The notes beneath the pieces were generated by a model. The model was given only the letters and a program-made list of their open reading frames with translations, searched no databases and was not told the origin of the DNA. This document shows, piece after piece, positions 1 through 41,893 of a stretch of DNA of 41,893 nt. The position numbers were made by a program, and so were the translations under genes. Where the stretch lies: assembly GCA_017936045.1 (NCBI GenBank), contig JAGBGJ010000042.1, positions 1-41,893 on the forward strand, in the 5' to 3' direction. This DNA comes from Clostridia bacterium. Lineage in GTDB: Bacteria > Bacillota > Clostridia > Oscillospirales > Acutalibacteraceae. Each line of letters begins with the position of its first letter. Within the stretch, counting starts at the first letter, position 1.

Positions 1-481
1 CGGGCTTTTTATAGTCCGAACCGAGCTTTGAAAAAACCTTATTCCAGGAAACACCGATAGAAACGGTAATTCCAAGCTCATACTTTACCTGCTGCCTGAT
101 TTTTTCGGCCAGAATTCGCCCCTGTTCTATATCCTGCACATTGTCGGTAACATCTAACCAACATTCATCCAGCCCAAAGGATTCCACCTTGTCGGTGTAC
201 CTAAGGTAAATTTGCCTTGCCATATTCGAAAATCGAACATATAAGGGATAGTTGGGCGGCACAACCACCAAATCGGGGCAGCGGTTCAGCGCCTGCCACA
301 GCGGCATTGCCGTTTTAACACCCCTTGCGGCGGCAATACCGTTTGCCGTAAGCACAATGCCATGCCGTTTTTCAACGCTGCCGCCAACAGCCACGGGGAA
401 CTCCCTTATTTCGGGTCTGTGCAGGCATTCCACAGAGGCAAAAAATTTGTTGCAGTCAACGTGAAAAATCACCCTATCCAA
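1..481 (-). CDS. dinB: DNA polymerase IV (Y-family translesion polymerase), N-terminal ~160 codons; the rest lies beyond the left window edge
   Basis: The ORF is open-ended, so it is absent from the ORF track. Minus-strand translation from TTG at 481..479 reads LDRVIFHVDCNKFFASVECLHRPEIREFPVAVGG..RHGIVLTANGIAAARGVKTAMPLWQALNRCPDLVVVPPNYPLY..LDECWLDVT..SIGVSWNKVFSKLGSDYKKP. This is the canonical DinB/UmuC N-terminus. GGAGG lies 8 nt upstream of the TTG. Confidence 0.85.
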   Translation of the reverse strand, partial: MDRVIFHVDCNKFFASVECLHRPEIREFPVAVGGSVEKRHGIVLTANGIAAARGVKTAMPLWQALNRCPDLVVVPPNYPLYVRFSNMARQIYLRYTDKVESFGLDECWLDVTDNVQDIEQGRILAEKIRQQVKYELGITVSIGVSWNKVFSKLGSDYKKP

Positions 482-512
482 TGCCTGCACCTCCTAAAAA
501 TCACAACGTAAA

Positions 513-526
513 AGAACAAATGTTCG
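513..526. promoter_or_regulatory. LexA (SOS / Cheo) box in the dinB promoter
   Basis: AGAACAAATGTTCG is a GAAC-N4-GTTC inverted repeat matching the Firmicutes LexA consensus CGAACnnnnGTTCG. It sits 5 nt downstream of the -10 element of the dinB promoter. Confidence 0.7.
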
Positions 527-531
527 TAACG

Positions 532-560
532 ATTTTACTCCCGAAATTCCAAAAAGTCAA
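532..560 (-). promoter_or_regulatory. sigma-A type promoter of dinB
   Basis: The minus strand reads TTGACT, a 17-nt spacer, then TAAAAT. Confidence 0.55.
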
Positions 561-715
561 TAGAAAAATCAAAAAATGAATTTAGTGGCAAAAAAGTAAA
601 AATAATGCTTTTCTTTTTGGTTGATATGTGATATAATACTACATATTAACCATAATAGTTGATTATTATTATAATTTTTCAACAATTTTTCGGCTCTATG
701 CAAAGGAGGATAACT

Positions 716-1627
716 ATGAGTTACAAGCCCGACAACAAAAACTTAAGCCCCGATTATAAGTTTGTTTGGGGTGATGAGTTCGACGGCGATACCCTTAATC
801 CCGAAAAATGGACCTTGCGCCTAAAAATGGGTGGAAACGAAAGGGTCAAGGTTTCATCCGACCCCGACACAATCTATGTGAAAGATGGTAAGCTTCATCT
901 TATTGCCCACAAAATGGAAGATGGAACATACAAGGTTCCCACATCGGTTATAACACAGGATACAATGAACTTTAAGTATGGCTATGCCGAAATAAAGGCA
1001 AAGGTTCCTTATATGAATGGTGTGTGGCCCTCCTACTGGACACAGTCCACCGCTAACCGCCATATGGCATCACTCCTTCCTGCAGAGAATAAAAAGGTTA
1101 TGGCAGAGGTTGATATTTTTGAAATATTTGCAAACAACCGCGTTGCCGCAAACTACATAAAATGGGTGCTCGATAAGGATGAAGAAAATCCCGAAAGACC
1201 CCGCACCTGGTACTATGCAAATGCTTTCCGTACCAAGGCAAAAACCTTTACCGAGGAAGAGTTCAAAACCATTAACGATGAATATCATATTTACGGTTAT
1301 GAATGGACCGAGGATTTCATAAGAATGTATTTCGATGGCGAGGTTTATGCCGAATTCCAAATTAAAGAGAACTACACAAAGAACGATACCGATGAATACT
1401 TTGAGGATACCGTTCCCATTTATAACGATAGAACAGGCGCCGATATGAGCTGCTTCCACGACCCGCAGTATTTGATTTTCAATAATCACTTATTCGACCA
1501 GGGAGTATCCACAGCCAGTACATCTGTTACCGAGTTTCCTGAATTCACCTCTGCCACCTATTCCATTGAATATTGCAGAGTTTTTAAGAAGGATGGAGTC
1601 GGTGATTTCGCAATAAAAACAAAATAG
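716..1627 (+). CDS. Glycoside hydrolase family 16 (beta-glucanase/laminarinase-like), stand-alone catalytic domain without signal peptide
   Basis: AAAGGAGG lies 7 nt before ATG 716; the track start at 659 is an AT-rich upstream extension. GH16 blocks are present: FVWGDEFDG, GVWPSYW, the catalytic strand EVDIFE (1106-1123) and DPQYLIFNNHLF. The N-terminus MSYKPDNKNLSPDYK is not hydrophobic. Confidence 0.85.
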   Translation: MSYKPDNKNLSPDYKFVWGDEFDGDTLNPEKWTLRLKMGGNERVKVSSDPDTIYVKDGKLHLIAHKMEDGTYKVPTSVITQDTMNFKYGYAEIKAKVPYMNGVWPSYWTQSTANRHMASLLPAENKKVMAEVDIFEIFANNRVAANYIKWVLDKDEENPERPRTWYYANAFRTKAKTFTEEEFKTINDEYHIYGYEWTEDFIRMYFDGEVYAEFQIKENYTKNDTDEYFEDTVPIYNDRTGADMSCFHDPQYLIFNNHLFDQGVSTASTSVTEFPEFTSATYSIEYCRVFKKDGVGDFAIKTK

Positions 1628-1642
1628 AAAGGGAGAAAAATT

Positions 1643-1876
1643 ATGGAGAAAAGAACAAACAAAATTATTTCTCTTGTTCTTGCAATATCCTTATTGCTTT
1701 CAATGTTCACCGTAAATATGTTTGTTTCGGCTGAAGATATTGCAATTTGGGATGGTTCAAGAACAGCCCCCACCGAAGGCGCGGTACTGCACTTGACCCG
1801 TATAAAATTACAAACGGCGCCGAGCTTGCACACGTTATCGTGTCCGGTGGCGGAGCAAACACCTATTATCAGTTGA
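1643..1876 (+). CDS. N-terminal fragment (signal peptide plus start of module 1) of the giant GH16 protein, cut off by a frameshift
   Basis: GGGAG RBS precedes ATG 1643. MEKRTNKIISLVLAISLLLSMFTVNMFVSAEDIAIWDGSRTAPTEG has a Sec signal (VSA/ED) and the module-opening WDG..P..G motif. After ~1783 the homologous sequence continues in the frame of ORF 1747..8613. Confidence 0.6.
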   Translation: MEKRTNKIISLVLAISLLLSMFTVNMFVSAEDIAIWDGSRTAPTEGAVLHLTRIKLQTAPSLHTLSCPVAEQTPIIS

Positions 1877-4800
1877 CAAAGGACATCTACCTTAACGATG
1901 TTGATAAAATCAACTGGACTACAGGTGTGCCCGCTGATGGCTATACACCTAATTCTTGGTATGAAGTTTGGCTAACCAACGATAAGCTTGGCGGTTCCGA
2001 CTTCCAGGGCATCATCAACGGTAACGGACACGTTATTTACGGTCTTTACTACGAAGAAAATCCTGCTACTTATCAGATTTATCAAGAGGGTGCAGCCTTA
2101 ATTCCCAGAGTTAAAGAGGGTGGAGATGCTACCATTGTAAATCTTGGAATGGACTATGTGTATGTTCATGATAACTGTACGGCTTCTGCTTTCGTAGCCG
2201 TAACAATGGGTGCGGGTACAACAATTAATATTGATAGTTGCTATGTGGGCGCCAATGCCACACTTAAAGCTGCCAATGCCGGTGCGTTCCGTGGTTATGC
2301 AAGGGAATCCAGCGGCGGTTCAATTACTAACTGCTATACACTTGCTACAACAGTAGGCACCACTTCTGACGGACTTTCTGCTTACAACTGGGAATCTTCC
2401 GGCGACCAGCTTTTAATTGCTAACTGCTACAATGCAAACGGTGCTATTGCTTCAAACCATAGTGATACCGGCTATTACGCAGTTGTAGAAAATTGCTATG
2501 AAACCGAAGCCAGTTTATTCAGCGAAGGCAATACACTTCTTGTTGCAGAAAATATGCAGGGCACAGATGTTTTCACAAATGAAAACAAGATGACAGGGCT
2601 CAACACAAGCAATAAGTATGTTGCTACAGAAACCTATCCTATACTTAAGGCATTTATAGATGATGCCGAGGAACCCGTAGAACCCGAGATTCCCGATTAC
2701 GAGGTTTGGAGCGGAAATTCTGTAGAACCCACCGAAACCGATGATAAAGGCAATATCCTTATTAATAATGCCGAAGAGCTTGCATATATTATTGAAAACG
2801 GCGGTGGAGCAGGTAATAACTACAAGCTCACTACCGATATCTATCTCAACTATCTTAATATGATTGATTGGACCACAGGTAACGCTATTGGTTCTTATCG
2901 CATAAACTCTTGGAAAGACAGTGTTGCCTTCCAGGGTAATATCGATGGCGATGGCTTTGTTGTTTATGGTCTTTATATTAAGAAGAACGGTACTCCTGGC
3001 TGGGGCTTTAGCGGTCAGGGACTTATCCCCAGAGTTGAAGCAGGCGCCAGCGTAAGTGTAACCGCACTTGGTATTGACTATGCCTATGTTGCAGGTGTAA
3101 ACGGAGCATCGGCCTTTGTAGGCTTTGCAGGAACACAAAACGCAAATGTAAGAGCAAATGTTACTATTGATAAATGTTATGTTGGCGAAAATGTTGTATT
3201 AACAGGTAATGATGCCGGAGCATTCCGCGGCGGCGCATATGAATCCAACACAACAATTACCAATTCTTATTCTTTAGCAACCTTAAACGGTGCAACTACT
3301 AAGGGCCTTATTGGTAACCACTGGAATGTAAACGTAGCTATAGAAAACAGCTTTAACGCCAAGGGCGCTATAACCAGTGATGTTTATGAGTGGCCAAACA
3401 TTGCCGCTAACCTTAAAAACGTTTATGCTACCGATTCAGGAAAGTACACCAGCGAAGTAACACAGCTTACTGCCGAGAATATGAAGGGCTACGATGTACT
3501 TAAGAATGCTTCCAAAATGCCCAACCTTAACGCAGGCGGCGCATTCTATGCAACCGAAGGTTATCCTGTTCTTCGCGTATTCCTTGCAAAAACAAATCCC
3601 GAACTTTTAAAGGTTTGGGATGGCGCATCCAAAACACAGCCTGCAGGCGAGGGAAATGAAACTTCTCCCTATCTTGTATCTAACGGTGCCGAGCTTGCTT
3701 GGGTAATTTCCAACTGCAAGAACGGCGAAAACATTAAACTTACCGATGATATTTATCTTAATCTGCTCGATAAAATCAACTGGGCAACCGGCGAAGCCAA
3801 TGAGAGCTACACCCCCAACACTTGGATTAGTGATGTAGGCTTTAACGGTAATATCGATGGTGATGGTCATATAGTTTACGGTGTTTACTATAACGCAGGC
3901 CTTACTACCGACCAAATGACCGAAGGCTGGGATTCTCCCGCAGCACTTATCCCCGGTGTTGCAAACGGCGCTAACATTACCATTCAAAAGCTTGGCGTTG
4001 ATAATATGTTTATCAATGCAAATAGCGTGGCTTCTGCTTTTGTAGGTCTGGCCGGTAACAGCAGCGCAAACACCGATGCCGACAGAACCATAATTACCAT
4101 AGACCAATGCTTTGTTGGCTCACATGTAGATGTAACTGCATTTTCCGCAGGTGTATTCCGCGGCTTCTCTAAGAACAACGGAATGTATATCTACAATTCT
4201 TATAATCTCGGTAAATTCCGTTCCAATGCCGATAAAGCATCCGATATAGATGCCGGCACTTATGACTACAGATTCTCTTGGTTTGTAGCAAACAGCTGGG
4301 GACTTAAAGATGAGCTCTTTATAGAAAACTGCTATAATGCTACAGGCGCTATATTTAAGGGCAGCTGGGCAGTGCTTCATTCTCAAATTGTAAACAGCTA
4401 TGCCGCAGGTCTTACTCAGGATAAGGATGGCGATGGCGTTGCAGAAGAGGTTTGGTACTCTGCTGCAGGAAACACTCCTTTAACCGAAGACCAAATGAAG
4501 GGTAAGGATGTTTTCTCTGCTTCTGCCAAAATGCCCCTACTTAACTCCAAGGGTATGTATGTGGCTCGCGCAGGTTATCCACTGCTTAAGGTATTCGTAG
4601 GCGAAGCTGCTCAAATGCCCGAGGGTGTGTGGGATGGTTATAGCGTAGCCAAGCCCGCAGGTCTTGGAACAATTGTCAGCCCTTATCTTATTGCAACTCC
4701 TGCAGAGCTTGCATGGGCCATTTCTAACGGCGGCGGAGCTGATATGTATTTCTTACTTACAGCTGATATTTATCTAAACGATGTTTCTAAGATTAATTGG

Positions 4801-7800
4801 CTTACAGGTGAGGTAGCAGAGGATTATGCCCCCAACACCTGGTATAACAATGTGGCCTTCCAGGGCAATCTCGATGGTAACGGACACGTAGTATACGGTC
4901 TTTACTATGAAGATGAGCAAGAGTCTATGACTTGGGGCTACAATGGTAAGGGTCTTATCCCCAGAGTTAATCTTGGCACAAACGTTACGGTTAAAAGACT
5001 TGGTGTTGATAAGTCTTATATTTCCGGTAGAAACGGTGCTTCTGCCTTTGTAGGCTTTATTGGAGCATTAAACGACTCTCAAGCAACAACAGATTACGCA
5101 AACCTTACTATCGACCAGTGTTATGTTGGTGCTGATGTTGCAATTATTGCCAATCAGGCAGGCGCACTCCGCGGCGGCGTTAAGGGCGGAAACACAACAA
5201 TTACCAACAGCTACTCATTAGCACAGCTTACTACAGTTGGAGCTAACGGTACAAAGGGTCTTGCCGCTAACCTTTGGTCAGCTTACTTAACGGTTAAAAA
5301 TTCCTATAATGCAACCGATGCTATTACAACCGATGAATATATGAGTGGTTGCTTTACCTTTAGTGGTGCTTACGCCATAGATGCAGGTGCATATTATAAT
5401 AGTGTATATGTAGTTGTTGCAGACAAGATGCAGGGTACAGATGCACTTAAAAACGTACTTAAAATGCCATACCTCGATGCACAAAACCGCTTTATTGCAA
5501 CCGAAGGCTATCCTGTACTTCGTGCTTTTGAAAAGGCACAGTCAGGCGGCGAAGGTGGAGAAGGTGGAGAAGAGCCCGAAGCACCCACTGTGGATATTTG
5601 GGATGGTCAAACCCATACCGAACCTACCGCAACCGATAGCGAAGGCAATATCCTTATTGCAAACGGTGCCGAGCTTGCTTGGGTAATTGAAAACGGCGGT
5701 GCAGCCGATAAAACCTATAAATTAACTGCTGATATCTACCTTAACGATATTACAAAAATTAACTGGGCAACAGGTGAAGCAAAAGATGGATATACACCTA
5801 ACCAGTGGCTCCCAAACAAAGCTTTCCAAGGAACCATTAACGGTGATGGATATGTAGTTTACGGACTCTATTCTAAGGTGGATACCGATGCGTATGTTTT
5901 CGGATATTTAGGTCAGGGACTTATTCCCAGAGTAAATAACGGAACAACTGCTAATATTACCTCTCTCGGTGTCGATAAGGCTTATATCGTAGGACCTAAC
6001 GCGGCATCTGCCTTTGTTGGTTTCTTAGGACCCGAAAAGTATGATGAGACAGTAGAATATGCTACAGTTAATATCGACCAATGTTATGTTGGTGCAGATG
6101 TTTATATGGAATCCTTCTGTGCAGGTGCATTCCGCGGCGGTAACTACAGGGGCTATACCAACATTACCAACTGTTATTCACTCGGTACGGTTGTAAGCCG
6201 TGAATCGAATACAGATGGATTTGTCGGCGGTCTTTGGTCGGCAGGTGTTACAGTATATAACTCCTTTAATGCAAAAGGTTCTCTTTGCCACATATGGTCA
6301 AACTTTACCGCAGGCGGCAACAACTATGCAACCGGTTGGGATGAAGACAAGACTGCCGCAGGCGAGGGCTTAGTAGCCTACCGTGCAGATAAAATAGATG
6401 CCGCTAATATGCAGGGCCTTGATGTGTTCTCAAATGAAGCTAAAATGCCCAAACTTAATTCAACCGGCGTTTATGTTGCAACAAGGGGTTACCCCATGCT
6501 TAGCGTATTTGCTAGACGCACCAACCCCGAACTCTTTAAGTATTGGGATGGTAAAACTCAGACAGCACCCAAGGGCGAAGGTACCGAAGCTTCACCCTAT
6601 CTAATTTCTAATGGTGCCGAGCTTGCATACATTATTGCAAACGGTGGCGGAGCAGATAAGTATTATAAATTAACCGCAGATATTTACCTCAATGAACTTG
6701 GTAAAATCAACTGGGCAACAGGTGAAGCCAACGATGGCTACACACCTAATGTTTGGAATTTTGAAAACGCAGCATTCGAAGGTAATATCAACGGTAACGG
6801 TTATGTTGTTTATGGTCTCTACTTCAAGACTACAAACGATGCCAGCGCATTCGGCTACTACGGTATCGGTCTTATCCCCAGAGTTAATCTCGGAGCCAGC
6901 GTAACCATTAATTCGCTCGGTGTTGACTACGCTTACTTAAGCGGTGTAAACGGTGCTTCTGCATTCGTAGGCTCCGCAGGCGCTACATCCGGCGGAGATG
7001 ATATATCCTCCAAAGCAAATGTTACTATCGACAAGTGCTATGCAGGTGAAAACGTAACCATTATGGGTCACGATATCGGCGCATTCCGTGGCACAACCTA
7101 CGGCTCGGTTACAACTATTACAAACTCTTACTCTTTGGCAACTCTTGAAGATGTTGAATCCAAAGGTTTTGTTGGTAATCTTTGGGGCGCAACAGTAGTT
7201 GTTGAAAACAGCTTCAATGCAAACGGACCTATCGCTAACGAGAGCTGGCTCTGGACAGATGTCGGCGAAAACTTCAAAAATGTTTACGCTACCGATAACA
7301 CCTTATATGTAGGCGAGGTAACACGCATTACATTAGATGAAATAACGGGTCTTTCGGCACTCTCCAAACTTGCCGGCTTATCAAGCGATATCTTTGTTCC
7401 CGTTGCAGACAAGACTCCCGTTATTAAGGACTTCCTAAAGCTTGCCGCTACAAAGGTAGAAACCGACTATATCGGATATACACATTCACAGTTTGCCGAT
7501 TACTACACAACTGCAGATGCTTCCAAGTATTTCTGGCGTTATAATCGTATTGATGCAAATGCCGATGAAGATATGGATATTTGCGACCTTGTTTATGCCA
7601 CACTTAACTATAACAGCGGCAACGGCAGCCTTGATGTTGATAACGATAATCAGGCCACAAGATTTGATATCACCGTTCTCCGCAAGGCATTAATTGGCGA
7701 TACCGATTATGAAGAGCCTCCAGTAAAGCTTGCTCCCTACAACTCTAATCTCACAGGCACCTACAACCTAGTATGGGGCGATGAGTTCAACGGCACCTAT

Positions 7801-8613
7801 CTCGATGCCGATAAGTGGGGAGTATACTCCAAGATGGAAGCCAATCCCGAAAAGGGCTATTTCAACGATAAGGATGAAAATGTTATTGATGTTGTAGATG
7901 GCAACCTTAAGCTTACCGCTTATAAGGATGCCGATGGCAACTATCATAGCCCCACCTCGGTAGTTACCCAAAACACCATGAACTTCAAGTACGGTTATGT
8001 TGAAATCCGTGCTAAGCTTCCCCTTCAGGTAGGTGTTTGGTCCTCTTTCTGGGCTAAATCGGTAGCCGATAAGTCAGATGTTAAGAGCGTTGTTTCTACC
8101 GATAACCATGTTGTTGGTGAGGTAGATATCTTCGAAGTATTCGATAGAAACCGTGTTTGCGGTAACATCATTAAGTGGGACCCCAATGTCCTTGAAGGCG
8201 AAACAACCACCTGGTATCCCACCGCTATGAATACCGCACAGTGTGTAGTACCTCCCGATGATGGTCTGTTCCACATCTACGCTTATGAGTGGACACCCAC
8301 CGAAATCAAGTTCTACTACGATGGTGTTATGTATGCCCGCTTCGACATTACCGAGCCTTGGCTCAACCCCGGCGAAGATGGAAAGGGTAAAGATGGATAC
8401 GAGTATAATATTAAGGATGAAACAGGTTCTGATATGTCCTGCTACCAAGACCCGCAGTACCTTATCTTTAATAACCACCTCTTCTATGAGGATGTATCTA
8501 ACGCTAATACTCACATTAACATCAGTAACCCCGACTTCGAATCGGCCGATTATTTAATCGACTATTGCCGAGTATATCAGCTTGAAGGTCAGGGAGAAAT
8601 CTATACAAAATAA
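1747..8613 (+). CDS. Giant modular protein body: six tandem beta-helix-like modules, a dockerin-like segment and a C-terminal GH16 domain (intact gene would be 1643..8613 after frameshift repair)
   Basis: This is a 2288-aa ORF. Real homology starts at GTALDPYKITNGAELAHVIV (~1783). Upstream of that the frame reads MGWFKNSPHRRR, which is out-of-frame junk. The catalytic EVDIFE is at 8119-8136, and a terminator follows the stop. Confidence 0.9.
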   Translation: MGWFKNSPHRRRGTALDPYKITNGAELAHVIVSGGGANTYYQLTKDIYLNDVDKINWTTGVPADGYTPNSWYEVWLTNDKLGGSDFQGIINGNGHVIYGLYYEENPATYQIYQEGAALIPRVKEGGDATIVNLGMDYVYVHDNCTASAFVAVTMGAGTTINIDSCYVGANATLKAANAGAFRGYARESSGGSITNCYTLATTVGTTSDGLSAYNWESSGDQLLIANCYNANGAIASNHSDTGYYAVVENCYETEASLFSEGNTLLVAENMQGTDVFTNENKMTGLNTSNKYVATETYPILKAFIDDAEEPVEPEIPDYEVWSGNSVEPTETDDKGNILINNAEELAYIIENGGGAGNNYKLTTDIYLNYLNMIDWTTGNAIGSYRINSWKDSVAFQGNIDGDGFVVYGLYIKKNGTPGWGFSGQGLIPRVEAGASVSVTALGIDYAYVAGVNGASAFVGFAGTQNANVRANVTIDKCYVGENVVLTGNDAGAFRGGAYESNTTITNSYSLATLNGATTKGLIGNHWNVNVAIENSFNAKGAITSDVYEWPNIAANLKNVYATDSGKYTSEVTQLTAENMKGYDVLKNASKMPNLNAGGAFYATEGYPVLRVFLAKTNPELLKVWDGASKTQPAGEGNETSPYLVSNGAELAWVISNCKNGENIKLTDDIYLNLLDKINWATGEANESYTPNTWISDVGFNGNIDGDGHIVYGVYYNAGLTTDQMTEGWDSPAALIPGVANGANITIQKLGVDNMFINANSVASAFVGLAGNSSANTDADRTIITIDQCFVGSHVDVTAFSAGVFRGFSKNNGMYIYNSYNLGKFRSNADKASDIDAGTYDYRFSWFVANSWGLKDELFIENCYNATGAIFKGSWAVLHSQIVNSYAAGLTQDKDGDGVAEEVWYSAAGNTPLTEDQMKGKDVFSASAKMPLLNSKGMYVARAGYPLLKVFVGEAAQMPEGVWDGYSVAKPAGLGTIVSPYLIATPAELAWAISNGGGADMYFLLTADIYLNDVSKINWLTGEVAEDYAPNTWYNNVAFQGNLDGNGHVVYGLYYEDEQESMTWGYNGKGLIPRVNLGTNVTVKRLGVDKSYISGRNGASAFVGFIGALNDSQATTDYANLTIDQCYVGADVAIIANQAGALRGGVKGGNTTITNSYSLAQLTTVGANGTKGLAANLWSAYLTVKNSYNATDAITTDEYMSGCFTFSGAYAIDAGAYYNSVYVVVADKMQGTDALKNVLKMPYLDAQNRFIATEGYPVLRAFEKAQSGGEGGEGGEEPEAPTVDIWDGQTHTEPTATDSEGNILIANGAELAWVIENGGAADKTYKLTADIYLNDITKINWATGEAKDGYTPNQWLPNKAFQGTINGDGYVVYGLYSKVDTDAYVFGYLGQGLIPRVNNGTTANITSLGVDKAYIVGPNAASAFVGFLGPEKYDETVEYATVNIDQCYVGADVYMESFCAGAFRGGNYRGYTNITNCYSLGTVVSRESNTDGFVGGLWSAGVTVYNSFNAKGSLCHIWSNFTAGGNNYATGWDEDKTAAGEGLVAYRADKIDAANMQGLDVFSNEAKMPKLNSTGVYVATRGYPMLSVFARRTNPELFKYWDGKTQTAPKGEGTEASPYLISNGAELAYIIANGGGADKYYKLTADIYLNELGKINWATGEANDGYTPNVWNFENAAFEGNINGNGYVVYGLYFKTTNDASAFGYYGIGLIPRVNLGASVTINSLGVDYAYLSGVNGASAFVGSAGATSGGDDISSKANVTIDKCYAGENVTIMGHDIGAFRGTTYGSVTTITNSYSLATLEDVESKGFVGNLWGATVVVENSFNANGPIANESWLWTDVGENFKNVYATDNTLYVGEVTRITLDEITGLSALSKLAGLSSDIFVPVADKTPVIKDFLKLAATKVETDYIGYTHSQFADYYTTADASKYFWRYNRIDANADEDMDICDLVYATLNYNSGNGSLDVDNDNQATRFDITVLRKALIGDTDYEEPPVKLAPYNSNLTGTYNLVWGDEFNGTYLDADKWGVYSKMEANPEKGYFNDKDENVIDVVDGNLKLTAYKDADGNYHSPTSVVTQNTMNFKYGYVEIRAKLPLQVGVWSSFWAKSVADKSDVKSVVSTDNHVVGEVDIFEVFDRNRVCGNIIKWDPNVLEGETTTWYPTAMNTAQCVVPPDDGLFHIYAYEWTPTEIKFYYDGVMYARFDITEPWLNPGEDGKGKDGYEYNIKDETGSDMSCYQDPQYLIFNNHLFYEDVSNANTHINISNPDFESADYLIDYCRVYQLEGQGEIYTK
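1748..7440 (+). repeat. Six tandem coding repeats of a ~305-340-aa module (period ~910-1015 nt), diverged at nucleotide level
   Basis: The module-opening Trp codons are at 1748, 2707, 3616, 4630, 5599 and 6544. Each module opens xWDG....P..G.G...SPY.I..GAELA..I..GG....Y.LT.DIYLN..(K)INW.TG and continues F(Q/N)G.I(D/N)G(N/D)GH.VYG(L/V)Y. Rungs of type ID(Q/K)CYVG, ITNSYSLA and ENSFNA follow. Each module closes M.G.D......KMP.LN......AT.GYP.L..F. Confidence 0.85.
7552..7698 (+). other. Dockerin-like module (two EF-hand-type Ca-loop plus helix segments), internal to the giant protein
   Basis: The sequence DANADEDMDICDLVYATL...DVDNDNQATRFDITVLRKALIG contains two 12-residue loops with D/N at positions 1, 3, 5 and 12. 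Each loop is followed by an amphipathic helix, as in type I dockerins. Confidence 0.6.
7762..8610 (+). other. GH16 catalytic domain of the giant protein
   Basis: The blocks LVWGDEFNG, GVWSSFW, EVDIFEVF, HIYAYEWTPTEIKFYYDG and DPQYLIFNNHLF are collinear with gene 716..1627. Confidence 0.85.
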
Positions 8614-8630
8614 TAGATTAAATTTAAAAA

Positions 8631-8660
8631 GCCCATCCGCTTTTGCGGATGGGCTTTTCC
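8631..8660 (+). terminator. Rho-independent terminator of the giant gene
   Basis: GCCCATCCGC tttt GCGGATGGGC forms the hairpin and is followed by TTTTCC. Confidence 0.85.
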
Positions 8661-8661
8661 C

Positions 8662-8690
8662 TTGACACAAAGAGGTTTCAAGGGTAAAAT
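8662..8690 (+). promoter_or_regulatory. sigma-A type promoter of the second modular GH16 gene
   Basis: The sequence is TTGACA, a 17-nt spacer, then TAAAAT. It lies immediately after the preceding terminator. Confidence 0.6.
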
Positions 8691-8757
8691 TAACATATAT
8701 TATATATGAATAGTTTTACACAAAACAATACAAAACTGCGAAAGGGAAAAGAATATT

Positions 8758-11700
8758 ATGAATAAGACTAAACTGTTAAAAATTATTTCCATAATTCTTA
8801 TTATCTCTTTAGCACTAACAGCCTTCACCACCAATATTTCCGCTACCAACACTAATAGCAAGAACGTTTGGGATGGCACCACTTTAGTTCCTAAAGGGGA
8901 GGGCACACAGCAAAGTCCCTTCCTTATTTCAAACGGAGCAGAGCTGGCCTATGTTATTTCCACAGGTGGCGGGGCAGGTAACCACTATAAGCTAACCGCC
9001 GATATCTACCTCAATGAAATTGACAGGGTTAATTGGGCTACCGGCGAGGGGATAGCAGGCTATTCTCCGCTCCCTTGGTACGACAGCGTTGAGTTTCAGG
9101 GTAACATCAACGGTAACGGACATATAGTTTACGGCATCTATTATAATGCAGGGCTCGATACTACCGAAATGGCCGAAGGCTGGAGCACGCCCGTAGGCCT
9201 TATACCCTGCATAAAAAACGGTGCTGCCGTTACGGTGGAAAAGCTTGGTGTTGATAATATGTATATAAATGCCAAGTGTACGGCATCGGCATTTATAGGC
9301 CGCGCAGGTAACAGTAGCGCCACCACCGCAGAATCCAGAACAACAATATATATAGATAAATGCTTTGTAGGCGAAAACGTAGATGTAACGGCCTTTTGTA
9401 CAGGCGTTTTCCGCGGTTATTCAAGAAACAACGGAATTTATATATCCAACTCTTATAATCTCGGTAAATTTCGTTCCAATGCCGACAAGAAAAATGATAT
9501 TGACGGCGGCACTTACGATTATAGGTTTTCTTGGTTTGTGGGAAACACTTGGGGCTTAAACGATGAGCTCTATATAGATTGCTGCTTTAATGCTACTGGC
9601 GCCCTTTTTAAGGGCCACTGGAATACCTTCAAAACAAAAATCACAAATTGCTATGCCGCAGGATTTACCAATGATAAGAACGGCGATGGTGTTGCCGAAT
9701 CTGTTTGGTATTCGGTTGCAGGCGATGTGCCATTGCCAAAGGAAAGAATGCAGGGTATCGATGCCTTGGTGGGAGTGCAAAAAATGCCTGCCATTAATAC
9801 TAACAATGAGTACATTGCAACCGAAGGCTACCCTATTCTTAAGGCCTTTTCGGGGGAAGAGTACGATGATATGGTAGAAATCTCAAAGGTTGATATTTGG
9901 GATGGCTCTGTTGCCGTAACCCTTAGCGGAGAGGGAACCAAAGCCTCACCCTACCTCATCACAAACGGCTCGGAATTAGCCTATGCAATAATCAGCGGCG
10001 GCGCCGATAAGCTGTATAAACTTACAAAGGATATTTACCTTAACGATATAAATAAAATCAACTGGAAAACGGGGGAAGTACAGCCCGGCTACACCCCCAA
10101 TTCTTGGTTCGAAAACATACCATTCAAGGGCGCAATAGATGGCGGCGGACATATTGTTTACGGCCTCTATTATAAAACCCCCGAAGCTAACTCGGACTGG
10201 GGCTACTACGGAGCAGGCCTTGTACCCACAGTAAACGCGGGCGAAACCCTTATAATAACCGCGCTCGGCATAGAAAATGCCTTTATCAGCGGAGTAAACG
10301 GCGCTTCGGCGTTTGTTGGCTTCGCGGGCCAAAAAGAAGCCCAAAGCAGGGCAAATGTTATTGTGGATAAATGCTTCGCAGGGGGAAATGTAACCCTTAT
10401 CGGTCACGATGTAGGCGCCCTTCGTGGCGGCACATATAATGCCAAAACAACCATTACAAATTCCTATTCCTTAGCCACGCTAAAGGGAACCTCTACAAAC
10501 GGTCTTTTAGGTAACCTTTGGGATGCAACCGTGGTGGCGGAAAACTGCTTTAACGCAAACGGCGCCATTACAACCGATACATATCTTTGGCCCGATGTTG
10601 CCGAAAACTTTAAAAATGTTTATGCCACAAGCTCGGCAAACTACACTTCCGAGGTTGCCGAGCTTACACGCCTGCAAATGTATGGACTTACCGCAGCGGC
10701 AACAATGTCCTTGCCCGATAATATCTTTGTTTCGGTAGAAAACCGTGTGCCGCAGCTCAAAGATTTCTTTAAATATTCCGAGGATAAAAATGGTAAAGAT
10801 TTTATCGGTTATGAGTATTCTGACTTTTGCAAATACTTTACCACTGTAAGTGCCGATGCTCATTTTTGGCGTTATGATGATATAGATATAAACGGCGATC
10901 GCAGCACCAATATTTGCGACCTCGTTTTCGTAACAAGAAGGCATAACAGCGGCAAAAATACAATCCATCTGGATAGCGATAATGAAACCACCTCATTTGA
11001 TATATCCATTCTTCGCAAAGCCCTTATTGGCGATACCGATTATGAAAATAAACCTATAAGATTTACCCCCTATAACAACATTACAAATAAATATGACTAC
11101 GTTTGGGGAGATGAATTTGAAGATAATTATCTCAATTCCGATAAATGGAGCATATATCCAAAAATGGGCAGTAACCCTTCGGGTGGTTTTATCTGCGATA
11201 AGGATGAAAAGGTTATCGGAGTTGAGAATGGAAGACTTCGCCTTACAGCGTATAAGGATGATGAGGGCATATACCATGCCCCAACCTCAGTGGTAACCAG
11301 GGATACCATGAACTTTACGTACGGTTATGTGGAAATCCGCGCTAAATTGCCGCTCCAGACAGGAGTTTGGTCCTCTTTTTGGGCGCTGACCGTGTCGGAC
11401 AGCGCATCTATCGGAAGACTCGCTACCCCTAAGTGCGAAAACACAGCCGAGGTTGATATGTTCGAGGTTTTCAATACCAACCAGGTTTGCGGCGGAATAA
11501 TAAAATGGGCAGAAAACGAGTGGTATCCAAAGAGTAAGGATGGCCTACAAAGGGTAGTTCTTACCGATAATGAATATCATGTTTTCGGCTATGAGTGGAG
11601 CCCTAGTGAAATTGCAATGTACTGCGATGGTGTGCTTTATGCCCGCTTTGATATTACCGAAAACTGGACAAATCCCGGCGAATACGGTAAGGCTAAAGAG

Positions 11701-11919
11701 GGCTGGACCTATTATAATGTAGATGAAACCGGCTATGATATGTCCTGCTTTAACGACCCGCAGTATCTTATCTTCAATAACCACCTTTTCTACGAAGGGG
11801 TGTCCAACGCAAACCCCTATATTAATATAAGCAACCCCGACTTTAAGTCGGCCGATTATTTAATTGATTACTGCCGTGTATATCAAAAGTCCGGCGTTGG
11901 CGATATCGTTACAAAGTAA
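8758..11919 (+). CDS. Secreted modular protein: signal peptide, two beta-helix-like modules, a dockerin-like segment and a C-terminal GH16 domain (paralog of 1643..8613)
   Basis: GGGAAAAG RBS-like sequence precedes the start. The signal peptide is MNKTKLLKIISIILIISLALTAFTTNISA/TN. Modules start at Trp codons 8869 and 9898. The catalytic EVDMFE is at 11449-11466, and a terminator follows. Confidence 0.9.
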   Translation: MNKTKLLKIISIILIISLALTAFTTNISATNTNSKNVWDGTTLVPKGEGTQQSPFLISNGAELAYVISTGGGAGNHYKLTADIYLNEIDRVNWATGEGIAGYSPLPWYDSVEFQGNINGNGHIVYGIYYNAGLDTTEMAEGWSTPVGLIPCIKNGAAVTVEKLGVDNMYINAKCTASAFIGRAGNSSATTAESRTTIYIDKCFVGENVDVTAFCTGVFRGYSRNNGIYISNSYNLGKFRSNADKKNDIDGGTYDYRFSWFVGNTWGLNDELYIDCCFNATGALFKGHWNTFKTKITNCYAAGFTNDKNGDGVAESVWYSVAGDVPLPKERMQGIDALVGVQKMPAINTNNEYIATEGYPILKAFSGEEYDDMVEISKVDIWDGSVAVTLSGEGTKASPYLITNGSELAYAIISGGADKLYKLTKDIYLNDINKINWKTGEVQPGYTPNSWFENIPFKGAIDGGGHIVYGLYYKTPEANSDWGYYGAGLVPTVNAGETLIITALGIENAFISGVNGASAFVGFAGQKEAQSRANVIVDKCFAGGNVTLIGHDVGALRGGTYNAKTTITNSYSLATLKGTSTNGLLGNLWDATVVAENCFNANGAITTDTYLWPDVAENFKNVYATSSANYTSEVAELTRLQMYGLTAAATMSLPDNIFVSVENRVPQLKDFFKYSEDKNGKDFIGYEYSDFCKYFTTVSADAHFWRYDDIDINGDRSTNICDLVFVTRRHNSGKNTIHLDSDNETTSFDISILRKALIGDTDYENKPIRFTPYNNITNKYDYVWGDEFEDNYLNSDKWSIYPKMGSNPSGGFICDKDEKVIGVENGRLRLTAYKDDEGIYHAPTSVVTRDTMNFTYGYVEIRAKLPLQTGVWSSFWALTVSDSASIGRLATPKCENTAEVDMFEVFNTNQVCGGIIKWAENEWYPKSKDGLQRVVLTDNEYHVFGYEWSPSEIAMYCDGVLYARFDITENWTNPGEYGKAKEGWTYYNVDETGYDMSCFNDPQYLIFNNHLFYEGVSNANPYINISNPDFKSADYLIDYCRVYQKSGVGDIVTK
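8869..10773 (+). repeat. Two tandem copies of the same ~320-aa module family as in 1748..7440
   Basis: Module 1 resembles giant-gene module 3 (YNLGKFRSNADK.NDIDGGTYDYRFSWFV). Module 2 resembles giant-gene modules 2 and 6 (NCFNANGAITTDTYLWPDVAENFKNVYAT). Confidence 0.8.
10885..11031 (+). other. Dockerin-like module of the second modular protein
   Basis: The sequence is DINGDRSTNICDLVFVTRRH...LDSDNETTSFDISILRKALIG. The first loop fits D-x-N-x-D..D; the second loop is more degenerate. Confidence 0.5.
11092..11916 (+). other. GH16 catalytic domain of the second modular protein
   Basis: The blocks YVWGDEFED, GVWSSFW, EVDMFEVF, HVFGYEWSPSEIAMYCDG and DPQYLIFNNHLF are present. Confidence 0.85.
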
Positions 11920-11941
11920 TTTTATCATTAAATCAAAAGCA

Positions 11942-11969
11942 CCCCTCCGCTACGGCGGAGGGGTTTCTT
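11942..11969 (+). terminator. Rho-independent terminator
   Basis: CCCCTCCG ctacgg CGGAGGGG forms the hairpin and is followed by TTTCTTG. Confidence 0.8.
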
Positions 11970-11981
11970 GTTAATTTCTAA

Positions 11982-12010
11982 TTGAAAATATAATAATAAT
12001 ATGATAAAAT
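11982..12010 (+). promoter_or_regulatory. sigma-A type promoter upstream of lepA
   Basis: The sequence is TTGAAA, a 17-nt spacer, then TAAAAT with a TG-extended -10 (TGATAAAAT). Confidence 0.5.
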
Positions 12011-12073
12011 AAATTGATTATGATATTTCATCTTCGCCTTGGCGGTAGATGAGGTGATTAAGGAGAGAAACAA

Positions 12074-13879
12074 GTGTCCCATCCTCTTGATAAAATTAGA
12101 AACTTTTGCATAGTTGCTCATATCGACCACGGTAAGTCCACCCTTGCCGATAGGCTTTTAGAGCTTACTCAAACCGTGTCTGAACGCGATATGGAAGAAC
12201 AGCTGCTCGATAGTATGGATTTAGAGCGCGAGCGTGGAATTACCATTAAGGCCCACGCCGTTACCCTTTATTATAAGGCGTCCGATGGCGAGGAGTATGA
12301 GCTCAACCTTATTGATACCCCCGGCCATGTAGACTTTAACTACGAGGTTTCTCGTTCACTCGCCGCTTGCGAGGGCGCGGTGCTTATTGTAGATGCCTCA
12401 CAGGGAATAGAGGCTCAAACCCTTGCCAATACCTACCTTGCGGTAGACCACGGCCTAGAGCTGCTCCCCGTTATTAATAAAATTGACCTGCCCTCTGCCG
12501 ACCCCGACAGAGTTATAAACGAAATTGAAGAAATTATAGGAATCCCCGCGCAAGATGCACCTAAAATTTCGGCTAAAACCGGTGTTAATATCGAAGAGGT
12601 GATGGAGCGCATTGTTACCGATATACCCGCCCCCACTGGGGATAGAACCGCACCCCTTTCGGCCCTTATTTTCGACTCCTACTATGATGCTTATAAGGGT
12701 GTTATTGTTTATTTCAGGGTTGTTGGCGGCAAAATAAAAGCAGGCGACAAAATTAAAATGATGGCAACAGGCGCCACCTTCGATGTTGTAGAGGTTGGCC
12801 GCAAGGGGGCCACTTCCCTTGAAATCTGCGACTGTCTTGAAGCAGGCGAGGTAGGCTACCTTGCCGCATCCATTAAAACGGTAGGCGAGGCCAGAGTAGG
12901 CGATACCATCACCCTTGCCGATAACCCCTGCACAGAAGCCTTAGCCGGCTACCGTAAGGTAAACCCCGTTGTTTTCTGCGGAATTTACCCTGCCGATGGT
13001 GCCCGATATACCGACCTTCGCGAAGCACTGGAAAAACTCCAGCTTAACGATGCCTCACTCCTTTTCGAGCCCGAAACCTCTTCGGCCCTCGGCTTTGGCT
13101 TCCGTTGCGGTTTCTTAGGCCTTCTTCATATGGAAATTATCCAAGAAAGGCTCGAGCGCGAATATAATCTCGACCTTGTAACCACCGCGCCCAGCGTTAT
13201 TTATAAGTTCGATTTAAACACGGGCGAAACCGTTTATGTCGATAACCCCACAAACTACCCCGACCCTGCCATAATTCAGCAAGCCTACGAGCCTGTGGCC
13301 GATGTTCATATTTATAGCCCCAGCGAATATGTCGGCGCTATAATGGAGCTTTGCCAGCAGCGCCGCGGCGAATATACCGATATGAAATATATGGGCGACC
13401 GCGTTGATATCCACTATATTATGCCAATGGGCGAAATTGTCTACGACTTTTTCGATGCACTAAAATCCCGCACCAAGGGCTATGCCAGCTACGATTACGA
13501 GCCTAAGGGCTACAGCCCATCCAAACTTGTAAAGCTCGATGTTATGCTTGCAGGCGATGTTGTAGATGCCCTGTCCTTTATCGTGTTTGTTGATAACGCC
13601 TACCCAAGAGCCCGCAGAATTGCCGAAAAGCTTAAGGATTATATACCCCGCCAGCTTTTCGAGGTTCCCATTCAGGTGGCTGTAGGCGGCAAAATTATTG
13701 CCCGTGAAACCGTTAAAGCAATGCGCAAGGATGTACTTGCAAAGTGCTACGGCGGCGATATAACCCGTAAGAAAAAACTTCTTGAAAAACAAAAAGAAGG
13801 TAAGAAGCGTATGCGCCAGTTAGGCTCGGTAGAAGTACCGCAGGAAGCCTTTATGGCAGTGCTTAAATTAGACGAGTAA
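12074..13879 (+). CDS. lepA: Translation elongation factor 4 (LepA/EF4)
   Basis: GTG start with AAGGAGAG 6 nt upstream. The N-terminus is [30 protein letters not shown] and NKID GTPase motifs and the LepA C-terminal region are present. Confidence 0.97.
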
Positions 13880-13895
13880 TCAAGGGGGGATAAAG

Positions 13896-15539
13896 ATGTC
13901 CTCAAAACTTAAAAAGGAAAACAAGGTTTCATTTTTACAAAATGTCCTTATGCTTATGTTTTCTCAGGTAGTAATAAAACTGCTTGGGCTTATATATAGG
14001 GTTGTTATTGTAGATGTAGAAGGCTTTGGAAATGTCGGTAACGGCTATTACTCCACAGGCTACCAGATTTATATGGTGCTTCTTGCCTTGTCTTCAATGG
14101 GAATACCCAACGTGGTGTCCAAGCTTGTTTCCGAGCGAACAGCTAAAGGGGACTTTCTTGCCGCCCACCGTGTTTTCCGTTTTTGTCTTGCAACATTCAG
14201 CACACTAGGTGTAGTATTTGCGCTGCTGCTGTTTTTCGGTGCCGAGTTTATTGCCAATTTTGTACTCAAGGCAGATGGTGTAAAATATACCTTAATGTCA
14301 CTTGCACCGGCCCTTTTGGTTGTTCCGCCAACCGCCGTTATAAGGGGCTATTTCACAGGCCTTGGCAGCCTAAAGGCTACTTCCACCACCCTTGTTATAG
14401 AGCAGTTCTTTAACTGTGTGCTTTCAATCGGCTTTGTTTATGCCTGCATTGGGCAGGATACCGCAATTATGGCGGCCGCGGGTAATCTTTCAACCTCCTG
14501 CGCCTGCATACTCGCATTTGGATATTTGCTTTTCTTCTATGCAAAAAGAAAGGGCGAAATAAACGAGGAATGTAAAAACCAAACCCAAAAAACCGAAAAT
14601 ACAACAAAAACAGATATGGTGAAAACTATCCTTGCCATATCTATCCCCATTTCCTTTAGTTCGCTTATTTCGGTGCTCGGCTCGGCAATAGATACCGTAA
14701 CCGTAAGCCGCTGTGTGCAAAATGCCTTTGCGGCCCTCGGCGGCACAGCCCAAGCCTTGGAAGAAAAAGCAATGGAGCTTTACGGAATTCTTCAAAAGGC
14801 CGAAACGGTAACCCACCTGCCACTTGCTATAAGCGCAACCTTTTGCACCGCCATTGTGCCGGTAATTTCGGCGGCTATTGCTAAAAAAGATGAGGCAGAG
14901 GCAAATCGCAAAATTTCATCCTCCTTCTTTATAAATTCACTTTTCATTTTCCCCTGTATGGCAGGCTTTTTTGTCCTTGCAGGCCCAATTCTAAAGCTTC
15001 TTTACCCCAGTGTACCCGAAGGCTCGCTGGTACTTATTCTCTTATCAATTTCCTTGCCGTTTTCCTCAATGAACTACATTCTAAACGGTGTACTTTACGG
15101 CATAGGTAAAACCTTTGTACCTGCGGCTGCGCTCGGTATAGGCTCACTAATTAAGTTAGGTCTTAATATCTTACTTGTAAACATCCCAAGTGTTAATATC
15201 TATGGCGCAGTGTTCAGTACCGTGCTTTATAACATTTTAATTTTCGCTATTGAGCTTGCCGTTGTAAAACGCTATGTAAAGCTGCAGGTAGATATGAAGA
15301 GATGCTTTGTAAAGCCTATTTTCTCCTCTGCAGTAATGGGTGTTGTAGTATTCTTCACATATAAACTTTGCGCGCTCGGCCTTGGCAACACCATATCAAC
15401 ACTGGTTGCTGTGTTTGTTGGAGTTATAGTTTATGCGTTGCTTGTAATAATTACAAAAAATCTTAATAAAGAAGATTTAATTTCAGTGCCAATGGGCGCC
15501 AAAATTTGCAGTCTGCTCGAAAGGTTTAGGCTTATATAA
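13896..15539 (+). CDS. MOP-superfamily flippase (SpoVB / MurJ / polysaccharide biosynthesis protein-like)
   Basis: This is a polytopic membrane protein. The N-terminal block GNVGNGYYSTGYQIYMVLLALSSMGIPNVVSKLVSE is typical of SpoVB/Wzx-like flippases. AAGGGGGGA RBS precedes the start. Confidence 0.8.
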   Translation: MSSKLKKENKVSFLQNVLMLMFSQVVIKLLGLIYRVVIVDVEGFGNVGNGYYSTGYQIYMVLLALSSMGIPNVVSKLVSERTAKGDFLAAHRVFRFCLATFSTLGVVFALLLFFGAEFIANFVLKADGVKYTLMSLAPALLVVPPTAVIRGYFTGLGSLKATSTTLVIEQFFNCVLSIGFVYACIGQDTAIMAAAGNLSTSCACILAFGYLLFFYAKRKGEINEECKNQTQKTENTTKTDMVKTILAISIPISFSSLISVLGSAIDTVTVSRCVQNAFAALGGTAQALEEKAMELYGILQKAETVTHLPLAISATFCTAIVPVISAAIAKKDEAEANRKISSSFFINSLFIFPCMAGFFVLAGPILKLLYPSVPEGSLVLILLSISLPFSSMNYILNGVLYGIGKTFVPAAALGIGSLIKLGLNILLVNIPSVNIYGAVFSTVLYNILIFAIELAVVKRYVKLQVDMKRCFVKPIFSSAVMGVVVFFTYKLCALGLGNTISTLVAVFVGVIVYALLVIITKNLNKEDLISVPMGAKICSLLERFRLI

Positions 15540-16180
15540 TGAAAAATTTTGAAACTGTACTTTTCGACCTTGACGGTACCATTACCGACCCTGCCGAGGG
15601 CATAACAAACTCGGTTGCGTATGCACTGGACAGCTACGGTATAAAAGTGCCCGATAAACGAACCCTTTACCCATTTATCGGCCCGCCGCTTTACGCTTCT
15701 TTTATGAAATACTTTGGCTTTTCAAAAGAACAGTCGCTCGAGGCCGTAAACCGTTATAGGGAATACTATTCGGTAAAGGGTGTTTTTGAATGCACCCTCT
15801 ATCCAGGTATGCAGGAGCTTTTGAAAAACCTTAATCATGCAGGCAAAAAGGTAATTCTTGCAACCTCAAAGCCCGAAATTTTTGCAAACCAAATATTAAA
15901 GCATTTTGGTATAGCTCAGTTTTTCCATTTGGTATCGGGAGCCACGCTAGACAGCCACCGTGTGGAAAAAGCAGATATTATTAAATACGCTGCAACACTT
16001 ACCAACATTTATCCCGGTGTTATGGTGGGCGATAGGGAATTCGATATTTTCGGTGCTAAGGCAACAAACCTTTATGCTGTAGGCGTAACCTACGGTTACG
16101 GCAGCAGGCAAGAGCTTGAAGCGGCAGGCGCAAATATCGTTTGCGAAAATGTAAAAGATATAGAAAAACTGCTTCTTTGA
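15539..16180 (+). CDS. HAD-superfamily hydrolase (phosphoglycolate phosphatase / 5'-nucleotidase-like)
   Basis: Motif I is LFDLDGTITD, and the ATSK and GDREFD motifs are present. The start overlaps the upstream stop (TAATG). Confidence 0.85.
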   Translation: MKNFETVLFDLDGTITDPAEGITNSVAYALDSYGIKVPDKRTLYPFIGPPLYASFMKYFGFSKEQSLEAVNRYREYYSVKGVFECTLYPGMQELLKNLNHAGKKVILATSKPEIFANQILKHFGIAQFFHLVSGATLDSHRVEKADIIKYAATLTNIYPGVMVGDREFDIFGAKATNLYAVGVTYGYGSRQELEAAGANIVCENVKDIEKLLL

Positions 16181-16198
16181 TACGCAAAATTGTAAAAA

Positions 16199-16229
16199 CT
16201 GACAAAGTTTACCCTTTGTCGGTTTTTTT
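16199..16229 (+). terminator. Rho-independent terminator after the HAD gene
   Basis: CTGACAAAG tttacc CTTTGTCGG forms the hairpin and is followed by TTTTTTT. Confidence 0.75.
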
Positions 16230-16231
16230 GT

Positions 16232-16260
16232 TTTACAAGCATAAAAATATGTGGTATAAG
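16232..16260 (+). promoter_or_regulatory. sigma-A type promoter of the SulP gene
   Basis: The sequence is TTTACA, a 17-nt spacer, then TATAAG with an extended TGg. Confidence 0.5.
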
Positions 16261-16293
16261 ATATTTGCAAAAACATGAAAAGAAGTGTAAAAA

Positions 16294-17952
16294 GTGAGTA
16301 AATGTTATATTAAGCCGAAGCTGTTTTCGGTAATGAAGAATTATTCTAAAGCCCAATTTTTAAAGGATATTGTTGCAGGTGTTATAGTTGCAATAATTGC
16401 CCTTCCGCTTTCTATTGCTTTGGCTATTGCTTCGGGTGTAGAGCCTGCGGCAGGTGTTTATACCGCCATAGCGGCAGGCTTTGTTTGTGCTTTCCTTGGC
16501 GGAAGCCGAGTTCAGATTGCCGGCCCCACCGCGGCTTTTGCTACAATTGTTGCAGGAATAGTGGCCACCAAGGGTATGGGTGGGCTTATGGTTGCCACCA
16601 TACTTGCAGGTATTATTCTTATAGTGCTGGGCCTTTGTAAAATGGGCTCCCTTGTTAAATTCATACCCTATACAATTACAACAGGTTTTACTGCAGGTAT
16701 TGCCGTAACAATACTTGTTGGCCAAATAAAAGACTTTTTAGGCCTTAGCTATGCCGCAGGCGTAAAGCCTATTGAAACCTTTGAAAAAATCAAGGCAAAT
16801 ATCGAAGCAATAGGCACGTTTTCCTGGCAGTCGCTTCTGGTTGGTACAGTTTGTCTTGCAATACTTATTTTTTACCCAAAGGTAGAAAAACGCATACCTG
16901 CATCGCTTATAGCGGTTGTTTTCGGCGCGTTAATGGTTAAATTCATACCCGGTATGGAAGAAAATGTGTTCACCATTGGCGACCTTTATACTATTCCCAA
17001 AGGGCTTCCCACAGTTTCCTTTGAAGGGGTAGATTTCAGCCTTTCAAATATTGCCTCCCTTTTGCCCGATGCATTTACAATAGCTATTCTCGCCGCAATA
17101 GAATCTTTGCTTTCCTGCGTTGTGGCAGATAGTATGGTAAACTCCCGCCACAACTCCAATGCCGAGCTTGTAGCTCAGGGTGCCGGCAATATTGCATCGG
17201 TTCTGTTTGGCGGAATTCCCGCAACTGGTGCCATCGCACGTACCGCCGCAAATGCAAAAAATGGCGGGAGAACACCCGTTTCGGGTATGGTTCATTCGGT
17301 TGTGCTGCTTATGGTAATACTTTTCCTTATGCCCTATGCCGAGCTTATCCCAATGCCGGCAATCGCCGCTATACTTTTTGTTGTTGCCTACAATATGAGC
17401 GAATGGCGTAAATTTGTAAAAATAGTTAAAAGCGCCCCCAAAAGCGATATTATTGTAATGATTATAACCTTTATCCTTACCGTTGTTTTCGATTTGGTTG
17501 TTGCAATCGAGGTTGGAATGGTACTGGCTTCTATGCTGTTTATGAAGCGTATGAGCGAGGAATCATCGGTAGTGGGTTGGAAATATATCGACCCCGAAAC
17601 CGACCCCGACAGCATTGATTTAAGGAAAGTACCTCAAAATGTGCGTGTTTACGAAATCAGCGGTCCAATGTTTTTTGGCGCAGCCGATAAAATTTTGGAT
17701 ATAAGGTTAAAGGATTACACCCACTGCCTAATTCTTCGTATGCGCGCAGTGCCTGCTTTGGATGCAACTGCAATGAATTCCCTTGAACGCGTGCTTGAAA
17801 AATGCAAAAAGCACGGCGTAACTCTTATCTTGTCACATGTAAACGAACAGCCTTTAGAGGTTATGAAAAAATCAGGATTTTACGATGCCGTTGGCCCCGA
17901 GAATTTCTGTTCTCATATAGATGAAGCGCTGCAAAAGGGCGCAAAGCTTTAA
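16294..17952 (+). CDS. SulP-family anion transporter with C-terminal STAS domain
   Basis: The N-terminus IKPKLFSVMKNYSKAQFLKDIVAGVIVAIIALPLSIALAIASGV is the typical SulP start. This supports the GTG at 16294 over ATG 16333. The C-terminal part is STAS-like (VRVYEISGPMFFGAADK). Confidence 0.9.
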   Translation: MSKCYIKPKLFSVMKNYSKAQFLKDIVAGVIVAIIALPLSIALAIASGVEPAAGVYTAIAAGFVCAFLGGSRVQIAGPTAAFATIVAGIVATKGMGGLMVATILAGIILIVLGLCKMGSLVKFIPYTITTGFTAGIAVTILVGQIKDFLGLSYAAGVKPIETFEKIKANIEAIGTFSWQSLLVGTVCLAILIFYPKVEKRIPASLIAVVFGALMVKFIPGMEENVFTIGDLYTIPKGLPTVSFEGVDFSLSNIASLLPDAFTIAILAAIESLLSCVVADSMVNSRHNSNAELVAQGAGNIASVLFGGIPATGAIARTAANAKNGGRTPVSGMVHSVVLLMVILFLMPYAELIPMPAIAAILFVVAYNMSEWRKFVKIVKSAPKSDIIVMIITFILTVVFDLVVAIEVGMVLASMLFMKRMSEESSVVGWKYIDPETDPDSIDLRKVPQNVRVYEISGPMFFGAADKILDIRLKDYTHCLILRMRAVPALDATAMNSLERVLEKCKKHGVTLILSHVNEQPLEVMKKSGFYDAVGPENFCSHIDEALQKGAKL

Positions 17953-17986
17953 AAACAAAACGCACCTCATTCGAGGTGCGTTTTTC
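17951..17986. terminator. Bidirectional intrinsic terminator between the convergent SulP gene and a small ORF
   Basis: The hairpin is CGCACCTC attc GAGGTGCG. An A-tract lies on the left and a T-tract on the right. Confidence 0.8.
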
Positions 17987-17991
17987 GGCGC

Positions 17992-18174
17992 CTATCTAAT
18001 CATTGTCTGAATTCCATCAACAAAATCGCTGACCGCCTTTACCGCTTTGGTAGACCCTTTTTGTACGTGGTGCTTTTTGCCACTCATCATCATTTTGCCT
18101 ACCGTCGTCATAACTGCACCCGCAGCGATTCCTACCATAGCGCCTTTAGCAAAACCCTTTGCTTTATCTTTCAT
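17992..18174 (-). CDS. Small hypothetical protein (60 aa), Lys-rich with one Gly/Ala-rich hydrophobic segment
   Basis: The protein is MKDKAKGFAKGAMVGIAAGAVMTTVGKMMMSGKK.... The SD GAGAGGGA lies 7 nt upstream, but inside the proA terminator stem. A terminator lies downstream. I recognise no family. Confidence 0.45.
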   Translation of the reverse strand: MKDKAKGFAKGAMVGIAAGAVMTTVGKMMMSGKKHHVQKGSTKAVKAVSDFVDGIQTMIR

Positions 18175-18220
18175 AAAAAATCCCTCTCTTTCTCAACATT
18201 AGTGTTAACAAAAGAGAGGG
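18175..18220 (-). terminator. Intrinsic terminator-like hairpin after proA; its 3' arm carries the SD of the small ORF
   Basis: The minus strand reads CCCTCTCTTT, a 19-nt loop, AAAGAGAGGG, then ATTTTTT followed directly by the ATG at 18174. Confidence 0.65.
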
Positions 18221-18256
18221 GTTTATTTTATAAAAAGTTTTCTAATTTTTAAAAAA

Positions 18257-19501
18257 TTATCTAATTTGACCGTTTCCGTTAATAATATACTTGTACGAGG
18301 TTATCTCACTTAGTCCCATAGGACCTCTTGCGTGGAGCTTTTGGGTTGAAATTCCGATTTCTGCACCAAGCCCAAACTCGCCGCCATCGGTAAAGCGGGT
18401 AGAAGCATTAACGTAAACTGCCGCCGAATCAACAGCCGATACAAAATAATTTGCATTATCACTGTTTTCGGTAATAATAACCTCGCTGTGGTGGGTTGAG
18501 TATTTGTCAATATGCTCTACCGCAGCATAAACATCATCAACAACCCTAACCGAAATGGTGTAGCCTAAAAATTCTTTTGCATAGTCCTCTTCGGTGGCTG
18601 GTACAGCGTAAGGGAGAATGTCGCAAACCTTTTGGCAGCCCTTAATTTCCACGCCGGCATTTTTTAGCTTTTCGCAAATTACGGGCAAAGCCTTTTGGGC
18701 AATATTTTTGTGTACAAGCAAGCTTTCAAGCGCATTGCAAACCGAAGGACGCTGAACCTTTCCGTTAAATACAATTTCCCTTGCCATATCTAAATCTGCA
18801 GATTCATCAACAAAAGCGTGGCAGTTTCCCGTTCCTGTTTCAATAACGGGTACGGTGGAGTTTTCCACCGCTGCGCGAATAAGTCCTGCGCCGCCGCGGG
18901 GAATAAGCACATCAACATAACCGTTTAAGGTCATAAGGTCGGTTGCAGACCTGCGCGAGGTATCGGTTACAAGCTGGATTAAATCCTTTGGAAGACCTGC
19001 CTTGCTAATAGCATTCCTCATAATTTCGGCGGTTTTCATATTGGAATTAATTGCTTCCTTTCCGCCGCGCAAAATAACTGCGCTGCCTGCCTTTAGGGCA
19101 ATTGCCGCCGCATCCGAGGTAACATTGGGCCTTGCCTCGTAAATAATGCCAATAACACCCATGGGAACGCTTATTTTTTTAATTTTAATGCCGTTTGGCC
19201 GTACTGTTTCATTTAAAACTATGCCAACGGGGTCCAAAAGCTCGCAAAGGGCCGAAACACCATCGGCCATACCTTTTATTCTGTCCTCATTCAATGTAAG
19301 TCGGTCAAGCATAGAGGGGCTCATACCGTTAGCCTTTGCAGTCTCAAGGTCTAGAGCATTTGCCCTAATAATTTCAGCCGAATGTTCGCAAAGGGCCTTT
19401 GCAATGGCTTTGAGTGCAGTGTTTTTAACTTCGCTTGAGGCTGTAACCAAAGCCTTGGAAGCGGATTTTGCCTTAATACCTAAATCAATTAATGAATTCA
19501 T
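18257..19501 (-). CDS. proA: Gamma-glutamyl phosphate reductase
   Basis: The length is the expected 414 aa. Recognisable blocks include VIGIIYEARPNVT, the NCHAFVDE/ACNA-type region and NASTRFTDGGEFG. Confidence 0.95.
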   Translation of the reverse strand: MNSLIDLGIKAKSASKALVTASSEVKNTALKAIAKALCEHSAEIIRANALDLETAKANGMSPSMLDRLTLNEDRIKGMADGVSALCELLDPVGIVLNETVRPNGIKIKKISVPMGVIGIIYEARPNVTSDAAAIALKAGSAVILRGGKEAINSNMKTAEIMRNAISKAGLPKDLIQLVTDTSRRSATDLMTLNGYVDVLIPRGGAGLIRAAVENSTVPVIETGTGNCHAFVDESADLDMAREIVFNGKVQRPSVCNALESLLVHKNIAQKALPVICEKLKNAGVEIKGCQKVCDILPYAVPATEEDYAKEFLGYTISVRVVDDVYAAVEHIDKYSTHHSEVIITENSDNANYFVSAVDSAAVYVNASTRFTDGGEFGLGAEIGISTQKLHARGPMGLSEITSYKYIINGNGQIR

Positions 19502-19503
19502 AA

Positions 19504-20295
19504 CTATTTTACCTTTATATGTGTTCCAACGGTGTGCCCATCAAACAAATCAAAAATCTTTTTGGGGTTATCGCCCGACATAATAATGGTTTCAATACCG
19601 TGCTCACCCGCAAATTTTGCAGCCTCCAGCTTGGTTCTCATTCCGCCTGTGCCGCGGTTTGTACCGTTGCCGCCTGCCGATTCAATCATTTCATCGGTAA
19701 TGCAGTCCATCTTATGTATAAGGTGCGCATCGGGGTTTTCTCTTGGGTCATCGCTGTAATAACCATCAATATCGGTAAGAATAATAAGGCCCTCTGCCTC
19801 GGTAAGAGCGGCAACGATGGCCGAAAGATTATCATTATCGCCGAATACAAGCTCCTCAACCGATACCGAGTCGTTTTCATTAACAATGGGGATAGCTCCA
19901 AAATCAAGCAGAGCTCTGAAGGTGTTGATAATGTTTGTCTTGCGGTCCTCATGTTCAATAACATCGCGGTTAAGCAGTATTTGTGCCGAAACATAGCCGT
20001 ATTCGGCAAAATTTCGGTCGTAAATGCTCATAAGGTCGCATTGGCCAACAGCAGCCGCAGCCTGCTTACCCTTGGTATCACTTGGGCGGCAGGGGAGGCG
20101 AAGTCTGTTAACACCAACTGCAACCGCGCCCGAAGACACAATAATAACCTCTATATCACGGTTTTTAAGGTCGGAAACAACTCTGCACAGCTGTTCAATA
20201 TGGCGGAGGTTAGGCTTGCCGTTTTCATAGGTCAGGGTAGAGGAACCAACCTTAATAACTATTCTTTTAAAATCTTTAAAATCCATTTTAAGCAC
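19504..20295 (-). CDS. proB: Glutamate 5-kinase (short form without PUA domain)
   Basis: Blocks RIVIKVGSSTLT, VIIVSSGAVAVG and FGDNDNLSA are present. The gene lies 2 nt upstream of proA. Confidence 0.95.
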   Translation of the reverse strand: MLKMDFKDFKRIVIKVGSSTLTYENGKPNLRHIEQLCRVVSDLKNRDIEVIIVSSGAVAVGVNRLRLPCRPSDTKGKQAAAAVGQCDLMSIYDRNFAEYGYVSAQILLNRDVIEHEDRKTNIINTFRALLDFGAIPIVNENDSVSVEELVFGDNDNLSAIVAALTEAEGLIILTDIDGYYSDDPRENPDAHLIHKMDCITDEMIESAGGNGTNRGTGGMRTKLEAAKFAGEHGIETIIMSGDNPKKIFDLFDGHTVGTHIKVK

Positions 20296-20424
20296 CCCTT
20301 TTAAAAGAGTATAACACTTTTTTCTCTTATTTACAATTTATACTTTATTTTTTAATAAATTTCAAGTATAATGTATTATATATTTGCTATAAATCAGCAA
20401 AAAATGTTTCCAAGAGGTAATATA

Positions 20425-23145
20425 ATGAGTATGTTAACCAGACTTTTCGGAAATTACAGCGAAAAGGAAATTAAAAGAATAAAGCATTTGCAGCAGGCCG
20501 TGCTCGATTTTGAAGAAGAATACCGTGCCTTAAGCGATGAGGAACTTCAGCATAAAACGGTTGATTTTAAAAACCGCTACGCAAACGGAGAAACGCTAGA
20601 CAGCCTTTTACCCGAAGCCTTTGCCGCCTGCCGCGAAGCATCCGACCGCGTGCTTGGTATGCGCCATTTCCCCGTGCAAATTATCGGTGGTATTATCCTT
20701 CATCAGGGTCGTATCAGCGAAATGAAAACGGGCGAAGGTAAAACCTTGGTTGCAACCCTGCCGGCCTACCTTAATGCCATTTCGGGCAAGGGTGTTCACA
20801 TTGTAACCGTTAACGATTACCTTGCCAAGCGCGACAGCGAATGGATGGGCAAGCTTTACCGCTTTATGGGGCTCACAGTAGGTCTTATTGTCCACGGAAT
20901 GAACGGCACCCAAAAGCGCGAGGCCTATAATGCCGATATAACCTACTGCACCAATAACGAGCTCGGCTTCGATTACCTGCGCGACAATATGGTAATCTAT
21001 AAGGAAGAGCGCGTTCAAAGGGGCTTTAATTTCGCCATTGTCGATGAGGTGGACTCTATCTTAATCGATGAAGCAAGAACCCCACTTATCATTTCGGGTC
21101 AGGGCGAAGCCTCTACCGAGCTTTACACAAAGGCAAACCGCTTTGCAAGGGGTCTTAGGTGTGTTAAGGTTAAGGAAACCAACGATAAGCAGTCAGATGA
21201 AGAGCAAAACTTCGATGGCGACTATGTTGTAGATGAAAAGGCAAAAACCTGCGTGCTAACCCCGGCAGGCGTTAAAAAGGCCGAGGAATACTTTGGCCTT
21301 GAAAACCTTAACGATGCCGACAATATAACAATTTCCCACCACATTCAGCAGGCCATTCGTGCCCACGGTATTATGCGCCGCGATGTTGACTATGTTGTTA
21401 AAGATGGCGAGGTTATAATTGTAGATGAATTCACCGGCCGCCTTATGTTTGGCCGCCGTTATAACGAAGGTCTGCATCAGGCAATAGAGGCAAAGGAAGG
21501 TGTAACCGTTGCCCACGAATCCAAAACCTTGGCATCCATTACCTTCCAGAACTTCTTCCGTTTATACAGCAAGCTTTCGGGTATGACGGGTACCGCTATG
21601 ACCGAAGAGAGTGAATTCAGGGAAATTTATAAGCTCGATGTTATTGAAATTCCTACCAATAAGCCGGTTATAAGAACCGATGAACCCGATGTTGTTTACA
21701 AAACCGAAAGGGCTAAATTTGCCGCCGTTGTAGATGCAGTTGCAGAATGCAACCAAAAGGGTCAACCGGTGCTGGTTGGTACAGTTACCATCGAAAAATC
21801 CGAAATTTTAAGCAATATGCTTAAGCGCAGGGGCATTGCCCATAATGTGCTTAATGCAAAACACCACGAAAAGGAAGCCGAAATCATTGCGCAGGCAGGT
21901 AAGTTCGGCGCTGTTACCATCGCCACCAATATGGCAGGCCGTGGTACCGATATTATGCTTGGCGGTAATGCCGAATATTTAGCAAAGTCCGAGCTTAAAC
22001 ACCGCGGCTATTCCGATGAGGTTATTGCCGAAGCCACAGGCTATGGCGAAACAGCCGATGACACCATACTTAGCGCCCGCAAAGAATTTTCCGAGCTTAA
22101 CGCTCAGTTTAAGGCCCAAATTGCACCCGAAGCCGAAAAGGTAAGGCAGGCAGGCGGACTTTTCATAATTGGTACCGAACGCCACGAATCGCGCCGTATA
22201 GACAACCAGCTTCGCGGCCGTGCAGGCCGACAAGGGGACCCTGGTACAACCCGCTTTTACGTATCCCTTGAAGACGACCTTATGCGACTCTTCGGTGGCG
22301 AGCGTATGACCGCCATTATGAACACCCTTAATGTAGATGAAAATATGCCGCTTCAAAACGGTATGCTTTCCAAAACTATTGAATCGGCTCAGGGCAAAAT
22401 AGAGGCAAGAAACTTTGCAATCCGTAAAACCGTTTTGGAATACGATGATGTTATGAACCGCCAAAGAGAGCTTATCTATTCCCAGCGTAATCAGGTGCTC
22501 GATGGCGAGGATATACACGAAACTGTCGGCAAAATGATAAACGGATTTATCGAAAACGAGGTTAAGCACTACTGCGCCGAGGAGGTTGCAGATGACTGGA
22601 ATCTTGATGGCCTCCGCGAAACCTTCGGCTGGCTTTTAAAGCAGGGCGACCTTGTGTATACAAAGGAAGAGTTCCAGTCTCTCGAGGAAGAGGATGTTTT
22701 AAACACCATAAAGCAAAGGGCTGCCGAGCTTTATGCCGCAAGGGAAGCCGAATATTCAAGCGAGGTTATGCGCGAGCTTGAAAGGGTAATGCTGCTTAAG
22801 AGCGTAGATATTAACTGGATGGAGCATATCGATGCTATGGACCAGTTAAAGCAGGGCATTAACCTTCGCGCCTATGGTCAGCACAACCCTGTTATAGAGT
22901 ACCGTAACGAGGGCTTTGATATGTTCTCTGCTATGACAGATGCCATTCGCGAGCAAACCGCGCGCGCCGTTTTAACCGTTAGAATTCGTAAGGATGAAGA
23001 GGTTAAAAGGGAAAAGGTTGCACAGGAAACCTCTACGGGAGACAGCAAAACAGTAAGAGGTAAGGGCGTTGTAAGCAAGAATGCATTTTGCCCCTGCGGA
23101 AGCGGTAAAAAATACAAACGCTGCTGCGGAAAAGATATAGATTAA
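20425..23145 (+). CDS. secA: Preprotein translocase ATPase SecA
   Basis: AGAGG lies 8 nt before ATG 20425, giving MSMLTRLFG. The Walker A-like region [33 protein letters not shown] and the C-terminal zinc motif [14 protein letters not shown] are present. Confidence 0.97.
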
Positions 23146-23150
23146 AATTT

Positions 23151-23187
23151 AAACCCCCGATAGAAAATCTATCGGGGGTTGTTTTGT
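23151..23187. terminator. Bidirectional intrinsic terminator between convergent genes
   Basis: The hairpin CCCCCGATAG aaaat CTATCGGGGG is followed by TTGTTTTGTTT and preceded by an A-rich run. Confidence 0.85.
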
Positions 23188-23868
23188 TTATTCTTCTGCT
23201 TCATTGCTGCCGGTTAAAAATTTAATTGCTCTTTCGGGTGAATCTTTTGAATTGCCCCAAGGCTCATCTTTAAATCTGTAATCAAATTTTTTACAAAACC
23301 AGCTTACATCGGCTTGTAGCGTTTCAAGGTAATCTGCGTTAACCTTTTGTACCAAAGCCTCAAAATCGGCATATTTTCTTTTGTTAAGCACACCCTTGCC
23401 TGCAGTTAAAAATTTGTGGTAATGGTGCATGCAAAAATAACTTTGATTTCTTGTTTTTTCTTCAAAGGCTTTATCCTTATCATAAAGCCAGACTGCCGTT
23501 TCAAACATTTTATCAAAATTATTATTAATTCTGGAACAAACATAACAGCTGTCGTTTATTTTACCTATTTTCTTAAGGCCGTTAACACCGCTTGCCTCCT
23601 TCTTAAGGTGGTCCAGATGGCTTTCAAGCATAAGGGCAAGGCCAAGTCGGTTTTTCCTTTTAAGCATCATTGTAAAATGCTTGTTACAAAAGCCCATTTC
23701 GTTTGTTTTAATGCGTATATCGGGCTCCATCATTGATGCGCCAAGAATAATCTCAAGCTCCTTTTTCTCAAGGCAACGGTACATTTCACAAAAGGGGCAG
23801 CCCTTTTCCTTGTCTTCGGCACAGGCATCAAAAGCCTCATTAACGGGTATAGTATATATTTTTTCCAT
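23188..23868 (-). CDS. Hypothetical Cys/His-rich protein with a duplicated CxxC...CxxH module (probable metal-binding)
   Basis: AAGAGG lies 6-7 nt before ATG 23868, giving MEKIYTIPV. The first motif pair is CPFC (C24, C27) with FCNKH (C61, H64). The second pair is CYVC (C108, C111) with FCMHH (C146, H149). I do not confidently recognise a named family. Confidence 0.7.
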   Translation of the reverse strand: MEKIYTIPVNEAFDACAEDKEKGCPFCEMYRCLEKKELEIILGASMMEPDIRIKTNEMGFCNKHFTMMLKRKNRLGLALMLESHLDHLKKEASGVNGLKKIGKINDSCYVCSRINNNFDKMFETAVWLYDKDKAFEEKTRNQSYFCMHHYHKFLTAGKGVLNKRKYADFEALVQKVNADYLETLQADVSWFCKKFDYRFKDEPWGNSKDSPERAIKFLTGSNEAEE

Positions 23869-23878
23869 ACAAAACCTC

Positions 23879-24808
23879 TTAGAATAATTGTGCCAGCGCA
23901 ACTATGGCCGACATAGTTAGAATAGATAAAAGGGTTGAAAAGGCAACCAGCTTAACCGACAGCTCGGTATCGCGCTCATATTTAACCGAAAATACGGTGG
24001 TTACCGCCGCCACAGGGGCGCTGGCCGCAATAATCAGCGAGATAAGTATTGTTCCGCGAAGCCCAAGGGCAAGCAGTACAAACAAAGCGGTAAGCGGAAC
24101 CAGTATAAGCCTTAAGGCCGAAACTAAATAAACACGCTTATCCTTAAGGGCCGAAAGTATATTACTTCTGGCCAGGTTAAAGCCAATTACCATCATTGCA
24201 ATAGGGGTGTTAAGCGCCGCCATTCCCGAAATAGCCGAAGAAATGGGGGTGGGCAGCTTTACAGAAAAGATAAAGAGTATAAAGCCTATGGTAACCGCTA
24301 TAATTCCGGGGTTAAGTATAAGCTTTCTAAGCGACATTTGACTGTTCTTGCCGCCCATACAAATAATACCGTAGGTCCAAACAAAAACGTTGAACATGGC
24401 AACACAAACCGAACCATAAAAGACACCCTCATTACCAAGCACCGCTTTTTGAAGTGGTATTCCCATATAACCGACATTGGAAAACACCAGTGCAAAGCGC
24501 ATAACAAGTCGGCTTTTTTCTTCGCCGCCACGGAAGACCAATGTGGCAATCACGGCACACACAATTTGTATAGATAAATAGGCAACAACGCAAATAATAA
24601 TTCCACGGAATTTGGTTTTGTCAAAGGAAATATTAAGTGAATTGATAATAAGGCAGGGGGTAACAAAGTTAAGAAGAATATCGCTCATAACCTTGGAGCC
24701 CTCTTCGGTTATAAATCTTCGCTTTTCGCCAATAAAGCCAAAGCCCATAAACACGAAAAGAATAAGCACCTGTATAAATACAGTGTAAAAATTATTTAAA
24801 AAGGTCAT
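23879..24808 (-). CDS. AEC-family transporter (auxin efflux carrier / malate permease-like)
   Basis: About 10 TM segments are present. The N-terminus FIQVLILFVFMGFGFIGEKRRFITEEGSKVMSDILLNFVTPCLI is typical of the AEC family. Confidence 0.85.
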   Translation of the reverse strand: MTFLNNFYTVFIQVLILFVFMGFGFIGEKRRFITEEGSKVMSDILLNFVTPCLIINSLNISFDKTKFRGIIICVVAYLSIQIVCAVIATLVFRGGEEKSRLVMRFALVFSNVGYMGIPLQKAVLGNEGVFYGSVCVAMFNVFVWTYGIICMGGKNSQMSLRKLILNPGIIAVTIGFILFIFSVKLPTPISSAISGMAALNTPIAMMVIGFNLARSNILSALKDKRVYLVSALRLILVPLTALFVLLALGLRGTILISLIIAASAPVAAVTTVFSVKYERDTELSVKLVAFSTLLSILTMSAIVALAQLF

Positions 24809-24809
24809 A

Positions 24810-26297
24810 TTATTTTACAGTTTCAAGGAAGCGTATAAAGGCTTTCTTACCTTCATCGTTTCTGGCATATACGCCTGCGTGCTCAAGGCACTTTTCAAAA
24901 ACCTTGCCCGTTTCAAGCTTAATAATATCAAGTGCATTCTCTTTTGTAAGGCTGTAGTTCTTTGCAATTTCATAAGCCCACTCGGCATGAGCGGCTGTAA
25001 GGGGACTCTTATAAAGGTCTTCTCCGCTTAAAAGCCCATCGGCAACAGCAGCAAGCTCTACCTTAAGGCGAGCAGGAAGAACGGCCAGGCCCATAACCTC
25101 AATAAGTCCGATGTTTTCCTTCTTTATGTGGTGAAGCTCGGCATGAGGATGGTATACTCCTGCAGGATGCTCATCGGTTGTAATGTTGTTTCTAAGCACT
25201 AAATCAAGCTCATAGTTTTCGCCGTTTTTCCTAGCAATGGGTGTAATGGTGTTGTGTGGGGTATCGCCCGAAAAAGCAAAAACAAACGCAGCTTCATCGG
25301 TGTAACCGCGCCAAGCGGCTAAAATCTTATCGGCAAGAAGACAAATACGCTCAATTTCCTTGCCGCTAAGTCTAATAACAGACATAGGCCACTTAACAAT
25401 ACCTGCTTTAACATCGCTAAAACCATCAAAAGCAAACTCGGTTTCAATAGGTGCCTTTGCCATAGCAAAGGTGTAGCCGCCACCCTGAAAATGGTCGTGG
25501 GTAAGAATAGAACCGCCAACAATGGGAAGGTCGGCATTAGAGCCAACAAAATAGTGGGGGAACTTTTCCACAAAGCTTAAAAGCTTTCTGAAGGTGCCGG
25601 GGTTTATAGACATGGGGTTGTGTCCGCTGTCGAAAACAATGCAGTGCTCGTTATAGTAAACATAAGGGGAATACTGCATACACCAGGGCTTATTATCAAT
25701 GGTTATGGGAATAATCCTGTGGTTTTGGCGTGCAGGATGATTTACTCTGCCGGCATAACCCTCATTTTCCTTGCAAAGCTGGCATTTAGGGTAACTTGAT
25801 TGTGCAGCGTTTTTCGCCGCAGCAATAGCCTTAGGGTCCTTTTCGGGCTTTGAAAGGTTAATTGTAATATCCATAACGCCGTAATCGGTGTCAAGGGTCC
25901 ATTTCATATCCTTTGCAACCCTGTAGCGGCGGATATAATCGGTATCTCCGCTAAGTTTATAATACCAATCGGTAGCGGCTGCAGGGTCCTTATCGTAAAG
26001 CTCAAAGAACTTCTTTTGAACAGCCGATGGTCTTGGGGTTAAAATACCCATAAGCTTTGTATCAAAAAGGTCGCGGTAAACAATGCTGTCTTCAATAATG
26101 CCTTTTTCCACAGCGTAATCTAAAATACCGCCTAAAATATCCTCCAGTTCGGCTTCGGGTGTGGCTTCAGGCTCGGTATAATCATCAAGCTGAAGCGCAT
26201 CTAAAAGCTGATTTGTTATGTACACCTTATCTGCATCTTCAATAAGCGCAGTTTTAAGAGCGTAATTTACAAGTTGAGCAATTTTTAAGTTTATCAT
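24810..26297 (-). CDS. galT: UDP-glucose--hexose-1-phosphate uridylyltransferase (type 2, Firmicutes-type GalT)
   Basis: GAGGAG lies 7 nt before ATG 26297, giving MINLKIAQLVNYAL. The blocks CQLCKENEGY, YYNEHCIVF and GGSILTHDHFQGG are characteristic of ~490-aa GalT family 2. Confidence 0.9.
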   Translation of the reverse strand: MINLKIAQLVNYALKTALIEDADKVYITNQLLDALQLDDYTEPEATPEAELEDILGGILDYAVEKGIIEDSIVYRDLFDTKLMGILTPRPSAVQKKFFELYDKDPAAATDWYYKLSGDTDYIRRYRVAKDMKWTLDTDYGVMDITINLSKPEKDPKAIAAAKNAAQSSYPKCQLCKENEGYAGRVNHPARQNHRIIPITIDNKPWCMQYSPYVYYNEHCIVFDSGHNPMSINPGTFRKLLSFVEKFPHYFVGSNADLPIVGGSILTHDHFQGGGYTFAMAKAPIETEFAFDGFSDVKAGIVKWPMSVIRLSGKEIERICLLADKILAAWRGYTDEAAFVFAFSGDTPHNTITPIARKNGENYELDLVLRNNITTDEHPAGVYHPHAELHHIKKENIGLIEVMGLAVLPARLKVELAAVADGLLSGEDLYKSPLTAAHAEWAYEIAKNYSLTKENALDIIKLETGKVFEKCLEHAGVYARNDEGKKAFIRFLETVK

Positions 26298-26399
26298 TTG
26301 AACTCTCCTCAAAATCATAATTTACTTAATTATATATTTATTTGTCTTTTTAGTCAATACAACTGGTGTAAAAATATGTCAAACTATCACCCCTATTAC

Positions 26400-26428
26400 T
26401 TGTAATATTGAAAAAAATGTGTTAAAAT
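26400..26428 (+). promoter_or_regulatory. sigma-A type promoter of tyrA-pncB
   Basis: The sequence is TTGTAA, a 17-nt spacer, then TAAAAT with an extended TGt. Confidence 0.5.
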
Positions 26429-26459
26429 AATCACAATCAAAGTTCAAAGGTGATAAACA

Positions 26460-27329
26460 ATGCAAAAAGTAGCGGTAATCGGTCTTGGTATAATGGGTGG
26501 CTCCATTGTAAAAGCTCTTAAAAAATCGGGCAAATATTATGTAATCGGATATAATCGAACCACCGATATCAGCCAGCGCGCTTTGGCCGATAAAGCAGTA
26601 GATGAAATTTGGGATGGCGCATCTCCGCTAGATGCCGACATAACCGTTTTAGCGGTTAACCCCAATGTTACATACGACCTCTTTAAAACTCTGCCCACGC
26701 TTCTTAAAAAGGGAAGCATATTAACCGATATTTGCGGCGTTAAGGCAGAGCTTGTAAAAAAGGGCGAAGCGGTAGGACGGGAATATGGCGTTCACTTCAT
26801 TGGCGGGCACCCCATGGCAGGTAGAGAAAGAAGCGGATACGACTATTCCACCGAAGACCTCTTCTTTAACCGCAGTTATATCTTTACCGAAACGGTAAAT
26901 ACCAATAAAGAAGCACTTAACATACTTTCGCAAATGGCACTGGATATCGGCTGTAGTGATGTAACAATAACATCCCCCGAATATCACGATAAAATGATAG
27001 CCTATACCTCTCAGATACCCCACATTCTTGCAGGCGCATATATGAACTCCCCTACAAGCGCAACCCATAAGGGTTATTCGGCAGGCAGCTATCACGATGT
27101 GTCCCGTGTTGCCAGTGTAGATGAAAACCTGTGGTCGCAGCTTTTCCTTCAAAATAAAGAAAATCTGCTTTATGAGATAGATATTCTTATAAGAAACCTT
27201 CAAGATTATAAAGAAGCGGTCACCCGTAATGATAGCAGCCGCCTTTCGGGCATTATCAAAACGGGCCGCATCTTAAAAGAACGCGATATTATTATAAACG
27301 GTCAGGAAAAACCGCATAAGTTTGGATAA
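26460..27329 (+). CDS. tyrA: Prephenate dehydrogenase
   Basis: The N-terminal Rossmann motif is VAVIGLGIMGGS. FIGGHPMAGRERSG and the C-terminal PDH domain are present. Confidence 0.85.
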   Translation: MQKVAVIGLGIMGGSIVKALKKSGKYYVIGYNRTTDISQRALADKAVDEIWDGASPLDADITVLAVNPNVTYDLFKTLPTLLKKGSILTDICGVKAELVKKGEAVGREYGVHFIGGHPMAGRERSGYDYSTEDLFFNRSYIFTETVNTNKEALNILSQMALDIGCSDVTITSPEYHDKMIAYTSQIPHILAGAYMNSPTSATHKGYSAGSYHDVSRVASVDENLWSQLFLQNKENLLYEIDILIRNLQDYKEAVTRNDSSRLSGIIKTGRILKERDIIINGQEKPHKFG

Positions 27330-27351
27330 CCCGAATAGAATGGAGTTAAAA

Positions 27352-28791
27352 ATGAGGAAACATAACCTTTCAATGCTTTTAGACCTTTATGAAATGACAA
27401 TGGCTAACGGTATTTTTCAAAGCGATATGAGAGATACCGTAACATATTTCGATATGTTCTTCCGCCGCGTGCCCGATAACGGCGGTTATGCCATAATGGC
27501 AGGTCTTGAACAGCTTATCGAATATTTTAACAACCTGCACTTTACCGGAGATGATATAAACTATCTTCGTTCGCTAAACCTCTTTTGCGATGAATTTTTA
27601 GATTATCTTAAAGACTTTGAATTTGCATGCGATGTTTGGGCTGTACCCGAAGGCACACCCATTTTCCCAATGGAGCCTATCGTAACAGTACGCGGCCCCG
27701 CAATGCAGGCCTTTATTGTAGAAACAATGGTGCTTTTAACCATTAACCATCAGTCCCTTATTGCAACCAAGGCCAACCGTATTTGCTCGGTTGCAGGTGC
27801 AAGGCCGGTAATGGAATTCGGTGCACGCCGTGCCCACGGGTACGATGCCGCTTACTACGGTGCTCGTGCTGCAATTATCGGCGGTGCGCTGGGTACATCT
27901 AACGTTAAAACCGCACAGGATTTTGGCGTACCCGTTTCGGGAACAATGGCTCACAGCTGGGTTCAGCTTTACCCCGATGAGTATACTGCCTTTAAAACCT
28001 ATGCCGAAAAATACCCCGATAGCTGTACTCTGCTTATTGATACCTTCAATGTTTTAAAGTCGGGCCTTCCCAATGCAATCCGCTGTTTTGATGAGGTGTT
28101 AAAGCCTCTCGGTTGCCGCCCCAAGGGGGTTAGAATTGATAGCGGAGATATTGCGTATCTTTCTAAAAAAATCCGCAAGGCGCTTGATGATGCAGGCTAC
28201 CCCGACTGCGCAATAGTTGTTTCCAACTCTCTGGATGAACACCTTATTAAGGAGCTTGATAACCAGGGAGCAAAGATTTCTTCCTTCGGTGTTGGCGAAC
28301 GCCTTATTACCGCATCAAGCGAGGCCGTTTTCGGCGGAGTATATAAGCTGGCCGCCGTTGAACATCCCGACGGAACAATTATTCCTAAAATTAAAATCAG
28401 TGAAAATATTGCAAAAATCACACTTCCCGGTGTTAAAATCCCGTGGCGACTTTACGATAACGAAACAGGCAAAGCCTTGGCCGATGTTATTTGTATGAAT
28501 TACGAGAAAATTGGTGATACTAAACCGTACGAGATTTTCGACCCCGTTCATACCTGGAAAAGAAAAACCATTACCAATTTTATAGCTAAAAAGCTTCAAA
28601 TTAAAATTGTGGAAAACGGTAAGCAGGTATACACCTCGCCCTCGGTTAAGGAAATTTCCAAATATCGTAAGCAGTGTGTAGATAATCTTTGGGATGAGGT
28701 TAAGCGTTTCGAAAACCCCCACACCTACTATGTCGACCTGTCTCAGGAACTTTGGGATTTAAGAGAAAAACTTTTAAAGGAGAAGCAGTAA
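27352..28791 (+). CDS. pncB: Nicotinate phosphoribosyltransferase
   Basis: The sequence MRKHNLSMLLDLYEMTMANGIF..., GTMAHSWV and the phosphoribosyl-binding region are present. I prefer ATG 27352 (GGAG 7 nt upstream). The alternatives ATG 27340 and TTG 27322 overlap the tyrA stop. Confidence 0.9.
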   Translation: MRKHNLSMLLDLYEMTMANGIFQSDMRDTVTYFDMFFRRVPDNGGYAIMAGLEQLIEYFNNLHFTGDDINYLRSLNLFCDEFLDYLKDFEFACDVWAVPEGTPIFPMEPIVTVRGPAMQAFIVETMVLLTINHQSLIATKANRICSVAGARPVMEFGARRAHGYDAAYYGARAAIIGGALGTSNVKTAQDFGVPVSGTMAHSWVQLYPDEYTAFKTYAEKYPDSCTLLIDTFNVLKSGLPNAIRCFDEVLKPLGCRPKGVRIDSGDIAYLSKKIRKALDDAGYPDCAIVVSNSLDEHLIKELDNQGAKISSFGVGERLITASSEAVFGGVYKLAAVEHPDGTIIPKIKISENIAKITLPGVKIPWRLYDNETGKALADVICMNYEKIGDTKPYEIFDPVHTWKRKTITNFIAKKLQIKIVENGKQVYTSPSVKEISKYRKQCVDNLWDEVKRFENPHTYYVDLSQELWDLREKLLKEKQ

Positions 28792-28792
28792 T

Positions 28793-29398
28793 ATGAAAAA
28801 ACTGTTATGCTTAGTTTTAGCCCTTAGTATGCTTTGTCTTTGGGGCTGCGGAACATCTAAAAATGATGCCTCCTCCCAAAATCAAGAAATAAGCGAGGTT
28901 CAAAAAGCCGCCGAAAGCGGAAAACTCAGCGTATCCAAGTTCGGTCTGGGCGCTTCACCCAAAGAGGTTAAGGAGCATTATAAAAAGCTTTCCGATGATT
29001 ACAAGGCTGCCCATAAAGAGGAAACCGAGGAAGACCACATCCACAGCGATGAAAAAATTCCTTTTTACGATTTAGATTTAAAGGGTAAATACACCGAAAT
29101 AGATGTGGCCGACTGTCGCTTTTATTATGAAAATAAAAATGAGGATAAGGGCATTGTGGCAATTGCAACCGATGCCGATGTTTTAGGCTTTAAGGTTGGT
29201 ATCACAACCAAGCAAGAGGTTGAAAGCAGTGTTGGCAAAAAGGGAGAAACCTTTAATGCCACCAAAGATGAAGAAATCTTCCTTGCAGTTTCTATTGAAG
29301 GCCTTATGATTTTCCGTGTTGAATACACCGATACTCTGCTAGACTTCTATTTTTACGATAACACCCTTGTTAATACGGTGCTTAAATCAACAAAATAA
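28793..29398 (+). CDS. Hypothetical lipoprotein
   Basis: MKKLLCLVLALSMLCLWGCGTSK has a signal peptide with a lipobox-like LWGC. I recognise no domain. Confidence 0.7.
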   Translation: MKKLLCLVLALSMLCLWGCGTSKNDASSQNQEISEVQKAAESGKLSVSKFGLGASPKEVKEHYKKLSDDYKAAHKEETEEDHIHSDEKIPFYDLDLKGKYTEIDVADCRFYYENKNEDKGIVAIATDADVLGFKVGITTKQEVESSVGKKGETFNATKDEEIFLAVSIEGLMIFRVEYTDTLLDFYFYDNTLVNTVLKSTK

Positions 29399-29432
29399 CA
29401 AAAAACCGTTTCCTTTTGGGAAACGGTTTTTC
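29399..29432. terminator. Bidirectional intrinsic terminator
   Basis: The sequence reads AAAAA CCGTTTCC tttt(g) GGAAACGG TTTTT. Confidence 0.85.
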
Positions 29433-29434
29433 AT

Positions 29435-29641
29435 TTAAAAAGCATCTTCGCGTGTTTTTCTTTCTTCCTGCCTTTTGGCTCTTTTAGCGGTTGGCGGCAA
29501 ACCCTGTGCAATGTGGGGAAAGGGGTTGTCGGTATCGGCTGTAGGCTGAATTTCATAGGTGCCGTACTTGTTCACAAGGTCAAAAGAAGTATCGGGGTGT
29601 TTAGAATAATCGTTTGAAGATGGTGTTTTTTTGTCCTTCAT
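29435..29641 (-). CDS. Small hypothetical hydrophilic protein (68 aa)
   Basis: GGAGGGA lies 7 nt before ATG 29641, giving MKDKKTPSSNDYSKHPDTSFDLVNKYGTYEIQPTADTDNPFPHIAQGLPPTAKRAKRQEERKTREDAF. The SD lies within the upstream terminator arm. I recognise no family. Confidence 0.5.
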   Translation of the reverse strand: MKDKKTPSSNDYSKHPDTSFDLVNKYGTYEIQPTADTDNPFPHIAQGLPPTAKRAKRQEERKTREDAF

Positions 29642-29675
29642 AAAAAATCCCTCCGCCATTATTTTGGGCAGAGGG
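29642..29675 (-). terminator. Intrinsic terminator-like hairpin after the asparaginase gene; its 3' arm carries the SD of the small ORF
   Basis: The minus strand reads CCCTCTGCC, a 9-nt loop, GGCGGAGGG (one mismatch), then ATTTTTT followed directly by the ATG at 29641. Confidence 0.6.
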
Positions 29676-29687
29676 TTTAGTTTTATG

Positions 29688-30632
29688 CTAAAACAAATTT
29701 TTCAAATTTTTATTTTGGCTAATAGCAAACCAAAGCTTCATATAAACATAAGCAAAGGTGGTAAAGGGCAGGGGAATAATGCCAATACTGCTAAGCTCCT
29801 TTGCGGTATCATAGGTTGTGCCCATAGGTGCATTTGCCAAAAATACGGGAATATCCTGCTTTTGGCAGTTTTCCAAAAACCTTATAAATAAAGGATTTTG
29901 GTTGTTAACCGTTCCAGAATGATACGGCCTTAAAATAACAGCATTGTACCTGCTTACATTATATGCAAAATCATCTCCGGGCATGGTGCTTATAACAAGA
30001 ATTTTCGGGTTTTCGCAAAGCGGTACAGGGTTAATGTCAGCGCCCTTTTGGGGCTCTTCAAAACGCTCTATTTTGCCGCCACAGTAGGTGGCAAATGGCT
30101 TGCCGTTCAGGCTGAAAATACTGTCATCGGTTTCGTTAAAGGCAAGGGCATTTTCTGCCTTGTGAATAAAATGCTGTCCGTCGGGGTTTTTGTAAGAAAT
30201 ATAAACCCCAAACCTAACGCCGCTTTCAATAAGCGCCACAGCACCCTCAAAATTGGCATTCCCGTTAGAGCGGGTATCATTAAGCGGATAATTTGCCGAA
30301 ACAAAAACTATCGGAATATCGGCGCCCGAAAAAGCGCACTTAACAGCGGCCGCTGTGAAATGAAGCGAATCGGTTCCGTGGGTGATAATAATTCCATCGT
30401 AGTCCCTGTTTACGGCATCAGCCACACACTCGGTAAGCAAATTAAGATTTTTAGCACCTGAATTTTCACTAAGCAGATAATATGGCTCTGCGGTAACAAA
30501 TTCGGTGCTGTTACCATATTTTTCTTTATATGTTTTAATAAGGGTGTATTTGGCCGATTTATCGGTAGAAATCCAACCATCCTGAACGGTGCTGCCAATG
30601 GTGCCGCCTGTAAAAACAACAAGAATTTTCAA
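29688..30632 (-). CDS. ansA: L-asparaginase (type I / AnsA-like)
   Basis: KILVVFTGGTIGS contains the catalytic Thr motif, and ITHGTDSL is present. I place the start at TTG 30632 because GAGGTGA lies 5-6 nt upstream. The 25-codon extension in the track (to 30707) runs through a terminator hairpin and a promoter. Confidence 0.8.
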   Translation of the reverse strand: MKILVVFTGGTIGSTVQDGWISTDKSAKYTLIKTYKEKYGNSTEFVTAEPYYLLSENSGAKNLNLLTECVADAVNRDYDGIIITHGTDSLHFTAAAVKCAFSGADIPIVFVSANYPLNDTRSNGNANFEGAVALIESGVRFGVYISYKNPDGQHFIHKAENALAFNETDDSIFSLNGKPFATYCGGKIERFEEPQKGADINPVPLCENPKILVISTMPGDDFAYNVSRYNAVILRPYHSGTVNNQNPLFIRFLENCQKQDIPVFLANAPMGTTYDTAKELSSIGIIPLPFTTFAYVYMKLWFAISQNKNLKNLF

Positions 30633-30653
30633 AGTTTTCACCTCACAAAAAAT

Positions 30654-30682
30654 ATTATACCCCCAAAAGGGGAGCATTGCAA
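30654..30682 (-). promoter_or_regulatory. sigma-A type promoter of the asparaginase gene
   Basis: The minus strand reads TTGCAA, a 17-nt spacer (TGCTCCCCTTTTGGGGG), then TATAAT. The -35 abuts the T-tract of the preceding terminator. Confidence 0.6.
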
Positions 30683-30716
30683 TAAGAAAAGCCGACCTTT
30701 TTTGCAAGGTCGGCTT
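30683..30716 (-). terminator. Intrinsic terminator ending the candidate RNA
   Basis: The minus strand reads AAGCCGACCTT gcaaaa AAGGTCGGCTT followed by TTCTTATT. Confidence 0.8.
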
Positions 30717-30950
30717 GATAATTTAAGTCATTGGACTAAATCCTTTCAGTTATTTGGTTTAAAAATCAAACTAACTAAACTTTCGGACTCACACCTTTAA
30801 ATTTATTTTTGGTCGGAATAAAAACTTAATTGTACTTTGGACTCACGCCTTTCTATTAGATTTCGGGGTACCTTTTCGGTTCTGTTTCCCTTCTCATCGG
30901 GTATCAGTCCTTTCCTTTCCAAGATTTTTTTAAGTTCTTATCTTTTGCAT
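30683..30950 (-). ncRNA. Candidate ~265-nt non-coding RNA (or long cis-leader) of unknown family, built from three diverged ~52-nt tandem units
   Basis: The region is bracketed by a near-consensus promoter (30955-30983) and a strong terminator (30683-30716). It contains no ORF with a credible start. The core AAAGG(C/T)GTGAGTCC(A/G)AAG recurs at 30835-30853 and 30780-30799, and a degenerate copy GAAAGGATTTAGTCCAATGAC lies at 30728-30748. Several local hairpins are present. Confidence 0.4.
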
Positions 30951-30954
30951 CTTT

Positions 30955-30983
30955 AATATACCATACATTTTCACAAATGTCAA
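30955..30983 (-). promoter_or_regulatory. sigma-A type promoter driving the candidate RNA
   Basis: The minus strand reads TTGACA, a 17-nt spacer, then TATATT with an extended -10 (TGgTATATT). Confidence 0.6.
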
Positions 30984-31030
30984 GCAAAAAGTTAATAATT
31001 TTTGTGAAAAATAAATAATTTTTAAAACTA

Positions 31031-31059
31031 TTGACTACGATTTTTAACTATGGTATAAT
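31031..31059 (+). promoter_or_regulatory. sigma-A type promoter of the GNAT gene (divergent from the RNA promoter)
   Basis: The sequence is TTGACT, a 17-nt spacer, then TATAAT with an extended TGg. This shows the track start at 31031 is promoter sequence, not coding sequence. Confidence 0.65.
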
Positions 31060-31078
31060 AAAAAATGGACGTGGTAAA

Positions 31079-31624
31079 ATGTTTCAGGTACAAAACAATC
31101 AGCAAATAACAGCAATTTATAATGAATATATGGTCTTCGATTTTCCCGGTGATGAGTTAAAACCCTTAGCCCACATCCTCTCTATGGTGGAAGATGGCAC
31201 ATGCACCTTCTATGCCTTGCGGCAGTGTGACAAGGTGCTTTCTTATTTTTCGGTTTGCCAGAACGGTCAGGGGCTGCTGGTAGATTACCTGGCCGTAAAC
31301 CCAAAACTTCGCGGGCAGGGAATAGGTAGCCAAACCCTTGATTTTTTAAAAAGCATTGCCAAAGATAAATACATAATCATTGAATGTGAAGATGTAGAAG
31401 TTGCGCAGGCCGAGGCCGAAAAAATTCAAAGGCAAAGAAGAATTAATTTCTACACCAGGGCGGGCTTTACCCTTACCGGGGTAAACTCCAACCTCTTTGG
31501 CGTGGATTACACAATTCTAACCTATCCAACGGGTATTACTCCCAGGCGGGTTAAAGAGCTTTACAGCGCAGTATACCTCAGAATGCTGGGCGAAAGTATG
31601 TTTAACAGATTTATGAAAATATAG
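31079..31624 (+). CDS. GNAT-family N-acetyltransferase
   Basis: The acetyl-CoA motif A is LAVNPKLRGQGIGSQTLDFL. The start is ATG 31079, downstream of the promoter. Confidence 0.8.
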   Translation: MFQVQNNQQITAIYNEYMVFDFPGDELKPLAHILSMVEDGTCTFYALRQCDKVLSYFSVCQNGQGLLVDYLAVNPKLRGQGIGSQTLDFLKSIAKDKYIIIECEDVEVAQAEAEKIQRQRRINFYTRAGFTLTGVNSNLFGVDYTILTYPTGITPRRVKELYSAVYLRMLGESMFNRFMKI

Positions 31625-31628
31625 CAAT

Positions 31629-31660
31629 AAAAAAAGTCTCCTGTCGGAGACTTTTTTTAT
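31629..31660. terminator. Bidirectional intrinsic terminator
   Basis: The sequence reads AAAAAA AGTCTCC tgtc GGAGACT TTTTTTT. Confidence 0.85.
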
Positions 31661-33415
31661 TTATTTTTCAATGTTGTATTTCATATTGAAGTAATCAAAA
31701 TAGTGTCTGTATTCTTCTTTGTTTCCTTCTTTTACAGCGCGCAGATATTCGTGAATTGCCAAATCCTTGTGGGCAAGTTCCAGCATACAGCCCGCAATGT
31801 TAGAGCAGTGGTCGGAAACACGCTCAAGGTTTGTAAGCAGGTCGGTTAAAACAAAACCAAGCTCAATGGTGCATTCGCCCTTTTGAAGTCTTGCAATATG
31901 GCGGCTCTTAATAGAATCCTTAAGATTATCAACAACCTGCTCTAAGGGTTCAACCTGAATGGCACTGTCAAGATTTTTGTTAATAAAGGAATCATAGGCC
32001 AAATTAACAATTTCTTTTACAGCGTTAATCATAACCGAAAGCTCTCTCTTGGCATCGCCCGAGAACTGAAGCTTCTTCTCACTTATTTCTTCCGCCGACT
32101 GTAAAACGTTAACTGCGTGGTCGGAAATTCTTTCGAAGTCATTAATTATATGAAGCAGTCTTGTAGCTTCAACACTGTCTTCAACGCTGAGCTCAAGGGA
32201 AGAAACCTTTACAAGGTAGGAGCCAAGCCTGTCCTCATACTTGTCAACCTTGTCCTCACCCTTAATAACCGCCGCATATACATTTTCGTTGTAATCATCA
32301 AGAAGAGAAAATGACTTGCTTATTGTATCAACCGAAATTTCAGCCATGGTTTCTGCAACCGACTTGCAACGGTCAACTGCAACAGCAGGTGTTGCAAATA
32401 AACGCTCGTCCAACATTTCATAACGCTCTTTTTCATCTGTATCACGAACGGTGATACAGGCGAGCTTTTCAAGATAACGTGTGAAGGGGAACCAAAGTAC
32501 GGTACAAACAATGTTAAATGCCGAATGTACAATCGCAATCCAGAAGCCATCAATTGCAATGCCGTCAAGGAAATAAAGGTCAAATACAGATTTTGCAATT
32601 GTAAAGGCAACAAGTAAAACAACAGTGCCTATAACGTTGAAATAGAGGTGAACAAAAGCGGTGCGCTTTGCATTCTTGTTAGCACCAATACAGGAAATAA
32701 GCGCAGTAGCGCAGGTACCGATGTTTTGACCCATAATAATGGGAACTGCGGCACCAAAGGAAATAGCGCCTGTTGAAGATAAGGCCTGCAAAATACCAAC
32801 CGATGCCGAGGAAGACTGAATAACAGCAGTAAGCACAGCACCTGCAATAACACCTAAAATGGGGTTGGTAAATAGGGTTAATATGTTTGCAAATTCGGGT
32901 ACATCCTTAAGTCCCGCAACAGCATCAGACATAGCCTGCATACCGGTCATAAGGGTTGCAAAGCCCAAAAGAATTACACCGGTATCCTTTTTCTTATTGG
33001 ATTTGAGGAATATAAAGAATATAACGCCGATAAGCGCTAATATCGGAACGAATGAGGATGGCTTGAATAACTGAATATACCAAGCATCACCCGAAACACC
33101 CGTAAGGCTTAAAATCCAGGCGGTAATGGTTGTACCTATGTTTGCGCCCATAATAATTGAAATTGCTTGGCGCAGCTTCATAATACCCGAGTTAACAAAG
33201 CCCACAACCATTACTGTTGTTGCCGAGGATGATTGTATAACGCAGGTTACAAGCATACCAAGTAAAAAGCCCTTAAGTGTGTTATCGGTCATTTTTTCTA
33301 AAACCTTTTTCAGTTGGCCACCGGCTTTTTTCTCAAGCGCGTTTCCCATAAGCTGCATACCAAAAAGGAAAAGCGCCAAACCGCCAATGAGGGCCAACAC
33401 ATCAAATAAATTCAT
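31661..33415 (-). CDS. Na+/phosphate cotransporter family protein with C-terminal PhoU-like domains
   Basis: The N-terminus LIGGLALFLFGMQLMGNALEK is typical of NptA/YjbB-type Na/Pi cotransporters. The C-terminal half has paired PhoU-like helices (ERISDHAVN, ERVSDHCSN). Confidence 0.9.
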   Translation of the reverse strand: MNLFDVLALIGGLALFLFGMQLMGNALEKKAGGQLKKVLEKMTDNTLKGFLLGMLVTCVIQSSSATTVMVVGFVNSGIMKLRQAISIIMGANIGTTITAWILSLTGVSGDAWYIQLFKPSSFVPILALIGVIFFIFLKSNKKKDTGVILLGFATLMTGMQAMSDAVAGLKDVPEFANILTLFTNPILGVIAGAVLTAVIQSSSASVGILQALSSTGAISFGAAVPIIMGQNIGTCATALISCIGANKNAKRTAFVHLYFNVIGTVVLLVAFTIAKSVFDLYFLDGIAIDGFWIAIVHSAFNIVCTVLWFPFTRYLEKLACITVRDTDEKERYEMLDERLFATPAVAVDRCKSVAETMAEISVDTISKSFSLLDDYNENVYAAVIKGEDKVDKYEDRLGSYLVKVSSLELSVEDSVEATRLLHIINDFERISDHAVNVLQSAEEISEKKLQFSGDAKRELSVMINAVKEIVNLAYDSFINKNLDSAIQVEPLEQVVDNLKDSIKSRHIARLQKGECTIELGFVLTDLLTNLERVSDHCSNIAGCMLELAHKDLAIHEYLRAVKEGNKEEYRHYFDYFNMKYNIEK

Positions 33416-33520
33416 ATATATGCCTCGCTTTCGCTAAGAATAATAGATTGCCAAATTTTACAAGTTTATTCTATCATACAAAAAATTCAAATAAAAGGGG
33501 AGTTTTGTAAAAGGTATGTT

Positions 33521-33562
33521 AAATATTAAAAGCCGTTTCTTCAAATAGTAAGAAGAAACGGC
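33521..33562 (-). terminator. Intrinsic terminator after the histidine kinase gene
   Basis: The minus strand reads GCCGTTTCTTC, a 9-nt loop, GAAGAAACGGC, then TTTTAATATTT. Coordinates are +/-1. Confidence 0.75.
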
Positions 33563-33567
33563 TGTAA

Positions 33568-34887
33568 TCAGTCTTTAAATATAACAGAAATAACAGTGCC
33601 TTTGTCAACAATACTCTCCACATTAAGAGTGGCACCGTGGTATTCCGCCGCGTGTTTAACAATAGAAAGGCCAAGACCTGTGCCGCCAACCTCGCGTGAA
33701 TGACTTTTGTCAACACGATAAAAACGCTCGAATATTCTACCCGTATATTCCGGCGGGATACCTATTCCCGTGTCCGATACCCGAATTAGCTTTTTGCCCT
33801 CCTGCAAAACTATCTCAATTTTAACCTTGCCGCCTTCTTTATTATATTTTATGGCGTTATCGGTTAAATTATAAATCATTTCGCTTAGAACCGAACGGTT
33901 GCCTAAAACAGTAACAGGCTTGGCTGCAACAGTAATTTCAATATCACGCTCTGCAGCTGCAATAGAAAGTCTTTGTCTAGTTTCTTCTGCAAGGTCGGCT
34001 AAATTAACCTCTTCCTTGCTGTCGGGAATATTAGCTTCATCAAGACGGGATAGCTTGATTATATCGTTAATAAGGTTTAAAAGGCGTGTGGACTCATCAT
34101 GAATGTTTTTTGCAAACTTGGGAATGTCGGCCACTGCAATCATTCCGCTCATAAACATTTCGGATATCCCCGAAATTGTGGTAAGCGGAGTTTTAAGCTC
34201 GTGGGATACATTTGAAGTAAACTCTCGGCGCATTTCTTCACGCTTTTCCTTTTCGGTAATATCAAGCATAACAATCACTGCGCCGTTCACCTGATTTTCA
34301 ATCATTACGGGGTTTGCGAATATCTGGTACACCTGCGAGCCAAGTGTAATATTAACCTCCCCGTGATTGCCCTCAAAAGCATCGTTAACGGCAGCTACAA
34401 ATCTTCTGCTTCGGCTAAGTGATATGAAATGCTCGCCCTCTTTTACATTTTCCGAACCGAGTATGCGTAAAGCCGCGCTGTTATAGGAAAGAATTTCTGA
34501 TTTATTGTCTAAAATCACTATACCCTCAGCCATATTTTCGGTAATGGCGTTAAACTCTACCTGCCTGCGCCTGAGGTCAATCATTTGCTGGTCTATAAGT
34601 CGGTTTTGGCGCCCGATTTTTCTTATAAGATTATCTATTTCAAAATAACTTTTATCAATCCTTGGGCTTTCCAGGTCAAGCTCATCTATAGGCTTCACAA
34701 TTTTTTTGCTAAAAGCATTGGCAAGCAAGGGCACGGCAATAATTGCAAGCAGCAGCGAGGCGGCGGCAATTATTATTGAAACAGTTTCACTTACATTAAA
34801 CACAGTTAAGGTCAGCATAGGAATAAATGCAAAAAGGAAAGCAATAAAAGCGGTAAGCACTATAAAAAAGTAAATTTTCTTTTTCAA
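33568..34887 (-). CDS. Sensor histidine kinase, PhoR-like (TM, PAS, HisKA, HATPase)
   Basis: The H-box is SHELKTPLTTISG, with N and G boxes (NAIKYN, DTGIGI, GGTGLGLSIVKH). The TTG start overlaps the regulator's stop (TTGA), with GGAGGAG upstream. Confidence 0.9.
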   Translation of the reverse strand: MKKKIYFFIVLTAFIAFLFAFIPMLTLTVFNVSETVSIIIAAASLLLAIIAVPLLANAFSKKIVKPIDELDLESPRIDKSYFEIDNLIRKIGRQNRLIDQQMIDLRRRQVEFNAITENMAEGIVILDNKSEILSYNSAALRILGSENVKEGEHFISLSRSRRFVAAVNDAFEGNHGEVNITLGSQVYQIFANPVMIENQVNGAVIVMLDITEKEKREEMRREFTSNVSHELKTPLTTISGISEMFMSGMIAVADIPKFAKNIHDESTRLLNLINDIIKLSRLDEANIPDSKEEVNLADLAEETRQRLSIAAAERDIEITVAAKPVTVLGNRSVLSEMIYNLTDNAIKYNKEGGKVKIEIVLQEGKKLIRVSDTGIGIPPEYTGRIFERFYRVDKSHSREVGGTGLGLSIVKHAAEYHGATLNVESIVDKGTVISVIFKD

Positions 34888-35561
34888 GCTTCTTCTCCTC
34901 CTATTTTATATCCCATTCCTCTTACCGTTTCAATAAGCGAGCCGCTTTCTCCAAGTTTTGCACGAAGTGTTCTTATATGAACATCAACAGTCCTGCTTTC
35001 TCCATCAAATTCAAAGCCCCACACCCTGCGCAAAATATCATCACGGGTAAAAACCGTGCCTTTGTCCGAAATTAGCAAATAAAGAAGCTCGAATTCTTTA
35101 AAGGTAAGGGCAATATCTTCCCCGTTAACCTTAACAGTATGCTTCGAGGGGTTAACTGAAAGCGAGCCAACATTATATTCGTTAGTGTCTCTTTTGGGGT
35201 CGGCGCGGCGAAGCAAGGCCTTTATGCGAGCCATAAGCTCAAGCATACTAAACGGCTTGGTTATGTAATCATCCGCACCCGAATCAAAACCAATCACCTT
35301 ATCGTATTCCGTGCCTTTAGCGGTAAGAAGAATAACGGGAAGATTTTTGGTGAAGCTGTTGTGGCGGAGCTTGCTTAAAACTTTAAGTCCATCCTCTTCG
35401 GGTAACATAAGGTCAAGTAACAAAAGCTGCGGAATTTCCTTGTCTAAGGCTTTCCAAAATTCCGAAGGCTTTTCAAAACCCTTTGTTGCAAGCCCTGAAT
35501 TATTAAGGGCGTACCCCACAAAATTTCTGATATTAGCATCATCTTCCAAAAGGTATATCAT
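34884..35561 (-). CDS. OmpR-family response regulator, PhoP/PhoB-like
   Basis: The start is ATG 35561, giving MIYLLEDD. The receiver domain has DLMLP and TAKG, and a winged-helix C-terminus is present (TVDVHIRTLRAKL..TVRGMGYK). Confidence 0.9.
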   Translation of the reverse strand: MIYLLEDDANIRNFVGYALNNSGLATKGFEKPSEFWKALDKEIPQLLLLDLMLPEEDGLKVLSKLRHNSFTKNLPVILLTAKGTEYDKVIGFDSGADDYITKPFSMLELMARIKALLRRADPKRDTNEYNVGSLSVNPSKHTVKVNGEDIALTFKEFELLYLLISDKGTVFTRDDILRRVWGFEFDGESRTVDVHIRTLRAKLGESGSLIETVRGMGYKIGGEEA

Positions 35562-35592
35562 AAGCCTCTCCTTGAAAAGTATGGATACTATC

Positions 35593-35621
35593 ATTATATT
35601 GTATTTTTTTTGCATCTTCAA
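35593..35621 (-). promoter_or_regulatory. sigma-A type promoter of the two-component operon
   Basis: The minus strand reads TTGAAG, a 17-nt spacer, then TATAAT. Confidence 0.55.
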
Positions 35622-35717
35622 GGGAATTTGAGTCTCTTTGTAAAAAATATAGTTTTGGTATAAATATTCTAATAAAATTTTGTTTAAAATAATCTATAGA
35701 AAATTTTAATAATTTTA

Positions 35718-35746
35718 TTTACAAAAGCATTATTTTTTGATATAAT
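35718..35746 (+). promoter_or_regulatory. sigma-A type promoter of the CofE-like gene
   Basis: The sequence is TTTACA, a 17-nt spacer, then TATAAT with an extended TGa. A 5' hairpin TTGCCGT..ACGGCAA at 35761-35781 precedes the AAGGAG RBS. Confidence 0.6.
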
Positions 35747-35797
35747 CATACAGTAATTTTTTGCCGTACCCAAAACGGCAACAAGGAGTGTTGAAAT

Positions 35798-36991
35798 ATG
35801 AGCCGTATGGTCGGCACAATTTCCAGGGGTGTAAGAGCACCCATCATCAGAAACGGAGATAATATTGTAGATATTGTTACCGATTCTATTTTAGAGGCCG
35901 CAAAGTGTGATGGCTTCGAAATTCACGACCGTGATATAGTTGCAATGACCGAGGCAATAGTTGCCCGTGCTCAGGGTAACTACGCTACAACTGCCGATAT
36001 CGCAGCCGATGTTAAGGCAAAATTCGGCGGAGATACCGTTGGTGTTATTTTCCCAATACTCAGCCGTAACCGTTTTGCTATTTGTCTTCGCGGTATAGCT
36101 TCGGGCGCTAAAAAGGTTGTTTTAATGCTTTCCTATCCTTCCGATGAAGTTGGAAACCATCTTATTTCGCTCGATGCAATGGATGAAAACGGCGTAGACC
36201 CTTACAAGGATGTTTTAGACCTTGAAACCTACCGTAAGCTTTTCGGTTATGAAAAGCACACCTTTACCGGTGTTGATTATGTAGAATATTACGAAACCCT
36301 CATACGCGAAAGCGGCGCAGAGGCTGAAATAATCTTCGCTAACGACCCCAGAGCAATTCTTAACTATACAAAGAATGTTCTTTACTGCGATATCCACACA
36401 AGAAAGCGCACCCGTCGCCTCCTTGCAGCTGCAGGCGCCGAAAAGCTCTTCGGTTTAGATGAAATCTTAAGCCAGCCCATAAACGGAAGCGGCTTTAACG
36501 AAAACTATGGTCTCCTTGGTTCTAACAAGGCTACCGAAGACCAGATTAAGCTCTTCCCCAGAGATTGCCAGCCTGTGGTTGATGCAATTCAGGCTAAAAT
36601 CAAGGCCGCCACAGGCAAAACTGTTGAGGTTATGGTTTATGGCGATGGCGCATTTAAGGACCCTGTTGGTAAAATTTGGGAACTTGCCGACCCGGTTGTT
36701 TCCCCTGCATATACAGCAGGCCTTGAGGGTACCCCCAACGAACTTAAGCTTAAATACCTTGCCGATAACGAATTTGCAAGCCTTTCGGGCGATGCACTCA
36801 AAGAGGCTATCAAACAAAAGATTACCGAAAAGGATAGCGACCTTGTAGGCCAAATGGCTTCGGAGGGTACAACTCCCAGAAGACTTACCGACCTTATCGG
36901 TTCTCTTTGCGACTTAACCTCCGGTTCGGGCGATAAGGGAACACCTATCGTATTTATTCAGGGCTATTTCGATAACTACACAACAGAATAA
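35798..36991 (+). CDS. Protein of the F420-0:gamma-glutamyl ligase (CofE/FbiB-N) family; physiological substrate unknown
   Basis: The CofE-like blocks RDIVAMTEAIVARAQG, NENYGLLGSNKA (compare NAGID.SN) and the C-terminal LIGSLCDLTSGSGDKGTPIVFIQG are recalled from memory, not from a search. Confidence 0.55.
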   Translation: MSRMVGTISRGVRAPIIRNGDNIVDIVTDSILEAAKCDGFEIHDRDIVAMTEAIVARAQGNYATTADIAADVKAKFGGDTVGVIFPILSRNRFAICLRGIASGAKKVVLMLSYPSDEVGNHLISLDAMDENGVDPYKDVLDLETYRKLFGYEKHTFTGVDYVEYYETLIRESGAEAEIIFANDPRAILNYTKNVLYCDIHTRKRTRRLLAAAGAEKLFGLDEILSQPINGSGFNENYGLLGSNKATEDQIKLFPRDCQPVVDAIQAKIKAATGKTVEVMVYGDGAFKDPVGKIWELADPVVSPAYTAGLEGTPNELKLKYLADNEFASLSGDALKEAIKQKITEKDSDLVGQMASEGTTPRRLTDLIGSLCDLTSGSGDKGTPIVFIQGYFDNYTTE

Positions 36992-37000
36992 AACCAATAT

Positions 37001-37029
37001 GGCAGGACCAAAGTCCTGTCATATTTTTT
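37001..37029 (+). terminator. Intrinsic terminator-like hairpin after the CofE-like gene
   Basis: GGCAGGAC caaa GTCCTGTC (one G-U pair) is followed by ATATTTTTT. Confidence 0.65.
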
Positions 37030-37085
37030 ACATAGCCTCCCAAGCCTTTAGGGAGGGGGACCGCTTTAGCGGTGGAGGGATATCA

Positions 37086-37541
37086 ATGAAGAAAATTGCA
37101 AGTTTTACTGTAGACCACAATAAAATAGACAAAGGAATGTACATATCCCGAATAGATGGCGATGTTATTACCTATGATGTCCGTATGAAGAAGCCGAATG
37201 GGGGAGACTACCTGCCCTATGCCGCCGCCCATACTATAGAGCATCTGTTTGCAACCTTTGCAAGAAATACCACCTTTGCCAACAGTATTATATATGTAGG
37301 CCCAATGGGTTGCCGAACAGGCTTTTACTTTTTAACAAGGGATAGCGTTTCATATAGCCAGGCCATTTCCATAGTTCTTGATTCTATGAACTTTATAAAG
37401 GAATTCAAGGGCGAAATCCCGGGCACCACGGCAATAGAATGTGGCAATTATTTGGAGCACGACCTTGAGGACGCCAAAAAAATTGCTACCGATATGGCAA
37501 ATGTACTTGCAAATTGGAGCGAAGAAAAACTTTACTATTAA
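37086..37541 (+). CDS. luxS: S-ribosylhomocysteine lyase
   Basis: GGAGGG lies 7 nt before ATG 37086. The sequence MKKIASFTVDHNKI and the metal motif HTIEHLFA (HxxEH) are present. The length is 151 aa. Confidence 0.93.
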   Translation: MKKIASFTVDHNKIDKGMYISRIDGDVITYDVRMKKPNGGDYLPYAAAHTIEHLFATFARNTTFANSIIYVGPMGCRTGFYFLTRDSVSYSQAISIVLDSMNFIKEFKGEIPGTTAIECGNYLEHDLEDAKKIATDMANVLANWSEEKLYY

Positions 37542-37580
37542 AACAAAACCACCGTTCAAAAGAACGGTGGTTACTTTTTT
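37542..37580. terminator. Bidirectional intrinsic terminator between luxS and the CDF gene
   Basis: The hairpin AACCACCGTTC aaaa GAACGGTGGTT is followed by ACTTTTTT and preceded by an A-rich run. Confidence 0.85.
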
Positions 37581-38472
37581 AATGGTGATGATGATGGTGG
37601 TGATGACCATGGCTTTCGGGTTCACTATGGCAGTGTTCATTGCGGCAGTGCTCGCCTTCGGCTTCAAGCTCAAGTGTTGCGTGCCCAATTCCGTGTTCTT
37701 TCAGTTCTTCGCGCACTGCATCTTTAACTTTGTGGTGGTCGGCATTTGTAACAATGTGCATAGTGGCAAAATTATTGTGGCCATCCATACTCCAAATGTG
37801 AATGTGGTGAACATTCAGCACACCATCAATTTTGCTTATGTGTTCTTTAATTTCGCCAACATCAACATTTTCGGGTGCTTTTTCAAGGAATAAATCAACA
37901 GCATCCTTAAGGTTCCTAATAGCATTAATAAATATGAAAAGTGCCACGCCTATAGACATAATCGGGTCAATAATCCTAATATCTGTAAAGCGCATAACCA
38001 CAGCACCAATAAGTACAACAATCCAACCAAGCACATCCTCAAGCATATGGAGATTTACCGCCTTTTGGTTAAGGGAATCTCCCTCGCGGGTAAAGAATGC
38101 AGCTGCAAGGTTAACAACCACACCCACAATAGCGAAAATAATCATTCCGTTATAGTTAATTTCGGTAGGATTAATTATTCTGATTATCGCATTATAAATA
38201 ACAGCGGCAGAACCTACAAGAAGAATTAAGGTTGTAATAACGCTGCCAATAACCGAATACCTTGTGTATCCGTAGGTGTAAATTTCATCGGGCTGTTTTT
38301 TGCTCTTTCGCTCTAAAAAATAGGAAGCACCAATGCTGGCCGCATCGCCAACATCGTGCACCGCATCCGAAATAATGGCAACGCTGCCCGTAATTATTCC
38401 GCCGAAAAATTCAAAAACAGAAAACGATAAATTAAGTAGAAATGCAATAAAAATGTTGCGTTCGGTCTTCAT
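37579..38472 (-). CDS. Cation diffusion facilitator (CzcD/ZitB-like metal exporter) with His-rich C-terminal tail
   Basis: AAGGAG lies 6 nt before ATG 38472. The TM2 and TM5 motifs are SDAVHDVGD and HMLEDVLGW. The C-terminus is EHCRNEHCHSEPESHGHHHHHHHH. Confidence 0.9.
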   Translation of the reverse strand: MKTERNIFIAFLLNLSFSVFEFFGGIITGSVAIISDAVHDVGDAASIGASYFLERKSKKQPDEIYTYGYTRYSVIGSVITTLILLVGSAAVIYNAIIRIINPTEINYNGMIIFAIVGVVVNLAAAFFTREGDSLNQKAVNLHMLEDVLGWIVVLIGAVVMRFTDIRIIDPIMSIGVALFIFINAIRNLKDAVDLFLEKAPENVDVGEIKEHISKIDGVLNVHHIHIWSMDGHNNFATMHIVTNADHHKVKDAVREELKEHGIGHATLELEAEGEHCRNEHCHSEPESHGHHHHHHHH

Positions 38473-38484
38473 AGTGAACTCCTT

Positions 38485-38524
38485 CAAAATAATAAACCCA
38501 AGACAGTTTATGTTGTCTTGGGTT
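38485..38524 (-). terminator. Intrinsic terminator after the malic enzyme gene
   Basis: The minus strand reads AACCCAAGACA, an 8-nt loop, TGTCTTGGGTT, then TATTATTTTG. Confidence 0.75.
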
Positions 38525-38541
38525 ATATTATAATCTAAAAA

Positions 38542-39714
38542 TTAAATTCTTGCAACGCCTGTTTCCTTAGCGGTTTTAATAACAGCCTCGGCAACAACCT
38601 GAGCAACTCTCTTGTCAAGTGCGGGTGCAATAATATTTTCTTCGCTGATTTCATCATCGGGGATAAGGGATGCCAGAGCATAAGAGGTAGCAACCTTCAT
38701 TTCCTCGTTAATACAGGAAGCTCTGCAGTCAAGCGCACCGCGGAAGATACCGGGGAATGCAAGCACATTGTTAATCTGGTTGGGGAAGTCTGAGCGGCCT
38801 GTACCAACAACTCTTGCACCTGCTGCCTTAGCAATGTCAGGCATAATTTCGGGTGTGGGGTTGGCCATGGGGAACATAATGCAGTCGGCAGCCATACTTT
38901 TTACCATTTCAGGTGTAACAAGGTTGGGTGCCGAAACGCCGATAAATACATCAGCGCCGCAAAGTGCATCAGCAAGTGTACCCTTCTTGTGTTCAAGGTT
39001 GGTAACCTTGGATATTTCTTCCTGTGCGGGGTTGTTGTTTTCATCACCCTCGCATATAATACCAAAACGGTCGCAGAAAGTAAGGTTCTTAACGCCCATA
39101 TTCATAAGGTGCTTACCAATGGCAATACCTGCAGAACCTGCGCCGTTAATTACAACCTTAACTTCGCCGATATTCTTCTTAACAAGCTTTAAAGCATTGA
39201 TAAGTGCGGCGGCAACAACAATAGCAGTACCGTGCTGGTCATCGTGGAAAATCGGAATATCGCAGATTTCCTTTAACTTCTGTTCAATTTCAAAGCAGCG
39301 GGGTGCCGAAATGTCCTCAAGGTTAATTCCGCCAAAGGAACCCGACAGAAGATAGATTGTGCGAACAATCTCATCTACATCTTTAGATTTAATGCAAAGA
39401 GGGAAGGCATCAACATCAGCGAATGCTTTAAATAGGGCGCATTTACCTTCCATAACAGGCATACCGGCTTCGGGGCCAATGTCACCAAGGCCAAGAATAG
39501 CAGTGCCATCGGTAATAACTGCAACAAGGTTGCTGCGGCGGGTAAGCTCATAAGACTTGTTAATGTCCTTGTTAATTTCAAGGCAAGGCTCAGCAACACC
39601 GGGGGTGTATGCTAAGGATAAATCCTCTCTGGTATTAATGGGAGCACGGGAGATAACCTCTATCTTACCATTCCACTCATAATGCTTCTTAAGAGATTCA
39701 GCTCTAATATCCAT
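38542..39714 (-). CDS. NAD(P)-dependent malic enzyme (short, ~390-aa type)
   Basis: The blocks [24 protein letters not shown] and [11 protein letters not shown] are present. Confidence 0.92.
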
Positions 39715-39716
39715 TA

Positions 39717-40826
39717 TTAGTCCTCCCAGGGGAATTTGTACTGAGTAAGGCCAAGCTCATCACGGATAGCAATGATTTCCTTCTGTACAGATTCGTTAAT
39801 CGGAACACCTGCTTCACGTGCAAGGCGGATTTCATACTCTTTTTCACCTGCGGTGTAAATGCGCTCAGCACCGGGGGCCTTCTTAGAAGCACGCATACTG
39901 CGGCAAATGTCGCCTGCCTTCTTACGGGCAATGTCTTCGCCCATGAAGTGGTCGGTATCAATAGCTATGAACCAGTGGCCAAGCTGATAGGGGCGGATGT
40001 TGCCGTTTTCATCCTTACCATCAAGGTCCTTACCGTAAGCGCCATCCTGCAGAATAGAGGAGAAGAACTCTACTGCAAGAGCAAAGCCGTAACCCTTGTA
40101 TCCGCCAAGAGCTTCGCCAATACCGCCAAGGGTGGTAAGGGCAGCTGTGCCACCGCGGATTTTACGGAGAGCAACACCTGCATCGCCCTCAACAGCATTA
40201 CCCTCTATGTCAATAATGGTGCCGGGATGTACATCCTCTCCGATTCTCTCATAATACTCTACCTTACCGTTCTGGGTAATAGAGGTAGCGCAGTCAAAGT
40301 TAAAGTCAAAAGCCTCATCGGTAGGAACACCAATGGTAAAGGGATTGGTACCGAACATACCCTCAACACCGTGTGTAGGTGCAACAGAGGGGCGTGCATT
40401 TGTACCTGTCATACCAATGCAGCCGTTAGCTGTAGCCATAGAGGTATAGTAGCCTGCAATACCGTAGTGGCAGGAGTTACGAACAACTACCATACCCATA
40501 CCGTATTCCTTAGCCTTGGCAATAGCCATGCTCATTGCCTTGTGGCCAATAACCTGACCCATACCGTGGTGTCCGTCAATAACAGCGGTGGTAGGGGTTT
40601 CTTTAATGATTTCAATGTTTGTTTTAGCCTGCTGAATACCGGCCTTAATGCGGTCAAGATATACGGGCTTGAAGCGGTTAACACCGTGAGATTCAATACC
40701 TCTCTTGTCCGATTCAAGAAGAACATCTGCGCAAATTTCAGCATCTTCTCTGGGAATTCCGTAACCAACAAAGGAGTCGATTACGAAGCTTGTGATTGTT
40801 TTCCAATCTACAATGTTGTTTTTCAT
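39717..40826 (-). CDS. Ldh_2-family oxidoreductase (malate/L-lactate/ureidoglycolate/sulfolactate dehydrogenase type 2)
   Basis: The blocks LLESDKRGIESHGVNRF and GHKAMSMAIAKAKEYGMGMVVVRNSCHYG are typical of the Ldh_2 family. The stop lies 2 nt before the malic enzyme start. Confidence 0.85.
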   Translation of the reverse strand: MKNNIVDWKTITSFVIDSFVGYGIPREDAEICADVLLESDKRGIESHGVNRFKPVYLDRIKAGIQQAKTNIEIIKETPTTAVIDGHHGMGQVIGHKAMSMAIAKAKEYGMGMVVVRNSCHYGIAGYYTSMATANGCIGMTGTNARPSVAPTHGVEGMFGTNPFTIGVPTDEAFDFNFDCATSITQNGKVEYYERIGEDVHPGTIIDIEGNAVEGDAGVALRKIRGGTAALTTLGGIGEALGGYKGYGFALAVEFFSSILQDGAYGKDLDGKDENGNIRPYQLGHWFIAIDTDHFMGEDIARKKAGDICRSMRASKKAPGAERIYTAGEKEYEIRLAREAGVPINESVQKEIIAIRDELGLTQYKFPWED

Positions 40827-40863
40827 AACTTTTTACCTCTCCTTAAAAAATAATAAGATTTGG

Positions 40864-40895
40864 ATAAACAAAAACAAGAGCATAGGAATATGCCC
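40864..40895 (-). promoter_or_regulatory. Attenuator/terminator-like hairpin in the leader of the Ldh_2-malic enzyme operon
   Basis: The minus strand reads GGGCATA ttcc TATGCTC followed by TTGTTTTTGTTTAT. It lies between the promoter at 40946-40974 and the AAGGAGAGG RBS. Confidence 0.45.
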
Positions 40896-40945
40896 TTCTT
40901 TCCGTCTCTCCAAATCTCTCGACGATGGTTTTCATTTTCCCCTAA

Positions 40946-40974
40946 ATAATACAATATTTTTATATCAAAGTCAA
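40946..40974 (-). promoter_or_regulatory. sigma-A type promoter of the Ldh_2-malic enzyme operon
   Basis: The minus strand reads TTGACT, a 17-nt spacer, then TATTAT. Confidence 0.55.
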
Positions 40975-40980
40975 GGAGTA

Positions 40981-41010
40981 TTGACAAATAATCATATAAA
41001 AAAGTATAAT
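40981..41010 (+). promoter_or_regulatory. sigma-A type promoter of the ECF-S-like gene
   Basis: The sequence is TTGACA, an 18-nt spacer, then TATAAT. Confidence 0.6.
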
Positions 41011-41029
41011 AAACAAAAACGCAAAAGAG

Positions 41030-41539
41030 ATGGAAGAAATGAAAAACACAGCACAAAAAATAGTTATGTCAGCCCTGCTTGCAGCATTAACCTGTGTTGC
41101 CACAATGATTATAAGGTTGCCGTCCCCCCTTGGCGGATACATAAACCTCGGTGATGCAGTAGTTTTAGCATCGGCATTTTTATTGCCAAACGGCTATATG
41201 TTTTTGTCAGCCGGCTTGGGCTCGGCGCTTGCCGACCTGTTTGCAGGCTATATAGCTTATGCCCCTGCAACCTTTGTAATAAAAGGCTTAATGACAATAA
41301 TTGCCTTTGGAATTTATAAGGCAGTGTCCAAAAAAACAAAACCCGATGCGGCAATGGTATTAGGCTCTATAGTAGCAGAACTTTGGATGATTGGTGGCTA
41401 CCTTATTTTCGAAAGCTTCCTTTACGGCTTTGTGCCCTCACTTATAAATGTGCCTGCAAATGCCGTTCAGGGCGTGGCGGGAATAATAATTGGATTGATG
41501 CTCACAAAGTTTTTCAAAAAGACTAAGATATTTTGGTAA
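41030..41539 (+). CDS. ECF-transporter S-component-like integral membrane protein (substrate unknown)
   Basis: Five or six TM segments are present. The block LPSPLGGYINLGDAVVLASAFLLP..GLGSALADLFAGYIAYAPATFVIKGLM is typical of ECF substrate-capture subunits. The start could instead be ATG 41039. Confidence 0.6.
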   Translation: MEEMKNTAQKIVMSALLAALTCVATMIIRLPSPLGGYINLGDAVVLASAFLLPNGYMFLSAGLGSALADLFAGYIAYAPATFVIKGLMTIIAFGIYKAVSKKTKPDAAMVLGSIVAELWMIGGYLIFESFLYGFVPSLINVPANAVQGVAGIIIGLMLTKFFKKTKIFW

Positions 41540-41551
41540 AAGGAGAAAGTT

Positions 41552-41893
41552 ATGCCTTTTGAAAATGTTAAAAAGAAACTCGGCTTTGGCTGTATGCGCC
41601 TTAAAATGGATGGCGACAAGGTCGATTATAATGAGTTCAACAAAATGATAGATGCCTTCATTGGCGCAGGCTTCAATTATTTCGATACAGCCCACGGGTA
41701 TATAGATGGCAAAAGTGAAACCGCCATACGTGACTGTCTTTCGGCAAGATACAACCGTGAAGATTTCGTTTTGGCCGATAAGCTGTCCGATTGGTATTTC
41801 GAAAAGGAAGAAGATATAGTACCGCTTTTTGAAAGCCAGTTAAAGCTCTGCGGAGTGGAGTATTTTGATTTTTATCTTTTCCATTGTTTAACA
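41552..41893 (+). CDS. Aldo/keto reductase family oxidoreductase, N-terminal part (runs off the right window edge)
   Basis: The ORF is open-ended, so it is absent from the track. AAAGGAG lies 7 nt before ATG 41552. The sequence is MPFENVKKKLGFGCMRL...AGFNYFDTAHGYIDGKSETAIRDCL...YFDFYLFH. Confidence 0.8.
   Translation, partial: MPFENVKKKLGFGCMRLKMDGDKVDYNEFNKMIDAFIGAGFNYFDTAHGYIDGKSETAIRDCLSARYNREDFVLADKLSDWYFEKEEDIVPLFESQLKLCGVEYFDFYLFHCLT

Follow-up and report, generated by a model that had tools for sequence, protein, structure and literature searches.

We found that, in an uncultured, Acutalibacteraceae-like Clostridia bacterium from the ruminant hindgut, the locus flanked by dinB and lepA carries three neighboring GH16 genes on the + strand (716-1627, 1643-8613 and 8758-11919), two of which place a tandem array of an uncurated GLUG-type beta-helix module and a dockerin-like segment in front of the catalytic domain. 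The locus is conserved, with GH16 genes in variable copy number; its synteny is kept in four MAG species (LepA 97% identical). The remaining genes of the window, i.e., of the whole analyzed stretch of 41,893 nucleotides, are housekeeping genes, as expected from the earlier note, which regarded the rest of the window as non-accessory. Genes 2 and 3 probably encode Sec-secreted multi-modular enzymes, in which the array would form a binding or spacing arm, the dockerin-like segment a tether and GH16 an endo-beta-glycanase. The features of the locus are as follows:

646..675, + strand: promoter-like site TTAACC-18-TATAAT upstream of gene 1 (10/12, consensus match only)
716..1627, + strand: gene 1, stand-alone GH16 of 303 aa without signal peptide (EVDIFE 1106-1123)
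1643..8613, + strand: gene 2, encoding a signal peptide, six beta-helix modules, a dockerin-like segment and a GH16 domain (frameshifted; 2,323 aa repaired)
1748..2655, + strand: gene 2 module 1, across the frameshift
2707..3582, + strand: gene 2 module 2
3616..4596, + strand: gene 2 module 3, variant copy of 327 aa carrying two insertions (62% identity with gene 3 module 1)
4630..5529, + strand: gene 2 module 4, the modeled copy (right-handed parallel beta-helix, pLDDT 95.7)
5599..6510, + strand: gene 2 module 5
6544..7434, + strand: gene 2 module 6, whose C-terminal cap is a variant form (57% identity with gene 3 module 2)
7432..7740, + strand: gene 2 strand-rich linker element of ~35 aa, then dockerin-like double F-hand (calcium loops DANADEDMDICD and DVDNDNQATRFD, canonical)
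7744..8610, + strand: gene 2 GH16 catalytic domain (EVDIFE 8119-8136)
8629..8660, + strand: intrinsic-terminator-like hairpin 3' of gene 2 (GCCCATCCGC-TTTT-GCGGATGGGC, then TTTTC)
8662..8690, + strand: promoter-like site TTGACA-17-TAAAAT for gene 3 (11/12)
8758..11919, + strand: gene 3, encoding a signal peptide, two modules, a dockerin-like segment and a GH16 domain (1,053 aa)
8869..9849, + strand: gene 3 module 1, like gene 2 module 3
9898..10797, + strand: gene 3 module 2, like gene 2 module 6
10783..11082, + strand: gene 3 linker element and dockerin-like double F-hand (loop 1 DINGDRSTNICD canonical; loop 2 with His at position 1)
11080..11916, + strand: gene 3 GH16 catalytic domain (EVDMFE 11449-11466)
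11941..11964, + strand: terminator-like hairpin 3' of gene 3 (10 pairs, 8 G-C)

Gene layout and GH16 domains

The + strand frames are open at 659/716-1627, 1747-8613 and 8758-11919, and the true start of gene 1 is the ATG at 716, six bases downstream of AGGAGG. Since genes 1 and 2 are separated by a 15-nt gap containing a ribosome-binding site, they probably form one operon; judging from the sequence, gene 1 is probably co-transcribed with gene 2, with the site at 646-675 as the likely promoter. Of the terminators that had been placed between the genes, those after genes 2 and 3 are confirmed as hairpins, but none separates genes 1 and 2. The hairpin at 8629-8660 was read by eye and was passed over by the automated scan, its tail consisting of four T only. 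In turn, the promoter proposed at 8662-8690 is the top-scoring site of the region.

In gene 2, the ATG at 1643 and the signal peptide are in a different frame from the rest of the gene, and a single base is missing at ~1780-1782 (GGC^GCGGTACT). Its repair gives a protein of 2,323 aa, close to the length of about 2,320 aa predicted earlier, and the orthologue P0123 (78% identical) is uninterrupted at 2,322 aa. Given the frameshift, the gene 2 product may be inactive here. It is possible, if rather doubtful, that this genome carries gene 2 as a pseudogene, the other option being an assembly error at the frameshift: the missing base cuts the signal peptide off from the remainder and the site is not a homopolymer, yet the other 6.8 kb form one open frame in which neither the six modules nor the dockerin-like segment nor the catalytic motif is disrupted, and the orthologues in loci L003, L004 and L005, like P0123, are uninterrupted.

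All three GH16 domains recognized in the earlier note exceed the Pfam cut-off of PF00722 (39.7-40.5 bits in 3/3 genes; cut-off 22 bits). The E-x-D-x-x-E motif is intact exactly where it had been located (EVDIFE at 1106-1123 and 8119-8136, EVDMFE at 11449-11466), and the blocks WGDEF, GVW(P/S)S(Y/F)W and DPQYLIFNNHLF, described as common to the three proteins, occur in 3/3. Gene 1 is indeed a bare domain, its protein beginning exactly at the GH16 domain boundary, and its orthologues in L003, L004 and L005 are 84-87% identical. A surface location is supported by the signal peptides of genes 2 and 3 and by the C-terminal anchors of most other members of the module family (see below), while the missing signal peptide of gene 1 fits badly into a system that is extracellular throughout.

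The profile of this GH16 family, compared with solved GH16 enzymes, matched them at 7.6e-27. The closest solved relatives are laminarinases in the majority, with the O-glycanase 6T2N among the top three (9e-26). These best relatives belong to GH16 subfamily 3 (e.g., 6XOF/6XQF, ZgLamC 4CRQ, PtLam 8XPH and 6T2N) and share with the window's domains the Pfam GH16 match and the beta-bulge-type E-x-D-x-x-E motif. Yet the identity is only about 25% and the alignment runs through roughly the initial 200 of 289 positions in the profile. An insertion and the DPQYLIFNNHLF block are peculiar to the family and set it apart from subfamily 3. The GH16_3 motif is incomplete as well, its third Trp (G-W-P-x-x-G-E-I-D) being absent, and the family may therefore belong to neither the laminarinase nor the O-glycanase group.

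The module family and its link to GH16

The repeat modules reported for the two long genes, six in gene 2 and two in gene 3, were detected far above chance. They are 292-327 aa long, joined by linkers of 11-23 aa (period ~305-340 aa including linkers), and the eight copies show pairwise identities of 38-62%. The module has no match in Pfam, NCBIfam or PDB sequences; no curated family covers it, in agreement with its having been left unassigned earlier, and it matches no well-characterized one. Its AlphaFold model (gene 2 module 4) is a right-handed parallel beta-helix, for which Foldseek returned 3N6Z first (E 1.8e-6, probability 1.0, TM-score only 0.43) and, among the remaining matches, right-handed beta-helices throughout. 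By hhalign, the module profile aligns with GLUG-motif/dockerin proteins (99.8%, E 3e-28) which themselves match 3N6Z (4e-15) and IgA1 proteases by sequence. The initial guess of a GLUG or parallel-beta-helix domain thus proved right: the module is a divergent, uncurated GLUG-type subfamily and its fold is not new.

The GLUG-motif domain (PF07581), represented by 3N6Z (BACOVA_03286, a 'putative IgA1 protease') and by the beta-helix region of the Gram-positive IgA1 metalloproteases 6XJA/7UVK, is among the nearest known counterparts. GLUG domain and module share the right-handed parallel beta-helix, the N-terminal cap G-x-G-T-x-x-P-Y-x-I-x-N-x-x-E-L ... L-T-x-D-I-x-L-N ... F-x-G-x-(I/F)-D-G-x-G and the C-terminal Y-P-x-L cap, and both occur in secreted or surface proteins, often beside dockerins or Flg_new repeats. 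In contrast to GLUG, the module is not matched by the PF07581 HMM, its GG(I/L)VG rungs having degenerated to ASAFVG / AGAFRG / KGFVGN; it forms a compact helix of about 300 aa, occurs in 2-15 tandem copies and is systematically linked to GH16. The GLUG motif itself is described in the literature as 'of unknown function' (PMC9723798). The locus can be seen as a variant of a known surface-enzyme type; its module falls into an uncurated part of the GLUG family, which has been little studied.

Module matches were found in 4,613 representative proteins, many with 2-15 tandem copies. All genome loci (71/71) come from uncultured gut MAGs, mostly of the ruminant hindgut, the named ruminant sources being colon and caecum and none rumen. 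GH16 of this type is present in 35/73 loci, and the modules-(dockerin-like)-GH16 fusion is the architecture of ~27 among the 147 top representatives. The architecture was therefore rejected as unique to this locus. NCBI already lists one orthologue under the name 'glycoside hydrolase family 16 protein', and the gene 3 orthologue P0149 is 67% identical; in the literature we found no publication on the architecture of module array plus GH16. None of the outcomes named in the earlier note as speaking against its reading was fully obtained. Of the stand-alone GH16 genes, 32/34 are <500 bp from a module-array gene on the same strand, upstream of it in the loci examined, and most encode lipoproteins of ~480 aa. 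That GH16 and modules are fused in some lineages and adjacent in others argues for joint action.

As for the substrate, we give some limited credence to a HexNAc-containing host glycan (mucin-type poly-LacNAc) instead of plant or fungal beta-glucan, which would make the locus a mucus-foraging surface apparatus. This would agree with the high rank of 6T2N, the evolutionary origin of GH16_3 O-glycanases from beta-glucanases (PMC7419316), the colon and caecum sources, the SASA domain (sialate-O-acetylesterase-type) found on other module arrays with BNR proteins nearby, and the prevalence of GH20, the commonest enzyme among immediate neighbors of paralogous loci (9/104). However, the GH20 neighbors belong to those paralogous loci and not to the present one, laminarinases make up most of the closest solved relatives, and the lost Trp suggests that the family may fit neither group.

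The dockerin-like segment

As reported earlier, both long genes contain a dockerin-like segment, in which both F-hand loops can be recognized, but PF00404 stays under its cut-off of 22.9 bits (20.4-21 bits in gene 3, 10.5 bits in gene 2). The profile is matched by 9/9 aligned members of the segment family, and all 16 weak matches in a PDB sequence search are dockerins or dockerin-like modules, the segment's match (0.014) being far weaker than that of canonical dockerins of related proteins (7e-10). By hhalign, the segment aligns with genuine dockerins of the same lineages over both repeats (93%, E 3e-7). The segment is described here as a divergent, dockerin-type double F-hand.

Whether it would bind a cohesin, as we infer, is less certain, and we give some limited credence to a calcium-stabilized inter-domain linker or degenerate relic that binds none, the proteins being released or held otherwise. 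Besides the sub-threshold Pfam scores, this is suggested by loop 2 of gene 3, which has lost its first calcium ligand, by the internal position behind a conserved strand element absent from canonical dockerins, by the lack of an encoded cohesin within the window, and by Foldseek, which retrieved no dockerin with the predicted fold (gene 3 segment; three strands and two helices, pLDDT 79.6, moderate confidence). Against it stand the agreement with lineage dockerins across both repeats, the D/N ligands and LRKALIG helix kept in all homologues, and the cohesin-dockerin complexes documented in Limousia, a genus of the same family, Acutalibacteraceae (PMC12997984).

With the dockerin-bearing glycoside hydrolases of the cellulosome, amylosome and mucinolysome (type I, PF00404), the window's enzymes share a secreted GH with a double F-hand calcium-binding module, and with the Limousia mucinolysome also the bacterial family. 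They differ from them by the internal, sub-threshold dockerin with its strand element in front and by the absence of a cohesin from the window, and the reported mucinolysome enzymes do not include GH16 (PMC12997984). The description of the locus as 'cellulosome-type' is not supported, given the sub-threshold dockerin, the Foldseek result and the lack of a cohesin in the window.

Role of the array

According to the reading we favor with moderate confidence, the products of genes 2 and 3 would be exported via Sec with a cleavable signal peptide, GH16 would act as a retaining endo-beta-glycanase, and the dockerin-like segment would tether the protein beside the catalytic domain. The array would project as a long, semi-rigid, non-catalytic arm which may bind or capture the glycan or surface being targeted, or at the least keep the enzyme at a distance from it, and thereby feed the adjacent GH16. 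Across 541 module instances, the positions conserved in at least 90% are hydrophobic or glycine, except for D46 and N50 in DIYLN of the N-terminal cap; because the conserved positions are structural, the array probably serves as an arm for binding or spacing, with no catalysis of its own. The earlier picture of a long stalk with the catalytic domain at its tip is not supported, as the only candidate anchor, the dockerin-like segment, directly adjoins GH16; if it is the anchor, the array is a free N-terminal arm.

We regard it as unlikely that the modules are inert spacers forming a rigid stalk which sets the distance of the enzyme to the cell or substrate, devoid of binding specificity. The structural nature of the conserved positions, the short linkers and the freely varying copy number (2 to 15 among proteins, 5 to 6 among orthologues) would suit such a stalk, but the candidate anchor lies between array and GH16, so the array does not separate anchor and enzyme. 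Moreover, same-position modules are 70-84% identical between species vs. 35-57% for non-matching positions; each position thus keeps its own identity, which suggests module-specific surfaces and not interchangeable spacers. Together with the synteny in four MAG species, this speaks for selection. Modules are also the sole distal domain in transmembrane-anchored relatives.

Many beta-helix proteins are carbohydrate-active enzymes, and the second Foldseek tier consists of pectate/pectin, fucoidan and alginate lyases, but it is very improbable that the modules are enzymes themselves, e.g., a novel beta-helix family of polysaccharide lyases or hydrolases, which would render the products of genes 2 and 3 multi-catalytic, as these low-scoring matches (E 0.014 or worse, TM 0.2-0.3) point to no more than a shared fold, no charged set is conserved besides the cap residues D46 and N50, and six to fifteen tandem catalytic copies would, to our knowledge, be unprecedented. 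The earlier suggestion of a new catalytic unit is accordingly unlikely.

The non-catalytic arm we favor resembles the GLUG/Flg_new adhesin-like proteins of gut methanogens and Firmicutes, as well as beta-solenoid adhesins such as L. reuteri SRRP (5NY0), in its beta-helix surface modules, its gut-associated bearers and its presumed adhesion. While adhesion is only presumed in both, the window's array differs in being fused to an enzyme and not to a cell-wall anchor. Flg_new is shared with the adhesin-like proteins by the transmembrane-anchored relatives of the modules: most other members of the module family terminate with a Flg_new repeat plus a transmembrane anchor at the C-terminus.

The GH16 gene array and its relatives

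The observation of a GH16 array made in the earlier note from sequence alone was confirmed, with small corrections. The three genes and the signals accompanying them are located in the window as follows:

659/716–1627, + strand: gene 1, ORF call with two candidate starts
1747–8613, + strand: long ORF of gene 2, ORF call; an upstream ATG lies at 1643 in another frame
8629–8660, + strand: hairpin after gene 2, real
8662–8690, + strand: promoter-like site matching 11/12 consensus positions, the best in the region
8758–11919, + strand: gene 3, ORF call
11941–11964, + strand: hairpin after gene 3, real

All three genes exceed the gathering threshold of the GH16 model PF00722 (39.7–40.5 bits vs. a cut-off of 22). 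The E-x-D-x-x-E strands lie exactly where they had been placed, i.e., at 1106–1123 (EVDIFE), 8119–8136 (EVDIFE) and 11449–11466 (EVDMFE), and the three sequence blocks said to be common to the GH16 domains were found in each of them. In the alignment of the GH16 family, residues E131, D133 and E136 are invariant among the 17 members. The proposal that the genes are separated by their own terminators stood for the hairpins following genes 2 and 3, but not for genes 1 and 2; as the gap between the latter is only 15 nt and lacks a terminator, these two genes probably form one operon.

The most likely start of gene 1 is the ATG at 716, six bases past AGGAGG, which yields a product of 303 aa whose N-terminus coincides with the GH16 domain boundary and which lacks a signal peptide. 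Stand-alone GH16 domains without a signal peptide are found also in the orthologues of gene 1 from three related MAG loci (L003, L004, and L005) and in proteins of the type represented by the homologue P0075. An endo-acting GH16 enzyme inside the cell would be unusual. We observed that the Y-x-P...L-x-G-x-Y motif at the start of gene 1 and its orthologues is the linker which in the fused genes follows the dockerin-like segment.

In gene 2, the ATG at 1643 opens a frame encoding a typical signal peptide followed by WDGSRTAPTEG, while the long ORF runs on in a different frame as GTALDPYKITNGAELA. Since the L003 orthologue reads through this break as WDGSRTAPTGGSGTAIDPYKITNGAELA, a single base is missing from gene 2 at ~1780–1782. 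After repair, the product comprises 2,323 aa; the homologue P0123 is an intact orthologue of 2,322 aa (78% identical). The single-base deletion (window 1775–1785), which cuts the signal peptide off the 2,288-aa body and does not fall in a homopolymer, points either to an error in the assembly or to a gene that became a pseudogene very recently. In another related locus, L001, the giant module gene falls into three ORFs of 1,228, 415, and 753 aa (region 9788–11500), which probably reflects frameshifts or mis-assembly of a repetitive gene. This split is a warning that many database "fragments" of the module family are artefacts.

We found that four MAGs carry the syntenic GH16 locus between dinB and lepA, with LepA being 97% identical. 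In the window, the upstream neighbour (1–483, − strand) is the N-terminal part of a gene for a DinB/ImpB-type DNA polymerase IV. dinB flanks the locus also in L003 and L004, which places the insertion site of the GH16 array between dinB and lepA.

Gene organization of the syntenic GH16 locus (genes separated by slashes)
Window: GH16 / six modules–dockerin-like–GH16 / two modules–dockerin-like–GH16
L004: as in the window, plus one bare GH16 gene separating the two long genes
L005: extra bare GH16 gene as in L004; five modules instead of six
L003: a pair of long genes with six and five modules, then a bare GH16 gene, then the two-module gene
Extra bare GH16 gene before the two-module gene: L003:18393–19334, L004:12101–13006, L005:7155–8051

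The extra bare GH16 gene is absent from the window, where the 144-nt intergenic gap shows no trace of it. Genes of the array are gained and lost from one species to another.

Family, fold and distribution of the module

Self-alignment bore out the module counts of gene 2 (six) and gene 3 (two), and showed the modules to be 292–327 aa long, 38–62% identical in pairs and joined by linkers of 11–23 aa. Searches of single modules against Pfam (three modules, E up to 10) and NCBIfam gave no meaningful match, the 28-residue GLUG model PF07581 did not match the three modules at E up to 10, and the module profile retrieved nothing from the PDB sequences. An AlphaFold2 model of module 4 of gene 2, built from a 31-sequence alignment (pLDDT 95.7, pTM 0.94), has a right-handed parallel beta-helix fold. 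Foldseek comparison of this model with the PDB gave one significant match, 3N6Z (E 1.8e-6, probability 1.0, TM 0.43), a "putative IgA1 protease" of Bacteroides ovatus; the weaker matches listed are almost all right-handed parallel beta-helices, including pectate lyases, a fucoidan lyase, SRRP adhesins, and tailspikes.

At greater distance, the module profile matches proteins with the GLUG (PF07581) and dockerin domains of Pfam, and hhalign aligned the eight window modules with twelve such GLUG/dockerin-bearing proteins over 217 columns (99.8%, E 3.3e-28). The same GLUG-bearing proteins match by sequence both 3N6Z (4e-15) and the IgA1 proteases of streptococci and Gemella. In the modules, the rung motif has drifted from GG(I/L)VG to ASAFVG, AGAFRG, or KGFVGN. 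Based on the Foldseek match, the hhalign alignment and the homologues shared with 3N6Z, the module clearly belongs to the GLUG-type beta-helix superfamily, in which it forms a compact and divergent branch outside every curated model. Hence, the fold is not new, the likeness to GLUG and parallel beta-helices suggested in the earlier note was correct, and its structural guesses proved largely right. In the literature on GLUG we found passing mentions and no functional study.

An exhaustive profile search over 1.84 billion representative proteins (50%-identity cluster level) retrieved at least 4,613 module matches at E ≤ 0.001, 1,447 at ≤ 1e-10 and 398 at ≤ 1e-30, a large unannotated protein space. 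Many of these proteins are giant, with 2–15 tandem copies and often more than 2,000 aa. Among the top 147 representatives, approximately 27 have the architecture seen in the window, i.e., modules, then usually a dockerin-like segment, then GH16. Most terminate in a tail of ~290 aa that comprises a Listeria-Bacteroides (Flg_new) repeat and, at the C-terminus, a transmembrane anchor; further ones bear a metallophosphoesterase together with a dockerin, a SASA-type carbohydrate esterase, or CBM4_9 or S9-peptidase regions at the N-terminus. As the module lacks a curated model, public records say only "hypothetical protein," as for the module-only giants, or name the GH16 family, as for the orthologue MBQ5911300.1 ("glycoside hydrolase family 16 protein" at NCBI).

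Scanning of GTDB species genomes with the module alignment yielded 71 loci, all in uncultured MAGs labelled Clostridia, Acutalibacteraceae, Eubacteriales, Oscillospiraceae, Ruminococcus, or uncultured bacterium; when gene 3 alone served as the query of such a scan, no relative was confirmed. The origins named for the module MAGs are cattle colon, yak caecum, and sheep caecum, and some MAGs carry from at least 8 to at least 17 module loci.

Coupling to GH16 and the dockerin-like segment

We determined that the GH16 clade of the window is present in 35/73 fetched module loci, and that 32 of the 34 stand-alone GH16 genes in those loci lie less than 500 bp from a module-array gene on the same strand. 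The gap is usually 3–40 bp, with GH16 upstream in the loci examined, and most of these stand-alone genes encode lipoproteins of ~480 aa, as in L001. The clade thus co-occurs with the module at a rate well above that expected by chance. Fusion of the two in some lineages and adjacency in others imply that they work together. This link between GLUG-type modules and one GH16 clade is robust and was previously unremarked.

In L001, the gene for the ~480-aa GH16 lipoprotein (4582–6084) is located directly upstream of that for the giant module-array protein (6102–13753), and similar pairs occur in L006–L008, L012, L013, L029, L031, L042, L044, L049–L051, L056, and L060. In L001 and the related representatives examined, the giant protein has a Flg_new repeat at its C-terminus, along with a jelly-roll-like region and a transmembrane anchor. 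Near such pairs, GH20 is often the next gene and an AraC regulator is often nearby. Among the immediate neighbours of module loci, AraC-type regulators (28/104) and GH20 (9/104) are enriched; neither is found at the window's own locus.

Both long genes of the window and all homologues possess a strand-rich element of ~35 aa (YIGY..S.F..YFT....S.YFWRY). Two loop-helix repeats come after this element, in which positions 1, 3, 5, and 12 are D/N and the LRKALIG helix is conserved. The segment therefore has the two F-hand loops, each with a helix (44–55 and 71–81 in the model), of a dockerin. Both calcium loops are canonical in gene 2; gene 3 has a canonical loop 1 and, in loop 2, a His at position 1. 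With PF00404, proposed earlier as a check, both long genes remained below the gathering cut-off of 22.9 bits (20.4–21.0 in gene 3, 10.5 in gene 2), as did each of the nine aligned segments, all of which match the model. All sixteen matches from a PDB sequence search are dockerins or dockerin-like modules, each weak (E 0.014–4.7), and hhalign against canonical dockerins from related proteins gave 93% (E 3e-7). The best of five AlphaFold models (pLDDT 79.6, the others lower) has the expected two helices; with this moderate-confidence model, Foldseek gave no significant match and retrieved no dockerin. We found no cohesin genes within the window. Cohesin-dockerin complexes have been reported in the genus Limousia of the same family, Acutalibacteraceae (PMC12997984), which makes tethering via the dockerin-like segment plausible.

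Proposed role of the module array and candidate substrates

The dockerin-like segment, the only candidate tether, sits between the module array and GH16. If it serves as the anchor, the array would form a free N-terminal arm and not the "stalk" holding the enzyme which had been pictured earlier; the modules are the distal part in transmembrane-anchored relatives, too. We favour a reading in which the array forms an arm without catalytic function, used for substrate capture or surface adhesion. Its main rival is that the array acts as a pure spacer. Modules at the same position share 70–84% identity between species vs. 35–57% off this diagonal. Positional identity is kept between species; the modules are old and individually constrained, and not homogenised spacers. 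With paralogous modules 38–62% identical and positional orthologues 70–84%, recent repeat expansion or concerted evolution was rejected. A catalytic role, raised in the earlier note, is unlikely: over 541 module instances no polar constellation is conserved, and the positions conserved at ≥90% (I, L, F, and G, with D46 and N50 of the N-terminal DIYLN cap as the only polar residues) read as a structural signature.

As for the substrate, the 17-member GH16 profile matches 44 GH16 sequences of the PDB, the best solved relatives being 6XOF/6XQF (7.6e-27), the O-glycanase 6T2N (9e-26), and laminarinases; in the alignment to solved enzymes, no more than roughly the first 200 of the 289 profile positions are covered. 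The GH16_3 three-tryptophan motif of finger 3 reads W-P-x-x-W ... W-P-x-x-G-E-I-D (PMC7419316). The GH16 domains studied here hold only two of the three Trp (GVWPSYW/GVWSSFW), and in the alignment to 6XOF the third, the W-P before the catalytic strand, is absent. A beta-1,3 or mixed-linkage glucan would be the default reading. Kappa-carrageenase is the top NCBIfam match, yet with 45 bits vs. a cut-off of 350 it was rejected. A host glycan is a less likely alternative, suggested by the association with GH20, SASA, and BNR in paralogous loci and by the hindgut origin of the MAGs. Should the substrate be a host glycan, the system would constitute a second type of surface glycan-harvesting machinery in animal-hindgut Acutalibacteraceae, alongside the recently proposed mucinolysome.

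Altogether, the locus is not a new kind of system; it represents an uncharacterised and uncurated version of multi-modular surface glycoside hydrolases in which GLUG-type beta-helix modules are the building blocks. The GLUG-type placement and the tight GH16 coupling provide a testable idea, that of a substrate-capturing arm, for an unstudied domain family. Only tentatively can a broader proposal be put forward, in which the module would be a new, uncurated glycan- or surface-binding beta-helix family (CBM- or adhesin-like) that together with its dedicated GH16 clade forms an undescribed cell-surface glycan-capture apparatus. In this apparatus, long arms of several modules would either be joined to the enzyme via a divergent dockerin or be anchored in the membrane beside a GH16 lipoprotein; massively expanded in uncultured ruminant-hindgut Acutalibacteraceae (at least 8 to at least 17 loci per genome), it may target host mucin-type glycans.

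Housekeeping genes surround the window's locus, and neither the Rfam nor the tRNA scan of the window gave a match. Two further genes, one for a DUF6062 protein (23188–23901, − strand) and the other a 201-aa ORF with no Pfam match (28793–29398, + strand), appear unrelated to the GH16 array.

Follow-up and report, generated by a model that had tools for sequence, protein, structure and literature searches.

A small, self-contained gene conserved in a few uncultured gut Clostridia, probably encoding a 13-residue peptide followed by ribosome-binding-site look-alikes

Between a gene for an asparaginase-family protein and a divergent gene for a GNAT acetyltransferase, the minus strand of a Clostridia contig carries a promoter, three diverged repeats and a terminator. 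Is this stretch the leader of the asparaginase-family gene or a gene in its own right, and what does it encode? The region lies in a window of 41,893 nucleotides, by which we mean the whole stretch of DNA that was analysed. The original prediction was of an independent small RNA with no credible ORF, and it kept a riboswitch or attenuator as a further option. We compared the region with homologous loci. The signals that delimit the transcript, and those of its neighbours, are the following.

30955 to 30983, minus strand: promoter P1, TTGACA-17-TGgTATATT, with an extended -10 (sequence scan; 11 of 12 consensus positions and an upstream TG).
30681 to 30716, minus strand: intrinsic terminator, AAGCCGACCUU-GCAAAA-AAGGUCGGCUU followed by a U-run (sequence scan and covariation).
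30654 to 30682, minus strand: promoter P2 of the asparaginase-family gene, TTGCAA-17-TATAAT, a neighbour lying outside the RNA (sequence scan, conserved hexamers and spacing).
31031 to 31624, plus strand: divergent GNAT acetyltransferase gene, with a promoter TTGACT-17-TATAAT at 31031-31059 and a likely ATG at 31079.

The near-consensus extended promoter of the original prediction corresponds to P1 (30983-30955, minus strand), from which transcription would start near 30948; its hexamers are retained in 12 of 12 homologous loci. The strong terminator that had been proposed is equally evident, with an 11-bp stem (30716-30689, minus strand) leading into the T-run. A terminator is present in all homologous loci, in three different sequences, and five pairs of the stem show compensatory changes among the homologues (96% of cells paired; none of 500 shuffles reached the observed score). 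The transcript would be about 266 nt long in the window and 370-430 nt in relatives, and the stretch from P1 to the terminator folds more stably than shuffled sequence (z = -3.6). Judged by these signals, the transcript is an autonomous, strongly promoted and conserved promoter-to-terminator unit.

Directly 3' of the terminator, abutting the T-run as predicted, lies P2 (30682-30654, minus strand), followed by GAGGTGA and the TTG start codon, at 30632, of the asparaginase-family gene. The product of this gene matches Pfam PF00710 and scores 90 bits in NCBIfam, against a cut-off of 260 for type I asparaginases. P2 is kept in homologous loci: its hexamers (TTGNAA/TATAAT) and 17-bp spacing are fixed in all ten asparaginase-linked loci, while the sequence of the spacer varies freely, and this pattern of fixed hexamers over a freely varying spacer indicates that P2 is a real promoter. 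Homologues of the asparaginase-family protein, at 59-94% identity, occur in uncultured Clostridia in a conserved gene order: a Na/Pi cotransporter gene, the GNAT gene on the opposite strand, an intergenic region of 400-650 nt, the asparaginase-family gene and an ORF of 68-74 residues. The RNA was found in eleven asparaginase-linked loci, listed as L161-L169, L171, L172, L174 and L010, the last being from an Acutalibacteraceae genome assembled from a metagenome.

The arrangement of genes around the RNA differs in an informative way at three loci. In L173 and L175 the asparaginase-family gene and its 68-residue ORF are preceded by an AraC-type gene, the RNA is absent, and a tblastn search for the GNAT gene was negative as well. 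Elsewhere on the L175 contig, however, at a site that we call L176, a GNAT gene is present with a full copy of the RNA divergently beside it. There, nothing but the end of a convergent gene comes after the terminator of the RNA; P2 and a downstream gene are both missing. The 123-residue ORF that gene callers predict across the RNA at L176 is spurious. By tblastn, the GNAT gene is present in all ten RNA-bearing loci that extend far enough. The arrangement at L176, together with this co-occurrence, indicates that the unit is autonomous and that the gene consistently found next to it is the GNAT gene, not the asparaginase gene. The original prediction had treated the position upstream of the asparaginase gene as meaningful; that adjacency is incidental synteny, and L176 has no asparaginase gene beside the RNA. 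Its view that the unit is independent rather than a simple leader holds, given the conserved P2, the stand-alone unit at L176 and the failure to match an Rfam family.

The GNAT gene itself is monocistronic, and its promoter lies back-to-back with that of the RNA across a near-invariant spacer of 47 bp. The family to which it belongs is small, with 60 clusters among 5.8 billion proteins. Searches with the protein gave no match in PADLOC and generic GNAT matches only in Pfam, NCBIfam and PDB. Prediction of RNA-RNA duplexes between the RNA and the 5' region of the GNAT gene returned only long, gappy and non-conserved pairings.

Among related loci the RNA is 85-97% identical at aligned nucleotide positions, versus 71-86% for the asparaginase and GNAT coding sequences, and is thus under stronger conservation than the coding sequences that adjoin it. 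It occurs only in one narrow clade of Clostridia that are uncultured and Acutalibacteraceae-like. When genome and metagenome contigs were scanned on the basis of alignments, 160 loci with asparaginases of at most 49% identity were obtained, and the RNA was present in L010 alone; nhmmer searches with a single sequence and with a profile did not find it in the other 159. A single-protein scan of genome contigs found no relative, and no homologue came from BLASTN against plasmids and phages or from scanning viral contigs for the motif. Three 18-mer matches from the plasmid, phage and viral searches were discarded as chance matches within coding sequence. The comparison of homologous intergenic regions that had been proposed as a check thus yields a unit conserved in 12 related loci, with a terminator stem that covaries.

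The proposed Rfam check also came out in favour of the original prediction, with no family assigned at gathering or permissive thresholds. Rfam 15 gave zero gathering-level matches over the whole window, and with permissive settings the RNA region gave sub-threshold noise driven by the terminator (the best match, Qrr, scored 27.9 bits versus a gathering score of 50). The RNA regions of the homologous loci L010, L174, L176 and L166 also gave nothing in Rfam, and a literature search found nothing relevant. The unit is in no catalogued RNA family.

The 5' part of the transcript, which had been held to contain no credible ORF, contains a conserved one with a strong and correctly spaced Shine-Dalgarno (SD) sequence (30897-30856, minus strand).

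30908 to 30920, minus strand: SD region of the small ORF, GGAAAGGAAAGGA (invariant in all homologues; duplex of -14.4 kcal/mol with the 16S rRNA 3' tail).
30856 to 30897, minus strand: small ORF of 13 codons and a stop, with the predicted peptide MRRETEPKRYPEI (frame open in homologues).

The order of elements is GGAAAGGAAAGGA, CUGAUACCCG, an AUG at 30897, 13 codons and a UAA at 30858-30856, with the AAAGG of the SD ending 11 nt before the AUG. In 11 of 11 homologues frame 0 is open and always 13 codons long, and frames 1 and 2 contain stops in most. The start codon is AUG, or GUG in L163 and L169; the stop is UAA, or UAG in L174 and L176. Indels occur directly before and after the ORF and none within it. 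The predicted peptides are hydrophilic and follow the consensus M-[KRN]-[RW]-E-[TI]-E-P-x5-[IF]. Codons 4-7 (E-T/I-E-P) show almost only third-position changes (ACA/ACT, CCG/CCT/CCA), the exception being ACA to ATC, which replaces T by I, in L171, and codon 13 is ATC, ATT, ATA or TTC. Pairwise differences at first, second and third codon positions number 139, 117 and 209. When the variable codons were shuffled, all ten haplotypes were free of stops in 1.5% of trials (P = 0.015), a test that overstates the independence of the haplotypes. From the coding-type pattern in about ten sequences from 3-4 lineages, we put the chance that the small ORF is translated at roughly three in four.

Several alternative readings of the 5' part were discarded. 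A three-way-junction aptamer (GGACU/AGUCC, CCC-N8-GGG and a variable hairpin) was rejected in favour of a coding region, since what had looked like changes in its loop and variable hairpin amounts to an exchange of start codons and to codon variation within an open frame. A 39-codon ORF with a TTG start at 30922-30803 does not stay intact in L163 and others. In the mini-ORFs of repeat units 1 and 2 that begin with GUG (MSPK...), the GUG follows AAAGG by 1 nt, a distance too short for an SD to direct initiation.

The remainder of the transcript is dominated by the repeats. The diverged triplication that had been described is borne out by direct repeats of 31 nt (74% identity, spacing 54), 22 nt (77% identity, spacing 106) and 19 nt (74% identity, spacing 103), and an 11-nt repeat core occurs three times, once in the 5' part. 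Tandem Repeats Finder scored none of these repeats, because they are too diverged. The modules are about 52 nt long and are present in three copies in the group to which the window belongs, 4-5 copies in L010 and 5-6 copies in L174 and L176. In the window they are as follows.

30835 to 30852, minus strand: core of repeat unit 1, AAAGGCGUGAGUCCAAAG, a look-alike of a ribosome-binding site (RBS) with AAG in the start position (anti-SD duplex of -16.4 kcal/mol).
30780 to 30798, minus strand: core of repeat unit 2, AAAGGUGUGAGUCCGAAAG, an RBS look-alike without a start codon (anti-SD duplex of -13.0 kcal/mol).
30723 to 30747, minus strand: repeat unit 3, a functional-looking RBS, GAAAGGA, with 9 nt and the mini-ORF AUG ACU UAA at 30731-30723.

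Each unit opens with AAAGGYGUGAGUCC, which can pair with the canonical 3' tail of 16S rRNA, GGAUCACCUCCUUUCU, through AAAGG, GUGA and UCC. If the canonical tail is assumed, the RNA of the window (271 nt) contains five sites at or below -12 kcal/mol, versus 0.3 in shuffled sequences. On the same assumption this cluster of SD mimics is unique on both strands of the 42-kb window, where the background is about one site per kb. The core of unit 1 begins 3 nt past the stop of the small ORF and, apart from the Y position, does not vary among homologues. The position that a start codon would occupy falls 10-11 nt after AAAGG. It is AUG in the RBS of the small ORF and in the last unit, and in every genome it is AAG in unit 1 and AAA in unit 2. 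Given a canonical tail, units 1 and 2 therefore have extended complementarity to the 16S 3' end and lack a start codon at the start position. Unit 3 retains its SD, CCAAUG and NNU-UAA in 10 of 10 homologues, with a spacer of 9-10 nt that varies in sequence and keeps its length. Between its stop and the terminator stem there are 6-9 nt in every lineage, including those with a different terminator sequence. The longer forms L174, L176 and L010 contain an additional unit, AGGUGAGUCCA-AUG. On these sequence features the diverged repeats are copies of a ribosome-binding site. Their anti-SD complementarity could be a by-product of RBS duplication, and the invariant GUGAGUCCAAAG could serve instead as a recognition site for a protein or a different RNA.

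Apart from the terminator, three elements of RNA structure deserve description.

30900 to 30910, minus strand: S0, GGACUGAUACC, located between SD and AUG (10 of its 11 positions match the complement of the repeat core GGUGUGAGUCC).
30817 to 30831, minus strand: small hairpin after unit 1, ARUUA-loop-UAAYU (read from the alignment; modest support).
30748 to 30776, minus strand: AU-rich hairpin after unit 2, AGUUAGUUUG ... CAAAUAACU (minimum-free-energy folds; weak support).

Partition-function folds were computed for seven RNAs that include the short form and the longer forms of L010 and L174/L176. A helix between S0 and a repeat unit is predicted in all seven: the unpaired probability of S0 is 0.09-0.26, and its partner is always a unit core, almost always that of unit 1 or 2. 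As both S0 and the unit cores are invariant, covariation cannot test this helix. The original prediction had noted that GGACT is complementary to the AGTCC core of every unit; GGACT is indeed found at 30906-30910 and the cores are present, but the AGTCC of unit 3 is variable (AATCC, GGACC, TGACC, AGCC). In the hairpin after unit 1, the second pair is G:C, G:U or A:U, with A.C in L171, and the third changes from U:A to G:C in L174 and L176; the hairpin is weak in the window itself and covaries at two positions, with exceptions. For the AU-rich hairpin, paired changes were seen by eye in L169 and L171. A hairpin whose loop reads GGUAUAAAUCC is common to L010, L174 and L176 and contains one compensated pair.

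A YCGACC motif lies just 3' of the hairpin after unit 1, at 30811-30816. The proposed hairpin TTTATT-CCGACCAAA-AATAAA, which was to present CCGACC in its loop, is lost in L162, L166, L010, L174 and L176. The identity of the CCGACC of unit 1 with an arm of the terminator is seen in the group of the window but not in L010, L174 and L176, which have other terminators and keep YCGACC. The suggestion that alternative CCGACC/GGUCGG pairings form a riboswitch or attenuator was accordingly rejected as not conserved, the terminator arms in these three loci being different and the CGACC of unit 1 unchanged. Taken as a whole, the original prediction is thus partly confirmed: its signals, its repeats and the independence of the unit stand, whereas the absence of an ORF, the CCGACC hairpin, the CCGACC/GGTCGG switch and the asparaginase link do not.

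How might such a unit work? We consider it to be an autonomous small mRNA or dual-function RNA in which translation of the peptide is gated by the SD-mimic repeats, and give this reading a probability of about 45%. Ribosomes would translate the 13-residue peptide, whose N-terminal half, xxE(T/I)EP, appears constrained. S0 would pair with the GGYGUGAGUCC core of a repeat unit, forming a helix that encloses the ORF and hinders initiation. The unit cores would act as extended SD mimics, capable of 12-14 bp with the 16S rRNA 3' tail; internal units would offer AAG rather than AUG in the place of a start codon, and the terminal unit or units AUG-NNN-UAA. Docking of 30S subunits on these decoys would free the RBS of the ORF, as might a ribosome terminating 3 nt upstream of unit 1, and the RNA might in addition be coated and stabilised by docked ribosomes, much as by a STAB-SD. 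With decoy docking and coating of this kind, peptide output or RNA lifetime would track ribosome availability. Since a few decoy sites cannot titrate ribosomes in bulk, only an effect in cis is plausible. It is conceivable, if improbable, that the start-less decoy array is a cis sensor of free 30S subunits that unmasks the RBS of the peptide, and that the peptide or the ribosome-coated RNA works with the GNAT on the translation apparatus.

By analogy, the gated small mRNA most resembles a dual-function small RNA combined with decoy ribosome sites of the STAB-SD type, and would be attenuator-like in the size of its ORF. With dual-function sRNAs such as SR1/SR1P of Bacillus subtilis, RNAIII/hld of Staphylococcus aureus and Spot 42/SpfP of E. 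coli it shares a stand-alone transcript with its own promoter and terminator, and a very short ORF accompanied by conserved RNA segments that lie beyond it. Unlike them, it would encode a peptide of only 13 residues, and its non-coding part consists of RBS-derived repeats rather than seed-bearing hairpins, with no known base-pairing target; it has no sequence or Rfam relation to SR1, RNAIII or Spot 42. The STAB-SD of Bacillus thuringiensis cryIIIA is an SD-like stabiliser of mRNA that occurs once, close to the 5' end of a long message. The likeness lies in an SD-like sequence without a usable start codon, with extensive pairing to the 16S rRNA 3' end and the potential to hold a 30S subunit. 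Here, however, two or three start-less copies are distributed along a small RNA, downstream of an ORF, and are complementary also to the spacer of that ORF's own RBS.

The same features admit other explanations. The RNA might be a non-coding, trans-acting sRNA whose AAAGGYGUGAGUCCAAAG modules serve as a sponge or platform for an RNA-binding protein or a C/U-rich sRNA, in the manner of CsrB or RosA, with the ORF incidental or regulatory. We regard this as unlikely, albeit a serious contender. It would account for the independent transcription unit, for a near-invariant motif that varies in copy number among relatives, for unit cores more constrained than the C-terminal half of the ORF and for high nucleotide conservation throughout; CsrB, RsmY, RsmZ and ToxI arrays likewise run from promoter to terminator, with a variable number of modules and a purine-rich GG motif. 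It would leave unexplained an ORF with coding-type variation and a canonical RBS, and no candidate binding partner was identified. CsrA requires GGA, whereas the motif is GGC or GGU (GGY) in two of the three units (1 and 2), and conserved GGA is found only in the SD of the ORF and in the last unit; the motifs are also placed inconsistently in hairpin loops, and their presentation there is not conserved. ToxI-type arrays of type III antitoxins differ in that the present repeats are 74-77% identical and not processed-looking identical copies. No ToxN/AbiQ endoribonuclease gene follows here, the downstream gene being of the asparaginase family or missing, and PADLOC gave no match. A CsrA sponge, tRNA T-arm mimicry and a T-box were rejected, as the sequence features misfit and Rfam was silent.

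Cis regulation of the asparaginase-family gene is harder to reconcile with the loci. In such a scheme the 5' arm of the terminator would be covered by a ribosome, either one on AUG-NNN-UAA or one that stalls on the 13-codon leader, and read-through would follow. As in trpL, tnaC and ermCL, the intrinsic terminator is preceded by a short ORF (about 13 codons) that has a strong RBS, and the fixed length and conserved peptide motif of this ORF recall arrest-type leader peptides; the unit is syntenic with the asparaginase gene in ten loci, and the stop of the mini-ORF keeps its distance from the terminator stem in every lineage. Yet the downstream gene has its own conserved promoter directly 3' of the terminator, the asparaginase gene occurs without the RNA in L173 and L175, and the complete unit at L176 is not a 5' leader of any same-strand gene, preceding only the terminator of a convergent gene. 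No conserved antiterminator overlapping the terminator arm was found, the CGACC and AAAGG segments being unchanged as the arms differ in L010, L174 and L176. The ORF has no run of regulatory codons, and a search of the peptides M[KRN][RW]E[TI]EPxxxxx[IF] for an Asn/Asp run or a known arrest motif was negative. Moreover, the ORF is about 170-330 nt from the terminator, and a ribosome that has arrived at the stop of the mini-ORF would overlap the 11-bp stem by no more than 1-4 nt. Such attenuation therefore seems improbable. A metabolite-binding riboswitch, single or in tandem, controlling the terminator is disfavoured still more strongly and would be very surprising: the stable fold and high sequence conservation would suit it, but the candidate aptamer region is the ORF, neither a covarying multi-stem junction nor a conserved link to the terminator was found, Rfam gave no match and L176 has no gene to regulate.

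The RNA, or the RNA with its peptide, could also be the partner of the divergent GNAT, either as a regulator of GNAT expression or as an antitoxin-like decoy of a GNAT targeting the translation apparatus. The strict co-occurrence, the back-to-back promoters with their near-invariant spacer, the monocistronic GNAT gene and a tiny GNAT family that matches the narrow range of the RNA all point in this direction. Co-occurrence in one small clade may, however, be plain synteny, and neither the database matches of the protein nor the duplex predictions gave convincing support in the form of a PADLOC match, a more than generic family or conserved complementarity to the GNAT 5' region. Known GNAT toxins, furthermore, are paired with protein antitoxins encoded in the same operon. 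We judge a partnership with the GNAT to be an improbable explanation.

The kind of unit favoured here, a peptide-coding small RNA, is familiar; the combination of an SD-mimic array with a tiny conserved ORF is unusual. On present evidence the unit is a small, conserved and self-contained gene of a few uncultured gut Clostridia, probably encoding a 13-residue peptide that is followed by RBS look-alikes. If this is correct, it would represent an unclassified family of small-ORF-bearing RNAs from uncultured gut Oscillospirales, with an unusual design in which an SD-mimic array of variable copy number is under strong purifying selection and only some copies have a start codon. It would offer a compact natural system for decoy-RBS control of translation or RNA stability in Firmicutes, and one in which to ask what 13-residue peptides do and what a lineage-specific GNAT partner acts on. 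Were the array indeed a sensor of 30S subunits, it would constitute a ribosome-availability switch or an RNA/GNAT module of a new kind. A likely mis-annotation would also be corrected, with the 123-residue ORF predicted at L176 and a region that resembles an asparaginase leader but is none.

The gene downstream of the RNA and its small companion lie on the minus strand:

Window 29688-30632, minus strand: asparaginase-family gene
Window 29435-29659, minus strand: conserved ORF of 68-80 residues (MAEGFFMKDKKTPSSNDYSKHPDTSFDLVNKYGTYEIQPTADTDNPFPHIAQGLPP...), downstream of the asparaginase-family gene

The Pfam match of the asparaginase-family protein is confined to the N-terminal domain, and the NCBIfam type I asparaginase model, whose cut-off is 260 bits, scores the protein at just 90, with similar scores from GatD models. 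Judged by these comparisons, the "asparaginase" of the window is a divergent member of the asparaginase family. The 68-80-residue ORF directly follows this gene every time (window and related loci L161-L175), with 69-94% identity between loci, and is kept even at L173 and L175, where the RNA and the divergent acetyltransferase (GNAT) gene are missing. It has no match in Pfam or NCBIfam.

Loci L175 and L176 (the latter with the RNA and the GNAT gene) are located on the same contig, JAZMSR010000020.1. Here, and in the genome of L173, the RNA and the asparaginase-family gene are separated by a sugar-utilisation cluster whose genes encode an AraC-type regulator, a zinc alcohol dehydrogenase, a GFO/IDH/MocA oxidoreductase, DUF6259 and a GH3 enzyme with dockerin; the cluster thus marks the point at which synteny is broken. 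One public gene call overlaps the RNA:

L176:3564-3935, plus strand: predicted 123-residue protein, antisense over the RNA

This protein has no Pfam match, and the call is probably spurious.

Each internal repeat unit of the RNA (units 1 and 2) contains a mini-ORF:

Window 30835-30815, minus strand: GUG mini-ORF
Window 30789-30772, minus strand: GUG mini-ORF

Both read GUG AGU CCR AAR, followed by one or two codons and a stop (MSPKYN and MSPKV), and the CCA/CCG and AAG/AAA differences fall in third positions. Because the GUG lies just 1 nt past AAAGG, initiation directed by a Shine-Dalgarno interaction seems unlikely at these sites. The mini-ORFs may instead be read by re-initiation following the 13-codon ORF.

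Three further features are intergenic:

L166:2785-2985, and the same position in L167: insertion of ~200 nt between the asparaginase promoter P2 and the asparaginase RBS
Window 30984-31030: AT-rich spacer of 47 bp separating the back-to-back -35 boxes of the RNA promoter P1 and the GNAT promoter
Window 31626-31661: perfect 16-bp hairpin with flanking A-runs and T-runs, in the gap where the GNAT and Na/Pi-cotransporter genes converge

The insertion comprises five perfect hairpins in succession, without U-runs, whose arms include GGCGAAACA/TGTTTCGCC and GCAAAATC/GATTTTGC, among others. It has no Rfam match and resembles either a miniature repeat element or a 5' UTR with secondary structure. The spacer is nearly invariant across all 12 loci and contains a direct repeat, AAAATTATT ... 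AAAATTATT, with copies ~20 bp apart; it could hold a shared operator or UP elements. The 16-bp hairpin is terminator-like on either strand.
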